Origin: Macrostomum lignano
Lineage: Eukaryota
Assembly: GCA_002269645.1 (NCBI GenBank)
Contig: NIVC01002298.1
Location: 62,001-126,000, forward strand
Reading direction: 5' to 3'
Length of the DNA: 64,000 nt
Shown here: piece by piece, positions 1 to 64,000 of the stretch
Position numbering within the stretch: position 1 is the first letter of the stretch
Layout: every line of letters begins with the position of its first letter
Notes under the pieces: model-generated
Database searches by the model: none
Told to the model about the DNA's origin: nothing
The model's input: only the letters and a program-made list of their open reading frames with translations
Program-made: the position numbers and the translations under genes

Positions 1-530
1 AAAAAATCCGCCCCTAAATCCGTCCCTAAAATCCGCCCCTAAAATCCACCCCTAAAAACTGCCTCTCAAATCCGTCCCTACAATCCGCTCTTAATTCCTC
101 CCCAGAAATAGCTACCCAAGACCCGCCCTTAATCCGCTCCAAAACTCCGCCCCCTAAATCCGCCTCTAAATCCGCTTCTAAACTCCGCCTCTAAAACCCG
201 CCCGTATAATCCGCTCCGAAATCCTACTCTAACCCCCCCCCCCTAAGATCCGCCTTTAAAAATCCACCCTAAAATCCGCCCCTAAAATCTGCCTCTCATA
301 TCCACCCCTAAAATCCCACTCCTAGTATCCGCCCCTAAAAATCCGCCCCTAAAAAATCTGCCCCTAAAAATCCGCCCCTAAAAATCCGCCTCTAAAAATC
401 CGCCCCTAAAAATGCGCCCCTAAAAATCCGCTCCTAAAAATCCGCTCCTAAAAATCCGCACTTAAATCCGCCCCCTAAGATCCGCCCTTATAATCCGCGT
501 CTAAATCTGCTCTAAAATCTGCCCCTCCCC
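1..530. repeat. Degenerate ~13-14 bp minisatellite (AAAATCCGCCCCT), intronic, upstream of the first visible TRPV exon
   Basis: Visible tandem AAAATCCGCCCCT/AAAAATCCGCCCCTA units; the last degenerate unit runs into the acceptor ...GCCCCTCCCCAG at 531-532. Confidence 0.9.
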
Positions 531-532
531 AG

Positions 533-3500
533 GCGAGCTGATCGAAGCGGCCAAGAAGTGCCAGACGGCCGAGGACTACCGCCTCCTGGACGAGCGCATC
601 AAGCACGAGATGGGGCTGTTCCTTTATAACAACGGCGAGGGCAAGAAAGTGCACGTGTCCGAGCTGGTCAAGTATCGAACTCGGGACGGCAATCCGCCAC
701 TGGCGAAGTCCCCGGCCGGCCGGCACGGAAGGAGGTCGACCCCAACTGGCAACAATGTCTACCCCATGCTGGACATTGTCCACGCCGATACCGACGCCAC
801 GGGAACTTGCGTCAGCGGCGGTGGCGGCGGCGGCGGCACCAACCCGGAGGTTGACAACGGCTACAGGGACGTCTGCTGGGACCTGGAGCAGCGGGGCGCG
901 GTGGGCGAGACCTGCCTGCACCTGTGCTTCCTGAATGCCACGCCGATTCACATGGATGTAGCCAGGAGGATCATCGAGTTTTATCCCAAGGTGGTCAACG
1001 ACATCTACCTGCTGGACGTGTACTACGGCGAGGCTGTGCTGCACATCGCCATCTCCAACGAGGACCCGGTGATGGTGAAGTTCCTGCTGGATCACGGGGC
1101 CAACATTCACCAGCGCTGCTTTGGCACCTTCTTCGGCTGCGAGGATCAGAAGGACCAGAGAATCAGCTACCTGGATGACGAGTACCTGGACCTGAAGGTG
1201 GACACCAACTATGAGGGGTGAGCGGCTGGGAATTCTCTGCGGAGTTTCCAGGCTGGTAGAATTCTGCGATCAGGGAATTAATCCTGGAATTCTCTGCTTC
1301 TGCAAGGGAAGTTCTGTGTTGGGGCAAGGGGAATTCTGTGTTGAGGCAAGGGGAATTCTGTGTTGGGGCAAGGGGAATTCTGTTTTGAGGCAAGGGAATT
1401 CTGTTGAGGCAAGAGGAATTCTGTTTTGGGGCAAGGGGAATTCTGTTGAGGCAAGAGGAATTCTGTGTTGGGGCAAGGGGAATTCTGTGCTGGGGCAAGG
1501 GGAATTCTGTGTTGGGGCAAGGGGGATTCTGTGTTGAGGCAAGGGGAATTCTGTGTTGAGGCAAGGGGAATTCTGTGTTGGGGCAAGGGGAATTCTGTGT
1601 TGGGGCAAGGGGAATTCTGTGTTGGGGCAAGGGGAATTCTGTGTTGAGGCAAGGGAATTCTGTGTTGGGGCAAGGGGGATTCTGTGTTGAGGCAAGGGGA
1701 ATTCTGTGTTGAGGCAAGGGGAATTCTGTGTTGGGGCAAGGGGAATTCTGTGTTGGGGCAAGGGGAATTCTGTGTTGGGGCAAAGGGAACTCTGTGCAAG
1801 GACTAAGGGAATTATTTTTTTAAAGGAACTCCTACTGACGGATAAAGGCATGTCTGAGAGAATTCCTCTACAAGTTGGGAGAATTTTTACCGAATTTAAA
1901 TGCCAAGGAAATTCACTTTAGTATCAGGAAATTCCATGCTCTAAAAAGAGGATTCTACAGCTTCTCTCTCCTACTCCGCAGCCACGTGTACTGGGGGGAA
2001 TACCCCCTGAGCTTCGCCGCCTGCTGTGGCCAGGAGCAGTGCGTGCGGCTGCTGCTTTCGCGGAACGCCGACCCCAACAGGCAGGACACCAACGGCAACA
2101 CCGTGCTGCATATCCTGGTCATCCACCAGCCCAACATGAACTTGAAAATGGCGCAGAAACTCTTCATCCTGCTGGCGAACAAGCAGGCGCGGCTGGACAT
2201 CAAGAATAACCAGGGACTCACGCCACTCACTCTGGCCGCCAAGCTGGGGCGGATGGAGGTGGGTGACAGAGTGACGGGGTGACAGAGTGACGGGGTGACA
2301 GAGTGACGGGGTGACAGAGTGACGGGGTGACAGAGTGACGGGGTGACAGAGTGACGGGGTGACAGAGTGACGGGGTGACAGAGTGACGGGGTGACAGAGT
2401 GACGGGGTGACAGAGTGACGGGGTGACAGAGTGACGGGGTGACAGAGTGACGGGGTGACAGAGTGACAGGTGACAGGTTTGAGGTAGTAACCAATATTCC
2501 TATTTGTAAAATTAGTCCACAGCTTTGCATATCCTACTAAAAGTAGGTGAATAAAAATGTAAGCAGGCAAAATCCCAACCCGCCCCAGATGCACAACCTC
2601 ATCCTCATGCTCGACCGCGAAGTCCGCTGGCACTACGGCGATGTGATGTGCGTGGCTCATCCGCTGACTGAGCTGGACACCATCAGGCAGGACGGCTCCA
2701 TCAACAAGGACTCCTCGCTGATCTACATCGCATTCGGGGTGAGAGACATCTTCGATACCCTCTGAGCCCGTAGAAATTTTTTATCCCATATTCCACGGCC
2801 GTCTTTGATTCCATGAACACCTTTGATGCCATAGACACCTATGATCCCATAGACACCCTTGATCCCATAGAAACCTTTGATCCCATAGACACCTTTGATC
2901 CTATAGACAACTTTGATCCCATAGACACCTTTGATCCCATAGACAACTTTGATCCCATAGACACCCTTGATCCCATAGACACTTTTGATCCCATAGACAC
3001 CTTTGATCCTATAGACAATTTTGATCCCATAGACACCCTTAATCCCATAGACACCTTTGATCCCATAGACTCATTTGATCCCATAAACACATTTGATCCC
3101 ATAGACACCTTTGATCCCATAGACACCTTTGATCCCATAGACTCCTTTGATCCCATAAACACCTTTGATCCCATAGACACCTCTGATCCCATAGACACAT
3201 TTGATCCCATAGACTCCTTTGATACCATTGACACCTTTGATCCCATGGGCACATTTGATCCCATAGACTCCTTTGATACCATAGACACCTTTGATACCAT
3301 AGACTCCTTTGATCCCATAGACTCCTTTGATCCCATAGACTCCTTTGATCCCATAAACACCTTTGATCCCATATACACCTTTGATCCCATAGACTCCTTT
3401 GATCCCATAAACACCTTTGATCTCATAGACAACTCTGATCCCATAGACTCCTTTGATCCCATAAACACCTTTGATCTCATAGACACCTCTGATCCCATAG

Positions 3501-5029
3501 ACTCATTTGATCCCATAAACACCTTTGATCTCATAGACACCTCTGATCCCATAGACACATTTGATCCCATAGACTCCTTTGATACCATTGACACCTTTGA
3601 TCCCATAGACACATTTGATCTCATAGACTCCTTTGATACCATGGACACATTTGATCCCCAAAGATCCTTCCCCGAATCATTTCACATTCACATTTCACCT
3701 TTGATCCCATGGACACCTTTGATCCCATAGACACCTTTGATCCCATAGACACCTTTGATACCATAGACTCCTTTGATCCCATAGACTCCTTTGATCCCAT
3801 AGACACCTTTGATCGCATAGACACCTTTGAACCCATAGACACCTTTGATCCTATAGACACCTTTGAACCCATAGACGCCTTTGATCCCAGAGACACCTTT
3901 GATCCCATGGACACATTTGATCCCCAAAGATCCTATCCACCAATCATTTCACATTCCAATGTGCTGCTCCTAAATTTCCTTTCCTTGCATACCCGTGTAA
4001 TATTCCATTTTAGTCTAAGATCGAGCACCTCAACATGCTGGACGGAGTGGTGGTTCGCCTCCTGGAAAGGAAGTGGGAGACTTATGTGCGCAGACGGTAA
4101 GGCTCTGTGGCAGAGACAGGGGAGATGAGAAATGGGGAGATGGGAAATGGGGAGATGGGAAATGGGAAGATGGGCAATGAGGAGATGGGAAATCAGAAGA
4201 TGGACAATGGGGAGATCGAAAACGGGGAAATGGGGAGATGGGAAATGGGGAGATGAGAAATGTGGAGATGGGAAATGGGGAGATGGGAAATGGGGAGATG
4301 GGAAATAGGGAGATGGGCAATGGGGAGATCGAAAATGAGGAAATGGGAAATGAGAAGATGAAAAATGGGGAGATGGGCAATGAGGAGATGGGAAATGGGA
4401 CATGGAAGATCGGGAGATACGAGGATGGGAAAACTCGACCTCTAAGACTCGATTCCACTTGCATCCGCAGCTTCTTCCGCATGTTCTTCTCCTTCGCCGC
4501 CTATTTCGTGTTTTTCTTGACGGTGTTTCTGCTGCGGCCCGGCACGGACCGATACCCGAAGTCGATGGCGACCAACACCACCCTGGCCAACGGCACTGTG
4601 GTGACCACGGTGACCACGGTGAAGAGCAAATGCTACCTGCTGGCCACCCCCGACTGGGAGAGCTACGTGGGTTATTCTTGAAGTTCATTTTGTGTTTTTT
4701 AATCCATCGAAGTAAAGTTTGTTGCTTTTGAAATATTTTTTTCCGTATAATTTTAGCTTCGACTCGTATGTGAATGCATTGTGGTAGTCATGGCAACCAC
4801 TAATTTATGCTTCGTAACTAGGGACATCTATTACCAGGGCTTTCGAATCTACCTGATGATGCTGGTGAGTGCGGGGAGAGGGTTGATTGATGGAGGGAAT
4901 TTAATTTCATCTGAGACTCTGTAGCAAAAAATGGGAGAGAGTTGAGGGAAGAAACGAGTATTTTGATAGAAGTAGATGTCAGAATAGACAGTGGAGTAGA
5001 GAAAGCAGCCGGAGAGAGAGTAGAGAAGG

Positions 5030-5060
<31 letters not shown>

Positions 5061-8000
5061 TGAGAGAGAGAGAGAGAGTGAGAGAGAGAAAGAGAGAGTA
5101 GAGAAGGTAGATGGAGAGAGAGAGAGTAGAGAGGGTAGATGGAGAGAGTAGAGAAGGTAGATGGAGAGAGAGAGAGTAGAGAGGGTAGATGGAGAGAGTA
5201 GAGAAGGTAGATGGAGAGAGAGAGTAGAGAGGGTAGATGGAGAGAGTAGAGAAGGTAGATGGAGAGAGAGAGAGAGTAGAGAGGGTAGATGGAGAGAGTA
5301 CAGAAGGTAGAAGATAGAGAAAATAGACAGGGGCAGGAGTGCAGGCAGACAGGGGCAGGAGTGCAGGCAGACAGGGGCAGGAGTGCAGACAGACAGGGGC
5401 AGGAGTGCAGGCAGACAGGGGCAGGAGTGCAGGCAGACAGGGGCAGGAGTGCAGGCAGACAGGGGCAGGAGTGCAGGCAGACAGGGGCAAACTGCACCAC
5501 TCTGACAAGTCACCCTTCACACTCTGCAATGTTCGCAGAAAGCCACCCCCATGAGGTGCCTGTACCAGACCTCCTGCATCCTTGTGGTTGCCATGGTGCC
5601 CTGCCGGGCGGCCTGCGAGTCGCAGGTAGAAGACTACATCGCCGTCTTCGCCATCCTGTTCACGGCTCCGTACTTCCTGTTCTTCTGCCGCGGTTTCAAG
5701 ATTGTCGGACCCTTCGTGCTGATGATCTACCGGATGGTTGTCGGCGACCTGCTGCGCTTCTGCACCATCTACATCATCTTCATGATGGGCTTCTCGCAGG
5801 GTGAGTCTGGAAGAAGTGTACAATGTATGTTGTGGAGTCAGTCACGTGACTGATTAACCATGCCAAACCATGAGCAACATCCCTGATCTCTCCTCAACTC
5901 AGCTATGTTCATCGTGTTCCGCCGAGTCGATGCCAGCATCTTCCACGACCCCGGCGAGGCCCTGATGGGAATGTTCATCATGTCGCTGGGCGAGTTCGCC
6001 GAGATCTACGAGCAGTTCGACTGCTCATCGCACAGCAGCATGGGAAAGGTGAGCAACCTGCTCTGAAAGTCTTTAGCATTCTTTGAGCATACCAAAAGTG
6101 CAAGGCAAGCAATTCAATGTTTTTTCTACCATTCCAACCGCACAGTTCCTTTTCGTGGTGTACATGATCCTCGTGACGCTGCTTCTAGTGAACATGCTCA
6201 TTGCCATGATGGGGCATACCTTCGAGGCTGTCAATGAGACCCAGAAGGAATGGCTCCGTCAGGTGAGTTTAGTGCACTGTCGCCAGTATAAAAGCGTAAA
6301 TGTTGTCTAAAATTTTCTATCAATATTTAGATAGTCCTACTTACAGTAGATGGATTGTGCATGAAAAAGAGCACGCAGAGCTTGCATGAATAAACGGGGG
6401 ATTCGTTTAGAATGTTCATGCGTACATTGTTAGTCGGCCGTCAGTGGGGAATGTACATAGGGTAAACTGAGAAGAGAGAGAGAGAAAGGCAGGGTGGACA
6501 GTGACACTGTCAAGGCCTGCAGAATCGGACCACTCCGTACGTGCACCCTGAAGCAGAAACACAACTATTCTTGGTCCGTGGCTGCCCAACCTTGCCCTTG
6601 ATCTGTTATTTCACAACTCTATTATGCTATATAAGTTGAAGAATTGAATCAGCCTCAAAAGTGATCCGTTGAAAGTCTGTTTTGAGCTGAGTTCAACAAT
6701 CGCAAATAGCCATGGATCCGATGGCAGGCCTGGAGAATGCTCCAATGTCGGAGAAGTTATTCGCCTACATCCTGGTGAACTACCGCTGGGTGTTCGTGCT
6801 GCTCTTCCTGCTACCCCTGTCGCTGCTGTACGACGCATTCTTCTACGTGCGCAACAAAATCATTTTTCGATTGCGCAGCGCGCCCCGACAGCACGACGCT
6901 CGGGTGAAGGATGTGCAACGTCAGATCACAGCCTGGGCGGCCAGCGGCGGTCGGCAAAAGCTGTGCACCGCGCGCCCCGGCTGGCAGAACATGTCCTTTC
7001 GCAGGGGCAAATACAAGAAGACACACTACAATGTCAACGTCAATCTTATTGACATCTTGGAGGTGAATCCGAACTCCAGGACAGTCCGCTGCGAGCCGAT
7101 GGTGTCCATGGGCCAGCTGACGGCCACGCTGCTGCCCCTTGGCTGGACAATTCCCATCGTGCCAGAGCTGGACGACCTCACCGTCGGTGGCTTAGTCATG
7201 GGCACCGGCGTGGAGACTTCGTCGCACGCACACGGCCTCTTCCAGCACATCTGTGAGAGCTACGAACTAGTACTGGCCGACGGCAGTGTGGTCACTTGCA
7301 GCGCAACGGAGAACTCCGATTTGTTCTACGCTGTACCCTGGTCCTACGGCACTCTCGGCTTCCTCGTGTCCGCCACTATCCGCCTGATTCCGGCGCACTC
7401 TTTCGTCCGGCTCACCTACATCCCCTGCCATTCGCTAGAGGAGCTCTCCAAGACCTTTGCCGATGAGTCGGCCAAGCGCGAAGAGAATGACTTCGTCGAG
7501 GGCCTGGTATACTCAGCGGAGTCCGGCGTAGTCATGGTGGGCAAGTCCACCAACCAGGCTGACCCGGATCGCATCAACCGCATCGGGGACTACTGGAAGC
7601 CCTGGTTCTTCAAGCACGTCGAGCAGTTCCTCAAGACCGGTGGCGGAGTTGAGTTCATCCCCACAAGGCACTACTATCACAGGCATTCGCGCAGCATCTT
7701 CTGGCAGATGCAGGACATTGTACCGTTTGGAAACCACCCGATTTTCCGCTACCTGCTTGGCTGGGCCGTGCCGCCCAAGGTGTCCCTGATGAAGCTCACC
7801 CAAGGCGAGACGGTAAAGAAGATGTACGAAACTCATCAGATCATCCAGGACATGCTGGTGCCGATCACCGACCTGGCTGGTGCCATCAAGGTGTTCCACC
7901 GCGAGATCAACATGTACCCACTGTGGCTGTGTCCCTTCTACTTGCCCGATAATCCCGGCATGCTGCGACCCCGCGACGACCGCTCTCAGATGTACGTTGA

Positions 8001-9834
8001 CATCGGGGCCTACGGTGCGCCCAAGAACCCGGAGTACAAGGCTGAGGCCACAACGCGTAGGCTGGAGGCCTACGTGCGCGAGGTTCGCGGCTTCCAGATG
8101 CTCTACGCCGACACCTTCATGACCGAGTCCGAGTTCGAGGCTATGTTCGACCATCGGCTATACGACCGGCTGCGCGACAAGCTGGCTCGAACCAAGGACG
8201 CTTTTCCTCGCGTCTATGACAAGATCAATCGAAGTGCTCGAGACTGAGTTTAGCGGGAGACCAGCCGCTAACCTGAGCATCATCTTCCGTCCTGATCAAG
8301 TCGGTCTTGGACGGCGGAGTCTTTTAGTCTCAAAATTATTAACTTTTTTGCACAACTTCTGTTTTAATTTCGGTTGCTACAATTTATTTAGTTTTTGCAT
8401 GCTAGGATTATCTGATATTCTTGATTTGATATTGATGGACTTACTAACAAGGATTGTTGGTTGTTGTTGCTGTCTGGTTTTTAGTGGCAAAAAAATTCAT
8501 AAATAAATTTCTAAGCAGGTAGCTCTAAAGCATAATTTTGGTTCGTCAACATCTTACGGGACTTATAAAAAATGGGCGCATTCAGCTTATGTGCAGCAAA
8601 TTGTGTTTGGCCAAATGGGTTACACACCGGTAACTAAGCGGGTTAAACACCGGTGACTAAGCGGGTTACACACCGGTAACTAAGCGGGTTACACACCGGT
8701 GACTAAGCGGGTTTAACACCGGTGACTAAGCGGGTTAAACACCGGTGACTAAGCGGGTTTAACACCGGTAACTAAGCGGTTTACACCTGTGACTAACTGG
8801 TTTACACCTGTTACTAAAAGGTCTATGCATCAGTGGGGGGGGGTAACTAAACAAGTTACACCTGGAAATGAAAGGATTACACCTGCGTCTAACCTTGTAC
8901 CTTGAACATTCCAATCGAAACAAATACGTATATTGCAATCTCAACGCTGTCCCATCTATCCAACAACAGTGGGCCCGGATTCTGCTGGTAGTGGAGCAGA
9001 CCTTCACTCGGCAGGAGTGCCAGGCACACCAGGAGAGCTACTCCCAGCTGCTGCAAGACGGCCGTCGTGCTCTGGTAGTGCGCTGGAAAAGCGAGGTGAG
9101 ACTCTGATGACATCTTGAGCACACGCTGCACACCCTTTTCAACAGGCATTGGAAACCCGAACTGACGTGGTCGCGTGAAAATCGCCACTGTACCGGCAAG
9201 CACACCCTTGCCCTTTGAACACCTGTGGGCCCAGGTACACCCAAGTTGACTGAATTTAGAGACACTCCGTGCCAGGTGCAAAGTTCAAATAATAAATAGA
9301 ACCACGTAACAAAATTACACCGCAAAAATTAATCAAAGTCTACGCTGACAATTGACAGAGAGCTTATCAGCGATGGCAAATTACTTGCACGTGACTGCTT
9401 AAAATCTGACCATACTGCTGCAAGTAGAGCAGTTTGGATAAGTGAAACATTTTAAACAGACCCACCCGAAGGTTACTGCGATATCGAATTTCTCATCGCG
9501 GAGTGCGCTGGGTGGCAGATTTCAGTAATTAAAAGCCGATCTCCGGCCGGCAGTGATTGACGGCACGTGCTGCTCAGGCTTTGCTGGGGAGTTGCTAGAG
9601 AGATTACCTGGATTAGCTAATCCCCAGAATCACCTCTGCTTGTTGCAGGACGACGAGAACAACAACTTGCTGGGCCGGAAGAGGCGCGTAGTTTCTGCCG
9701 AGCAGAAGATCGTGGAGGATCAGGAGCTCCGACGCGAGATGGAGACGTCGCTGATGAATCAGTCTGCTGCGACAAGCGGCGAGGAGCGAGCAGCCGCCAC
9801 CGAGGCTGGGAGCAGCACACCGGTGCAGTGCTGA
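533..9834 (+). CDS. nan: TRPV cation channel, Nanchung/OCR subfamily (5'-truncated; 11 exons in window)
   Basis: Exons 533-1217, 1982-2258, 2589-2738, 4014-4096, 4471-4666, 4757-4864, 5539-5800, 5903-6048, 6146-6262, 8970-9095, 9649-9834. All junctions are GT-AG with compatible phases. The spliced protein has ankyrin repeats ([78 protein letters not shown]), TM segments ([33 protein letters not shown]), pore/S6 ([21 protein letters not shown]) and TRP-box region [14 protein letters not shown]. These motifs match my recollection of Drosophila Nanchung better than Inactive/OSM-9. Confidence 0.93.
1300..1800. repeat. 22-bp G-rich minisatellite (GGGGCAAGGGGAATTCTGTGTT) in TRPV intron 1218-1981
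   Basis: Directly visible tandem units; explains the overlapping repetitive ORFs at 1163-1851. Confidence 0.95.
2262..2475. repeat. 16-bp minisatellite (GTGACGGGGTGACAGA), ~13 copies, starting at the TRPV donor 2259
   Basis: Near-perfect tandem units immediately after GAG|GTGGGT. Confidence 0.95.
2815..3930. repeat. 18-bp minisatellite (GATCCCATAGACACCTTT) in TRPV intron 2739-4013
   Basis: Tandem 18-mers give DPIDTF/SMGSKV pseudo-ORFs; a related interruption (GATCCCCAAAGATCC...AATCATTTCACATTC) occurs at ~3654 and ~3920. Confidence 0.95.
4125..4430. repeat. ~15-bp purine-rich minisatellite (GGGAGATGGGAAATG) in TRPV intron 4097-4470
   Basis: Visible tandem units. Confidence 0.9.
5030..5300. 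repeat. (GA)n plus GAGAGTAGAGAAGGTAGATG-type purine repeat
   Basis: Visible low-complexity purine tract in TRPV intron 4865-5538. Confidence 0.9.
5325..5490. repeat. 22-bp minisatellite (ACAGGGGCAGGAGTGCAGGCAG)
   Basis: About 7 near-identical tandem units. Confidence 0.9.
6628..6635 (+). promoter_or_regulatory. Candidate TATA box (TATATAAG) for the nested DHCR24
   Basis: Consensus-like TATA ~85 nt upstream of ATG 6712; motif only, no transcript evidence. Confidence 0.3.
6712..8247 (+). CDS. DHCR24: Delta(24)-sterol reductase (DHCR24/seladin-1/diminuto-like), intronless, nested in TRPV intron 6263-8969
   Basis: Uninterrupted 511-aa ORF with an N-terminal hydrophobic segment ([15 protein letters not shown]), FAD-binding motifs ([68 protein letters not shown]) and C-terminal [51 protein letters not shown]. 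An alternative start is Met at 6745. Confidence 0.96.
   Translation: MDPMAGLENAPMSEKLFAYILVNYRWVFVLLFLLPLSLLYDAFFYVRNKIIFRLRSAPRQHDARVKDVQRQITAWAASGGRQKLCTARPGWQNMSFRRGKYKKTHYNVNVNLIDILEVNPNSRTVRCEPMVSMGQLTATLLPLGWTIPIVPELDDLTVGGLVMGTGVETSSHAHGLFQHICESYELVLADGSVVTCSATENSDLFYAVPWSYGTLGFLVSATIRLIPAHSFVRLTYIPCHSLEELSKTFADESAKREENDFVEGLVYSAESGVVMVGKSTNQADPDRINRIGDYWKPWFFKHVEQFLKTGGGVEFIPTRHYYHRHSRSIFWQMQDIVPFGNHPIFRYLLGWAVPPKVSLMKLTQGETVKKMYETHQIIQDMLVPITDLAGAIKVFHREINMYPLWLCPFYLPDNPGMLRPRDDRSQMYVDIGAYGAPKNPEYKAEATTRRLEAYVREVRGFQMLYADTFMTESEFEAMFDHRLYDRLRDKLARTKDAFPRVYDKINRSARD
8502..8507 (+). terminator. Candidate polyadenylation signal AATAAA for DHCR24
   Basis: AATAAA ~255 nt after the stop, following a U-rich 3'UTR-like stretch. 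Confidence 0.4.
8620..8780. repeat. 23-bp minisatellite (CCGGTGACTAAGCGGGTTAAACA)
   Basis: CCGG recurs at 8627, 8650 and onward; about 7 units. Confidence 0.9.
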
Positions 9835-9947
9835 CTGCAAATGAAATCTTAGCAACTGGTCTTATGGACTGTAGAGCACAGCGAACTTTATTACTTCGTT
9901 TAATTTGGACCTTTCAAGAGAATAATGGTAACATTTTTTAGTTCGAG

Positions 9948-9953
9948 AATAAA
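9948..9953 (+). terminator. Candidate polyadenylation signal AATAAA for the TRPV gene
   Basis: AATAAA 114 nt after the stop at 9834. Confidence 0.4.
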
Positions 9954-10009
9954 AATTTGGAGGTGTTCTGGTATATTGTATGATAGAGAATCGACTCACT
10001 CAACTCTCC

Positions 10010-10320
10010 TCTCTTCTACTATGCGCTACTCTCCCGACTCTACTCTCCTCAACACTATTCTACTCTCCCGAATCTACTCTCCTCTCCTCTCCTCTTCTCT
10101 CCTCCACTATACTCTACTCTACTATCTCTACTCTCCTTTCCTCTACTCTACTCTACACTACTCTACTCTACTCTACTCTACTCTACTCTACTCTACTCTA
10201 CTCTACTCTACTCTACTCTACTCTACTCTACTCTACTCTACTCTACTCTACTCTACTCTACTCTACTCTACTCTACTCTACTCTACTCTATTCTACTCTA
10301 CTCTACTCTTATTCTCCTCC
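10010..10320. repeat. (CTCTA)n pentanucleotide microsatellite
   Basis: Perfect core ~10140-10310 with degenerate flanks. Confidence 0.95.
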
Positions 10321-12008
10321 TCTCCTCTCTTTTCTTCTCCTCTATATTAGTCTTGGGCACAGCAGCATTCAGCAAATAAAATTGCTTGCCTTCAACTGGA
10401 AACAATTGACGAAAAGCAACTGAGCCGGTACAGAAAACTGGATATTTGAAAAACTAGATACTATCGCTATATTCAGCGGATCCGATCAGCTTGGCTGCGA
10501 CTCAAGATCAAAGGACTCAATCGGCAGTTTATTGTATCAGTTAGTTCGTCCCGCTACTCATGCAGCGAGCATTCAAATAAAACAATTTTTTTGCTTGCTC
10601 ACAAATTCTTTTTGTTGAATCTTTTGTTACAAAATATAAAAAGGACTAAGCCGTTATTTGTTTGCCCACTTTGCATACGGGACTGAACTATCTATCCATT
10701 GGCAGTACAAGATTCCATAAATTTATGAGCCTATCCTATAGGAAGCGCTCCCATATCCTACAGATTAAAAACTTGCTCAACGAGTTCGGGCTGCTTTTTG
10801 CATTCGAGTCCACCCAGGCATTGACCCCCCCCCCTCTCAATTCTCTCATCGAAGCTCTCGCTGAAATGTTTTCTTTAAAAAAGCTAAGCAAGCCGCATTG
10901 AGAATGCACTCAGCAATTCCCATTGTGCTTGGAGAGGATGCAGAAATTTGCAGGGCGCCGCGACACGCATGGGGTCCGTCTGTGTCTATACAGGCGCTTT
11001 GAGTTGAGTTTGAAAATACCCCCCCCCCCCGACCGCTTGGAGACTTCTCATGCGAGACTTTGCTGCAGTCTCCCGTCGGCATGTGTTCTTCACCTGCAGG
11101 AGGCTGGCGGGGCTGGCGGGGCTTCACACCTGACTGCCTGGCAATCCATGGAGCTCCAGTGAGGTGGAACAGCTTCCAGCAGCCAACGCAGCCTCATCAT
11201 TGTTATTGTGCTGCAGGCCCACACGCTGGGACCTGGGCAGCTGGCACTGCAAGCAGTGTTGCCAACGCGAGTTCTACTGTGCTGGATTACGTGCTCAAGG
11301 CCGCCCGCTGATAGTTTATGTCGATGCTCACAATCTAAGCATAGTTTGCAGACTGAGACTGGCATTGTTGCCTATTTCCACGTCCCCTGCATTGCATCAG
11401 CGTCCTGAGCAGAGCCTTTGTTTGAGCTACCACTGGGATTTATGAATTTTCTTGCTACTGATGCAGTCTCGATGGCAGATTAATCGGAGTTAATTCAGTC
11501 AAATAAGTCATACTTTTTAAAAATATTTTCTGAAAAAATAGGACTTGAATAATTAAGACGCAAATATTTATCATATGCACACTCGTTCTACTTAGCTAAG
11601 TAGGCAACAAGAATGTCAGCTCGCATTGAAGATTATCAACTGCTCATTAAAGTTAGCCAAACGCAATAGCAGGGGATTCCCCATTCAGTTCAGGCCACAA
11701 CATTACCGCCTGGAAAACATTCTCTCTCTTGCCCCGGCCCCCTTCCAATGTACATGCAGATTCAGCGGCGGCCTGGGGTTGGCTCGCTGCCCCTTGCCCA
11801 ATTTGAGTGAATCACTCATGACAGTAAAGAAAATTGGTTGGGGAGTCGGGGTTGGCTGTCGGTGGGGTGGGGGCTCAGCCCGGGAATGGGGGAGGGTGGC
11901 TGCACGCTCGCTTATCGAGAGAGGCGTGCGCGCTGGCTGGACAATTTTTGTTTATGCACTCCGCGTGTATACACTGCCCGCGTTGCACACACCAACGCTC
12001 CAGGAGAA

Positions 12009-12015
12009 TATAAAG
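12009..12015 (+). promoter_or_regulatory. Candidate TATA box (TATAAAG) of the LMO gene
   Basis: TATAAAG after a CpG-rich stretch (11900-12000), ~230 nt upstream of ATG 12237; motif only. Confidence 0.4.
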
Positions 12016-12236
12016 GGCTTGTCGGGGACACCGGACCAGCGACTAGAGAAGACAGCGAGCTAAGACTTATCTGTTCTGTTTTGTTTATCGGAATTGGCTG
12101 AAGAGCCCCCCTCCGGGTTTGATCGCTTGATATAGATTAGCTGAGAATTACACAAGCCAGCCAGACCCAATTTAGCGAGACCAATTTAATCCGTCTGGTT
12201 CCTGCGATTTATCTAATTATAAAATTTTAATTAAAA

Positions 12237-15200
12237 ATGCTGTCTCACGCGCACTACCGACTGGCGGACACAGCAGCTCCCGCTATGCAGCCCGAGAATG
12301 GCACTGCTGCCGCCACAGAGCTGGACGAATTCGGCGGTGGCCTCAACGGAGCCGGTGGTGGCGGCATGACAGATCCCGGACCTGCGAATGGGCGTAAGTT
12401 TTATGCTGAACTATTTACAGTTTATATTGAATCTGAAAATCTCAGCTAGAGTAGAGAAGCTGGGAATCTACCGTTTTTGTCCAACAACTTTTCTCGCTTA
12501 CTCATAGTCATACTGAAGTGCTTGTACTCATGCCCTTCTGCTCACCCACAGTGTCTGAACTTCTTTCAATAATAGTTCAGTAAGTTCACCGTGTCTGACC
12601 CCCTTCCAGTTCACTGTTCACCCACAATGTCTGACCCCCTTCCAGTTCACTGTTCACCCACAATGTCTGACCCCCTTCCAGTTCACCCATAGTGTCTGAT
12701 GACCCCCTTACCAATCCACAGGTTCTGACCCCCTTCCAGTTCACCCATAGTGTCTGACCCCTTCCAGTTCACTGTTCACCCACAATGTCTGACCCCCTTC
12801 CAGTTCACTGTACTGTTCACCCACAATGTCTGACCTCTTTCCAGTTCACCCATAGTTCTGACCCCCCTTACCAATTCACAGGTTCTGACCCCCTTCCAGT
12901 TCACCCATAGTTCTGACCCCCCTTTCCAATTCACACAGTGTCTGACCCCCTTCTGTTCACCAGTGCCTGACCCCCCTTCTGTTCACCCAGTGTCTGACCC
13001 CCCTTCTGTTCACCCAGTGTCTGACCCCCCTTCTGTTCACCCAGTGCCTGACCCCCTTGGCCAGGTCTGATTCATAGATTTTGTCAGCAAAATTCAAATG
13101 AGATGTGTGCTAAATAACAATAGAATTTATGCTTCACAAGGCAATTTGCTTGTTTTAATGCCATGCATATTGCATTATGTTCTGTCCAGGGCCCCAGACC
13201 TTCATTGGCCATAACTATGGCAATAAATTCAGTAAATAATATACTTATGTTTTGTATATACCAACTTAATTTGCAAAATTTATATAAAACAGACCCTTGT
13301 GGCAGTAAAGCAGGTATATATTTATAGTTTTGCTTTCGTGAATAATTGTGGCTAGCTGAGGTGGGTGAACCAGTGAGGCATGACTTGTAATCTGGTGGTA
13401 GTATGAATCATTTTGACTATTGCAAATGCAAATTATGCATAATCTTTCTTTACTATGCACTATGCTGTGCCTGTGCCCAGTCCACTGCTGGGCGGATCAC
13501 TTCTGACTGGATGGGGGGGGGTCATAAATCTACTTTTTATCTCACGGAGCAATAAATCTGCTAGTGTCCAATGAGTGCGCCTATGCTAGCACCCTGCTGG
13601 TGCCCTCACCTGGCGCCCCTCATATTTCCTAGCACTCTGGCGTCCCGCATATCCCCTGTTGGCGTCCCTCATATCCCCTGTTGGCGTCTCTCTCATCCCC
13701 TGTTGGTGTCCCTCATATCCCCTGTTGGCGTCCCTCATATCCCCTGTTGGCGTCTCTCTCATCCCTGTTGGCGTCTCTCTCATCCCTGTTGGCGTCCCTC
13801 TCATCCCTGTTGGCGTCTCTCTCATCCCCTGTTGGCGTCTCTCTCATCCCTGTTGGCGTCCCTCTCATCCCATGTTGGCGCCCCTCTCATCCCCTGTTGG
13901 CGCCCCTCTCATCCCCTGTTGGCGTCCCTCTCATCCCCTGTTGGCGTCCCTCATATCCCCTGTTGGCGTCCCTCATATCCCCTGTTGGCGTCCCTCAAAT
14001 CCCCTGTTGGCGTCTCTCATATCCCCTGTTGGCGTCTCTCTCATCCCCTGTTGGCGTCTCTCTCATCCCCTGTTGGCGTCCCTCATATCCCCTGTTGGCG
14101 TCTCTCTCATCCCCTGTTGGCGTCCCTCATATCCCCTGTTGGCGTCCCTCATATCCCCTGTTGGCGTCCCTCATATCCCCTGTTGGCGTCTCTCTCATCC
14201 CCTGTTGGCGTCCCTCATATCCCCTGTTGGCGTCCCTCATATCCCCTGTTGGCGTCTCTCTCATCCCTGTTGGCGTCCCTCATATCCCCTGTTGGCGCCC
14301 CTCATCCCCTGTTGGCGTCTCTCTCATCCCCTGTTGGCGTCCCTCTCATCCCTGTTGGCGTCCCTCTCATCCCCTGTTGGCGCCCCTCTCATCCCATGTT
14401 GGCGCCCCTCTCATCCCCTGTTGGCGCCCCTCTCATCCCCTGTTGGCGTCCCTCTCATCCCCTGTTGGCGTCCCTCATATCCCCTGTTGGCGTCCCTCAT
14501 ATCCCCTGTTGGCGTCCCTCATATCCCCTTTTGGCGTCTCTCATATCCCCTGTTGGCGTCTCTCTCATCCCCTGTTGGCGTCTCTCTCATCCCCTGTTGG
14601 CGCCCCTCTCATCCCCTGTTGGCGCCCCTCATCCCCTGTTGGCGTCTCTCTCATCCCCTGTTGGCGCCCCTCTCATCCCCTGTTGGCGCCCCTCTCATCC
14701 CCTGTTGGCGTCTCTCTCATCCCCTGTTGGCATCTCTCTCATCCCCTGTTGGCGCCCCTCTCATCCCCTGTTGGCGCCCCTCATCCCCTGTTGGCGTCCC
14801 TCTCATCCCCTGTTGGCGTCTCTCTCATCCCCTGTTGGCGCCCCTCTCATCCCCTGTTGGCGTCCCTCTCATCCCCTGTTGGCGTCTCTCTCATCCCCTG
14901 TTGGCGCCCCTCTCATCCCCTGTTGGCGCCCCTCTCATCCCCTGTTGGCGTCTCTCTCATCCCCTGTTGGCGCCCCTCTCATCCCCTGTTGGCGCCCCTC
15001 TCATCCCCTGTTGGCGTCTCTCTCATCCCCTGTTGGCGCCCTCTCCCCGCCCCTGTTGTGTTAGCGCCCTTTACACTCTGGCGCCAGGGTGGGGGCGCCA
15101 AAGTGGGGGGTACTAGAGTGGGGGCGGGGCGTCAGGGTGGCGGCGCCATAACCTTGGCGCCCCTCACACTCCCTGAGCGGCTCTTTAGCATATTGACCAC

Positions 15201-18200
15201 ATCTCATTTGGCCGAGGGAAATTTGACAAATGACAAACTTTCAACGCGATCTGATCATGCGGTCAGCCCGGTATGTGATGCCCGCACTGATGGTTATTGA
15301 GTTAGCAGACCCGCAGCCCTCCTGCAATGTTTGATCGATTGTAGCAATCAAATATCGAGACAATGGGGTCTGCCCAGCCTCTTATTGGCTTCCCCATCTC
15401 CGCCATATGATTGTCCTCCCCGTTTTTATTCATGATTGATGCATTTTGCATATTGAATACGTGAGATATTGAGCGCTGAGTTCAGCTGGGCCTGTCTTAA
15501 CTCCGAGAGTTGTTCGAGTCAGACACGGGAAATCCGAAGTGATTAATCGATTACATTGTCAATTGAGTCGCTTCTGTGGGAACCGCCGGGACAGCATCAC
15601 ATTTATCTCCCATTTTTGGTTGTAACTGCATGGATTAAAATGAGCGAATCGATGAATACTTTGGCATTTTCACTTGGGGATCTGAGTCTTCCTGGGGACC
15701 GCGGTGCCATTTGGGATCTCTGATCCTTCATCACGGGGTGTCATTTGGGATCTCTGATCCTTCATCATGGGGTGCCATTTGGGATCTCTGATCCTTCATC
15801 ATGGGGTGTCATTTGGGATCTCTGATCCTTCATCACGGGGTGTCATTTGGGATCTCTGATCCTTCATCATGGGGTGCCATTTGGGATCTCTGATCCTTCA
15901 CAGGGTGTCATTTGGGATCTCTGATCCTTCACGGGGTGTCATTTGGGATCTCTGATCCTTCATCACAGGGTGTCATTTGGGATCTCTGATCCTTCACGGG
16001 GTGTCATTTGGGATCTCTGATCCTTCATCATGGGGTGCCATCTGGGATCTCTGAGCCTCCATGGTGGTGCCATTTGGGATCTCTGAGAATTCACGGGGTG
16101 CCATTTGAGATCTATAATACTTAGTTCCTCCTATCTATGCTTAGGCTGCTGGACAAAAGTAAGACAAAAGGCGAATCAAGGCGAATCTGCACATTCAAAT
16201 TAAGGAGGAACTTGCAGTCAACTATAAAAATGTCTCCGATTTAGCTCCATCCCCTTCCATTGTAAACTAAATGCAAAATCCCCAAATTTCACCTGCGCTT
16301 TTAATGGGGGGGGAGATTGTTGGTTGGTTCGATGGGTTTTGCTCTCAAGGCTGAGGGGGAGCGCGAAGGTGCCCGGGTTAATTGGGGGGGGGGCATTTGG
16401 GATCTATGGCTTGGGAACTGCAGCGGCTTAATTAAAAGTGCCCACCCCTGCACCCCCGGCCCTACCAGTCTTCAGAGGGTCTTCAGCCTCCCGTTTCTCC
16501 TCCTCATCTCCCCTTTCTTCCCCACGGCGGCCGCCCTTCCTCTTCATCGCGAAGAACGAGGGGGCAGGGAAGGCATTAGCGGCTTAATTGCCAAGGGGTG
16601 TTGGTATTTGTCCTGCGGCTCGCCTGCGGAGGAGTCGAGCTTATTTTTAAAGCGAAAGGAAATAATAATATATGGAGCGGGTGAAACTCGATGGGGAGTT
16701 AATATTTGCCTCTGCATATTTAATAAACTCTTGGCCCGATGATTGAGGCTGGACCGGTGGGCCTTAATTAAAAACTTATTTATCCCCTCCGCTGCCACCA
16801 TCTGATCCCCTTGCTGCCGCACCTGGTTAACATAAACTGCAGTTCGCGGACATCGCTGCATACTGCAGGGAAGGATGAGGCGCCCCCCAGCGGCAGTGCA
16901 GTTTGTATGCTCAGTTTGCAATCAGCTGGCTCACAGGGGATCGGGGGATTAATAAAAGTCCGACAATCCTGCAGCAGCCGCTGGGGATTTGCAGATGATT
17001 CTGAATTTCTGAGTATAGCGATGACTTGCATGTACAAAATTCGTTTATTATCGGATTAGCAATAGCGCTGGGATTTCGGCTTTGGGATTCCCGCGGCGTG
17101 CATGTTTTAATGCTCCATTTGAGGCTGGCTGTATAGAAAGTATTAAAAATGAAAAGGTAATATAGGGATTATACCTGGTAATTCTATCAATTACAGCCAT
17201 GCCCTGACTAGCAGGCCTGTCTGCTTGCATACAGCATGTTTAAGGAAGAACAAGCGTGCTGCAGCTGAAGCGGGAGCCCACAGCCGGCCCTAATTCAGAA
17301 CTGGGCCAGACGGAGGCTGAATTTATCGATTGCAGGTTGCAATTTAAAACTTTTGCGCACAAGACGGACCGGTGTAGACTTGGAAATTTAAGGCAAATTT
17401 GCCCTACGCAAATGGCTGCGGCGGCGGTTCTCCCACAAGGCCAAATCCCTAAAGAAGAAAATCAGCTGAGAGCACAGGATGCCATGTAGTCTAGCTGGCT
17501 TGCCAGGTAACTAAATTAAAAATTATATAATGAATGATGTTAAGGTGAAAAGAACAGTCAACAATGGCGAAAAGCGAAAATTGCCTCCTACAGTTGCCAC
17601 TCTCAGGCCAGCGCAGGCGCAGGCAGCGGTTAACAAGTTAACAACTAGCAGCAGCCGGTGCTGAAGCAATTATTGGCCCAATTTGCTGCTGCTTTTCGCC
17701 ACCAAGGCAAACAAAAACGCAAGCGGACTCGTGGGGGGGGGGCAGGCAGGCAAAGCAGGCCAGTCGCAGAAAGAAGCTGCGTGCATTGGATTAGGAGCTT
17801 AGGGATAAGGTAGGGCAGCTATTTTCTAAGTCCTGAATACGATGGGAGCCCCCTTAGCTGGACCCGTTTCCCTTTCCAATAACCAATCCAACCAAACCAA
17901 TGAATTGAGAGCGCTGAGCTGACTGACGACTGCTTGCTGGACTGGATTTGCAGGGTGGGGTCTTGAAGGAGGGTGGCTGGGGTCGTCATTTAATTGCGAT
18001 TTGACCAGTTTGTTTACCCGACTTGGTCTTGGGCTGGGGTGGCTTTGGTTCGCCTGTTGTGTGTTGGCTTGATGGTCTGGAGAACCCCCCCCCCTCAAGC
18101 CCCGCAAATCCACAAACATAGAGGGAGGGGGTGAAGGAGGACACATCACAATTGCAGAGCTATTAATTAGGCCTGTTTATTCTGCCATCAGCCAGCCAGC

Positions 18201-21200
18201 CGTCCCCGAGTCTGAGCAAACAGTTGTGATAAAATGAATTTTGTCGCCTTTAATAGGGGGCCGGGTTGGCTTATTCTGTACGCGGCGGGCTAATTAATTG
18301 CTTCGCGCCAATGTACACTAAGTCAGTGTACACGCATTCACGCGAGTGTACATTGGATAAGCCTTATCAATCTATACAGCTCCGTCAGCTCGTAACAGCG
18401 CGCGCTTGCGAGAGAAATTTTAAAAGTTCCTCAAAGTCGGCCGTTGACGAAGCATAGATTACGCTTTCTAGGCTCGAACTTACGAAGCAGCTTATGCGAG
18501 AAAAATCGCAAGTCAAGGAGGAGGACTGGACTGGGTAGGACCGAACAACAGCCAAACCAGAGCCTTGTCTTTCTCCTGTCTCACTCCCCGGGAGCCTAAT
18601 GATGCTAATTAAAAATTTCGTAGGAGTCAGCGGCTTAGGTTTGGTAGGCTGGACGCCAGTGAGCGAGGTTAATAAAGCAGGGCTACTGGGAAAGAGGCCT
18701 CGGCCTGTGGGAGGGGAGTGGGGAGGCCAGCGGACGGGAGGTCAATACTTAATTAGACACAGAAGGGCTGCTTCTCCCATCTCCCAACCCCGGCGCTCCT
18801 CGCCTCCCCAAATCTTCTCCGTTGCTCCTCCCAATCTTGGCCATCGGGCCGAGACGTGTGTCTTAATTGATGTCGAAATAATTGCATGAAATGCTACAGA
18901 TTGGGATTGGGGCGACACAGATGAGCGCGAGGGAAATGAGAGGGAGAAACAGGAGAGAGAAAAGTGGAGTTTTCTTCTGCTCCCTTCCTGCAAGAATTCT
19001 CCCAAACCGAAGGCCTCCAAATCCTCTATTGCTTACTTCCTTTTGCCAACCTCATTTGCCTCTCGACTCTCACTCTCCTCTTGCCTCCCCAATTCTCCCC
19101 TTTTTCTTATATTTTTTCTCCACTCTCTCTTTACTTTCAATTACTTTCTCGCCGCCCAGTTGCAAGCCCGACCGTCCGTGTAATTAATGTTTCCAACTGC
19201 CCCCCCCCCGAGTCCCCTCTTGACGTCTCCACACTTCTCTCCCGCTGGCCTCCGCTCTCCGACCCTCTCTCGGCTGCTGCTCTATTTTTTACGCAGACCC
19301 CCCTCACCTTCGGTTTCTGCCATCCATCCTAGGAGAGTCTCCTCTGCTACCTGACTGTGCGCTGCAGCCTCTTTCAAATTAACGCAATTAGTATCAGGTT
19401 ACGCAGGCGAAAGTCGGGAAGGCGACGAGGCGCGCGCAGATAAATGAGCGAATAGGGGGGGGGTGTTTGTACGAGGGCCGGGCGAGTGTCAGGTGGGAGT
19501 GGGAGGCAGGGGAGACGCACAGGGGCAAACTTAAAAACACAACCAGCTGGATAGGCGGAGGACAGCCGCCGGAAAATTGCTTCAATTACAGCTTCTGCAT
19601 AATTCCCCCCCCTCGCCCGCGATGGCCTGCTTCTTCTCTTCTTGTGCCTCTTTTTGCTTCGTAATTTGCCTGCGTCATTCTCTGCCTTTTTATTCTCTTT
19701 ATCCTGATGTCCTGGGATAATTATTATTCCTCACATTTCCACTGTTTGCCCCAGCGAAATCGAAAGCTCCTATGCTTGAGCCTGCATGCAGATGCCCTGT
19801 ACTTTACGAATGTAAACATCTGCAGGAGGGCTTCGGGCACCCTGGTGCTCGCACTCATACGCATGCTCACACAGGGTGTACAACAGCCCTGAATTTCATG
19901 TACACTCTCTGTGACTTGGGGGTGGGCCCTCATGTAGCCGTGGATCACACGACAACCCACCAGACGCGAGTCGTATGCGCTTACCACTGAGCTGCTCGGC
20001 CCCCAATCATGTACTATCATGTACTATCATCTACTATCGTGTTATCATGTACTATCATGTACTATCATGTACATCATGTACTATCATGTACTATCATGTA
20101 CTAAGGATCAACAGAAACTCCCAACGCCTCCACCCCCGCAGGCCACCCAGCGCACCACACGGCCGCCGTGATGTCGATGTCAGCCGGAGTGGCCTGGTGC
20201 GCGGGCTGCGGCTGCCAGATCACCGAGCAGTTCCTGCTGCAGGCCGTCGACCGCTGCTGGCACACCCGCTGCCTGAAGTGCTACCAGTGCGGCTGCGCCC
20301 TGTGCGACCTGGGCGACTCCTGCTACTCGCGCGGCGGCATGATCCTGTGCAGGAATGACTATCTCAAGTGAGTTGGCGGCCTGCTCGAGAGAGGGTGAGG
20401 AGTTGAGAGCAAGAGACGGAGGGAGAGGGAGGCTGAGAAAGTAAGTGCACAAACGGAAGGCACAAGGTCTAATAAGAGAAAGACAAATAGGAGAGAGAAA
20501 AGCCTAGTTTGACTACCGTCTACCGATATGTATCGTAGTTAACTAGTGAAGCAGGCGAATTCAATTCGAATCCCAGTTTTGCGTACAGTTTTATTCTCAG
20601 GCCGCACGCACTCAGATCCTCAAATCGAATTTCAATCCCAAAGTCAGAGTGGAGCAGCAGCATAAAAGGGGTGAGAGAAGGCAACTGTTGGGTGGGCCCT
20701 GAGCAAATGGATGATGGAGTTAGGCTGAACGCGGGAGTCAGATAAAGCTCCGCATATAAGTGAATTCCGAGAAAACTCCCCTCTCAGCTACGTGACATGT
20801 TTTGATGGAGCTCGCGGCGGAGGGAGGCTGGGGGATGGAGCAAGGCCTTCCCGGCAATTAACTTTAATGATGCCTGCCCGGCCATTGACTCGCGTATAAA
20901 TTGGGTGTATAAAATGTATGTCTATCGCAACCGAGGCCTAATTGCCCGCGTAATAATTACGCTAATTATATTAGAACCCGTATATATATATATATATATG
21001 TGTGCATATATATAAAATTCAGGCCTGCCCCAGCCCCAGCCTGCCCTGCTGGTAATTTTGCTGATGACTTCGTTGTGTGCCGTGTGTGGGTGGGGGCTGA
21101 GAGGCTGAGCTGGTGGGTGCGTTATCTCGCCACCGCAATAATGGCCCCCGGGCCGCCCAGCGCCCCCTCGATTGCTGATAACGGGCCCTGCAATCTTCAA

Positions 21201-22740
21201 TTCGGTCTATTGTGTGATTTATTTGTTCTACCTGCAACGCTGCAATAGGCTGGGCGCAATCTTTTTTAGAATTATACAATATCTGATTATATCTGTTTTG
21301 AGTGAGATATCCGTGCAATCAGGCCTTTCCGGGAAAAAACTATTTTAAGTGCTCTCCTGAAGTATAACAACAAACAGCTGTTCCTTCTGGCCAATTAATT
21401 TATTTTATCAGTTATCCGCCATAAATCTTTGCAATTTTCCTTAGCCCCCCTCCCCACCCCACACTCCACTAGCCGATTTTTCATAGTCGCATTGTCATGA
21501 AAATGCGTAAATGGCACGTAATTTCCAAGGCATTTTATGTGTCCTCTAACCGTTCGCAAAATAAATTAGTCTGACTATTGTAACAGCGCTAATAAATAAA
21601 AGGCTCATAAAAAGTAACTTTGGGCAAGACTTTCAAGCACAAATAAAGCTCATCTGATGAGACCCTAGCACAGCCCAGCCGCCCCAAGCCCCTCCCCGAT
21701 AAGATCCTAACACAACACAGCCACCCCAAACCCCTCCCCGATAAGATCCTAACACAACACAGCCACCCCAAACCCCTCCCCGATAAGATCCTAACACAAC
21801 ACAGCCACTCCAAACCCCTCCCCGATAAGACCCTAACACAACACAGCCACCCAAACCCCTCCCCGATAAGATCCTAACACAACACAGCCACCCCAAACCC
21901 CTCCCCGATAAGATCCTAACACAACACAGCCACCCCAAACCCCTCCCCGATAAGACCCTAACACAACACAGCCACTCCAAACCCCTCCCCGATAAGACCC
22001 TAACACAACACAGCCACCCAAACCCCTCCCCGATAAGATCCTAACACAACACAGCCACCCCAAACCCCTCCCCGATAAGATCCTAACACAACACAGCCAC
22101 CCCAAACCCCTCCCCGATAAGACCCTAACACAACACAGCCACTCCAAACCCCTCCCCGATAAGACCCTAACACAACACAGCCACCCAAACCCCTCCCCGA
22201 TAAGATCCTAACACAACACAGCCACTCCAAACCCCTCCCCGATAAGACCCTAACACAACACAGCCACCCAAACCCCTCCCCGCTAAGACCCTAACACAAA
22301 ACAGCCACTCCAAACCAATCCCCTCAGACGCTTGTAAAATCAACCAACGCACAACCTCATCGATTCTTCAGGATGTTCGGCAGCCAAGGCACCTGCTTCG
22401 GCTGCTCGTCGCCCATTTCCGCCACTGAGTTCGTGCTGCGATCCCACAACAAAGTTTACCACGTGAATTGCTTTGTCTGCTCGCACTGCCACTCGCAGCT
22501 GCAGCCGGGGACCGCTACGCCATCGCCAACGGCCTGCCAGTCTGCGAGGGTGACTTCCCCAAGGTTTTTGGCGCACAGCAGCAGCAGCAGCCGGCTGGGC
22601 AAGCGACAACCGGCAACAAGCGTGGCGGCGGCAAGAAAAAGCAGCCAACGCAGAAACAACAACAACAGCAACAACAGCAACAACAACAACAGCAGCAGTC
22701 AGCAGCCAATCAGAGCGGGCAATTGCAGTCAGTTTGCTAG
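12237..22740 (+). CDS. LMO4: LIM-only protein, LMO4-like (two LIM domains, poly-Q tail); 1-nt frameshift in exon 3 as assembled
   Basis: Exons 12237-12393 (AAAAATG; donor GTAAGT), 20142-20367 and 22372-22740 with matching phases 1 and 2. LIM1 is CAGCGCQITEQFLLQAVDRCWHTRCLKCYQCGCALCDLGDSCYSRGGMILCRNDY. LIM2 is MFGSQGTCFGCSSPISATEFVLRSHNKVYHVNCFVCSHCHSQLQPG/DRYAIANGLPVCEGD, split across two frames at the G run 22507-22510. Exon 1 is less certain than exons 2-3. Confidence 0.85.
12590..13060. repeat. Degenerate ~25-35 bp minisatellite (TGTCTGACCCCCTTCCAGTTCAC...) in LMO intron 1
   Basis: Visible tandem units. Confidence 0.85.
13650..15050. repeat. ~22-bp minisatellite (TCATCCCCTGTTGGCGTCTCTC) in LMO intron 1
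   Basis: About 1.4 kb tandem array; the unit lacks stops on +, giving three overlapping ~500-aa pseudo-ORFs. Confidence 0.95.
15700..16110. repeat. 31-34 bp minisatellite (ATTTGGGATCTCTGATCCTTCATCACGGGGTGTC)
   Basis: About 12 visible units. Confidence 0.9.
20028..20100. repeat. 10-bp repeat (CATGTACTAT) just upstream of LMO exon 2
   Basis: Visible tandem units. Confidence 0.85.
21660..22320. repeat. ~42-bp minisatellite (CCCAAACCCCTCCCCGATAAGATCCTAACACAACACAGCCAC) in LMO intron 2
   Basis: About 15 units ending ~50 nt before the exon 3 acceptor. Confidence 0.95.
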
Positions 22741-23569
22741 TCTACTGTTCCCGCACTGAGTCAGATTCACCTCTCAAAAAAGGCGGACTGAAGCCCACCC
22801 TGTCATGCACGCCATAGCAGGCTGCAGCACGATAAAGGCTTGGCGTGGGCCAATCAGAGAGCAAAAACTGACTGAAAATGCGCTTTTTGAAAGTGATTGT
22901 TGACTTTGCTAAGAGCACTTCATTCCCCGATAAAGCTTACTGTAAGATTTTGTATACCGTACACTGTATCTCCACCACTCGCCATGTACACAATGGACTC
23001 AAAACCCTTGTACCGAAGCTGTTAATTGTCTTATTCTTACCAATTAAATTCTCCTTATAATTTGCCTCCTTTGTTAACTCTGTTCGCTCGAGGCGCAAGG
23101 AGCTTGTCCTATCTGTACATATATTTGTTCGTGTTGACTTTGTGCTAATTATGTAGGTCTAAATTTATAAAAAAAATCGGTTTAGTACAAGGCGTAATTC
23201 GTGTTTTATGAATACAACGTACGTAAACTCATTGTTTTGTCTTTTTTGGCATGCTCTGCCTAGTTGATGTAAAAAGATAAAATATGTTTCCTCTTCTACA
23301 TCGATCATTTATTAGTTGCCTGTTTTTCGCAATATCGCGTTTCAATTGGTAAATTTGCAAGGGAAATTTCAGATTAATAATCATCTTTTTGAGCTTTCGA
23401 GCCTCGCAAACTTGTTGCGCATTATTTTCTTCGCTCATTAACATGTTATTAGAGCAAATACACAAATACAGTAGCGAATCGCGATTGAATTTCAGATTGG
23501 ATGAAAACATTTTTTCTTGCACTAAATGTTATTTTAGTTGTTGATAATGGCCATTGAAGAGCCATACAA

Positions 23570-24000
23570 TCAATCTAGCACAACACAGCCACCCCAAACC
23601 CCTTAGCCGATAATACCCTAGCACAGCATAGCTACCCCAATACCCTGCCCGATAAGACCCTAGCACAATAGCCAACCAAACCCCTCCCTGATAAGACCCT
23701 AGCACAACACAGCCACCCCAAACCCCTCTCCGATAAGACGCTAGCACAACACAGCCACCCCAAACCCCTTCCCCGATAAGACCCTAACACAACACAACCA
23801 CCCCAAACCCCTTCCCCGATAAGACCCTAGCACAACACAGCCACCCCAAACCCCTTCCCCGATAAGACCCTAACACAACACAACCACCCTCAAACTCCTC
23901 CCCGATAAGATCCTAGCACAACACAGCCACCCAAACTGCTCCCCGATAAGACCGTAGCACAACACAACCAACCCTAAACTCCTCCTTGATAAGGCCTTGT
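23570..24000. repeat. Second, more diverged array of the same ~42-bp minisatellite downstream of LMO
   Basis: CACAACACAGCCACCCCAAACCCCTTCCCCGATAAGACCCTAG units, same orientation as 21660-22320. Confidence 0.9.
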
Positions 24001-25069
24001 GCACAGCCCAGTCACCCCATTTACGACGCTAGCACATAACAGGCACACCAAACCCCTGTCCGATATGACCATTACACAGTCCACTACCCGAAACCCTCTC
24101 CGATAGCAAAGCCCAGCCAACAAAAAACTTTTTCAAAGAACTTCACATGTATATCGTTCCAGTCGAACAAAAACTTTCAAGAATAGCCATTAGCCATCCC
24201 TCATCTTGTTTGCTTTACAATAAAGTTCAAGCAAACTGGTTTTACCAGACAGCAATTTCTTGCAGGCTTAATAAAGCTGTATTTAAGCAATCTGCAACGC
24301 GACTAATTGATTGTTTAATTAGCTTTCCTTTCACCCTTTCTTTATTAATTGGCTAATCCAATTTGTATTGAGTCCACTCTCGGGGACGAGTACTGACCCG
24401 CAGTGCAAGGCTCTTTAGCAGAAGAGGAAGGCAATTCAGTCAGTCTCAACCTTGCCTTTTGCCCCATGTATCTAACTCTGCAGTGTGTGCAGTGTGATAA
24501 TATTTACCAGAAGACAAACGCTAATTAGAGAGTAAGGGAGAGAAAATGCGAGACCCAGAGCAGACTGATGACAGGGGTGGAGCTCGCTAATATCTACTAT
24601 AGCTAGCAGTCACACAATCAGCCTGTGAGTCCACCTGCGATTCAGCCGAGCTCCTGCTCATGCCCCTGTTCAACAATACAACGTTAGCACAAGTCACTCT
24701 CTGGTCTCTGCCTTCCTCTCCACACTTTACTCTATTCTCCTTTTCTCTAATCTTCTCTCCTCTCCTCTCTTCTCTCTCTTTCCCGCCATCTGCCATCAGT
24801 CTCTTCTATGATTAACTCCATTTATCGCACTCCTGCATGCGTCCTCGATATTCTACCCTCTCATCTGCTCCCACTCTCTCACAGTTCTCGCATTTCACAC
24901 TTTATTGACCCAACAAAATTTGTTCACTTACTCTGGTTTGTTCTCAAATGGCCTTAATTGCCGAACAATCTGCTGCAAAGAATCCACCCACACACGGCGA
25001 TGGTGCAGTGAGAATTCGCGTTTGGAGCCAATTTACTCATCTGCACCAGGACATTGTCTCAGTGACACT

Positions 25070-25325
25070 ACCAGTGACTATTCAGTGACTATTCAGTGGC
25101 CATCCAATGACACTCGCAGTGACTATTCAGTGACTATTCAGTGACTATTCAGTGACTATTCAGTGACTATTCAGTGACTATTCAGTGACTATTCAGTGAC
25201 TATTCAGTGACTATTCAGTGACTATTCAGTGACTATTCAGTGACTATTCAGTGACTATTCAGTGACTATTCAGTGACTATTCAGTGACTATTCAGTGACT
25301 ATCCAGTGACACTCGCAGTGACTAT
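25070..25325. repeat. 11-bp minisatellite (CAGTGACTATT)
   Basis: About 20 near-perfect units. Confidence 0.95.
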
Positions 25326-26739
25326 TCTGTGACGCTCGCGCATCCAAACGTCAGTTTTGGGGACAAAACCTACATGAAGTTTTTGCTGTCGTTAAAAAGC
25401 CAACAATATTTTTAAAAGCAGAGGGTCTTGAAAGCTCGCCGCAGAATGGTTAAAGCATCCGAACAGAGCCGGTGAGCATCCCGCGTGTGAGAGGAATCGA
25501 GGGAGAGAGAGAGTGGGGGGAAGTGGAGGAGAGGAACCTGTTAATTACTCAAGCAGAGCGGATTAAAAACCCATTAGCACTGGGGTCTCTCGGAACGCCT
25601 TTGATTGGCATTAGCATGAGGCCTAAGAGCAGGCGAAAGGCCTTTTAGCATTGTCGAAAATGCGTCACAGCCTTCATAGAGGGGCGAAGGAAGGAGAGGG
25701 GAGTCGGGCAGATATGGGAGAGCGGGCTGTGCGAGCCGCGGCCCAAGTTAATGCATTTGCGAACGGCCAACCCCAAATCCCCTGTTTTCACAGCAAACAG
25801 GCAATCATATATTATATGTATGCCGCAGCACCCCTAATGGCACCCCCGGTGTTTGTGTTAGTTACAGCTGTCAGCCCGGCCACTGCAGCCTCCCCATCCG
25901 GGATATTGGATCCGCAATGCGGAACCGGGCATGGTGGCAAGGGAGAAATGAGATGAAGTTGTCTTTCGTGGCCTTCAAATTCAAACTGCGGACCATAGGC
26001 GGGATTGGGGGGGGCAATTTTCTGCAGCACGGTTACGGCGTGGGATAAAAATCCCCTCGCATCCATCCTGAATCCCCCCTCCGATGTCAAGAATTCAGGA
26101 AGGGCGGGCGTGCACAGAAAAGTCTTTAGGGAAGAGAATGGGCTGAGAGTGTGGGAGGCAGAGTCTTGAGTCGCTGGAGTGAGATGGCTGGGGGGGTCGG
26201 GTCGATTTTTTATTCTCCCACTCAAACCAGCCCTTCCCACTTTGAGGACGGCGCCCGGAAGTGCCTAATTGCCTTTGCCAATTCAGCGGAAGTCGCTTTT
26301 GGATTTTTTTCCTGACTCAACTTCCTAAGGGGATACGGCGCTGTCGTGTTGGGTGGCGATATTCAAGAGTTCAATATCAGTGGGATACAACTCCAGTAAT
26401 TCTATTTTGGCATATGAAAGCTTCAGGGAACTGTCGAATTTGGGAATCAACGGATTCGGATTTTGCAGACTAAAAGCAATGCGCGATCCTGACAGTCAGA
26501 TAGAGGCACATTTGCTTGGCCGCGGTGATGTTTGAACAGGCCTTTTTAAAAGATAATATCTGCATTAGTTAAGCATCTAAACAGCCTGCAGTAGATTGTT
26601 TGGATTTATCCGGCTTTTTCATGCAAACTGTTTGTTATAATTAAACAAATCGCGGCCGTGATGCGGTTGCCTTGTTTATTAATCTGCTGCTTGGTGACAG
26701 TCTGGGGAGTCAATCGAGCTGCTCTGTATCCGGGCTGCG

Positions 26740-27180
26740 ATGGGGAGAGGGGAGAGAGAGGAGAGATGGGATAGAGGAGAGAGGGGAGACAGGGGAGAGA
26801 GGGAATAGAGGTAAGAGAGGAGAGAGGAGAGACGGGAGAGAGGGGAGAGAGGGAATAGAGGGAAGAGAGGAGAGAGGGGAGAGAGGGGATGGGGAGAGGG
26901 GAGAGAGAAGATGGAGGGGAGAGAGGGGAGAGAGGGGAGATAGGGGATAGAGGGGATAGAGGGGAGACAGGGGAGAGAGAGTAGAGAGGAAAGAGAGGAG
27001 AGAGAGAAGAGAGAAGAGAGGAGAGAGGAGAGAGGAGAGAGGGTAGAGAGGGGATAAAGAGGGGAGGGGGGAGAGGAGAGTGGAGAGAGAGGGGATAGAG
27101 GGGGGAGGGGGATAAAGAGGGGAGAGAGGGAGAGAGGGGAGAGGGGAGACAGGGGATTGAGGGAAGAGGGGAGAGGGGAA
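26740..27180. repeat. GA-rich low-complexity polypurine tract
   Basis: Almost entirely G/A. Confidence 0.85.
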
Positions 27181-28199
27181 GAGAAGGTTAGCCGGGACTT
27201 TCTTAGTGCAAGAGGTGCTGACGATTCAGGATTTAATAAACTTCTCCGAGCTGAAACCTGAAAGCTGATTTGAACTTGGAAAAAGCATAAATGGATGAGT
27301 AAATGTAGAAATGGGACTGAGGCTTGCAGTATTCAGAGCTGGAGGCATGGAGTGAAGTCGGCGAGAAGGGTGCGGAGCGCAGGAGGCAACAGCAGAAGGC
27401 TCAGGTCAGCCTGGACAAGCAAGACGTGACATTTGCTGTCAAGCTTGGCCTGAGCCTTCAAACTCAAAATCTCAATGGCCACAATTTTTTCTTGAATGTT
27501 CAAAAAACTGGCGCAGCAATTAAGAAAGAAAATTAATTAATTGCTAATGCCTCTTTCCTGGGCTGTGCCGGTCAGGCCGAGCTGACAGCCGCGCGTGCCT
27601 GCCTGACAAAAGGGGTGCAGAGCGCAAAAAAGCATAAATAATTATGTGTATGCGTAGATGAAAATGCAATTCAATTTTGCCTTCTGCGCGATTAATTCTA
27701 TCTTTCTCTCTGGCTGTCTTTTGTATTCCAACATCAATTTCTTCCATCTGGGAGGCAGGGAGGGCTGCCCGCGATTGTTGCTGGGTATCGGCCTGGTACT
27801 CTATTCAATTGAATGTGCTCGACATTGTTTGGCAAACTCGAAACGTAATTAATTTTTTCCAAGGCAGGTGGATGCAGAGAGCGCGAAAGATTTGGCATTT
27901 TTCTCTGCTTGCTTTTTGGAGTCGAGTCATGGAAAATGGAATTGAGATTCCAGCTGGGACTCGCTGCCCCATTGGTTGCTCAGCTGGGAGAGGACCTGGG
28001 ACTCATCTGAGAGAGAGTTTCTGGAAATCTTCTGGAATTCCCAACTGCTACTCAAGGTAAATTCGCTCAGCACCAGAGATTCTCCGTTGGAGATTCCCCT
28101 CCCCCCAGATTCTCCACGGGATTTACCTTTGAGATTCTCGTCCGAGACTCTTCTCTGATTCTTTCCCCACAAAAATATCCCCCATAGAAATTCTCCCTT

Positions 28200-28460
28200 G
28201 TTATTAGAAATCACCCCTCATAGAAACCCCCACCCATAGAAATCCCCCCATAGAAATCCCCATAGAGACCCCCACCCATAGAAATCTCCCCATAGAAATC
28301 CCCATAGAAACCCCCACCCATAGAAATCCCCCATAGAGACCCCACTCATAGAAATTCTCCCTCATAGAAATTCTCCCCTGCCATTAGAATTCTCCCCCCA
28401 TAGAAGCCCCCCAGCCATAGAAATTTTCGCCTATAGAAATTCTCCTCCCCAGAATTCTCC
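28200..28460. repeat. Degenerate CCCCCATAGAAAT repeat
   Basis: Visible imperfect tandem units. Confidence 0.75.
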
Positions 28461-30104
28461 CCCTGGAATTTCCGCTTCAGGTTCTCTCTCTACATTCTCC
28501 ACCGAGATTCTCCCTTACTGAGAAAAACCTCATAGATCCTCATTCCGAGGCACCAACTTGAGATTCTCTCTCCCATGAGATCTCTTAATGCAGACATTCC
28601 CCCCCCCCACTCTGAGTAGCGATAAGTTTTCGAGACTCTCCGTCGCCCACCAACCATGCATCAATCTTCTACCTGCTAATTAGCAGTAATGAGGCGGACC
28701 ACAGGCAATTTAGCTAAGTAGTGGCCGGTGCCGTGTCGTCTCCAGAGTCGGATTTGAGAGCCGCGCGGCCCGGGCCAGATTTGCAATTAAAACAATTGCC
28801 TTCAACCACCCCCCCAGCCCGTGCAATCACAATCACAAAGTATATCAGCGCAGATAGGGCGGGCCGCAGCCGTGCGCATTAAATAAATTGAAGCCCCAGC
28901 CCCCATCAAGCTGAGTGAGGCAATTCTTTTTAAAACTTTTGATTTGCCGCGCGCCGCCCGTCCCCCCATGCGAGAGGCTGCAATTTAATTAAAAATAATT
29001 AATTGTCCCACTCCGCGAGCCGGTAGGTCAGTAGTATAGTCCGGTCTAGTAGTACGAGTGGTAGAAATGTTTACAATATTCAGGGACGGTTGGATGCCTT
29101 GGATGTCTGGATTGGAAAGCGGTACAATATAAGGAGGCCTTCCAAATTGTTCAAACAAGACTACAAGAGATACGAGCGTAGCTGGTAGCTTGCGCTCTAA
29201 AATTTGAAGACATTTAAACTTTAATTTTTTTATTCAGCTAAGCAAGGAGCGGCAGCTAAAGATATATTAAAGATCTTTAAACATCTCCTGGAGGAAAGAG
29301 GCAAAAATGAAGAGGGGAGAGAGGAGAGATGAGAGGGGAGAGAGAAGAGAGGAGAGAGGAGAAAGGAAAGAGGAGAGAGTAGGGAAGAGAGACCAGAGGG
29401 GAGAGAGGAGAGTGGAGAGGAGAGAAGAGACAAGAGAAACGTTCGCTGACCCCAGAGCTAGAGAAGCAGCATTGTCAAGTGCCGGCTTCCAGTCCGGGTG
29501 GGCAGCAAAAGAGGTCCTGGCAAAAACTGACAGCTATAAAAAGCCAGACTCAAATAAGAACGCGTGCTGTTGTGGACAGAAAAATTTAATTAATACCCTC
29601 CTCTCCCCTTGCCGAGGCGTGTTTTGTTTTTGCATACATTGTTTGGCTTTGGGCGGGCAGCCCCCGCGCTCAACTGCCGCCCTCAGCAGCTGATTTAGCT
29701 AACTTGTCAATTATTTAGCATTTAATTTATTTAGCCGGAGGGGCGGCTTAAGCGATTTTAACTTTATTGCTGAGTCCCTCCCTGCAGGTTTCTCTACTTA
29801 ATAATTTATGCACTTTAATTTCGTCAGCTGGGGGGGGGGCGGTAGGCATGGGCTGTGCTAAACCCGCCCAGCCTGATACGGCCCAATTTGACTAGCTTGG
29901 GCATATCAAAACATTTCGCCTAATTACACAGTCAGTCACTTTTTTATGCCCTGGGTTGTATAAACTGCAGAGCGGAATGATGGGGGTTACATGACCATTA
30001 TTTATTAGACATCATTGCGTAATATTTGCGATTATGGCGAGCTCAGAGTTGAACTCAGTGTTTTAGATATTGCTGTTACAGCTTACTGATTACTGCTGAT
30101 CTAC

Positions 30105-32250
30105 AGATCTAGAAGAAGCATGATCTAGAAATCAAGAGGAAGCATGATTTAGAGATCTAGAGGAAGCATGATCTAGAGATCTAGAGGAAGCATGATCTAG
30201 AGATCTAGAGGAAGCATGATCTAGAGATCTAGAGGAAGCATGATCTAGAGATCTAGAGGAAGCATGATCTAGAGATCTAGAGGAAGCATGATCTAGAGAT
30301 CTAGAGGAAGCATGATCTAGAGATCTAGAGGAAGCATGATCTAGAGATCTAGAGGAAGCATGATCTAGAAATCAAGAGGAAGCATGATCTAGAGATCTAG
30401 AGGAAGCATGATCTAGAGATCTAGAGGAAGCATGATCTAGAGATCTAGAGGAAGCATGATCTAGAGATCTAGAGGAAGCATGATTTAGAGATCTAGAGGA
30501 AGCATGATCTAGAAATCAAGAGGAAGCATGATCTAGAGATCTAGAGGAAGCATGATCTAGAGATCTAGAGGAAGCATGATCTAGAGATCTAGAGGAAGCA
30601 TGATCTAGAGATCTAGAGGAAGCATGATTTAGAGATCTAGAGGAAGCATGATTTAGAGATCTAGACGAAGCATGATCTAGAAATCAAGAGGAAGCATGAT
30701 CTAGAGATCTAGAGGAAGCATGATCTAGAGATCTAGAGGAAGCATGATTTAGAGATCTAGACGAAGCATGATCTAGAAATCAAGAGGAAGCATGATCTAG
30801 AGATCTAGAGGAAGCATGATCTAGAGATCTAGAGGAAGCATGATCTAGAGATCTAGAGGAAGCATTATTTAGAGATCTAGAGGAAGCATGATTTAGAGAT
30901 CTAGACGAAGCATGATCTAGAAATCAAGAGGAAGCATGATCTAGAAATCAAGAGGAAGCATGATCTAGAGATCTAGAGGAAGCATGATCTAGAGATCTAG
31001 AGGAAGCATGATCTAGAGATCTAGAGGAAGCATGATCTAGAGATCTAGAGGAAGCATGATTTAGAGATCTAGAGGAAGCATGATTTAGAGATCTAGACGA
31101 AGCATGATCTAGAAATCAAGAGGAAGCATGATCTAGAGATCTAGAGGAAGCATGATCTAGAGATCTAGAGGAAGCATGATCTAGAGATCTAGAGGAAGCA
31201 TGATTTAGAGATCTAGACGAAGCATGATCTAGAAATCAAGAGGAAGCATGATCTAGAGATCTAGAGGAAGCATGATCTAGAGATCTAGAGGAAGCATGAT
31301 CTAGAGATCTAGAGGAAGCATTATTTAGAGATCTAGACGAAGCATGATTTAGAGATCTAAAGGAAGCATGATCTAGAAATCAAGAGGAAGCATGATTTAG
31401 AGATCTAGAGGAAGCATGATCTAGAGACCTAGAGGAAGCATGATCTAGAGATCAAGAGGAAGCATGATCTAGAGACCTAGAGGAAGCATGATCTAGAGAT
31501 CTAGAGGAAGCATGATCTAGAGACCTAGAGGAAGCATGATCTAGAGATCTAGAAGAAGCATGATCTAGAGATCTAGAGGAAGCATGATCTAGAGATCTAG
31601 AAGAAGCATGATCTAGAGATCTAGAGGAAGCATGATCTAGAGATCTAGAGGAAGCATGATCTAGAGATCAAGAGGAAGCATGATCTAGAGATCAAGAGGA
31701 AGCATGATCTAGAGATCTAGAGGAAGCATGATCTAGAGATCAAGAGGAAGCATGATTTAGAGATCTAGAGGAAGCATGATTTAGAGATCTAGAGGAAGCA
31801 TGATCTAGAGATCTAGAGGAAGCATGATTTAGAGATCTAGAGGAAGCATGATCTAGAGATCTAGAGGAAGCATGATCTAGAGATCAAGAGGAAGCATGAT
31901 CTAGAGATCAAGAGGAAGCATGATCTAGAGATCTAGAGGAAGCATGATCTAGAGATCAAGAGGAAGCATGATTTAGAGATCTAGAGGAAGCATGATCTAG
32001 AGATCTAGAGGAAGCATGATCTAGAGATCAAGAGGAAGCATGATCTAGAGATCAAGAGGAAGCATGATCTAGAGATCTAGAGGAAGCATGATCTAGAGAT
32101 CAAGAGGAAGCATGATTTAGAGATCTAGAGGAAGCATGATTTAGAGATCTAGAGGAAGCATGATCTAGAGATCTAGAGGAAGCATGATCTAGAGATCTAG
32201 AGGAAGCATGATTTAGAGATCAAGAGCAAGTACGATCTAGAGATCTAGAC
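30105..32250. repeat. 24-bp satellite (GAAGCATGATCTAGAGATCTAGAG), ~2.1 kb
   Basis: About 90 units; each contains palindromic TCTAGA and AGATCT sites. Confidence 0.97.
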
Positions 32251-33104
32251 AGAAACTCGATACAGAGATCAAGCGATCCGGTGGTTACGCAAGGGAGAAA
32301 CTCAGTCTTGATCTGGAGAAATCTAGAGATCCAGATATCAAGGAAATGGACCTAGACGTCTGGAAGAAAAGGTGATCTAGAGTTGTATACAGGAGGAAAG
32401 CAGGCATCTAAAGGCCTATAACTACCAGTGCAAGGTAAACTCGATAAACTAAGGAAATCCTTACATGCACATGGTTTTATTTGGCAAGCAGAGCAGTCGC
32501 CCCCCCCCCACTCAAATTTCAGTAAAACTCCAAGCACTGAGCTGCCTGTACCACAGGTGTGCAAGTGCCCGGCCCAGCCCGTGTGAAAGTGGAGGGTGAC
32601 GCGGCTTAGCCCCGTGTAAGTAGCCCCCCCCCTCGCCCGAGCTGTTGAGGAGTTCTTGCCCGGCAAGTGAAGGCAGTCAAACAGAACTATAACAGCTGTT
32701 GATTTTGGCGAAGTGTGCTCTGGGGGGTATTGTGTGCTCACGTGCAGCTTAGGGTGGATGAGGCATGAGCTGCATAAACTCAAGAAAACAGAACAGCTGT
32801 AGAGTGCTACGAGCGTATGGGAAAACATGTGAATGGAAAATGAGAACGTGTTTTGAGAATAATGGACAGATTTCGATTTCGATATCAACAGTTGCTTTGC
32901 GATTGTGAGATCTGCTTCGGGTTTGCGATTACAGTGACACTTAAACTGTTGTCTTGCAGGGTGGAGGCTGGGGCTCTGTCTGTTTGCTCATCTATCGGGA
33001 TCAAGTGAGCTCAGCATAAAATGGAGCTTGGCAATCTAAAAAGCAAAGTCTGGATTGCTCACTTTTAAAAATTCTTTGCAGCATAGAAAAAGAAGTAATT
33101 GAAG

Positions 33105-33725
33105 GGAGTGCTAGAAAGGAGTGGTCTAGATCTCTGAATCTCTAGATCATGCTGCCTTTAGATCTCTAGATCATGCTGCCTTTAGATCTCTGAATCTCTA
33201 GATCATGCTGCCTTTAGATCTCTAGATCATGCTTCCTTTAGATCTCTGAATCTCTAGATCATGCTTTCTATTGATCTATAGATCATGCTTCCTCTAGATC
33301 TCTACATATAGAGAGGAGTGCTAGAAAAGAGTGCTAGAAAGAGTGCTAGAAAGAGTGCTAGAAAGAGTGCTAGAAAAGAGTGCTAGAAAGAGTGCTAGAA
33401 AAGAGTGCTAGAAAGAGTGCTAGAAAAGAGTGCTACAAAGGAGTGCTCTAGATCTCTGAATCTCTAGATCATGCTGCCTTTAGATCTCTGAATCTCTAGA
33501 TCATGCTGCCTTTAGATCTCTAGATCATGCTTCCTTTAGATCTTGAATCTCTAGATCATGCTTTCTATTGATCTATAGATCATACTTCCTCTAGATCTCA
33601 ACATGTAGAAAGGAGAGCTAGAAAGAGTGCTAGAAAGAGTGCTAGAAAGAGTGCTAGAAAGAGTGCTACAAAGAGTGCTAGAAAAGAGTGCTAGACAGAG
33701 TGCTAGAAAGAGTGCTAGAAAAGAG
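33105..33725. repeat. Locally duplicated block of reverse-complement 24-bp satellite units plus 12-13 bp AGTGCTAGAAAG repeats
   Basis: TCTAGATCATGCTTCCTCTAGATCTC (reverse complement of the 24-mer) at ~33125-33305 and ~33445-33600, each followed by (AGTGCTAGAAAG)n. Confidence 0.85.
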
Positions 33726-34312
33726 TGCCATGCTGGAGTGGGTGCCGCAGGTACCTTAACAGTATGTCAGAGCAGCAGCAGACCAGGTGAATATTTGGCT
33801 CTGCATAAATTTCAAGCGGATCGACAGGCCGTAATTCTCCCCATTAAGCGACTATAATTGAGCGAGTGTTTTATTGAAGTGTTCTCGGCGTTCTAAGTCA
33901 CTCGGCTGCCTCAGCCACTTAACTCTCACTTAAAAGAACTGGCAATCAAAAGTTTGGAGTTAATTGGCAAAATTGAATGAGTGCTGAGGGCCCCCGCGTG
34001 GCGCTCTGATTTCTGTACTCGGCAATTCCGTAAAAAGGAATTAATTCATCTCAAAAGTGGATTTAATCTCTCTCAAATATGGCAAATTAATTTGGACCCA
34101 GTTGATTATTTTTCTGCCAGGGTTCAAAGCAATCACAGATATTGGGCACTCGCATTCTAATTGCTCGGATAAATTTAATTTAGATAATTACGAGTATAGC
34201 CAGGGGTTAGCGCACGTTGGGGAGCAAAGAAATAACAGAATTACCCGTGTTCTCTACTGCCAAGTAGAGTAGTTGGAGCGTTTAGCTTATCATATAAATC
34301 TGTCATAATAAA

Positions 34313-35515
34313 GGATTGTCACTGTCGGATTGTCACTGTTGGATCGTCACTGTTGGCTTGTCACTGTTGGATTGTCACTGTTGGATTGTTGCTGTTGGAT
34401 TGTCACTGTTGGATTGTCACTGTTGGATTGTCACTGTTGGATTGTCACAGAAGGATTGTCACTGTTGGATTGTCACTGTTGGATTGTCACAGAAGGATTG
34501 TCACTGTTGGATTGTCACTGTTGGATTGTCACTGTTGGATTGTCACAGAAGGATTGTAACTGTTGGATTGTCACTGTTGGATTGTCATTGTTGGCTTGTC
34601 ACTGTTGGATTGTCACTGTTGGATTGTTGCTGTTGGATTGTCACTGTTGGATTGTCACTGTTGGATTGTCACTGTTGGATTGTCACAGAAGGATTGTCAC
34701 TGTTGGATTGTCACTGTTGGATTGTCACAGAAGGATTGTCACTGTTGGATTGTCACTGTTGGATTGTCACTGTTGGATTGTCACTGATGGCTTGTCACTG
34801 ATGGATTGTCAATGTTGGATTGTCACAGAAGGATTGTAACTGTTGGATTGTCACAGATGGATTGTCAATGTTGGATTGTCATTGTTGGCTTGTCACTGTT
34901 GGATTGTCACTGTTGGATTATCACTGTTGGATTGTCACTGTTGGATTGTCACAGAAGGATTGTCACTGTTGGATTGTTGCTGTTGGATTGTCACTGTTGG
35001 ATTGTCACAGAAGGATTATCACTGTTGGCTTGTCACTGTTGGATTGTCACTGTCGGCTTGTCACAGAAGGATTGTCACTGTTGGATTGTCACTGTTGGAT
35101 TGTCACAGATGGATTGTCACTGTTGGATTGTCACTGTTGGATTGTCACTGTTGGATTGTCACTGTTGGATTGTCACAGAAGGATTGTCACTGTTGGATTG
35201 TCACTGTTGGATTGTCACTGTTGGATTGTCACTGTTGGATTGTCACTGTTGGATTGTCACTGTTGGATTGTCACTGTTGGATTGTCACTGTTGGATTGTC
35301 ACTGTTGGATTGTCACTGTTGGCTTGTCACTGTTGGATTGTCACTGTTGGCTTGTCACAGATGGATTGTCACTGTTGGATTGTCACTGTTGGATTGTCAC
35401 TGTTGGATTATCACAGAAGGATTGTCACTGATGGATTGTCACTGTTGGATTGTCACTGATGGATTGTCACAGATGGATTGTCACAGTTGGATTGTCACTG
35501 ATGGCTTGTCACTGC
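34313..35515. repeat. 14-bp minisatellite (GGATTGTCACTGTT)
   Basis: About 85 units; source of the CHCWIVTVGLSLLD pseudo-ORFs. Confidence 0.95.
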
Positions 35516-36199
35516 GATCAATACAGCTGAGCTAAATGTTTATTTTGGCTTTATTTTGCTTCAATCAGCTAGTGCTGGCTGTGGTCCTGCATGAAGCAGC
35601 ATAATATTCCTCGAGTCGGAACATTACTGTGCGAGCCATGCCATGCCGATGTTCGGTGTATAAACATTCGCATGCATTGAAGGCGAGTTCAAGTGCAGCG
35701 TGCACTGCAGTCTGTTGGGATGCATTTGTTCCTCTGCAGATCAGCGTATTATAGCAATATTTTGTCAGCCCCCAAGCCCGTGCGGACGAAAAAGGCAATT
35801 AATTTGATTTTCTGTTTCCAGTTGCAGAAATCCGAACCGAGGCGGCCCTGCATTTGCGGGGGCGCCGGCCTCCACCTTGTGCAGTGGCTTTGCTTTCCCT
35901 TATTTTGCTTGCGCGGCATTGGCGGCGTGCGGGCGAAATCTGAAGACGACCGCGAGTTGAAGGGATAAGTGTGACAGGAGCGAATGGGATCTGGTAATGG
36001 GATAATTGTGACAGGAGCGAATGGGATCTGCTAATGGGGATATGTTTAACGATTGGTCAGAACAATTAGAGTTTCACCAAACTTTCTTGGCAGAGGGAGT
36101 GCAAAGTTGCAACGATTTTGCAAATGTACTTTCATCTTGTGTGTAAATGCAACATCTTGATTTTTTGTTGCTTTTGTTGTTTAAATGATTGGCGATGCG

Positions 36200-36840
36200 T
36201 GTCTAACAGTTGCTGAATGTCGTGTCCAACAGTTGCTTAATGTGTCTCTAACAGTTGCTTAATGTCGTGTCTAACAGTTGCTTAATGTCGTGTCTAACAG
36301 TTGCTTAATGTCGTGTCTAACAGTTGCTTTAAAGTCGTGTCTAACAGTTGCTTAATGTCGTGTCTAACAGTTGCTTTGATGTCGTGTCTAACAGTTGCTT
36401 AATGTCGTGTCTAACAGTTGCTTAATGTCGTGTCTAACAGTTGCTTAATGTCGTGTCTAACAGTTGCTTAATGTCGTGTCTAACAGTTGCTTTAAAGTCG
36501 TGTCTAACAGTTGCTTAATGTCGTGTCTAACAGTTGCTTTAATTTCGTGTCTAACAGTTGCTTAATGTCGTGTCTAACAGTTTCTTTAATTTCGTGTCTA
36601 ACAGTTGCTTTAATTTCGTGTCTAACAGTTGCTTTAATGTCGTGTCTAACAGTTGCTTTGATGTCGTGTCTAACAGTTGCTTAATGTCGTGTCTAACAGT
36701 TGCTTAATGTCGTGTCTAACAGAGAATCATGGCTGTATCTAACAGCTGTTTAATATCGTGTCTAACAGGTGTTAAATGTCGTGTCTAACAGCTGTTTAAT
36801 GTCGTGTCTAACAGAGGATCATGGCTGTGTCTAACAGGTG
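36200..36840. repeat. 23-24 bp minisatellite (GTCGTGTCTAACAGTTGCTTAAT)
   Basis: Visible tandem units. Confidence 0.95.
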
Positions 36841-37274
36841 ATGATTTTGGTGTCTCAAAAACAGGGTACTGCTTATGCCGAACAGGAAATGTGGGTGTCG
36901 CGTTCTGAAAGAGACGGTTGTGGCAGCTGACAGCCTTACAGCTCAGCTGCCTGCACCAACAGGTTTGACAGTTCGAGAAAACCGACTTCACCCAACTTCC
37001 ACAGAGAGTATCCAGGCTGACTCGTGAGTACAAAATGGAGTTTTCTTGTTTTCTTTGAGTAAATAGGAGGCCCTATTGTAGCGCGCTGAGCTTGAGCAGT
37101 CAATGCTGGTCTTGAGCACACTTATCCACTCCAGGATGCGGAGTGACAGTTGAGCAGAGTCAACAATTGCAATGTTTACCACATTTGCAGTTCCCAATAC
37201 CGAAACAGTTAAAGATTAACCGGTATCTACCTGGCGTAACGACTAGACTAGCAATCCATCCTATTCTTGATCTA

Positions 37275-38602
37275 CTTCGGCTGTCCGGAAAGTCGTGAGA
37301 ATGTGTCAATTAAGTAAGAAAGCAGCAAGCTGTTGAGGTGGCACACAAAAATGTTCAATAATAGACTCATATATGTCTATGGTGAAAATTCTTGTTATTC
37401 TAGTAGCAAAATTGGGGGCAGGGGCGAGCTCAGTATAAAGTGCTCAATAGCAAATGCAACGCGGTGATCAAGCTTGAAAATTTTGACAGCGAGTTCTTCA
37501 AAATGGAAGACTTCCAGGGTTATGCCTATGCTAGATACCGTCTTGGAATCTCCGCTCTCAGCTGCAATGACGAGCTGCTCAAAGTTTATGGAGATGCTGC
37601 ACCAGGTCAGTCAACGGTTTACAGATGGTATTCGAAGTTTCGTGACGATGCATTTCCCCCGGTCTCAGCTCCTCGGACTGGCCGGCCACGGTCAACAAGG
37701 ACAGCGGAACTGATCGAAACCTGTCGAGCTCTTATTGAAGAGGATCCAAAAGTTAGTGTCCGAGACCTCGCTGACTTTTTGGAAGTTGGAAAAACAACAA
37801 TGCACGAAATTTTGACTGAGATTTGCACCTTCGAAACGTTTCTGCTGTCTGGGTTCCGCATGCTCTATCCGAGGAGAACAAGACTGCTCGCATCAATTGT
37901 GCCAAGCAAATTCGCAGGCTTTTTTACGAGGGCATGGAAAACTTTTGTGACAAGTACGTTTTGGAGGATGAGACATGGGTGATATACCTGAACAACACTG
38001 GCACAAAGCAAAACAACAGGTGCTGGCTTGGCCAAGGGGATCATCGGCCCCAGGTTGTCAGGCACTCAGTCGGCAATGCAAAGACAATGCTTCTGGTTGC
38101 TTTTACTCCAAACAAGCGCTTCTCCATTGAATCCACAGCCCCAAAGCAAACTGTTTATGCAAATGGCATAGTTGAGTTCATTCGGCACACCGGAGACCTA
38201 TGGCGTACTCTCAGGTCAAGGCCAATTCATCTGACAATGCGCGACCTCACGTGGCTCGTTCTGTGCAGCAGTACATGGAGTCCGTGGAGTTCAGCTGGTG
38301 TTTCAGAGTCCTTACAGCCCAGACTTCAATTTGTGCGACCGTTTTTTGTTCAGTTGGATGAAGACTGATTTCTCCAGGCGAGTGTTCAGCGACCACAATG
38401 AAGTTCGAGAAGCTGTGTTGCAATGGGCAAGAGGCCTTGACGAAGATTGCTTGAAAAGAGAGGTTCAGCGACTCGTTGACCATTGCCAAGCTGTAATCAA
38501 CGCAAGGGGAGATTACATTACCAACTAGTACAGTTATCGTGTTTTCTGATAGTTCTGACTGGTTTTTTAAATACATTCTCACGACTTTCCGGACGGACGG
38601 AG
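37275..38602 (+). mobile_element. mariner (DD34D) DNA transposon, full length (1328 bp), inactive
   Basis: 30-bp TIRs at 37275-37304 (CTTCGGCTGTCCGGAAAGTCGTGAGAATGT) and 38573-38602 (27/30 match to the reverse complement); TA dinucleotide on both sides (37273-74, 38603-04); internal transposase with WVPHAL, DETW, DNARPH and YSPDFNLCD motifs. Confidence 0.95.
37503..38528 (+). pseudogene. mariner transposase, three frameshifts
   Basis: ATG 37503 (MEDFQGYAY...HTH GQSTVYRWYSKF...GRP); frame changes near 37820, 38232 and 38282. Restoring one base at ~38282 gives exactly 34 residues between the D of DNARPH and the D of NLCD. Confidence 0.9.
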
Positions 38603-38654
38603 TATCATTCTTCTTATTCTTCCTATTTCTTCCTTTCTTCCTAGAGTTCATCTC

Positions 38655-39449
38655 CCCATCCACCGCAGAACTGCACTCGGCCATAGACAATGAAGCCAGC
38701 CAGTTGGAGACTCCCCATCCGTCACAGAACTGCACTCGGCCATAGACAATGAAGCCAGCCAGTTGGAGACTCCCCATCCGCCACAGAACTGCACTCCGCC
38801 ATAGACAATGAAGCCAGCTAGTTGGAGACTCCCCATCCGCCACAGAACTGCACTCGGCCATAGACAATGAAGCCAGCCAGTTGAAGACTCCCCATCCGCC
38901 ACAGAACTGCACTCGGCCATAGACAATGAAGCCAGCTAGTTGGAGACTCCCCATCCGCCACAGAACTGCACTCGGCCATAGACAATGAAGCCAGCTAGTT
39001 GGAGACTCCCCATCCGCCACAGAACTGCACTCGGCCATAGACAATGAAGCCAGCCAGTTGGAGACTCCCCATCCGCCACAGAACTGCACTCGGCCATAGA
39101 CAATGAAGCCAGCTAGTTGGAGACTCCCCATCCGCCACAGAACTGCACTCGGCCATAGACAATGAAGCCAGTCAGTTGGAGACTCCCCATCCGCCACAGA
39201 ACTGCACTCGGCCATAGACAATGAAGCCAGTCAGTTGGAGACTCCCCATCCGCCACAGAACTGCACTCGGCCATAGACAATGAAGCCAGTCAGTTGGAGA
39301 CTCCCCATCCGCCACAGAACTGCACTCGGCCATAGACAATGAAGCCAGCCAGTTGAAGACTCCCCATCCGCCACAGAACTGCACTCGGCCATAGACAATG
39401 AAGCCAGCCAGTTGGAGACTCCCCATCCGTCACAGAACTGCACTCGGCC
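38655..39449. repeat. 59-bp minisatellite, ~13 copies
   Basis: CCATCCGCCACAGAACTGCACTCGGCCATAGACAATGAAGCCAGCCAGTTGGAGACTCC; period 59 (CTGCACTCGG at 38671, 38730). Confidence 0.95.
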
Positions 39450-39734
39450 ACGTTTAGACGTATTTTTCTCAACTGAATTAATGCGAGTGCAGGCTATAAG
39501 TACATTTGATTCTGTCTTGCCACTGCCTTCAACGCTTGCAGGGAAAGAGGATCCAGATTTATTGTCTTACAAGAAGTGTCAATAAGGCTGGGAAGTTATG
39601 GCTGATTTTTTGGCCTCCAAACCGCACCCCTCCAGTCACCGGAATTTCGATCTATATTGATTTATATTCATGCCTGTGCATGCACTTTTAGCATTTGAAT
39701 GAGTCTTTGGATATTTTTCTAAGTCTTTAGCATG

Positions 39735-40040
39735 TGCACCCTCTACGCCTTGGGGGTTGGCCCTCATGGCTGTGGATCGCACCCTCTGCGCCATGGGGGT
39801 TGGCCCTCATGGCTGTGGATCGCACTCTCTGCGCCTTGGGGGTTGGCCCTCATGGCTGTGGATCGCACCCTCTGCGCCGTGGGGGTTGGCCCTCATGGCT
39901 GTGGATCGCACTCTCTGCGCCTTGGGGGTTGGCCCTCATGGCTGTGGATCGCACCCTCTGCGCCTTGGGGGTTGGCCCTCATGGCTGTGGATCGCACTCT
40001 CTGCGCCTTGGGGGTTGGCCCTCATGGCTGTGGATCGCAC
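39735..40040. repeat. 43-bp minisatellite, ~7 copies
   Basis: GGGGTTGGCCCTCATGGCTGTGGATCGCACCCTCTGCGCCTTG units. Confidence 0.95.
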
Positions 40041-41984
40041 AACAATCGCCCGACCAATTTTAGTGCACCAGACCGAAGAGTGCAGCCAGGTCCGGATGAA
40101 TGGATTCGAATCAGGGGTCGTGGAGTGAGAGTCAAGCGTTTATTGCCTCTTTATGCAATTTTTATTCTTACTGGTTAGATTAGCCAACCATGGTGCGTAC
40201 TTATCCAGTGGATAGATGAGTAATCCCCTGAGTTACTGGAGCTGAGCATGGACCAGCCAGCACGGCCCTGTCAGGCCAGACGTCATTAAATTAAAATGGC
40301 ACAAGCCATGAGCTCCATTTCTGCTTTTGCCAGGGGTGCAGGCCCTGCTCCTGCGATCAAACTTGGAAGTTTGGAGTGTAAAAATAGCCACCTCCGCGCT
40401 TGCAATATGCGCTAGCTGGAATTCATGCATTCCGCCATATAATTTATTGCGTCTCAATGAATAGCTGATTTGAACTCAAGCAGCAGCCCAGCTCAGCATC
40501 AACGGTAGGGAAGGGGGTGGACCATTTAGGTCCTGAACTGCTTGCCCCGGCACACCATCACTAAAAATAGTCCTTGCCTGCATGCAGTGTCTGTAGGGAT
40601 TTTTATTAAGTAACAAAACTTCGACTGACGGGGCTAAAAATACAGCCCGAGCAGTTCTCAGGGGAGCCGAAACGGGAAGAAACTCGCGGGCTTCGGGGCG
40701 TGGCAAAAAACTCCAAAATCTTCCCAAACCAAACATTGACTGAGATTGTTTCCCATATCCCCTACTCGAACCCTTGGGGAAATTTTTTCTCGCAAGAATT
40801 TCCCGATTTCCGGAAGTGACAAAACTCCGAGGAGACGGGCTCTTTCGGGTGAGAAGGCGCGCCCAGAAAGTGCTTCCGGCTGCGGGATCGGCGAGTCCGG
40901 CAAATAACAGAAACTTTTAGGAAATTGAAAACTGCGATTATTCTGTCCAGCTACCCGGGCTTCATAAGTTAGGCGGAGTCACGCTTCATATTCTCCCGAT
41001 CCCAATCTTTGCCTTTTATTGATTTGATCTCGAACTGCTCGCGTCTCGCAGTTGGCAGGCAGGAATAAGTAAATATTAAACAAGTCAGACGTCACTGAGA
41101 GCGCACGTCTGAGTACTGCTGCAGCACTCACTAAATCTGCACTAATCAATAACAGGTTGAGCTTTGTCTAACTGTTTCTTTAATTATAGTTTTTTTTAAA
41201 CAAAAACTTGGATTTTCAATAATTAAAACAAAAAAGCGCTCACACAGGGATGAAGCCCCAATCGTTGTTTCTATCCGAAATTTGGAGCAGCATGTGATAT
41301 CTTTCAAGAGATTTTGCATATGTGGTTTGGCTGACTACCCAGCAGGTGTCATATAGAAGTGTAGCCACCGTCTAACCCAGATTGAGTACAGATTGATTGG
41401 CTTACGTGGACTTCATTTCAGTCCCGGTGGTTTGGGCCTCGATATGTGTAGTCGAATCGCTGCTTTTAGTCAGAGGCAGATTCAGAGAGGCCGTCGCGCT
41501 ATCACGTGGCTGCTTCAACAGCATCCGGTCTCCCCTCTCCTCCTCTCTGTTATCCTCCAGGGGAGAATAAGTGCAGCTCACTTCATGCCTAATAAGGCGC
41601 GAGAGCGGACACCTTGCAATGCAGCCCAGCCCCGCGGCTACAGCTCGCATTCTCCAACTCATGGCTCTCCCACCGGGTGCAAGAAGAGTGTGAGATGGAT
41701 CCTGGGGGGTAGAGGGCAACTCCTTGAGCATGTGGGCCAAATCTGATTTTCGGATAACCCGAAAGTATGGAGAAGAAAGGACCCAAGAGATTGGGTATCA
41801 TGCTTGAGCAGTGAGGGAGCAGAGAAGGGTTGAACCGTAATAAAAATAGGCGAAATTGGCAATGAGGGCAGCAAAGGATCCTCAGCCCGCGCTGCACTTC
41901 TGCGCCCCCCTAGAAGACAACGAAAAACTGCTGTTATTACTTTCTGTGTACAGCTTGTTGTATTGAGGGCCGTGCAGGGCTGGG

Positions 41985-42905
41985 CGAGTACTCGGTACTC
42001 GGGATACTCGGTACTCGGGATACTCGGTACTCGGGATACTCGGTACTCGGTACTCAGGATACTCAGTACTCGGTACTCGGGATACTCGGTACTCGGGATA
42101 CTCGGTACTCGGTACTCAGGATACTCAGTACTCGGTACTCGGGATACTCGGTACTCGGTACTCAGGATACTCAGTACTCGGTACTCGGGATACTCAGTAC
42201 TCGGTACTCGGGATACTCAGTACTCAGTACTCGGGATACTCAGTACTCGGTACCCGGGATACTCAGTACTCGGGATACTCAGTACTCGGTACTCGGGATA
42301 CTCAGTACTCGGTACTCGGGATACTCGGTACTCGGGATACTCGGTACTCGGGATACTCAGTACTCGGTACTCGGGATACTCAGTACTCGGTACTCGGGAT
42401 ACTCAGTACTCGGTACTCGGGATACTCAGTACTCGGTACTCGGGATACTCAGTACTCGGTACTCGGATACTCAGTACTCGGTACTCGGGATACTCAGTAC
42501 TCGGTACTCGGGATACTCAGTACTCGGTACTCGGGATACTCAGTACTCGGTACTCGGGATACTCAGTACTCGGTACTCGGGATACTCAGTACTCGGTACT
42601 CGGGATACTCAGTACTCGGTACTCGGGATACTCAGTACTCGGTACTCGGGATACTCAGTACTCGGTACTCGGGATACTCAGTACTCGGTACTCGGGATAC
42701 TCAGTACTCGGTACTCGGGATACTCAGTACTCGGTACTCGGGATACTCAGTACTCGGTACTCGGATACTCAGTACTCGGTACTCGGATACTCAGTACTCG
42801 GTACTCGGGATACTCAGTACTCGGTACTCGGGATACTCAGTACTCGGTACTCGGGATACTCAGTACTCGGTACTCGGGATACTCGGTACTCGGGTTACTC
42901 AGTAC
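41985..42905. repeat. Compound 7/9-bp repeat (TACTCGG/TACTCAG/GATACTC; ~23-bp higher unit)
   Basis: CpG-rich array; source of the 332-aa STRYSGYSVLG pseudo-ORF. Confidence 0.95.
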
Positions 42906-44091
42906 TCAACAACTCGCAACTGAAGTGCCAAGTTTTAAGGTCAACGGAACTGAAACATTGAAAGCAAAATGCACGATTTTCTTTCCTAGAAAAGACAGGA
43001 AATCAACTTTCAAAAAGTGACTTTTCTCCAGCGAAGTTGAAGATTAAAAAAAGAAGCTGCACAGCTCAGTACTCGGTGCTCGGAAGCAGCTTACTCGCCA
43101 AGCCCCGGACCACATGCGCTATGTTTCAATCAGAAATGGGACTTTTTTAAAAAAGATCAAGGATGCAACGCAAATAGGTTGGATAGATCCATAGTGACCT
43201 ATTTATTAGCAGTTTTAAACAAACTGGTAACTCCTTCGTGCATTTTTCGTATGATTTCTAGTTTGAAAGTTTACTAAAACAATCTTAGCGGAAAATCAGT
43301 GAAGAAAATAAAGATTAAGGAGATTTCGTCACACCACTGAGCCCTTTAAGACCGGTTAACATTACCGTCAGATTGTTCAAATCAATGTGCAGTTGGTTCA
43401 GATTAGTCTTCGGACATCGCAGCTGCTGATAAAGTTGTTGGACTACGAGTAGGTTGAAAACTTGGAAGACTTGGAGCTGTCTTGCATCCGGTTTCTACCA
43501 TATAGAGGTCCTTGGTTGAAATTGGAACACATTTATTTATGAACCAAAAACGAACACCAATACACAAGCTAGTTAAACAAATTATGCTATGCTGGACTTG
43601 CCTCCAAGCGAGAGAAATGCGGACGTCAATGCGGATTACACTGTACATCACTGCGGCTTCAAGCGGACTTATTTACAAAGCAAGCGTTTTGGCACCAGTT
43701 TTCACCAGAATTGAGTTGCTATGCATGTTAGCGCAGTGCATCAGTTCAATAAAATATTCGACTTTGCATTGCCTTGCAGTCTGTGTGCATAGCAGTCTGT
43801 GTGCCAGAGAAAAGTCACAGAATGGTCAGCTATGGAATTCAGCCATGGCAAATTTGGTTGATGGCGCAGTTAAGCTTGAGCAGTGTCCAGTGGAAAGCTG
43901 AATTCTATTCTTGGATAATTTCTATACATTATCCGAGCTCAAATCCCAGCTTAGGGGACAAGCAAAGGAAGCGACGAAGTGTCCATGGCGCTTGGGGTGC
44001 CAGGCGCCGTCTAAGCAGGTTCCGCTACAGACTCCGGCGCTGTGTTCTGCTGCACCCTGAAGACCAAGCCCAGTCTGACCGCTGCGGACCG

Positions 44092-44790
44092 TCAGGTCAG
44101 CCTCAGCGCCGCGCCATAGCTGGCCGACATTGACTGCCGCTTGGCCACGGCGCAGCAGACGCTGCCGGCCAGCAGCAGCCCGAAGCTGACGGCCAGGCCC
44201 ACCGCCCCGCCGATCAGGAGTCCTCGGTTTGGCTGCAGCGGCGGCTGTGGCTGCGGGGTTTCCGCTGCTGCCTGTAGCTTCCGGTTCTTCGCCGCGACAT
44301 CCGCAGCCGTGGCCTCGCCCAGGTAAACTGACAGGCTCAGCGATGCAGCGATGAAGCCGCACAGGCCTAAAATGAAGAGGCTGAGCGAGCCCAGGTGATA
44401 CAGCCGGTGACGCAGGGGGATTTGCTGACGCTGCAGCTGTTGATGCTGTTGCGATGGGTGCCGTCTCGGCTGCTGACGCGACTGTAGCTGAAGCTGCTGC
44501 TGCGTGTGCAGCGGGCACGCCGCAGGCAGGTTTCCGTCCGGCTGCTGCATGCCGCGGAGTGCCGCCTGCCAGCCTCTCACTCGGTGCGCTTGTCCGCTGG
44601 CTCTCCGCTGCCGCAAAGATTCTGAGAACAGCTCTGGCCGGCGCTCCTGCGTCCAAAATAGGCAGAAGTGTCTGTCCGGGCCTTCTGTTCCATTCTCGGC
44701 GCGCTTTTGTCGGCGCCGGTCTGGCGCCTGCGCCATTGGCTGGACTGGGACTGGGGGCAGCAGGGGAATTCTTAAGTGCCGAGAAGTCAT
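44092..44790 (-). CDS. Putative two-transmembrane protein of unknown family (232 aa)
   Basis: Non-repetitive, GC-rich ORF beginning at a true ATG 3 nt after an acceptor-like TTCGCAG (exon start 44793). It has two hydrophobic segments (LGSLSLFILGLCGFIAASLSLSVYL; LLIGGAVGLAVSFGLLLAGSVCCAVA) followed by a basic KRQ. No recognisable domain. Confidence 0.6.
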   Translation of the reverse strand: MTSRHLRIPLLPPVPVQPMAQAPDRRRQKRAENGTEGPDRHFCLFWTQERRPELFSESLRQRRASGQAHRVRGWQAALRGMQQPDGNLPAACPLHTQQQLQLQSRQQPRRHPSQQHQQLQRQQIPLRHRLYHLGSLSLFILGLCGFIAASLSLSVYLGEATAADVAAKNRKLQAAAETPQPQPPLQPNRGLLIGGAVGLAVSFGLLLAGSVCCAVAKRQSMSASYGAALRLT

Positions 44791-44954
44791 TGGCTGCGAA
44801 GCCTTAAGTCCATTTTGTACAGTGCGTTCATTATCAGATTGCCAATAATTTTCTAAATATGGTTTTAATTGAATCAGTAATTACATTATGAATTATGTGT
44901 GAATGTACAGTATGCGTTTTTAGCCAGTACTGCTTATAGACATGTCTGTTTATG

Positions 44955-47376
<2,422 letters not shown>

Positions 47377-47723
47377 CGGATGCATTGGTTTTAAGTCAGA
47401 TCCGATGCCTTTTAGCCACACTTTATAACTTACGAGTGGCTTCCAACGGGCAGGCCTGCATCTTTAACCTGACACCGACTTAAAAATGCAAAAAATAAAC
47501 TTATTGCGCAGTAAAAAACATGCAGCGAAGCATGCAAGCGAAACGCAAAAGCTTCCCGAGTTTCTTTGCGCGGAATCGGTCAGGTTTTACTGTGTAAACA
47601 TTTGCTTAGTGCAGCTCCTTTTACAGCTGCCCTGATTTCAGCATTAATTATTCCTGCACTGCCTCTGTTGTGCTGCTTCGGAGAGCGCAGGGTGCGCTGG
47701 CTGTTGGAGGGAATTAAGGCAAA

Positions 47724-48094
<371 letters not shown>

Positions 48095-50291
48095 TTCAGT
48101 TAGCAAATGCAGGTGTGAAAAGAGCTGGCGAATTCCCGTGCGGTGACTCACTGACTGGACTCATTTCGCACTCCCGCAGCTGGTCAAAGTCCATATTTTT
48201 CTGCGGTCAACCCCCATCTGACGGCTGGGGTCGATTGCTTGATTGATGCGTGCGAACTGCCCCTTCTCGGCCTGCCGGTATGCTGCGGTGCTCAGACTGA
48301 CTTCACACAGCTGCGCCACCCTTGACTTAGGAATTCCGCGGTGGGAAAAATTCGCATATTGCTTCATCGGTCTCAGTCGGCTCCCCTGTGTGAGGTCTGA
48401 TTTATTGGAATTTTCGGGATCGGACGCGGCCTTTCAATTAATTTGACCTGCCCAACTTCTGCCACTTCGCGGTTGGGGAAAAAGATGGAATTAATCACCG
48501 ACTTACAAGCAGGCAAGGTTTTGTTTCGGGCGAGCGATAATTCTTTGGCGGGAAAGCTGGAGCTGTTAGTTTAGCATTAGAAGTTTAAGAAAACTCCATT
48601 CTAAACTCCTAATGCGAATTTAAAAACTGGCATAAACCATGCAGTCCAATATAATATGAATCGTATTGTTAAATGTTATTGAAGTATGCTCAGTGTGACT
48701 GAGTATCTATTCGGATTGATCTTTTCTCGTAATAAAGTACTCATAAGACGATTAAGCTCAATAATTAAGTCATGTGTATCAAACTAAACGTCAGCAAATT
48801 ATAGTTACATGAAGATGAAGGTGGCGAAGCCAGGATTTTTTTCAAGAGGATGTTATACAGAAATACATGTACATGTATGAAAAGCATATGAAAGTGTTCA
48901 GAAAACTGCTAAAAGAAGAAGATTGATTTTCAGTTCATGGGCTTGTGCCACTAACTATATACGGGTAGTTAAACTACAGAAAATGAGTCCTCGATCGATA
49001 CATTAATAGTTGAGACTAATTAAAACTTTCGTATTTATATCAAAGTCAACAAGCTCTTCAATAGAAGATAACAAGCAAAGTTAAGATGAAAAGTAAGACG
49101 AACTAGATTAGTTTTAAGACCGGTTTTCTAATTTTGGAACGATAAAAACTGGCAGGTTGCAGACATGCATAGGGAAATTTTGTTGCATGATTGCTTTACA
49201 GTAATACTGATTTGAAACACTTTACATGAATCTGGCATAGAAAGTATTGAAAGAAAGTACAGAAAGCCGGTAAAAAGTATTACAATAAAATAACAATTTC
49301 TTTAAGGAACATAAAATGTCGTAAACTGAAGATTAAAACTCACTAGATATATATTGAAGAAACAGTTAATTTTTCAAAAAGAGACAACAACTAGTAGGAA
49401 AAATAGCTATTTTTTCTTTTCAGTTTTTTCGTGTTCTTATATTTTCCAGGAAAGTAAGATTGCTACCGCGCTCATTTCCGCGCTTGGTTCTTTGTTCGAC
49501 AAATCATTTGACATTTTAAAGGCCAAAACCTCTCAGGTATTGTTAGTTTTCTTCCTTTAAGTCGTCTGAAAAAAGCTGTTGCATTATATGTTCCTTTTCT
49601 TAGCTGAAGAATTCATTAGTTTTTTGTTGAATTTATTTCTTGTATTTTTGTTTAGTTATCAAAGAAACGTAATGAAAAAATAGGGTTGTAAAGGAGGGCT
49701 AGCCTTAGGCCCCTACAATTACGTGGCTACGTGCTTAATGGTATGTCACTAGGGCACAAATAGGTTAGGTTTATTATTTTTGAGTGGTAGCTAAATTGGT
49801 TTTCTGGGCGGGTAAAGCAAGCGGGCTTTAGCCGTTTTTAATGGCTGAGCAACCTGCCTCGCTGCCCCCCTTTTTTATCGCCCCGACCTTGTACTTGTGC
49901 TTGCTTTTACGCGCTGTACATATGTGCTCTGACTCAATACCCATAATCCCCAGTGTGGGACTATGTTTTAATATACATTGCTCCGCTTAACGCAAGAGGG
50001 CACTGCTGCTGCTTCAAATTTATCATTTTTGCCACAATATACTTGAAAAATGCGGGCCCTACTTGCTTTGGGGCCTGCCTTGCTGTGCTCGATTGCCCAC
50101 TTGCTCATCTCTGTTCTTCCCCACCTCCACCTCTAGACATTAATTAAAAAATTCAAATTAACACTTGACAGACTTGACCATAATTTTTAATTTCAATCAG
50201 CATTTACAAAATATTCTTTCTTAGTATGACTAAGCCAATATAGTTGTCAACTTTGGTTCATAAATTTATTTCTTAGAACACATTATATAAG

Positions 50292-50627
50292 CTATTGAGG
50301 TGGGGGTGGAGAAAAAATTATTATGGTGTCTTTGGCAGTTTGAACACTGGTAATAGGCTGCTAACACCAGTTAGGCAGGTAGATTTCATGTTTGAACTGC
50401 CGCCTGTGTTGTCTTGGCACTTGTTAAGCTAGAAAATTTCACAAATAGATGTGTTTTAACTTCTCCTTGATACTCCATCTGCTGGGTCCTCAATTCTGGG
50501 GGAAGGTAGTTGTAATTGCAGTTGAATAGTCTTTTAGTGGCACAGTCATTCCAAATTGGTCCTCAGACACTGTAAAATTTGTGATCTGTTGATATGCTCA
50601 GTTTGTTACTCTTAGTAGCAAAGTAGC
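50292..50627 (-). other. CpG-decayed paralogous copy of segment 54742-55057
   Basis: Colinear by-eye alignment in direct orientation, e.g. GCCTGTGTTGTCTTGGCACTTG vs GCCTGTGTTGTCTCGGCACTCG and GATATGCTCAGTTTGTTACT vs GATATGCTCGGTTTGTTACT. Confidence 0.85.
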
Positions 50628-52859
50628 ATTGCCACCAGCATAATTTCGTATTATGGAATGATAGAGGTCTCAGAGCTTTCTTTGAGTTGAGACTAATTGG
50701 TTATTCTATACCCCATGGGCAAATGACTCAATAGAGACTAAAAGGCTTTGATTAGGAACAACTGAATAAATGAATAAATTTTGGCCGTAGCTTATTGTTA
50801 TTATTATTTGCGCAATATAAACAAATAATAATACCTGGTAATAATGAAAATTACTTCCTTAGCTCCTATATTGTATACTAATATATGCTATTAGACTTTT
50901 ATTACAAATGAAAATAAATATGCCAAATAAAAGATAAAAAATGACAATCAATATTTTAGGCTCATAATATTTTAATCTTTTTAAAAAAGATAATTAAAAA
51001 TTATTAATATTTACTTAACTATGACTTTAGTCAGAATCAATTTATTTTAATTACATGTATTTTAGATTATAGAATTATATTATTAGAAAAGTTAAACACA
51101 ATTTCTTTTTGATATTTTTTTATTTTTGATCAAAATTTAGTTATTCTATCTATGCACATAGTCAGATAGACTACCCCATAGTTTGGAAGGCAACATGTAT
51201 ATCATGAAATCGTGGTATACAACAAGGGTACTTGCTATTTTTCAGTGTACATCAGCATACATCTCAATGTATATAATAATAGAAAATTTTTGGCTTATAT
51301 CTGTGGCATAGCTACATGCATGTTAGAATCAATTAAAGTGACTTTATGTAAATTAAGCTACACGCAACACTATCAACATGGAACACAGAATAATGAAAAA
51401 ATTTAAACTTTTTGCCATAAAAAACCTTTTTTCTCTCCTATTTTTAGCAAATAAAAAGTATTTTATTTTATAATTGTCTTTTCTCCATGCACATTGCAAA
51501 AGTGTATAATTTTAAGTTTGTTAATCTACATAAATAATGAATTCAAAGAAGGAAAAATGTGTACAACTTAGGTATACATAGTTGAAAACATTTTTGTCCC
51601 AATGTACAAATGTGGTCATATAGGCTATTTTTCTTCTACTAGTCCTGGCATACACTAATACACAATCCAAACTATGGAGACTACCAAGCTTGAACTTATT
51701 CATTTTTTGTACACTAACTATGTACATTGATAAGGACTTGGAACTTGGTCTACCTACTATTTATATGCCAAGCAGCCAAACTATATACCAATAAGTTTGC
51801 CAAGCCTTTTTGTACACCAATTTTTGTATATCAATTTGTATATATTTGTATATATTAGATCTCTCTAAGTCTCTATATGCTGATATCAAAGCTTTCCACG
51901 GCAGACGGGATAAGTTGGCAAGGTCATTGGAGTTGTTGAAGTCAACAACACAGCATCTAGGGTTGTCAGCAATGGCCTTCTGTATAAAACGAAGTCATGT
52001 ATTATTGCTTTGGTTTAGAATCAACTTCCATACAACTACATGTACCATAATTCAACTGAATATCAATAAAATCAGCATGAATTAGGGAACATTGTGTCGC
52101 CTTTTGTGTTCTCACTAAGCCGGGAAATCTTTAAAGGTAGCTCCAATCTTCCCAGTCCTCAAAGTCAAGCTGCTCTTCAAATTCACAAAGCCATTTCATC
52201 TTTCTCTGGTGCATGCTGCTTTTAAAATGTATTTTGGAAAAGCAGGAAAGCTGAAACTGAACAGAATTAGAAATAATTTTTAGTATATAGGATGTTAGTT
52301 AAAAATGGCAGTAAAGCAATGTTTGGCAGTAAAAGTCGCACAACTTAGCCTATCTTTCCTAAAGAGTTCGAAAAGCCTTTTTTTCAACTAAAGAGAAAGA
52401 GAAGAAAAGTGAGATCTTAGGCATATGTAGTTATAAAAACAACTATAAGAGTACACACTCTAGAAATACACACTCTAGAAATATATACTAAGAGATTGTA
52501 GGAGTATAGCTATAAATTTAATAGAAATGAAATGAAGCAGAAAAGTACAAAGTAATTGTATATAGCATTATTAAACATGCACAAAGCACCACAACGTTCT
52601 TAAAAATGAAGTAATAAATGGACTTCTCGTATTAAAAAATGCATTAATATACACTTGAGTATAGCTTACTAATAGTAAAACATAGTTTTCAAAGGACGAG
52701 CAAATTGGCAGGTTAGAGGGGACAGAGCAGGTTCGAGGGGACAACAAAGAATGGACAAATAGACAAATATGAGTAAATAGACAAACCCGAAAACACAAAG
52801 CAGCGAATTATATGATGACAGAAAAGTCAGCACACATGGCTGGGACAAGTCAGACTCAT

Positions 52860-55600
52860 TAAATTCCCAAAGTGAAGATATTCACAAATTCACAATGGAA
52901 TGTCACGACAAGTAAAGAAATGAAGTGACACGATGGAAGTTAAGCACAACTGTGGTCGATAGATTATTTCTTGGCACGCTTGAAATGACTCTTCCACATA
53001 TTGATGAAGCTGTTCATTTGGTCGTTGACTTCGCGTCGCTGTTCTGCGGTAAATCCTCTCAGGGTCGCGTGAGTTTTCACATGCGATGAGTAAGCCCGCT
53101 TACTTGGCTTAACTGGGCTCCTGCTCTTTGGTCCGTTGTTTGTCAACAGCTCTTTGATTATCAAATTGATTTTTTGCCCAATGCTCGAGTCCATCTTCCC
53201 AATGGATGCCCTCCGCCTTTTTTAGAATTTCTTCACTTTGGGAATTGCCGCATGTCCGAAGGACTACGCTGACTAGGCTGGCTTTTTCTTTGCTAGATTA
53301 GCCACGTCGGCATCTGACCTGCGGCTGTCGTCAGCACTCCGTCGTCGGGAATTACCACGTGCTGGAGAGGTAAAGCTGACCGTGCTTACTCTTTTGTGTG
53401 CTGGACTAGCCACATCGTCATCTGAGCCGCCGCACTCGTCAGCACTCGTCGTCGGAGCAGACCGGGCTCTCGTTGGGATCAGCAATTACGGCGGATTTGC
53501 CTTTAGAAAAAGAAGAACGTGGCTTTGCCTCGAAGGACGCACTGCTCGATTCTCTTACAGCAGTTTTTTGGCCTTCATGGATGAGACAGAACTTTGAAAC
53601 ACGTTCACAGCCGCATCGCGTCGAGGCTTGTCTTGTACTGTTGGCGACAAGCGGCGAGAACTTGAGGAAGCGACGTTAGCAGCCGCATCGCGTCGAGGCT
53701 TGTCTTGTACTGTTGGCGACAAGCGGCGAGAACCTGAAGAAACGACGTCATCAGCCGCATCGCGTCGAGGCTTGTCTTGTACTGTTGGCGACAAGCGGCG
53801 AGAACCTGAAGAAACGACGTTAGCAGCCGCATCGCATCGCGTCGAGGCTTGTCTTGTACTGTTGGCGACAAGCGGCGAGAACCTGAAGAAACGACGTTAG
53901 CAGCCGCATCGCATCGCGTCGAGGCTTGTCTTGTACTGTTGGCGACAAGCGGCGAGAACCTGAAGAAACGACGTTAGCAGCGTTGAGTGGATACTCCGTT
54001 GGAAGAATTGTTGACGCTGGCCTGAATGAGCCGTCAGAAATAAATTCACTGTCGTGTTGACCCTTAATCTCCGCCCTGGAAAACGAATAATGAAGTACAA
54101 AGCAAAAGATAAAAGAATCAGAAGACAGAAAAGGCAAGTGAAGTACAGGTGTCTAGTTGGTCTGGAGATGGCCTGGTAGGTCTTGAAATCCCACCGCTGC
54201 CACCAGTGAAGTACTTGCTCTTGCCTGTGGTTCTTGACTAGAAGCTTCCGATCCGATAGAGGCGCTGCCACCAATGGAGTGCTGAGGGCCGTCTCGGGTT
54301 GTCTCGGGATGGTCTGGCTGATCTCCTAGCGCTGGGCGATGACCTCTGGTCGGTGGTTTCTTAGTTCTCGTAGCGTAGGTAGTGCTGCCACCAGCTTCGC
54401 AGAGTCGCAGCCTTCGGTGAGGTGCTGAGCTCGTATAAGCAAATAACTAAGACGAGAGAGACAGACTCGCACTTCGTGCAGATTTAGCAGTTCTTGAGCA
54501 GAGGTGTCCGCAGTCAGCAGTCCCTGCCGGGCTAGTGCGGGGTTAGAGCGATGGTGCTAGCTTCGGGCGATCTAAGCTGGCCTGCTAATTCATAGCAGGA
54601 GCAAAGATCAAACCTGCACACAACTGAGAGCCTTGGGCTGAAGGGAATCTCGGAGACTGGTTGAAATAGAGAGGCAGATAAACGCTTGTCTGAGCCAAGC
54701 CATGAGAGGGGCTGCATCTATAGGGAGAATCGTTTGCACCATAGTGAGGTAGGGGCGGAGAAGAAAATAAACTTTGAAATCGGTCAGTTGCTGACACCAA
54801 TGAGATGGGGCGGTTAAACTTTAAATTGCTGCCTGTGTTGTCTCGGCACTCGTAAAGCCGGAAAATTTCACGAACTGATGCGTTTAGCTTCTCCTTTGAT
54901 ACTCCGTCTGCCGGGTCCTCAATTCCTGGGGAGGGTAGTCGTAATTCGCAGTCGAGCAGTCTTTTAACGGCACGGTCGTTCAATTGGGTCCTCAGACGCC
55001 GTAAATTTCGTAAACTGTCGATATGCTCGGTTTGTTACTATCAGTAGTAAAGTAGCGAACACATGGAAACGACAAGCATGAGAGCAAAATTGGTTAAAAC
55101 AAACGTATAAATAGTATTGGACACGACTAATCCCAGGGGGTGGGGCACCGAGTGGGACAGAGAAAGGAGCACCCAAAGGAAAAGGGGAAAAACCGGCCGC
55201 TGGACACAGTAAAACAGACAAGGGATGGGCAGCGATTGGAGCAAACAGGGAAGCAACGGACGGGACAACCAGGGGAACAGTCAAGGGAACAACCGATGAA
55301 AACAATGACGTCAGTCCGTCAGTAGATGGAAAACCGCCTTGTTCGCGCTAGCGACCGCTGTCGTCCTCCGAGTGGTAGACCGGCCTACCACAATAGCACG
55401 AAAGACCCCGCGGAGAGTCATGGGTGACTCTGTTGCTATTTTTAGCAACAAGCGAGCGGGTTCTGCCTCAGGAGGCAGGGGTCCTGGCGCACGTGATGTC
55501 CCATAAACACAAGCCCAGCGTACAATGATAAATCATTGCACTTTGGACTAAAGAAGGAAGCAGGCCCTGTCATGTGACTGGCTCACATGACAGGGGGGAA
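52860..55600 (-). mobile_element. Unclassified, decayed repeat-like element with fragmented minus-strand ORFs and a hairpin-rich leader
   Basis: Broken ORFs (54585-54983, 53555-53794, 53273-53485, 52964-53194), an in-frame 72-bp repeat, a second decayed copy at 50.3-50.6 kb, and hairpins at 55372-55595. No RT, integrase or transposase motif was recognised, so the class and boundaries are unsupported. Confidence 0.35.
53608..53980. repeat. 72-bp tandem repeat (5 copies; two carry a 5-nt GCATC duplication)
   Basis: CCGCATCG recurs at 53611, 53683, 53755, 53827, 53904. Confidence 0.95.
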
Positions 55601-56124
55601 AGGGCCCACAAGTGAAGGCACTCGTGACCTTGGGACCGGAAAACAGGACAGCACTCCAAATTTGGAGATGCCAAACAGAGAACGAAACAGAGGCAGGCCA
55701 GACCAAGCTGTCTGGGCACTGCAAAACGAAAACACGAGACAAAAAGGGGCAAACGAGGACAAACAGACAGACAGGCAAACGGGCAAGGGACAGGCAACTG
55801 CCCAGCGGCAGACAGAAACCTGGGGCGAGGGCGAGGGAAACAGCTGACTAGTGCGGCGCCTAACTAAACTATCGACTCACTACACAAGTGTTTTGCGCAA
55901 GAAATTCATATGACACAATATCTGGCAATACGGAGAGAGAATAGGGTTGGCATAATTTGTTAACAGAAATCACCACAAAATTACCCGAACAACAGTAAAA
56001 ATTCTTCATGTTGACTAAGTGGTAGGAATCTAATCTGTACTACCCAAGATCACTACCCAATGTCTGAAGTTCTGCTAGAAGAGTGTTTTCAAATGCCTCA
56101 GTTTACATGAGTGACGCAAGGCCG

Positions 56125-58590
56125 ACAGGTAGATGCCCAGATACAGATGATGAAAGCCGAAATGTGTCCACAGAAATCACCACAAATGATCTGGATGCTA
56201 TCATGCATTTGGAGTACTTGCAAAGAAGCCGATCTGAACACCCAAAAGTCCATTTAACTCTGCCATTTCTGTTAAAAGTGCCTTTTATCTACGTAACTGG
56301 ACATATATACATGACTCAAATATGGCAGGTGGGTGCCCAGACTCAGTTAGTGAAAGCCGAAATGTGTCCACAGAAATCACCATAAATGATCTGGATGCTA
56401 TCATGCATTTGGAGTACTTGCAAAGAAGCCGATCTGAACACCCAAAAGTCCATTTAACTCTGCCATTTCTGTTAAAAGTGCCTTTTATCTACGTAACTGG
56501 ACATATATACATGACTCAAATATGGCAGGTGGGTGCCCAGACTCAGTTAGTGAAAGCCGAAATGTGTCCACAGAAATCACCACAAATGATCTGGATGCTA
56601 TCATGCATTTGGAGTACTTGCAAAGAAGCCGATCTGAACACCCAAAAGTCCATTTAACTCTGCCATTTCTGTTAAAAGTGCCTTTTATCTACGTAACTGG
56701 ACATATATACATGACTCAAATATGGCAGGTGGGTGCCCAGACTCAGTTAGTGAAAGCCGAAATGTGTCCACAGAAATCACCACAAATGATCTGGATGCTA
56801 TCATGCATTTGGAGTACTTGCAAAGAAGCCGATCTGAACACCCAAAAGTCCATTTAACTCTGCCATTTCTGTTAAAAGTGCCTTTTATCTACGTAACTGG
56901 ACATATATACATGACTCAAATATGGCAGGTGGGTGCCCAGACTCAGTTAGTGAAAGCCGAAATGTGTCCACAGAAATCACCACAAATGATCTGGATGCTA
57001 TCATGCATTTGGAGTACTTGCAAAGAAGCCGATCTGAACACCCAAAAGTCCATTTAACTCTGCCATTTCTGTTAAAAGTGCCTTTTATCTACGTAACTGG
57101 ACATATATACATGACTCAAATATGGCAGGTGGGTGCCCAGACTCAGTTAGTGAAAGCCGAAATGTGTCCACAGAAATCACCACAAATGATCTGGATGCTA
57201 TCATGCATTTGGAGTACTTGCAAAGAAGCCGATCTGAACACCCAAAAGTCCATTTAACTCTGCCATTTCTGTTAAAAGTGCCTTTTATCTACGTAACTGG
57301 ACATATATACATGACTCAAATATGGCAGGTGGGTGCCCAGACTCAGTTAGTGAAAGCCGAAATGTGTCCACAGAAATCACCACAAATGATCTGGATGCTA
57401 TCATGCATTTGGAGTACTTGCAAAGAAGCCGATCTGAACACCCAAAAGTCCATTTAACTCTGCCATTTCTGTTAAAAGTGCCTTTTATCTACGTAACTGG
57501 ACATATATACATGACTCAAATATGGCAGGTGGGTGCCCAGACTCAGTTAGTGAAAGCCGAAATGTGTCCACAGAAATCACCACAAATGATCTGGATGCTA
57601 TCATGCATTTGGAGTACTTGCAAAGAAGCCGATCTGAACACCCAAAAGTCCATTTAACTCTGCCATTTCTGTTAAAAGTGCCTTTTATCTACGTAACTGG
57701 ACATATATACATGACTCAAATATAGCAGGTGGGTGCCCAGACTCAGTTAGTGAAAGCCGAAATGTGTCCACAGAAATCACCACAAATGATCTGGATGCTA
57801 TCATGCATTTGGAGTACTTGCAAAGAAGCCGATCTGAACACCCAAAAGTCCATTTAACTCTGCCATTTCTGTTAAAAGTGCCTTTTATCTACGTAACTGG
57901 ACATATATACATGACTCAAATATGGCAGGTGGGTGCCCAGACTCAGTTAGTGAAAGCCGAAATGTGTCCACAGAAATCACCACAAATGATCTGGATGCTA
58001 TCATGCATTTGGAGTACTTGCAAAGAAGCCGATCTGAACACCCAAAAGTCCATTTAACTCTGCCATTTCTGTTAAAAGTGCCTTTTATCTACGTAACTGG
58101 ACATATATACATGACTCAAATATGGCAGGTGGGTGCCCAGACTCAGTTAGTGAAAGCCGAAATGTGTCCACAGAAATCACCACAAATGATCTGGATGCTA
58201 TCATGCATTTGGAGTACTTGCAAAGAAGCCGATCTGAACACCCAAAAGTCCATTTAACTCTGCCATTTCTGTTAAAAGTGCCTTTTATCTACGTAACTGG
58301 ACATATATACATGACTCAAATATAGCAGGTGGGTGCCCAGACTCAGTTAGTGAAAGCCGAAATGTGTCCACAGAAATCACCACAAATGATCTGGATGCTA
58401 TCATGCATTTGGAGTACTTGCAAAGAAGCCGATCTGAACACCCAAAAGTCCATTTAACTCTGCCATTTCTGTTAAAAGTGCCTTTTATCTACGTAACTGG
58501 ACATATATACATGACTCAAATATGGCAGGTGGGTGCCCAGACTCAGTTAGTGAAAGCCGAAATGTGTCTACAGAAATCACCACAAAATTA
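56125..58590. repeat. 200-bp satellite, 12 nearly identical full copies plus a diverged first unit
   Basis: GAAAGCCGAAATGTGTCCACAG recurs every 200 nt from 56152 to 58552; ORF track repeats at 200-nt period. Confidence 0.98.
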
Positions 58591-58884
58591 TCTGAACAAC
58601 AGTAAACATTCTTCATGTTGACTGAGTGGTAAAAATCCAATAAGTCTGTAAGACCGATGGGTTTAACTTCATTACTTAAAGTTATTATGCTATAGATAAA
58701 ATTTGCATATTTTTATTATATTCATTAGTTATATGTGTCAAGTTTTTAAATAACCATGTAAAAATTTTAATCAACCTTCATTATGACCATAGTAGAAACT
58801 ATGGTTAATAGTTGCTTGTTTTACAACAAATAGTTACATTTACTTTCTATCTGCAGCTTTTTAGACCACCATCAGCTGCTCATC

Positions 58885-61800
58885 ATGTTCTCCTTCCTGC
58901 GCAAACAAGAAGATCATGACTCTGAAACCTTTGACTCTGTGGCCAGTGGCATGAGGAAGATCTATAAAAACAAATTGTTGCCACTTGAGGAAGCCTACAA
59001 GTTCCATGAGTTTCACCAGCCAGCACTGGAGGATGCTGACTTTTACAGGTGAGTCTTTTGGCCGCAGTGCCTGAGTGATTTTAATTAGACAGATTTTTGG
59101 ACTGGCCAATTTTAATATTTTTACTCCTATTCTCAAGGAGGGGATTTTGAGATTTCAAGTTTGAGTTGAATTGGTGAGATTTGGGGTTCTGATTCTCAAA
59201 GGGACATTCGGGTGACTTTTCTAATCTCACATTGAGATTTTTGGGATTCATAACCTCAAATGGAAGATTTTTGGGATTCATTATCTTATTGAGGAGATTT
59301 TTGGGATTCATGATCTCAAATGGAAGATTTTTGGGATTCATTATCTTATTGAGGAGATTTTTGGGATTCATGATCTCAAAAGAGACTTTTTGGGATTCAT
59401 GATCTCAAATGAGAGATTTTTGGGATTCATTATCTTATTGAGAAGATTTTTGGGATTCATGATCTCAAAAGAGACTTTTTGGGATTCATGATCTCAAATG
59501 GGAGATTTTTGGGATTCATTATCTTATTGAGGAGATTTTTGGGATTCATGATCTCAAAAGAGACTTTTTGGGATTCATGATCTCAAATGGGCGATTTTTG
59601 GGATTCATGATCTCAAATGGGAGATTTTGGAAGTCATAATCTCAAATAGGAGATTTTGGGATTCACGATCTCAATGGGGAGATTTTGGGATTCATGATCG
59701 TAAAAGAAGTCCTTGATTCCTAAAACCAACGTGGATGTTTACTGCGAGCTGGGTTTCTTGTTGTGAAAGACTTGCTTTTATATTTTAAATCACCTGTGGA
59801 GGTAGATTTCTGCAGTCTTACTAAATATCTCTCCCATTAATCTGTTGCAGCAAGCCAATGATCCTGCTGGTTGGTCAGTACTCAACAGGCAAGACCACCT
59901 TCATCAAATACCTGCTTGAGACCGATTTCCCCGGCATTCGGATTGGCCCGGAGCCAACTACAGATCGCTTCATTGCCGTGATGCACGATGAGCACGAGGG
60001 AGTTGTGCCCGGCAACGCCCTGGTGGTGGACACCCAGAAGCCCTTCCGGCCGCTGTCTCGGTTCGGCAACGCCTTTCTGAACCGCTTCCAGTGCTCAACT
60101 CTCAATAACGAAGTGCTCAAGTCAATTTCTATTATTGATACTCCCGGGATCTTGTCTGGTAAGTCACTGCTGAAGGAGAAGGGCTTGGGAACTGCTTCAT
60201 GGATCACTGCATGACCGAGTGTATGACCTGCTTCATGGATCACTGCATGACCCAGTGTATGACCTGCTTCATGGATCACTGCATGACCCAGTGTATGACC
60301 TTCATAGATCACTGCATGACCCAGTGTATGACCTTCATAGATCACTGCATGACCCAGTGTATACCTGCTTCATGGATCACTGCATGACCCAGTGTATTAC
60401 CTGCTCCATGGATCACTGTATGACCCAGTGTATACCTGCTTCATGGATCACTGCATGACCCAGTGTATTACCTGCTCCATGGATCACTGTATGACCCAGT
60501 GTATTACCTGCTCCATGGATCACTGTATGACCCAGTGTATGACCTTCATAGATCACTGCATGACCCAGTGTATACCTGCTTCATGGATCACTGTATGACC
60601 CAGTGTATTACATGCTTCATGGATCACTGCATGACCCAGTGTATTACCTGCTCCATGGATCACTGTATGACCCAGTGTATACCTGCTCCATGGACCACTG
60701 TATGACCCAGTGTATGACCTGCTCCATGGATCACTGTATGACCCAGTGTATTACCTGCTCCATGGATCACTGTATGACCCAGTGTATGACCTTCATAGAT
60801 CACTGCATGACCCAGTGTATACCTGCTTCATGGATCACTGTATGACCCAGTGTATTACATGCTTCATGGATCACTGCATGACCCAGTGTATTACCTGCTC
60901 CATGGATCACTGTATGACCCAGTGTATACCTGCTCCATGGACCACTGTATGACCCAGTGTATGACCTGCTCCATGGATCACTGTATAACCCAGTGAATGA
61001 CCTGCTTCATGGACTACTATTAAACCGGCACACCTTAGGCGAGAAGCAGCGGGTGGACCGCGGCTACTCCATGAACGAGGTGATCGAATGGTTCGCCGCC
61101 CGGGTTGACCGGATCGTCCTGCTGTTCGACGCGCACAAGCTGGACATCTCTGACGAGTTCAAGGCCGTCATCGAGAGCATGAAGGGCTACGAGGATAAGA
61201 TTCGGATTGTGCTCAACAAAGCCGATATGATAGACTCGCAACAGCTCATGCGGGTGTACGGAGCGCTCATGTGGAGCTTAGGTAGGCTTGATCCCTGTTG
61301 CGAATTGTAATTTAATCATTCCAAGCCTGCTCATATCTTTGATTCCAGGCCTTTAATGCTATGAGTCTCATTAGACCTCTAATCCTTATTAGGTCTCTAA
61401 TCCTCTGCTCCCCATGCATCTCTAATCCTCTGATCCCCATGGCTCTCTAATCCTCTGATCCCCATGCCTCTCTAATCCTCTGATCCCCATGGCTCTCTAA
61501 TCCTCTGATCCCCATGGCTCTCTAATCCTCTGATCCCCATGCCTCTCTAATCCTCTGATCCCCATGGCTCTCTAATCCTCTGATCCCCATGGCTCTCAAA
61601 TCCTCTGATCCCCATGGCTCTCAAATCCTCTGATCCCCATGCCTCCATAATCCTCTGATCCCCATGGCTCTCTAATCCTCTGATCCCCATGCCTCTATAA
61701 TCCTCTGATCCCCATGGCTCTCAAATCCTCTGATCCCCATGCCTCTCAAATCCTCTCATCCCCATGCCTCTCAAATCCTCTGATCCCCATGCCTCTCAAA

Positions 61801-63911
61801 TCCTCTGATCCCCATGCCTCTCAAATCCTCTCATCCCCATGCCTCTCAAATCCTCTGATCCCCATGGCTCTCAAATCCTCTCATCCCCATGGCTCTCTAA
61901 TCCTCTGATCCCCGTGGCTCTATAATCCTCTGATCCCCATGCCTCTCTAATCCTCTGATCCCCATGGCTCTCTAATCCTCTGATCCCCATGGCTCTCAAA
62001 TCCTCTGATCCCCATGGCTCTCAAATCCTCTGATCCCCATGCCTCTCAAATCCTCTGATCCCCATGGCTCTCTAATCCTCTGATCCCCATGCCTCTATAA
62101 TCCTCTGATCCCCATGGCTCTCAAATCCTCTGATCCCCATGCCTCTCAAATCCTCTCATCCCCATGCCTCTCAAATCCTCTGATCCCCATGCCTCTCAAA
62201 TCCTCTGATCCCCATGCCTCTCAAATCCTCTCATCCCCATGCCTCTCAAATCCTCTGATCCCCATGGCTCTCAAATCCTCTCATCCCCATGGCTCTCTAA
62301 TCCTCTGATCCCCGTGGCTCTATAATCCTCTGATCCCCATGGCTCTCAAATCCTCTGATCCCCATGCCTCTCAAATCCTCTGATCCCCATGGCTCTCAAA
62401 TCCTCTGATCCCCATGGCTCTCAAATCCTCTGATCCCCATGGCTCTAATCCTCTGATCCCCATGCCTCTCTAATCCTCTGATCCCCATGCCTCTCTAATC
62501 CTCTGATCCCGATGCCTCTCAAATCCTCTGATCCCCATGCCTCTAATCCTCTGATCCCCATGGCTCTCAAATCCTCTGATCCCCATGGCTCTCAAATCCT
62601 CTGATCCCCATGGCTCTCAAATCCTCTGATCCTCATGCCTCTCAAATCCTCTGATCCCCATGGCTCTCAAATCCTCTGATCCCCATGGCACTAATCCTCT
62701 GATCCCCATGGCTCTAATCCTCTGATCCCCATGGCTCTATAATCCTCTGATCCCCATGGCTCTCAAATCCTCTGATCCCCATGCCTCTCAAATCCTCTGA
62801 TCCTCATGCCTCTCAAATCCTCTGATCCCCATGCCTCTCAAATCCTCTGATCCCCATGCCTCTAATCCTCTGATCCCCATGGCTCTCAAATCCTCTGATC
62901 CCCATGGCTCTATAATCCTCTGATCCCCATGGCTCTCAAATCCTCTGATCCCCATGGCTCTATAATCCTCTGATCCCCATGGCTCTCAAATCCTCTGATC
63001 CCCATGGCTCTATAATCCTCTGATCCCCATGGCTCTCAAATCCTCTGATCCCCATGGCTCTCAAATCCTCTGATCCTCATGCCTCTCAAATCCTCTGATC
63101 CCCATGGCTCTCAAATCCTCTGATCCCCATGCCTCTAATCCTCTGATCCCCATGGCTCTCAAATCCTCTGATCCCCATGGCTCTATAATCCTCTGATCCC
63201 CATGGCTCTAATCCTCTGATCCCCATGGCTCTCAAATCCTCTGATCCCCATGGCTCTATAATCCTCTGATCCCCATGGCTCTAATCCTCTGATCCCCATG
63301 GCTCTAATCCTCTGATCCTCATGCCTCTCTAATCCTCTGATCCCCATGGCTCTCAAATCCTCTGATCCCCATGCCTCTCCAATCCTCTGATCTCCATGGC
63401 TCCCTAATCCTCTGATCCCCATGCCTCTCCCGCAGGCAAGGTGCTGTACACCCCCGAGGTGGCCCGGGTGTACATCGGCAGTTTCTGGAACGAGCCGCTG
63501 AAGTTCGAGACCAACAAGCGCCTGTTCGAGCTGGAGGCGCAGGACCTGTTCCGCGACCTGCAGTCGCTGCCGCGCAACGCCACGCTGCGCAAGCTCAACG
63601 ACCTGATCAAGCGGGCCCGGCTGGCCAAGACCCACGCCTACATCATCGCCGCACTGCGCAAGGAGATGCCCTCAGTGTTCGGCAAGGACAACAAGAAGAA
63701 GCAGCTGATCCGGGACCTGCAGCAGATCTACACCAACGTGGCCAGGGAGCACAACATCAGCCTGGGGGACCTGCCCAACCTGGCCAGAATGCAGCAGGCT
63801 CTTGAGCACGCCGACTTCTCCAAGTTTCAGCCGTTAAAGGAGCGGCTGATCAACACTGTGGACGCCATGCTTAGCGACGATATCGCTAAGCTGATGCAGC
63901 AGATTCCGCAG
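58885..63911 (+). CDS. EHD1: EH domain-containing protein (EHD1/RME-1/Past1), first four coding exons; continues beyond the window
   Basis: Exons 58885-59048, 59851-60158, 61039-61281, 63436-63911, all GT-AG with matching phases. Motifs: MFSFLRK...LLPLEEAYKFHEFHQPALEDADF, P-loop MILLVGQYSTGKT, IGPEPTTDRF, IIDTPGILSGEKQR, FDAHKLDISDEF, VLNKAD, RVYIGSFW, LNDLIKRARLAK. The EH domain lies past 64000. Acceptor-like CTGCAG at 58851-58856 in the 5'UTR. Confidence 0.96.
59200..59700. repeat. ~29-bp minisatellite (GAGATTTTTGGGATTCATGATCTCAAAT) in EHD intron 1
   Basis: Visible tandem units. Confidence 0.9.
60190..61005. repeat. 36-bp minisatellite (CCTGCTTCATGGATCACTGCATGACCCAGTGTATGA) in EHD intron 2
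   Basis: Visible units; source of the DHCMTQC pseudo-ORFs. Confidence 0.95.
61400..63430. repeat. 25-bp minisatellite (CTCTAATCCTCTGATCCCCATGGCT) filling EHD intron 3
   Basis: About 80 units; a 400-bp internal duplication (identical pseudo-ORFs at 61714 and 62114); the last unit forms the acceptor tract. Confidence 0.97.
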
Positions 63912-64000
63912 GTGGGCAGGCAGCTTCACTGAGCTTGATTTGCATCCTTATATCCCGTATCCCATTAGATCTCATTGAAATCCCACTTCTCCCTGAGAAA

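Follow-up and report, generated by a model that had tools for sequence, protein, structure and literature searches.

How does a complete, uninterrupted sterol reductase gene come to lie on the same strand inside an intron of an ion channel gene, and how might the two genes be expressed side by side? This question is raised by a 64,000-nucleotide stretch of Macrostomum lignano DNA (assembly Mlig_3_7, GCA_002269645.1, NIVC01002298.1:62001-126000; hereafter the window), in which a first, sequence-only reading had placed a DHCR24 gene within an intron of a TRPV channel gene. Re-checking the locus, we found its coordinates for guest, intron and host exons all to be correct, and we confirm a same-strand nested gene pair, with DHCR24 as the guest and an orthologue of nanchung (nan; TRPV) as the host. 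The sequence-only reading had also correctly taken the DNA for that of a flatworm. This pair is real but of an ordinary kind, and it leaves current understanding unchallenged. The features that carry the argument are listed here in window coordinates.

533-1217, 1982-2258, 2589-2738, 4014-4096, 4471-4666, 4757-4864, 5539-5800 and 5903-6048, plus strand: host exons 1-8 in the window, encoding ankyrin repeats and S1-S5/pore
6146-6262, plus strand: host exon 9, encoding the S6 helix and first half of the TRP box; ends KEWLRQ, donor gtgagt
6263-8969, plus strand: host intron enclosing the guest; phase 0, GTGAGT..CAG, 2,707 nt
6628-6635, plus strand: TATATAAG, candidate TATA box and putative promoter element, 84 nt before the start codon of the guest
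6712-8247, plus strand: coding sequence of the nested guest DHCR24 (delta(24)-sterol reductase); single exon, 511 aa plus stop
8502-8507, plus strand: AATAAA, candidate guest poly(A) signal, 255 nt past the stop codon
8617-8817, no strand: tandem repeat with a 23-nt unit, 8.9 copies, in the tail of the intron that separates the guest from host exon 10
8970-9095, plus strand: host exon 10, encoding the second half of the TRP box; acceptor cag, starts WARILLVVE
9649-9834, plus strand: host exon 11, which closes the coding sequence and carries the stop codon

Rebuilding the host gene gave 11 in-window exons (533-9834) with GT..AG borders throughout and a single open frame of 777 aa, a model that begins after about 35 N-terminal residues lying upstream of 533; its exon 11 is matched at 98% in two further copies of the locus (L004, L005). 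Pfam searches of this model returned Ank, Ank_2, Ank_3, Ank_4 and Ion_trans, an order of ankyrin repeats followed by a six-transmembrane domain, while comparison with PDB structures scored the Nanchung chains (9nvs, 9nvn, 9nvo) at 627 bits, Inactive at 339 and TRPV5/6 at 208 at most. Judged from its sequence, the host is a Nanchung-type TRPV channel, as first proposed, and a mechanosensory role is predicted for it. It shares with insect Nanchung (PDB 9nvn/9nvo/9nvs, Nanchung-Inactive complexes) the ankyrin repeats and the six-transmembrane ion-transport domain, and its TRP box corresponds to the insect one, which reads EWQRQWARIVLVVE; unlike the insect protein, the flatworm model is without its N-terminus, and the flatworm orthologue carries a gene within its TRP-box intron.

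That intron is the longest of the 10 host introns in the window. The host frame had been said to stop at 6262 and to resume in phase at 8970, and the alignments agree: both boundaries of the exon 9-exon 10 junction (EWLRQ/WARILLVVE, the slash marking the intron) are in phase 0, and the joined peptide is an unbroken TRP-box sequence in the PDB Nanchung alignment and in the homologues P0121, P0126 and P0127 (..EWxRQWAxI..). A nan-like gene of the shrimp Penaeus chinensis (L009) possesses an intron of 27.5 kb at the identical position (..NEWMRQ/WARIVLVVE), and the neighbouring exon borders, including those of the host's C-terminal exons, are common to both genes. Because the junction peptide is continuous in homologues, the phases match and Penaeus has the same intron, the exons that flank the guest are parts of a single host gene. 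Since a crustacean has it at the same position, the intron itself is ancient and can be placed before the flatworm-arthropod split; with such an intron between otherwise continuous TRP-box exons, DHCR24 is the newcomer.

The guest reading frame (6712-8247) lies wholly within the intron, starts 449 nt past the end of the upstream host exon, and runs on the plus strand in a plus-strand host, so that the direction of transcription is the same for both, as the sequence-only reading had it. The tandem repeat downstream belongs to neither gene and varies in copy number among the three genomic copies of the locus. No non-coding RNA or SL RNA gene was found within the window. The encoded protein has one Pfam match, PF01565 FAD_binding_4 (FAD-binding PCMH-type; residues 64-197, E = 4.8e-14, 52.7 bits against a cut-off of 26.4), and its matches to named DHCR24s are collinear over 96-100% of the query with E down to 1e-233, a full-length similarity that bears out the claim of a complete gene. 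Among named proteins it comes closest to the delta(24)-sterol reductases from Lingula, Mytilus and Lineus (62-65% identity), vertebrate DHCR24s match it at 58-60%, and a neighbour-joining tree places it among spiralian/animal DHCR24s. By this family assignment it is predicted to reduce the sterol C24-C25 double bond. Shared with the FAD-linked DHCR24/seladin-1 proteins of animals are about 58-65% full-length identity, the FAD_binding_4 domain and a hydrophobic N-terminal segment, and its 511 aa compare with their 505-524 aa.

All 511 codons read through without interruption in the window, in L004 and L005, and in two Logan contigs from the Macrostomum clade (L001, L006) that we used as partners for dN/dS, which is 0.045 against the former and 0.057 against the latter (dS 0.87-1.5). 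The open frame and these values mark the guest as kept in function under strong purifying selection. It is already called as a gene in GCA_002269645.1. All M. lignano DHCR24 sequences that we found fall within one 90% cluster, and the fetched loci of this cluster (the window, L004 and L005) are intronless and nested; only one DHCR24 family was found in the species, with three near-identical genomic copies, all nested. Our literature search returned nothing relevant on Mlig024933, flatworm DHCR24 or Macrostomum sterols.

Where the guest departs from its relatives is in gene structure and surroundings. DHCR24 of the brachiopod Lingula (L007) and of the nemertean Lineus (L008) has at least 8 exons in each and stands head-to-head with a UHRF1-like gene, whereas the flatworm gene consists of one exon, as the claim of a guest without introns implied, adjoins no UHRF1-like gene and has nan exons as its immediate neighbours. 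From this difference it follows that flatworm DHCR24 lost all of its introns and moved. Loss of every intron together with a changed neighbourhood is the classical signature of a retrocopy. A sister DHCR24 sequence (L002, 69% identity) is also uninterrupted, and the 1.9 kb upstream of it, on a contig of only 3.6 kb, yielded no nan exon with E as high as 100. Perhaps the guest became nested only after its own introns had gone, or perhaps that organism has a longer host intron.

As sources of the guest, retroposition and gene acquisition had both been suggested, along with a phylogeny and a search for an intron-containing parent copy. In the phylogeny the guest falls among animal DHCR24s, and its GC content at third codon positions (GC3 0.79) is close to that of the host (0.82-0.85); given this grouping and the native codon usage, we reject foreign acquisition by horizontal transfer. 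Retroposition stays plausible from the intron loss and relocation, and is the simplest route to an intronless, relocated DHCR24, but the traces that would mark it directly were not found. The only A runs after the guest stop are A7 at 8489 (upstream of AATAAA) and A6 at 8567, no direct repeat pairs an arm upstream of 6712 with an arm downstream of 8247, no inverted repeats were found around the guest, and the search for an intron-bearing parent among the M. lignano DHCR24 sequences retrieved (the one 90% cluster) came back empty.

The explanation that we favour, and hold to be reasonably probable as a whole, is that of a processed DHCR24 copy nested in the nan intron and acting as an independent transcription unit. 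An ancestor of macrostomid flatworms would have made a processed (retroposed) DHCR24 copy that shed about 7 ancestral introns and quit the ancestral UHRF1-DHCR24 neighbourhood; the intron-bearing parent would have been lost later, and the copy would since have been held under strong purifying selection. Within the host, the guest would start from a promoter of its own, TATATAAG at 6628, and its transcripts would end by way of a separate poly(A) signal, the AATAAA at 8502; the host would be transcribed straight through it, and the guest would leave with the spliced-out intron. Being without introns, it would offer no strong splice donors to the host pre-mRNA, as is usual in same-strand nested genes.

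It is from sequence and homology that we infer the guest's promoter and poly(A) site and the splicing of exon 9 onto exon 10. Both the TATATA at 6628 and the AATAAA at 8502 pointed out earlier are present, the former (TATATAAG) identical in all three paralogous copies, which are too similar to show constraint, and the latter the only canonical hexamer between the guest stop and the host acceptor. Further hexamers of both kinds lie in the same intron, TATAAA at 6287 and AATAAA at 6389, and such hexamers occur about as frequently as chance allows at its 42-43% GC; because of these second copies, the hexamers taken alone would carry little weight. Splicing of exon 9 to the AGs at 6685-86 or 6708-09 (25 and 2 nt ahead of the guest ATG) would be out of frame, so that a fusion protein is not indicated, again in line with the sequence-only reading. 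In 3,000 synonymous-codon shuffles of the guest reading frame, depletion of splice-like and poly(A) motifs was not significant (for GTRAG, 1 observed against 2.3 expected, P = 0.30), and hence there is no direct sign of selection against mis-splicing.

Could the arrangement itself be false, with the DHCR24 segment set between these two nan exons by assembly or annotation? M. lignano assemblies are duplicated and repeat-rich, and existing protein models of the region are fragmented or chimeric, which would suit such an artefact. Checking 6263-8969 for misassembly, a possibility already raised by the sequence-only reading, we found the order nan exon, DHCR24, nan exon to be common to three separate contigs of GCA_002269645.1 (L003, which is the window, L004 and L005; about 99% identity) with neutral differences spread over the entire segment, and this identical order speaks against misassembly. 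The older ML2-based UniProt models likewise have DHCR24 directly ahead of the nan 3' exons, and the intron has canonical borders, the correct phase and a position conserved in shrimp, all of which makes an artefact exceedingly improbable. A more serious alternative concerns how the guest arose, since introns could have been lost gradually, or by cDNA-mediated gene conversion in place, and a duplication, transposition or rearrangement at the DNA level could have carried the gene into the nan intron. The missing poly(A) tail, target-site duplication and parent copy all favour such a history, as does the intronless L002 sequence with no nan exon close upstream, where the gene may have lost its introns on one occasion and become nested on another. 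So does the low average number of introns per M. lignano gene (71,499 genes with about 187,627 cis-splice junction regions between them, on one reading of PMC8629364): with genes intron-poor in general, stepwise intron loss followed by a DNA-level move becomes possible. This poverty also weakens the earlier argument for retroposition from the contrast between guest and neighbours, of which it stands that the host keeps at least 10 introns. Against a non-retrogene origin, about 7 ancestral introns are gone without exception from the guest while several of those kept by the host are common to shrimp, and total intron loss with a new neighbourhood is what a retrocopy classically leaves. The scars of retroposition would, moreover, be expected to have decayed, as synonymous divergence in the clade is already saturating (dS about 0.87-1.5). 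We consider an origin other than retroposition to be improbable, though it carries some weight.

The other alternatives concern expression and retention. SL trans-splicing acts on 30% of M. lignano genes, and operons account for about 15% (PMC8629364); DHCR24 might therefore lack a promoter of its own and be released from the nan pre-mRNA by the 35-nt spliced leader at an AG near the ATG, as in an operon; guest and host share a strand, AGs lie 2 and 25 nt ahead of the ATG, and the AG at -4/-3 is also present in L001 and L006. Neither AG, however, matches the M. lignano SL acceptor motif YTNCAG (PMC8629364), their contexts being TTTTGAG (6685-86) and AAATAG (6708-09), and upstream of the guest ATG in the intron this motif occurs only at 6341 and, nearest, at 6517, at chance frequency. 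The conserved AG would be equally explicable as Kozak context, and a canonical TATATAAG stands 84 nt upstream of the ATG. The spliced-leader sequence is absent from the window, as expected. Short non-SL flanks occur in L001 and L006, including at their 5' ends, in contigs that may not be RNA-derived, although L006 ends 15 nt past an ATTAAA, which hints that it is mRNA. The insect nan/iav channel is confined to few sensory neurons, and if the same applies to flatworms, a broadly needed sterol enzyme would be unlikely to depend on a sensory-channel promoter. With M. lignano SL operons (Ustyantsev & Berezikov 2021, PMC8629364) the locus has in common two same-strand genes that could share a primary transcript, but the guest sits in an intron rather than past the 3' end of the upstream gene, and its 5' end has a candidate TATA box and no YTNCAG acceptor. 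We judge full dependence on trans-splicing to be unlikely, and give still lower odds to an "intronic operon" in which DHCR24 would come at least partly from the nanchung primary transcript via SL trans-splicing within the intron; if this were true, host exon 9-10 splicing would face competition from the acceptor and poly(A) site of the guest, and each host transcript would become either channel mRNA or sterol-reductase mRNA. That nesting persists through co-regulation of DHCR24 and Nanchung gating, for example through a sterol-sensitive channel, draws on physical linkage alone, retained in three recent copies, which as duplicates of about 99% identity are uninformative on long-term retention. 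No nan exon was found beside the sister DHCR24 in L002, and in Drosophila the correlation of nested genes with their hosts, in expression as in function, is lower than that between neighbouring pairs (PMC3814207); we deem such coupling very improbable.

The favoured reading, a retroposed and independently transcribed guest, can be set beside nested genes elsewhere. Nested genes had been described as usually antisense, and the Drosophila survey (Lee & Chang 2013, PMC3814207) does give 71% antisense, but with about 29% on the same strand the rarity of the present orientation was overstated. In the same survey 72.5% of same-strand nested genes are single-exon, and an intronless same-strand guest is the expected form and fits a known pattern. 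The flatworm pair shares with the fly pairs a guest within one intron, on the same strand and intronless, a long multi-exon neuron-type host and a likely RNA-based origin of the guest, whereas nested genes in flies tend towards recent origin, fast evolution and a testis bias and the flatworm guest is old, strongly constrained and of a housekeeping type. Also unlike them, the guest is apparently the sole DHCR24 of its species, and M. lignano has in SL trans-splicing an extra processing route absent in flies. With orphan retrogenes, flatworm DHCR24 has in common that the ancestral introns are all lost, the neighbourhood is new, the parent is undetectable and selection is purifying; neither a poly(A) tract nor target-site duplications, the scars by which such genes are defined, can be seen, and for this reason the retrogene assignment is inferential.

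The main practical effect of the nesting is that automatic annotation of the channel gene is broken. The GenBank Mlig_3_7 record calls DHCR24 and has no gene across the nan exons, while older UniProt entries split the channel into A0A1I8HKS5 and A0A1I8HK68 and, in A0A1I8HD04, fuse DHCR24 to the channel's 3' exons. Research on sterol metabolism or on TRPV mechanosensation in this flatworm would be misled by such models. Transgenesis is feasible in M. lignano, which also uses SL trans-splicing, and the locus could serve as a small test of how an intron tolerates a poly(A) signal on its own strand and potential acceptors for trans-splicing. In evolutionary terms, it illustrates cleanly how an essential metabolic gene can survive solely in a copy that has lost its introns and changed place, most probably an orphan retrogene.

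Rebuilding the host gene model from sequence and homology, we found a complete, intronless DHCR24 on the same strand as, and inside an intron of, the TRPV gene nan, which bears out the main observation of the sequence-only reading, whose interpretation overall was partly supported.

Features of the host gene nan (rebuilt model), the guest DHCR24 and the intron-tail repeat
533-1217 (+), host exon 1 in window
1982-2258 (+), host exon 2 in window
2589-2738 (+), host exon 3 in window
4014-4096 (+), host exon 4 in window
4471-4666 (+), host exon 5 in window
4757-4864 (+), host exon 6 in window
5539-5800 (+), host exon 7 in window
5903-6048 (+), host exon 8 in window
6146-6262 (+), host exon 9 in window
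6712-8247 (+), DHCR24 ORF, 511 aa, one exon
8617-8817, 23-nt tandem repeat (GGGTTAAACACCGGTGACTAAGC), 8.9 copies, between guest 3' end and host exon 10
8970-9095 (+), host exon 10 in window
9649-9834 (+), host exon 11 in window

On the strength of homology, we interpret the ORF at 6712-8247 as a genuine DHCR24, and full-length as had been claimed: its 511-aa product carries a FAD_binding_4 domain (Pfam), is matched over 96-100% of its length by named delta(24)-sterol reductases in a protein search, and shares 62-65% identity with Lingula, Mytilus and Lineus and 58-60% with vertebrate DHCR24s. This exact protein is already a called gene on NIVC01002298.1 of assembly GCA_002269645.1 (Mlig_3_7). 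Two related DHCR24 sequences taken from public reads (L001, 93% amino acid identity; L006, 87%) are both uninterrupted, and guest dN/dS against them was 0.045 and 0.057, at dS of 0.9-1.5, so purifying selection on the guest is strong.

For the host, every border of the 11 in-window exons is GT..AG and the joined exons form a single open 777-aa frame, with ~35 N-terminal residues outside this model placed upstream of them. A C-terminal TRPV query from the window had 100% and 99% identity to UniProt M. lignano entries. The host protein possesses ankyrin repeats and an ion-transport domain; its score was 627 bits with solved Nanchung chains, 339 with Inactive and no more than 208 with vertebrate TRPV5/6, so that the label "Nanchung-type" proved correct. 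The proposed junction, ...KEWLRQ/WARILLVVE..., is unbroken both in Nanchung (NEWQRQWARIVLVVE) and in further homologues, so the exons flanking the guest are parts of a single gene. Of the ten host introns in the window, the guest-bearing one is the longest (2,707 nt). In a nan-like gene of the shrimp Penaeus chinensis (L009), exon borders fall at ...NEWMRQ / WARIVLVVE... and adjacent borders also coincide with those of the host; this comparison dates the guest-bearing intron to before flatworms and arthropods diverged, which makes DHCR24 the later arrival. The shrimp counterpart of the intron (L009 20880-48431) spans 27.5 kb; two ORFs of 1047 aa each within it (25720-28863 and 33052-36195, same strand) are probably copies of a repeated mobile element.

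Misassembly is a very unlikely source of the nested arrangement. On two further contigs of GCA_002269645.1 (L004, L005) the same nan exons flank DHCR24 at the same distances as in the window, and protein models built on the older ML2 assembly likewise have DHCR24 immediately ahead of the nan 3' exons. Coding-sequence dS between the three copies is 0.02-0.03, and the number of 23-nt repeat units in the intron tail differs among them (9, 9 and 11 by simple motif count), which explains the greater part of their intron-length difference. Three nested copies with ~99% intron identity are in keeping with the genome duplication known for the sequenced DV1 line (PMC8629364).

In the brachiopod Lingula anatina (L007 1-7986) and the nemertean Lineus longissimus (L008 1-7211), DHCR24 has at least eight exons and sits head-to-head with a UHRF1-like gene (ubiquitin, TTD, PHD and SRA domains), and therefore the M. 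lignano gene shed every intron and left its neighbourhood; the pairing is conserved microsynteny that is gone from M. lignano. Total intron loss with relocation is the classical signature of a retrocopy, and retroposition is the likely origin of the guest, as the sequence-only reading had offered along with gene acquisition. The searches found no poly(A) tract or target-site duplication around the guest, and no intron-bearing parent is evident among the M. lignano DHCR24 sequences found, all of which fall in one 90% cluster. A 69% identical DHCR24, on the 3.6-kb contig L002, branches in the NJ tree as the sister of the Macrostomum clade and is likewise uninterrupted, which makes the intron loss old; within the 1.9 kb upstream of this DHCR24 on its contig, no nan exon was detectable. 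M. lignano is generally intron-poor (PMC8629364). Acquisition from outside the lineage found no support, since the guest protein sits among animal DHCR24s in the NJ tree and its GC3 (0.79) matches that of the host (0.82-0.85); non-coding parts of the intron have 42-43% GC.

As for expression, two motifs fit an independent transcription unit of ~1.85 kb for the guest: a candidate TATA box, a canonical TATATAAG 84 nt upstream of its ATG, and AATAAA at 8502, the only one between the guest stop codon and the host acceptor. Both motifs had been pointed out earlier (the TATA at 6628) and both are present, with single hexamers being weak evidence because the same intron also holds AATAAA at 6389 and TATAAA at 6287. 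The three copies are too alike to reveal constraint on these candidate promoter and poly(A) motifs, and, compared with synonymous-codon shuffles, the guest ORF was not depleted in motifs resembling splice donors or acceptors, nor in poly(A) motifs. The L006 contig (1549-1638; from SRR30276804) stops 15 nt past ATTAAA and 89 nt past the stop codon, which suggests that the contig derives from an mRNA whose 3' UTR is short; M. lignano DHCR24 has no canonical poly(A) signal as near its stop codon. Release of the guest from host pre-mRNA by SL trans-splicing seems improbable: M. lignano does trans-splice 30% of its genes to CGGTCTCTTACTGCGAAGACTCAATTTATTGCATG (PMC8629364), but the AGs near the guest ATG do not fit YTNCAG, the published acceptor motif, whose nearest occurrence, at 6517, is no more than chance would give, and Kozak context accounts equally well for the AG at -4/-3, conserved in related sequences. 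Host exon 9 joined to the AG at 6685-86 or to the one at 6708-09 would not share the DHCR24 reading frame (offsets of 25 and 2 nt), so, in agreement with the earlier reading, a fusion protein is not indicated.

Nested genes are common. In Drosophila (PMC3814207), ~10% of genes are nested or carry a nested gene, with 71% of nested genes antisense and 29% same-strand, and the single-exon shares are 72.5% for same-strand versus 37% for antisense nested genes, an excess that has been read as selection against mis-splicing; expression and function also correlate less within its nested/host pairs than between neighbouring genes. The M. lignano guest stands slightly apart: it is an enzyme gene that is old and under constraint, not a young duplicate that evolves fast, it is apparently the sole DHCR24 of its species, and it resides in an animal with SL trans-splicing. 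A link between sterol reduction and TRPV gating finds no support in our data. For a same-strand nested gene, DHCR24 in nan has the form one would expect.

Elsewhere in the window, short-period tandem repeats are abundant (2774-3727, 4100-4400, 4940-5500, 9994-10309, 13571-15300, 34806-35535, 41963-42961, 44899-47421), yielding long spurious ORFs in several frames, also within nan introns, and the nan stop codon is closely followed by an (ACTCT)n array of 64 copies; the genome of M. lignano is repeat-rich, and such repeats are typical of it. Downstream of nan, the next called gene, from ~12237 onward (+) (L003, the window locus, 15526-21536), encodes a LIM-domain protein. Two overlapping ORFs at 37440-38368 (+) with Mos1/mariner-type HTH domains (HTH_48, and HTH_32 just under the Pfam cut-off) are probably a frame-shifted mariner-like transposase remnant.

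At all three loci the GenBank Mlig_3_7 record calls DHCR24 and leaves the nan exons without a gene call. At the 6712-9834 locus, three UniProt models based on the older assembly are incorrect: A0A1I8HKS5 (P0122) is a nan fragment ending with the exon that stops at 6048, A0A1I8HK68 (P0139) takes the intron tail at 8868-8969 as coding, and A0A1I8HD04 (P0178) is a chimera of DHCR24 and the nan 3' exons of the TRPV gene with two frame changes, skipping the DHCR24 stop codon by joining a weak CAA/GTCGGT donor near 8303 to the exon at 8970. Both the nested structure and the nan model as corrected here, with 11 exons, are useful for annotation.

What the first reader, a model, noticed from the sequence alone, without database searches (positions are those of the whole stretch)
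50292..55057. Paired copies show complete CpG erasure in one copy, a fossil record of germline cytosine methylation
Segment 50292-50627 aligns with 54742-55057. In the core (54831-55057) I count 19 CpGs in the intact copy, and none remains CpG in the other. Examples: TCTCGGC>TCTTGGC, CTCCGTC>CTCCATC, TGCCGGG>TGCTGGG, AGTCGTA>AGTTGTA, GCACGGT>GCACAGT, GACGCCGTA>GACACTGTA, TGTCGAT>TGTTGAT, GCTCGGT>GCTCAGT. About 10 become TG, 7 become CA, one becomes TA and one is ambiguous, while non-CpG positions are far better conserved. CpG>TpG/CpA on both strands is the established signature of 5mC deamination. Yet the sister copy 4.4 kb away, the mariner and several arrays are CpG-rich, so methylation here was targeted or age-dependent rather than global. 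If this is a flatworm, a group where DNA methylation is low or disputed, this is direct sequence evidence of a repeat-targeted methylation and decay system. It may also explain the AT-rich domain at 48.6-52.8 kb.
Basis: partly seen in the sequence, partly recalled or inferred. Interest (0 to 1): 0.8.

Follow-up and report, generated by a model that had tools for sequence, protein, structure and literature searches.

The report
Local CpG decay in flatworm repeat
In the flatworm Macrostomum lignano, one of two copies of a 0.3-kb duplicated segment lies in a 2.5-kb patch that has lost almost all its CpGs by the mutations expected from DNA methylation, while nearby DNA shows no such decay; it is a clear example of a known process, not a new one.

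Summary
A formal alignment (50293-50627 vs 54742-55056) shows 21 CpGs in the 54.7-kb copy and none kept in the 50.3-kb copy: 12 became TG, 6 CA, 1 TA, 1 AG, 1 indel. Only 101 of 293 other dinucleotides changed (p = 8e-10), and there is no GC-to-AT drift outside CpG (8 vs 8).

The window is Macrostomum lignano (Mlig_3_7, NIVC01002298.1). Published reviews say this flatworm keeps DNMT1 and DNMT3 and has low-level 5mC.

The decayed copy sits at the edge of a contiguous 2.5-kb CpG desert (50095-52594, CpG o/e 0.21 against a window background of 0.77) that includes non-repeat DNA. Elsewhere CpGs are not hypermutable. Three near-identical genomic copies of window 5.5-12.1 kb give C>T rates of 1.7% at CpG and 1.5% at non-CpG. 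Tandem arrays give 1.9% vs 2.7%.

The best reading is focal, regional germline CpG methylation followed by deamination. It is not repeat-targeted. It is not age-dependent, because paralogues are equally old. It explains only a small part of the AT-richness.

Polarity could not be rooted, because no third copy was obtainable. This is a new instance of a known phenomenon, of modest interest.

The parts
50293..50627 (+). Copy A of the ~0.33-kb duplicated segment, the CpG-erased copy (1 CpG, o/e 0.08, GC 40.3%)
   Evidence: Alignment; counts
54742..55057 (+). Copy B, the CpG-replete copy (21 CpGs plus one straddling the 3' end, o/e 1.23, GC 47.0%)
   Evidence: No protein, Pfam, Rfam or RNA-structure signal
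50095..52594 (.). Contiguous 2.5-kb CpG desert containing copy A at its left edge. It has 13 CpGs against 61.6 expected (o/e 0.21), TpG+CpA o/e about 1.0-1.4 and GC 31%. It is the inferred focally methylated domain.
   Evidence: No ORF, Pfam or NUMT signal
48595..50094 (.). Left part of the AT-rich domain, with normal CpG content (o/e 0.81). It shows that AT-richness and CpG loss are separable.
53000..56125 (.). CpG-replete surroundings of copy B (o/e 0.94), including the 77-bp CpG-rich array at 53610-53981
13057..13637 (.). A second, small CpG-poor patch (o/e 0.21). The only two substitutions against its duplicate locus L002 are both CpG<->TpG/CpA.
58595..59233 (.). A third CpG-poor bin (o/e 0.20), covering the 5' flank and first coding exon of the EHD-like gene

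Best explanation
A roughly 2.5-kb intergenic block of the Macrostomum lignano genome (window 50095-52594) was, and perhaps still is, CpG-methylated in the germ line, while the surrounding DNA was not.

Spontaneous deamination of 5-methylcytosine turned CpG into TpG, or into CpA when the other strand was hit. A 335-bp segment inside this block has an unmethylated paralogue 4.4 kb away. That paralogue preserves the original CpGs and so acts as an internal control.

The per-base transition rate at CpG in copy A must have been at least about 11-22 times the non-CpG C/G rate. In copy B it was about the same as at other bases.

Shown here: the duplication, the CpG-specific two-strand transition pattern, the regional extent of the depletion, and the absence of CpG hypermutability elsewhere.

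Inferred: that 5mC laid down by DNMT1/DNMT3 is the cause, and that the CpG state is ancestral. What targets methylation to this block is unknown.
For: 1. All 21 of B's CpGs are lost in A, and 18 of them by a single transition to TG (12) or CA (6). The strand split is compatible with symmetry (binomial p = 0.24).
2. Non-CpG sites in the core differ at about 10.6%, with balanced GC>AT and AT>GC changes (8 vs 8).
3. Losing 21 of 21 implies a loss hazard of at least 2.0 per CpG (95% bound). Non-CpG C/G transitions are at most 0.09 per base. B lost at most 1 of 22 or more CpGs.
4. Copy A lies in the only large CpG desert of the window. The block without A still has o/e 0.27 (12 observed, 44 expected) with a TpG/CpA excess. 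The array-masked window is at 0.77 and nearly all 500-bp bins lie at 0.53-1.15.
5. Baseline from three near-identical genomic copies of window 5.5-12.1 kb (L002, L003): C>T/G>A at 11/648 CpG bases vs 36/2371 non-CpG C/G bases, odds ratio 1.12, p = 0.72. In the 12 tandem arrays that carry CpG, transitions are 1.9% at CpG and 2.7% at non-CpG C/G.
6. In a second CpG-poor patch (13057-13637) the only two differences from L002 are CpG<->TpG/CpA.
7. Literature: M. lignano retains DNMT1 and DNMT3 and has low-level 5mC (PMC11292947, PMC9246332, PMC10658182).
Against: - No third copy or outgroup could be obtained, so polarity is argued from mechanism and composition rather than rooted.
- No methylation data for the locus were available, and Wasik et al. 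2015 could not be read.
- Only one paralogous pair exists in the window, so this is a single case.
- The array control may be blurred by homogenisation, and its variants are not independent events.
- The evidence rests on two substitutions.
- Nothing identifies why this block would be a methylation target. It has no gene, TE protein or RNA family.
Confidence: 0.7

Rival explanations
1. Inherited depletion. The CpG-poor state was acquired elsewhere or earlier. For example, the 2.5-kb block including copy A is a relocated piece of a formerly methylated region, or an old element of a CpG-poor family. On this view the present location was never methylated.
For: The block has a sharply different composition (GC about 31%) from its neighbours. 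The nature of the block and of the repeat is unresolved.
Against: - If B's CpGs are ancestral, A's losses postdate the A/B split, and A is contiguous with the rest of the desert.
- No terminal repeats, target-site duplications or other copies mark the block as an insertion.
- This rival still needs a CpG-specific decay process, so it differs only in where and when the decay happened.
Confidence: 0.13
2. Reversed polarity. The ancestral segment was CpG-free, and copy B gained about 20 CpGs through TpG>CpG and CpA>CpG changes, for example by selection for CpG, GC-biased gene conversion, or conversion from an unseen CpG-rich copy.
For: No outgroup is available, and one site is CpG in A but TpG in B.
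Against: - It needs 12 of 35 TpG and 6 of 20 CpA in A to have become CpG, while other A/T sites changed at about 5-10%.
- No known mutational process does this.
- Biased gene conversion would raise GC in all contexts, yet non-CpG changes are balanced (8 vs 8).
- A CpG-free ancestor at 40% GC would itself require prior CpG decay.
- B merely matches the local and window norm (o/e 0.94 and 0.77). A is the outlier.
Confidence: 0.05
3. A methylation-independent process produced the pattern. Candidates are general AT-biased drift in an AT-rich isochore, deaminase editing of a retroelement cDNA, or a RIP-like repeat-induced mutation.
For: Copy A lies in an AT-rich domain, and the sequence is duplicated, which is the substrate for RIP in fungi.
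Against: - AT drift: there is no GC>AT excess outside CpG (8 vs 8), and the adjacent AT-rich DNA at 48595-50094 keeps its CpGs (o/e 0.81).
- cDNA editing: it would be strand-asymmetric and in TC/CC contexts. Here both strands are hit and only at CpG.
- RIP: it would mutate both copies, favours CpA>TpA and depletes CpA/TpG. Here one copy is untouched, TpG/CpA are in excess, and the depletion extends 2 kb into unique DNA.
Confidence: 0.07
4. Assembly or sequencing artefact, or foreign DNA. The AT-rich block is a mis-joined or contaminant sequence, for example from the diatom food organism or the mitochondrion.
For: The compositional break is abrupt, and the assembly is known to be difficult and redundant (PMC5730564).
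Against: - Copy A is clearly homologous to copy B, which lies in typical flatworm sequence on the same contig.
- Sequencing errors are not CpG-specific transitions.
- Translations under mitochondrial codes give no Pfam hits.
- The contig is a long-read assembly of 185 kb.
Confidence: 0.03

Closest known systems
CpG decay of methylated DNA by 5-methylcytosine deamination, as seen in aged repeat copies in vertebrate genomes and in low CpG o/e gene bodies of mosaic-methylated invertebrates
   Same: CpG-specific hypermutation to TpG and CpA on both strands. It produces local CpG o/e far below background together with a TpG/CpA excess. The rate excess is of order 10-fold or more.
   Different: Here the affected unit is a short (2.5-kb) intergenic block in a genome that is otherwise CpG-replete (o/e about 0.77) and shows no CpG hypermutability. 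The two genes that could be examined (DHCR24, EHD-like exons) are not depleted. The pattern therefore matches neither vertebrate-type global methylation nor the canonical gene-body mosaic.
Low-level CpG methylation with conserved DNMT1/DNMT3 reported for Macrostomum lignano (Wasik et al. 2015, as cited in PMC11292947, PMC9246332 and PMC10658182)
   Same: It is the same organism. Sparse methylation would predict exactly a mostly CpG-replete genome with rare decayed patches.
   Different: The reports accessible here give only 'low levels'. One review states that the genomic pattern is unknown in free-living flatworms. Whether the reported 5mC maps to blocks like this one was not testable.
Repeat-induced point mutation (RIP) of fungi
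   Same: A duplicated sequence carries dense C>T/G>A transitions.
   Different: Only one copy is mutated, the context is CpG rather than CpA, TpG/CpA are enriched rather than depleted, and the depletion covers 2 kb of non-duplicated DNA. The process is also unknown in animals.

Membership tests
5mC-deamination CpG decay (methylation footprint) | Substitutions concentrated at CpG relative to all other contexts | tested here: met
   21/21 CpG dinucleotides changed vs 101/293 others, p = 7.6e-10
5mC-deamination CpG decay (methylation footprint) | Products are TpG and CpA, i.e. transitions on either strand | tested here: met
   12 TG, 6 CA, 1 TA (double hit), 1 AG, 1 indel. The strand split is not different from 1:1 (p = 0.24)
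5mC-deamination CpG decay (methylation footprint) | No comparable C>T/G>A excess or AT drift outside CpG | tested here: met
   Core: 7 transitions at 76 non-CpG C/G sites; GC>AT 8 vs AT>GC 8
5mC-deamination CpG decay (methylation footprint) | CpG is the ancestral state (polarity) | tested here: inconclusive
   No third copy was found in the window, in L002/L003, or in the protein and metagenome searches. Composition argues for CpG being ancestral: A is the outlier and B matches background
5mC-deamination CpG decay (methylation footprint) | The organism possesses maintenance and de novo CpG methyltransferases | not tested
   Taken from literature only: DNMT1 and DNMT3 are conserved in M. lignano (PMC11292947, PMC9246332)
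5mC-deamination CpG decay (methylation footprint) | 5mC present at the locus in germline cells | not testable with these tools
   Needs bisulfite or nanopore data; none accessible
Canonical invertebrate gene-body (mosaic) methylation | The CpG-depleted domain coincides with a transcribed gene body | tested here: not met
   The block lies 6.3-8.8 kb upstream of the EHD-like gene start at 58885 and has no ORF with a Pfam hit. The DHCR24 ORF and EHD exons 2-4 have CpG o/e 0.68-1.05, and DHCR24 shows no CpG hypermutability. An unannotated non-coding transcript cannot be excluded.
Repeat-targeted methylation / genome defence against TEs | Depletion follows repeat boundaries and affects repeat copies generally | tested here: not met
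   The desert extends about 2 kb beyond the 335-bp repeat into DNA with no partner. The sister copy, the mariner (o/e 0.61-0.85) and 12 arrays are not affected.
Fungal-type RIP | Both copies mutated, CpA>TpA bias, TpG/CpA depleted | tested here: not met
   B is intact, the changes are at CpG, and TpG+CpA o/e is 1.2-1.4 in the block
Transposable-element family (SINE/MITE-like) for the duplicated segment | Multiple dispersed copies, terminal repeats or target-site duplications, or a recognisable coding or RNA module | tested here: not met
   There are only two copies in 64 kb plus 43 kb of extra loci. No TIR or TSD was seen at the ends. No protein, Pfam or Rfam hit. The whole genome could not be searched.

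The most novel reading that the evidence does not exclude
Macrostomum lignano may have a non-canonical methylome in which DNMT1/DNMT3 mark only rare, sharply bounded blocks of 0.6-2.5 kb. On the evidence of this window, these blocks are intergenic or 5'-flanking rather than gene bodies, tandem arrays or the mariner. The marking would have been stable long enough in the germ line to erase every CpG. If so, CpG deserts would be a sequence-only map of the flatworm's methylation targets and a handle on what recruits methylation there.
Probability: 0.3. Interest if true: 0.55.

Novelty: new member of a known kind. Interest (0 to 1): 0.33.

Why it matters
CpG decay is textbook. The value here is that a paralogous pair gives a clean internal control in a phylum where DNA methylation has been contested, and in a species for which accessible reviews say only that 5mC is 'low' and that its genomic pattern is undescribed.

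Combined with the controls run here, the locus indicates that germline methylation in this flatworm is focal rather than global, gene-body or repeat-wide. The controls found no CpG hypermutability in ordinary DNA, in one gene body or in tandem arrays.

This gives a cheap prediction that existing bisulfite data or new nanopore data can test: CpG deserts should be the methylated islands. It does not reveal a new mechanism.

Tried and rejected
Searches for a third copy, to root the changes. All failed:
- nhmmer with the A/B profile on the window and on L002/L003 found nothing.
- Self-BLAST of the window showed A/B as the only dispersed non-array pair.
- A protein search with copy B's 149-codon open frame gave no hits.
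- An exact-product look-up of the 132-aa ORF found nothing on record.
- A metagenome pattern scan gave 0 matches.
- An exact look-up of ten ATG-ORFs between 43 and 56 kb, intended to reach the homeologous A/B locus, found none in the collection.
- A search with the EHD exon returned only proteins at 70% identity or less, so the homeologous EHD genes could not be used as anchors.

Attempts to identify the repeat or the block. All were empty:
- Pfam.
- Rfam gave only a sub-threshold SNORA12-like hit at 49620-49720.
- RNA folding z-scores were +1.5 and +0.7.
- A NUMT test with mitochondrial genetic codes gave no Pfam hit.
- Extended homology of the flanks, including purine/pyrimidine-coded alignment that ignores transitions, was no better than shuffles.

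Literature: the primary M. lignano genome and bisulfite paper (Wasik et al. 2015) is not held.

Rejected readings: general AT drift, an age difference between the copies, RIP, cDNA editing, and contamination. Reasons are given under the rival explanations.
Full report
**Identity of the window**

The 511-aa intronless ORF at 6712-8247 (FAD_binding_4, delta(24)-sterol-reductase-like) is encoded on NCBI contig NIVC01002298.1 of assembly GCA_002269645.1, at 66712-72247. Window coordinate plus 60000 therefore gives the record coordinate. [quoted passage not shown] The other named members of the ORF's 90% cluster are M. lignano proteins.

About 37% of the window is tandem arrays. This fits the published description of the genome.

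**The observation**

- A local alignment pairs 50293-50627 (copy A) with 54742-55056 (copy B), in the same orientation and about 4.43 kb apart. The BLAST core of 239 bp is 82% identical.
A has one.
- None of B's CpGs is conserved in A. Twelve are TG, six CA, one TA, one AG and one falls at an indel.
- The only CpG in A (50401) is TG in B.
- At the dinucleotide level, 21/21 CpGs changed against 101/293 others (p = 7.6e-10). No other dinucleotide exceeds 53%.
- Outside CpG the core differs at 21/198 positions, with 8 GC>AT and 8 AT>GC changes.
- The GC difference between the copies (47.0% vs 40.3%) is almost exactly the 20 CpG-associated changes over about 315 bp.

**Rates**

- Losing 21 of 21 CpGs implies a per-CpG loss probability of at least 0.87, i.e. 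a hazard of at least 2.0 (95% bound). That is at least 1.0 per CpG base.
- Non-CpG C/G transitions total 7/76 = 0.09 per base over both lineages.
- The CpG transition rate in A's lineage was therefore at least about 11-fold the non-CpG rate if all other divergence is on A's branch. It was about 22-fold if divergence is split evenly.
- B lost at most one of 22 or more CpGs, so in B CpG behaved like any other site.
- Two paralogues are equally old, so this is a rate difference between locations.

**Context**

- After masking arrays, the window has CpG o/e 0.77, and almost every 500-bp bin lies between 0.53 and 1.15.
- The outliers below 0.35 are 13057-13637, 58595-59233 and four of the five bins spanning 50095-52594, where the fifth (50595-51094) is 0.38.
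- That 2.5-kb block holds 13 CpGs against 61.6 expected (o/e 0.21). Without copy A it is still 0.27, and TpG+CpA o/e is mostly 1.2-1.4.
- Copy A occupies only the left 335 bp of this desert. The rest has no partner anywhere in the window.
- The flanks of A and B are unrelated, even in a purine/pyrimidine alphabet that is blind to transitions.
- The AT-rich DNA immediately to the left (48595-50094) has o/e 0.81, and B's surroundings (53000-56125) have 0.94.
- The depletion is therefore a regional property with fairly sharp edges. It is not a property of the repeat, and it is not co-extensive with the AT-rich domain.
- CpG loss can explain roughly 2 GC points in the non-repeat part of the block. 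It cannot explain the 30% vs 50% contrast.

**Controls for the rest of the genome**

1. *Tandem arrays.* Twelve arrays have a consensus unit containing CpG. Deviations from the consensus are transitions at 1.9% of CpG-base instances and at 2.7% of non-CpG C/G instances. Homogenisation and non-independence of units are caveats.
2. *Duplicate loci.* The DHCR24 cluster member P0069 led to two further loci of the same assembly, L002 (NIVC01001081.1) and L003 (NIVC01000326.1). They are 98-99% identical to window 5.5-12.1 kb in unique DNA. With three sequences, singletons can be polarised by majority. Over 5901 sites, C>T/G>A occurred at 11/648 CpG bases and 36/2371 non-CpG C/G bases (odds ratio 1.12, p = 0.72).
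3. *Frequency of deserts.* In 27 kb of unmasked L002/L003 sequence the only CpG-poor bin is the counterpart of 13057-13637.
4. *The second patch.* In that 580-bp patch the only two substitutions between the window and L002 are TCGTG/TCATG and GGTGC/GGCGC. Both are CpG<->TpG/CpA. The numbers are small, but they suggest CpG-specific change continues in such patches.

Ordinary DNA here, including a gene body, shows no CpG hypermutability. Copy A's excess of at least 11-fold is a local exception.

**What the pieces are**

- The duplicated segment could not be classified. Its 149-codon open frame on the minus strand of B has no homologue in 5.8 billion proteins and no Pfam hit.
- There is no Rfam match and no folding signal.
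- No terminal repeats or target-site duplications are visible.
- The desert itself has no ORF with a Pfam hit under the standard or mitochondrial codes.
- A and B therefore lie upstream of that gene. They are separated from it by a 2.5-kb array of 200-bp units, and no gene could be recognised between about 45 and 58.8 kb.
- The EHD exons other than the first, and the DHCR24 ORF, are not CpG-depleted. The canonical invertebrate gene-body pattern is therefore not what is seen.

**Mechanism**

The best-supported account is focal germline CpG methylation of the 2.5-kb block, followed by 5mC deamination.

- The chemistry and the signature are established knowledge.
- The enzymes are reported for this species. 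Reviews citing Wasik et al. 2015 state that M. lignano conserves DNMT1 and DNMT3 and has low-level 5mC (PMC11292947, PMC9246332, PMC10658182). The planarian Schmidtea and parasitic flatworms have lost these enzymes.
- A mostly CpG-replete genome with rare decayed islands is what sparse methylation predicts.
- Two steps remain inferred. The first is polarity, since no outgroup was obtainable. However, B merely matches the background while A is the outlier, and a CpG-free ancestor would itself need prior decay. The second is the presence of 5mC at the locus.
- What recruits methylation to this block is unknown.

**Rivals**

The rivals considered are:
- depletion inherited from elsewhere;
- CpG gain in B;
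- methylation-independent processes (AT drift, cDNA editing, RIP-like mutation);
- artefact or foreign DNA.

Each is contradicted by specific results given in the rival-explanations section. Together I give them about 0.3.

**Verdict**

The methylation-type decay and its local nature hold.
- 'Repeat-targeted', 'age-dependent' and 'explains the AT-rich domain' do not hold, or hold only marginally.
- The premise that methylation is disputed does not apply to this species.
- This is a clean new example of a known process, with some value as a pointer to the unusual, focal layout of methylation in this flatworm.

Noticed in passing
window 6712-8247; L002 10001-11536; L003 10001-11536: An intronless 511-aa DHCR24-like (FAD_binding_4) gene is present on three contigs of the assembly. 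Flanking unique DNA is 98-99% identical. This is consistent with the known redundancy and neopolyploidy of M. lignano.
   Followed up: partly
L003 13285-19438, relative to window ~9925: One of the three duplicate loci carries about 6.1 kb of extra sequence, largely tandem arrays, that is absent from the window at the corresponding point.
   Followed up: no
window 13057-13637 and 58595-59233: Two further short CpG-poor bins (o/e 0.21 and 0.20). The first shows only CpG-type differences from its duplicate locus. The second covers the 5' flank and first coding exon of the EHD-like gene.
   Followed up: partly
window 58885-63911 (+): An EHD-like gene (Dynamin_N, DUF5600) whose introns are filled by large minisatellites (59234-59699, 60192-61013, 61394-63429). 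A 12-unit array of 200-bp repeats (56126-58594, 97-99% identical) sits immediately upstream.
   Followed up: partly
window 610-1221, 1875-2282 (+): Ankyrin-repeat exons of a TRP-channel-like gene. Minisatellites (22-, 16-, 18- and 15-bp units) lie in the intervening sequence.
   Followed up: no
window 37440-38368 (+): A mariner/Mos1-type transposase remnant (HTH_48, HTH_32) split over two overlapping frames, so probably frameshifted. Its CpG o/e is 0.61-0.85, i.e. not decayed.
   Followed up: partly
window 52862-52888 / 53220-53246: A 27-nt inverted repeat (89% complementary) brackets a 76-aa basic ORF (52964-53194, minus strand) just to the right of the CpG desert. The ORF has no Pfam hit and is not in the protein collection.
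   Followed up: partly
window 44943-47376 and 47724-48094: A 2.4-kb (TGTC)3-type array with extreme AT skew (-0.9) and zero CpG, followed by a (ATAG)n microsatellite. Both lie directly upstream of the AT-rich domain.
   Followed up: no
window 49620-49720 (+): A sub-threshold Rfam match to the H/ACA snoRNA family SNORA12 (25.3 bits against a gathering score of 45, E = 0.11). It is probably chance.
   Followed up: no
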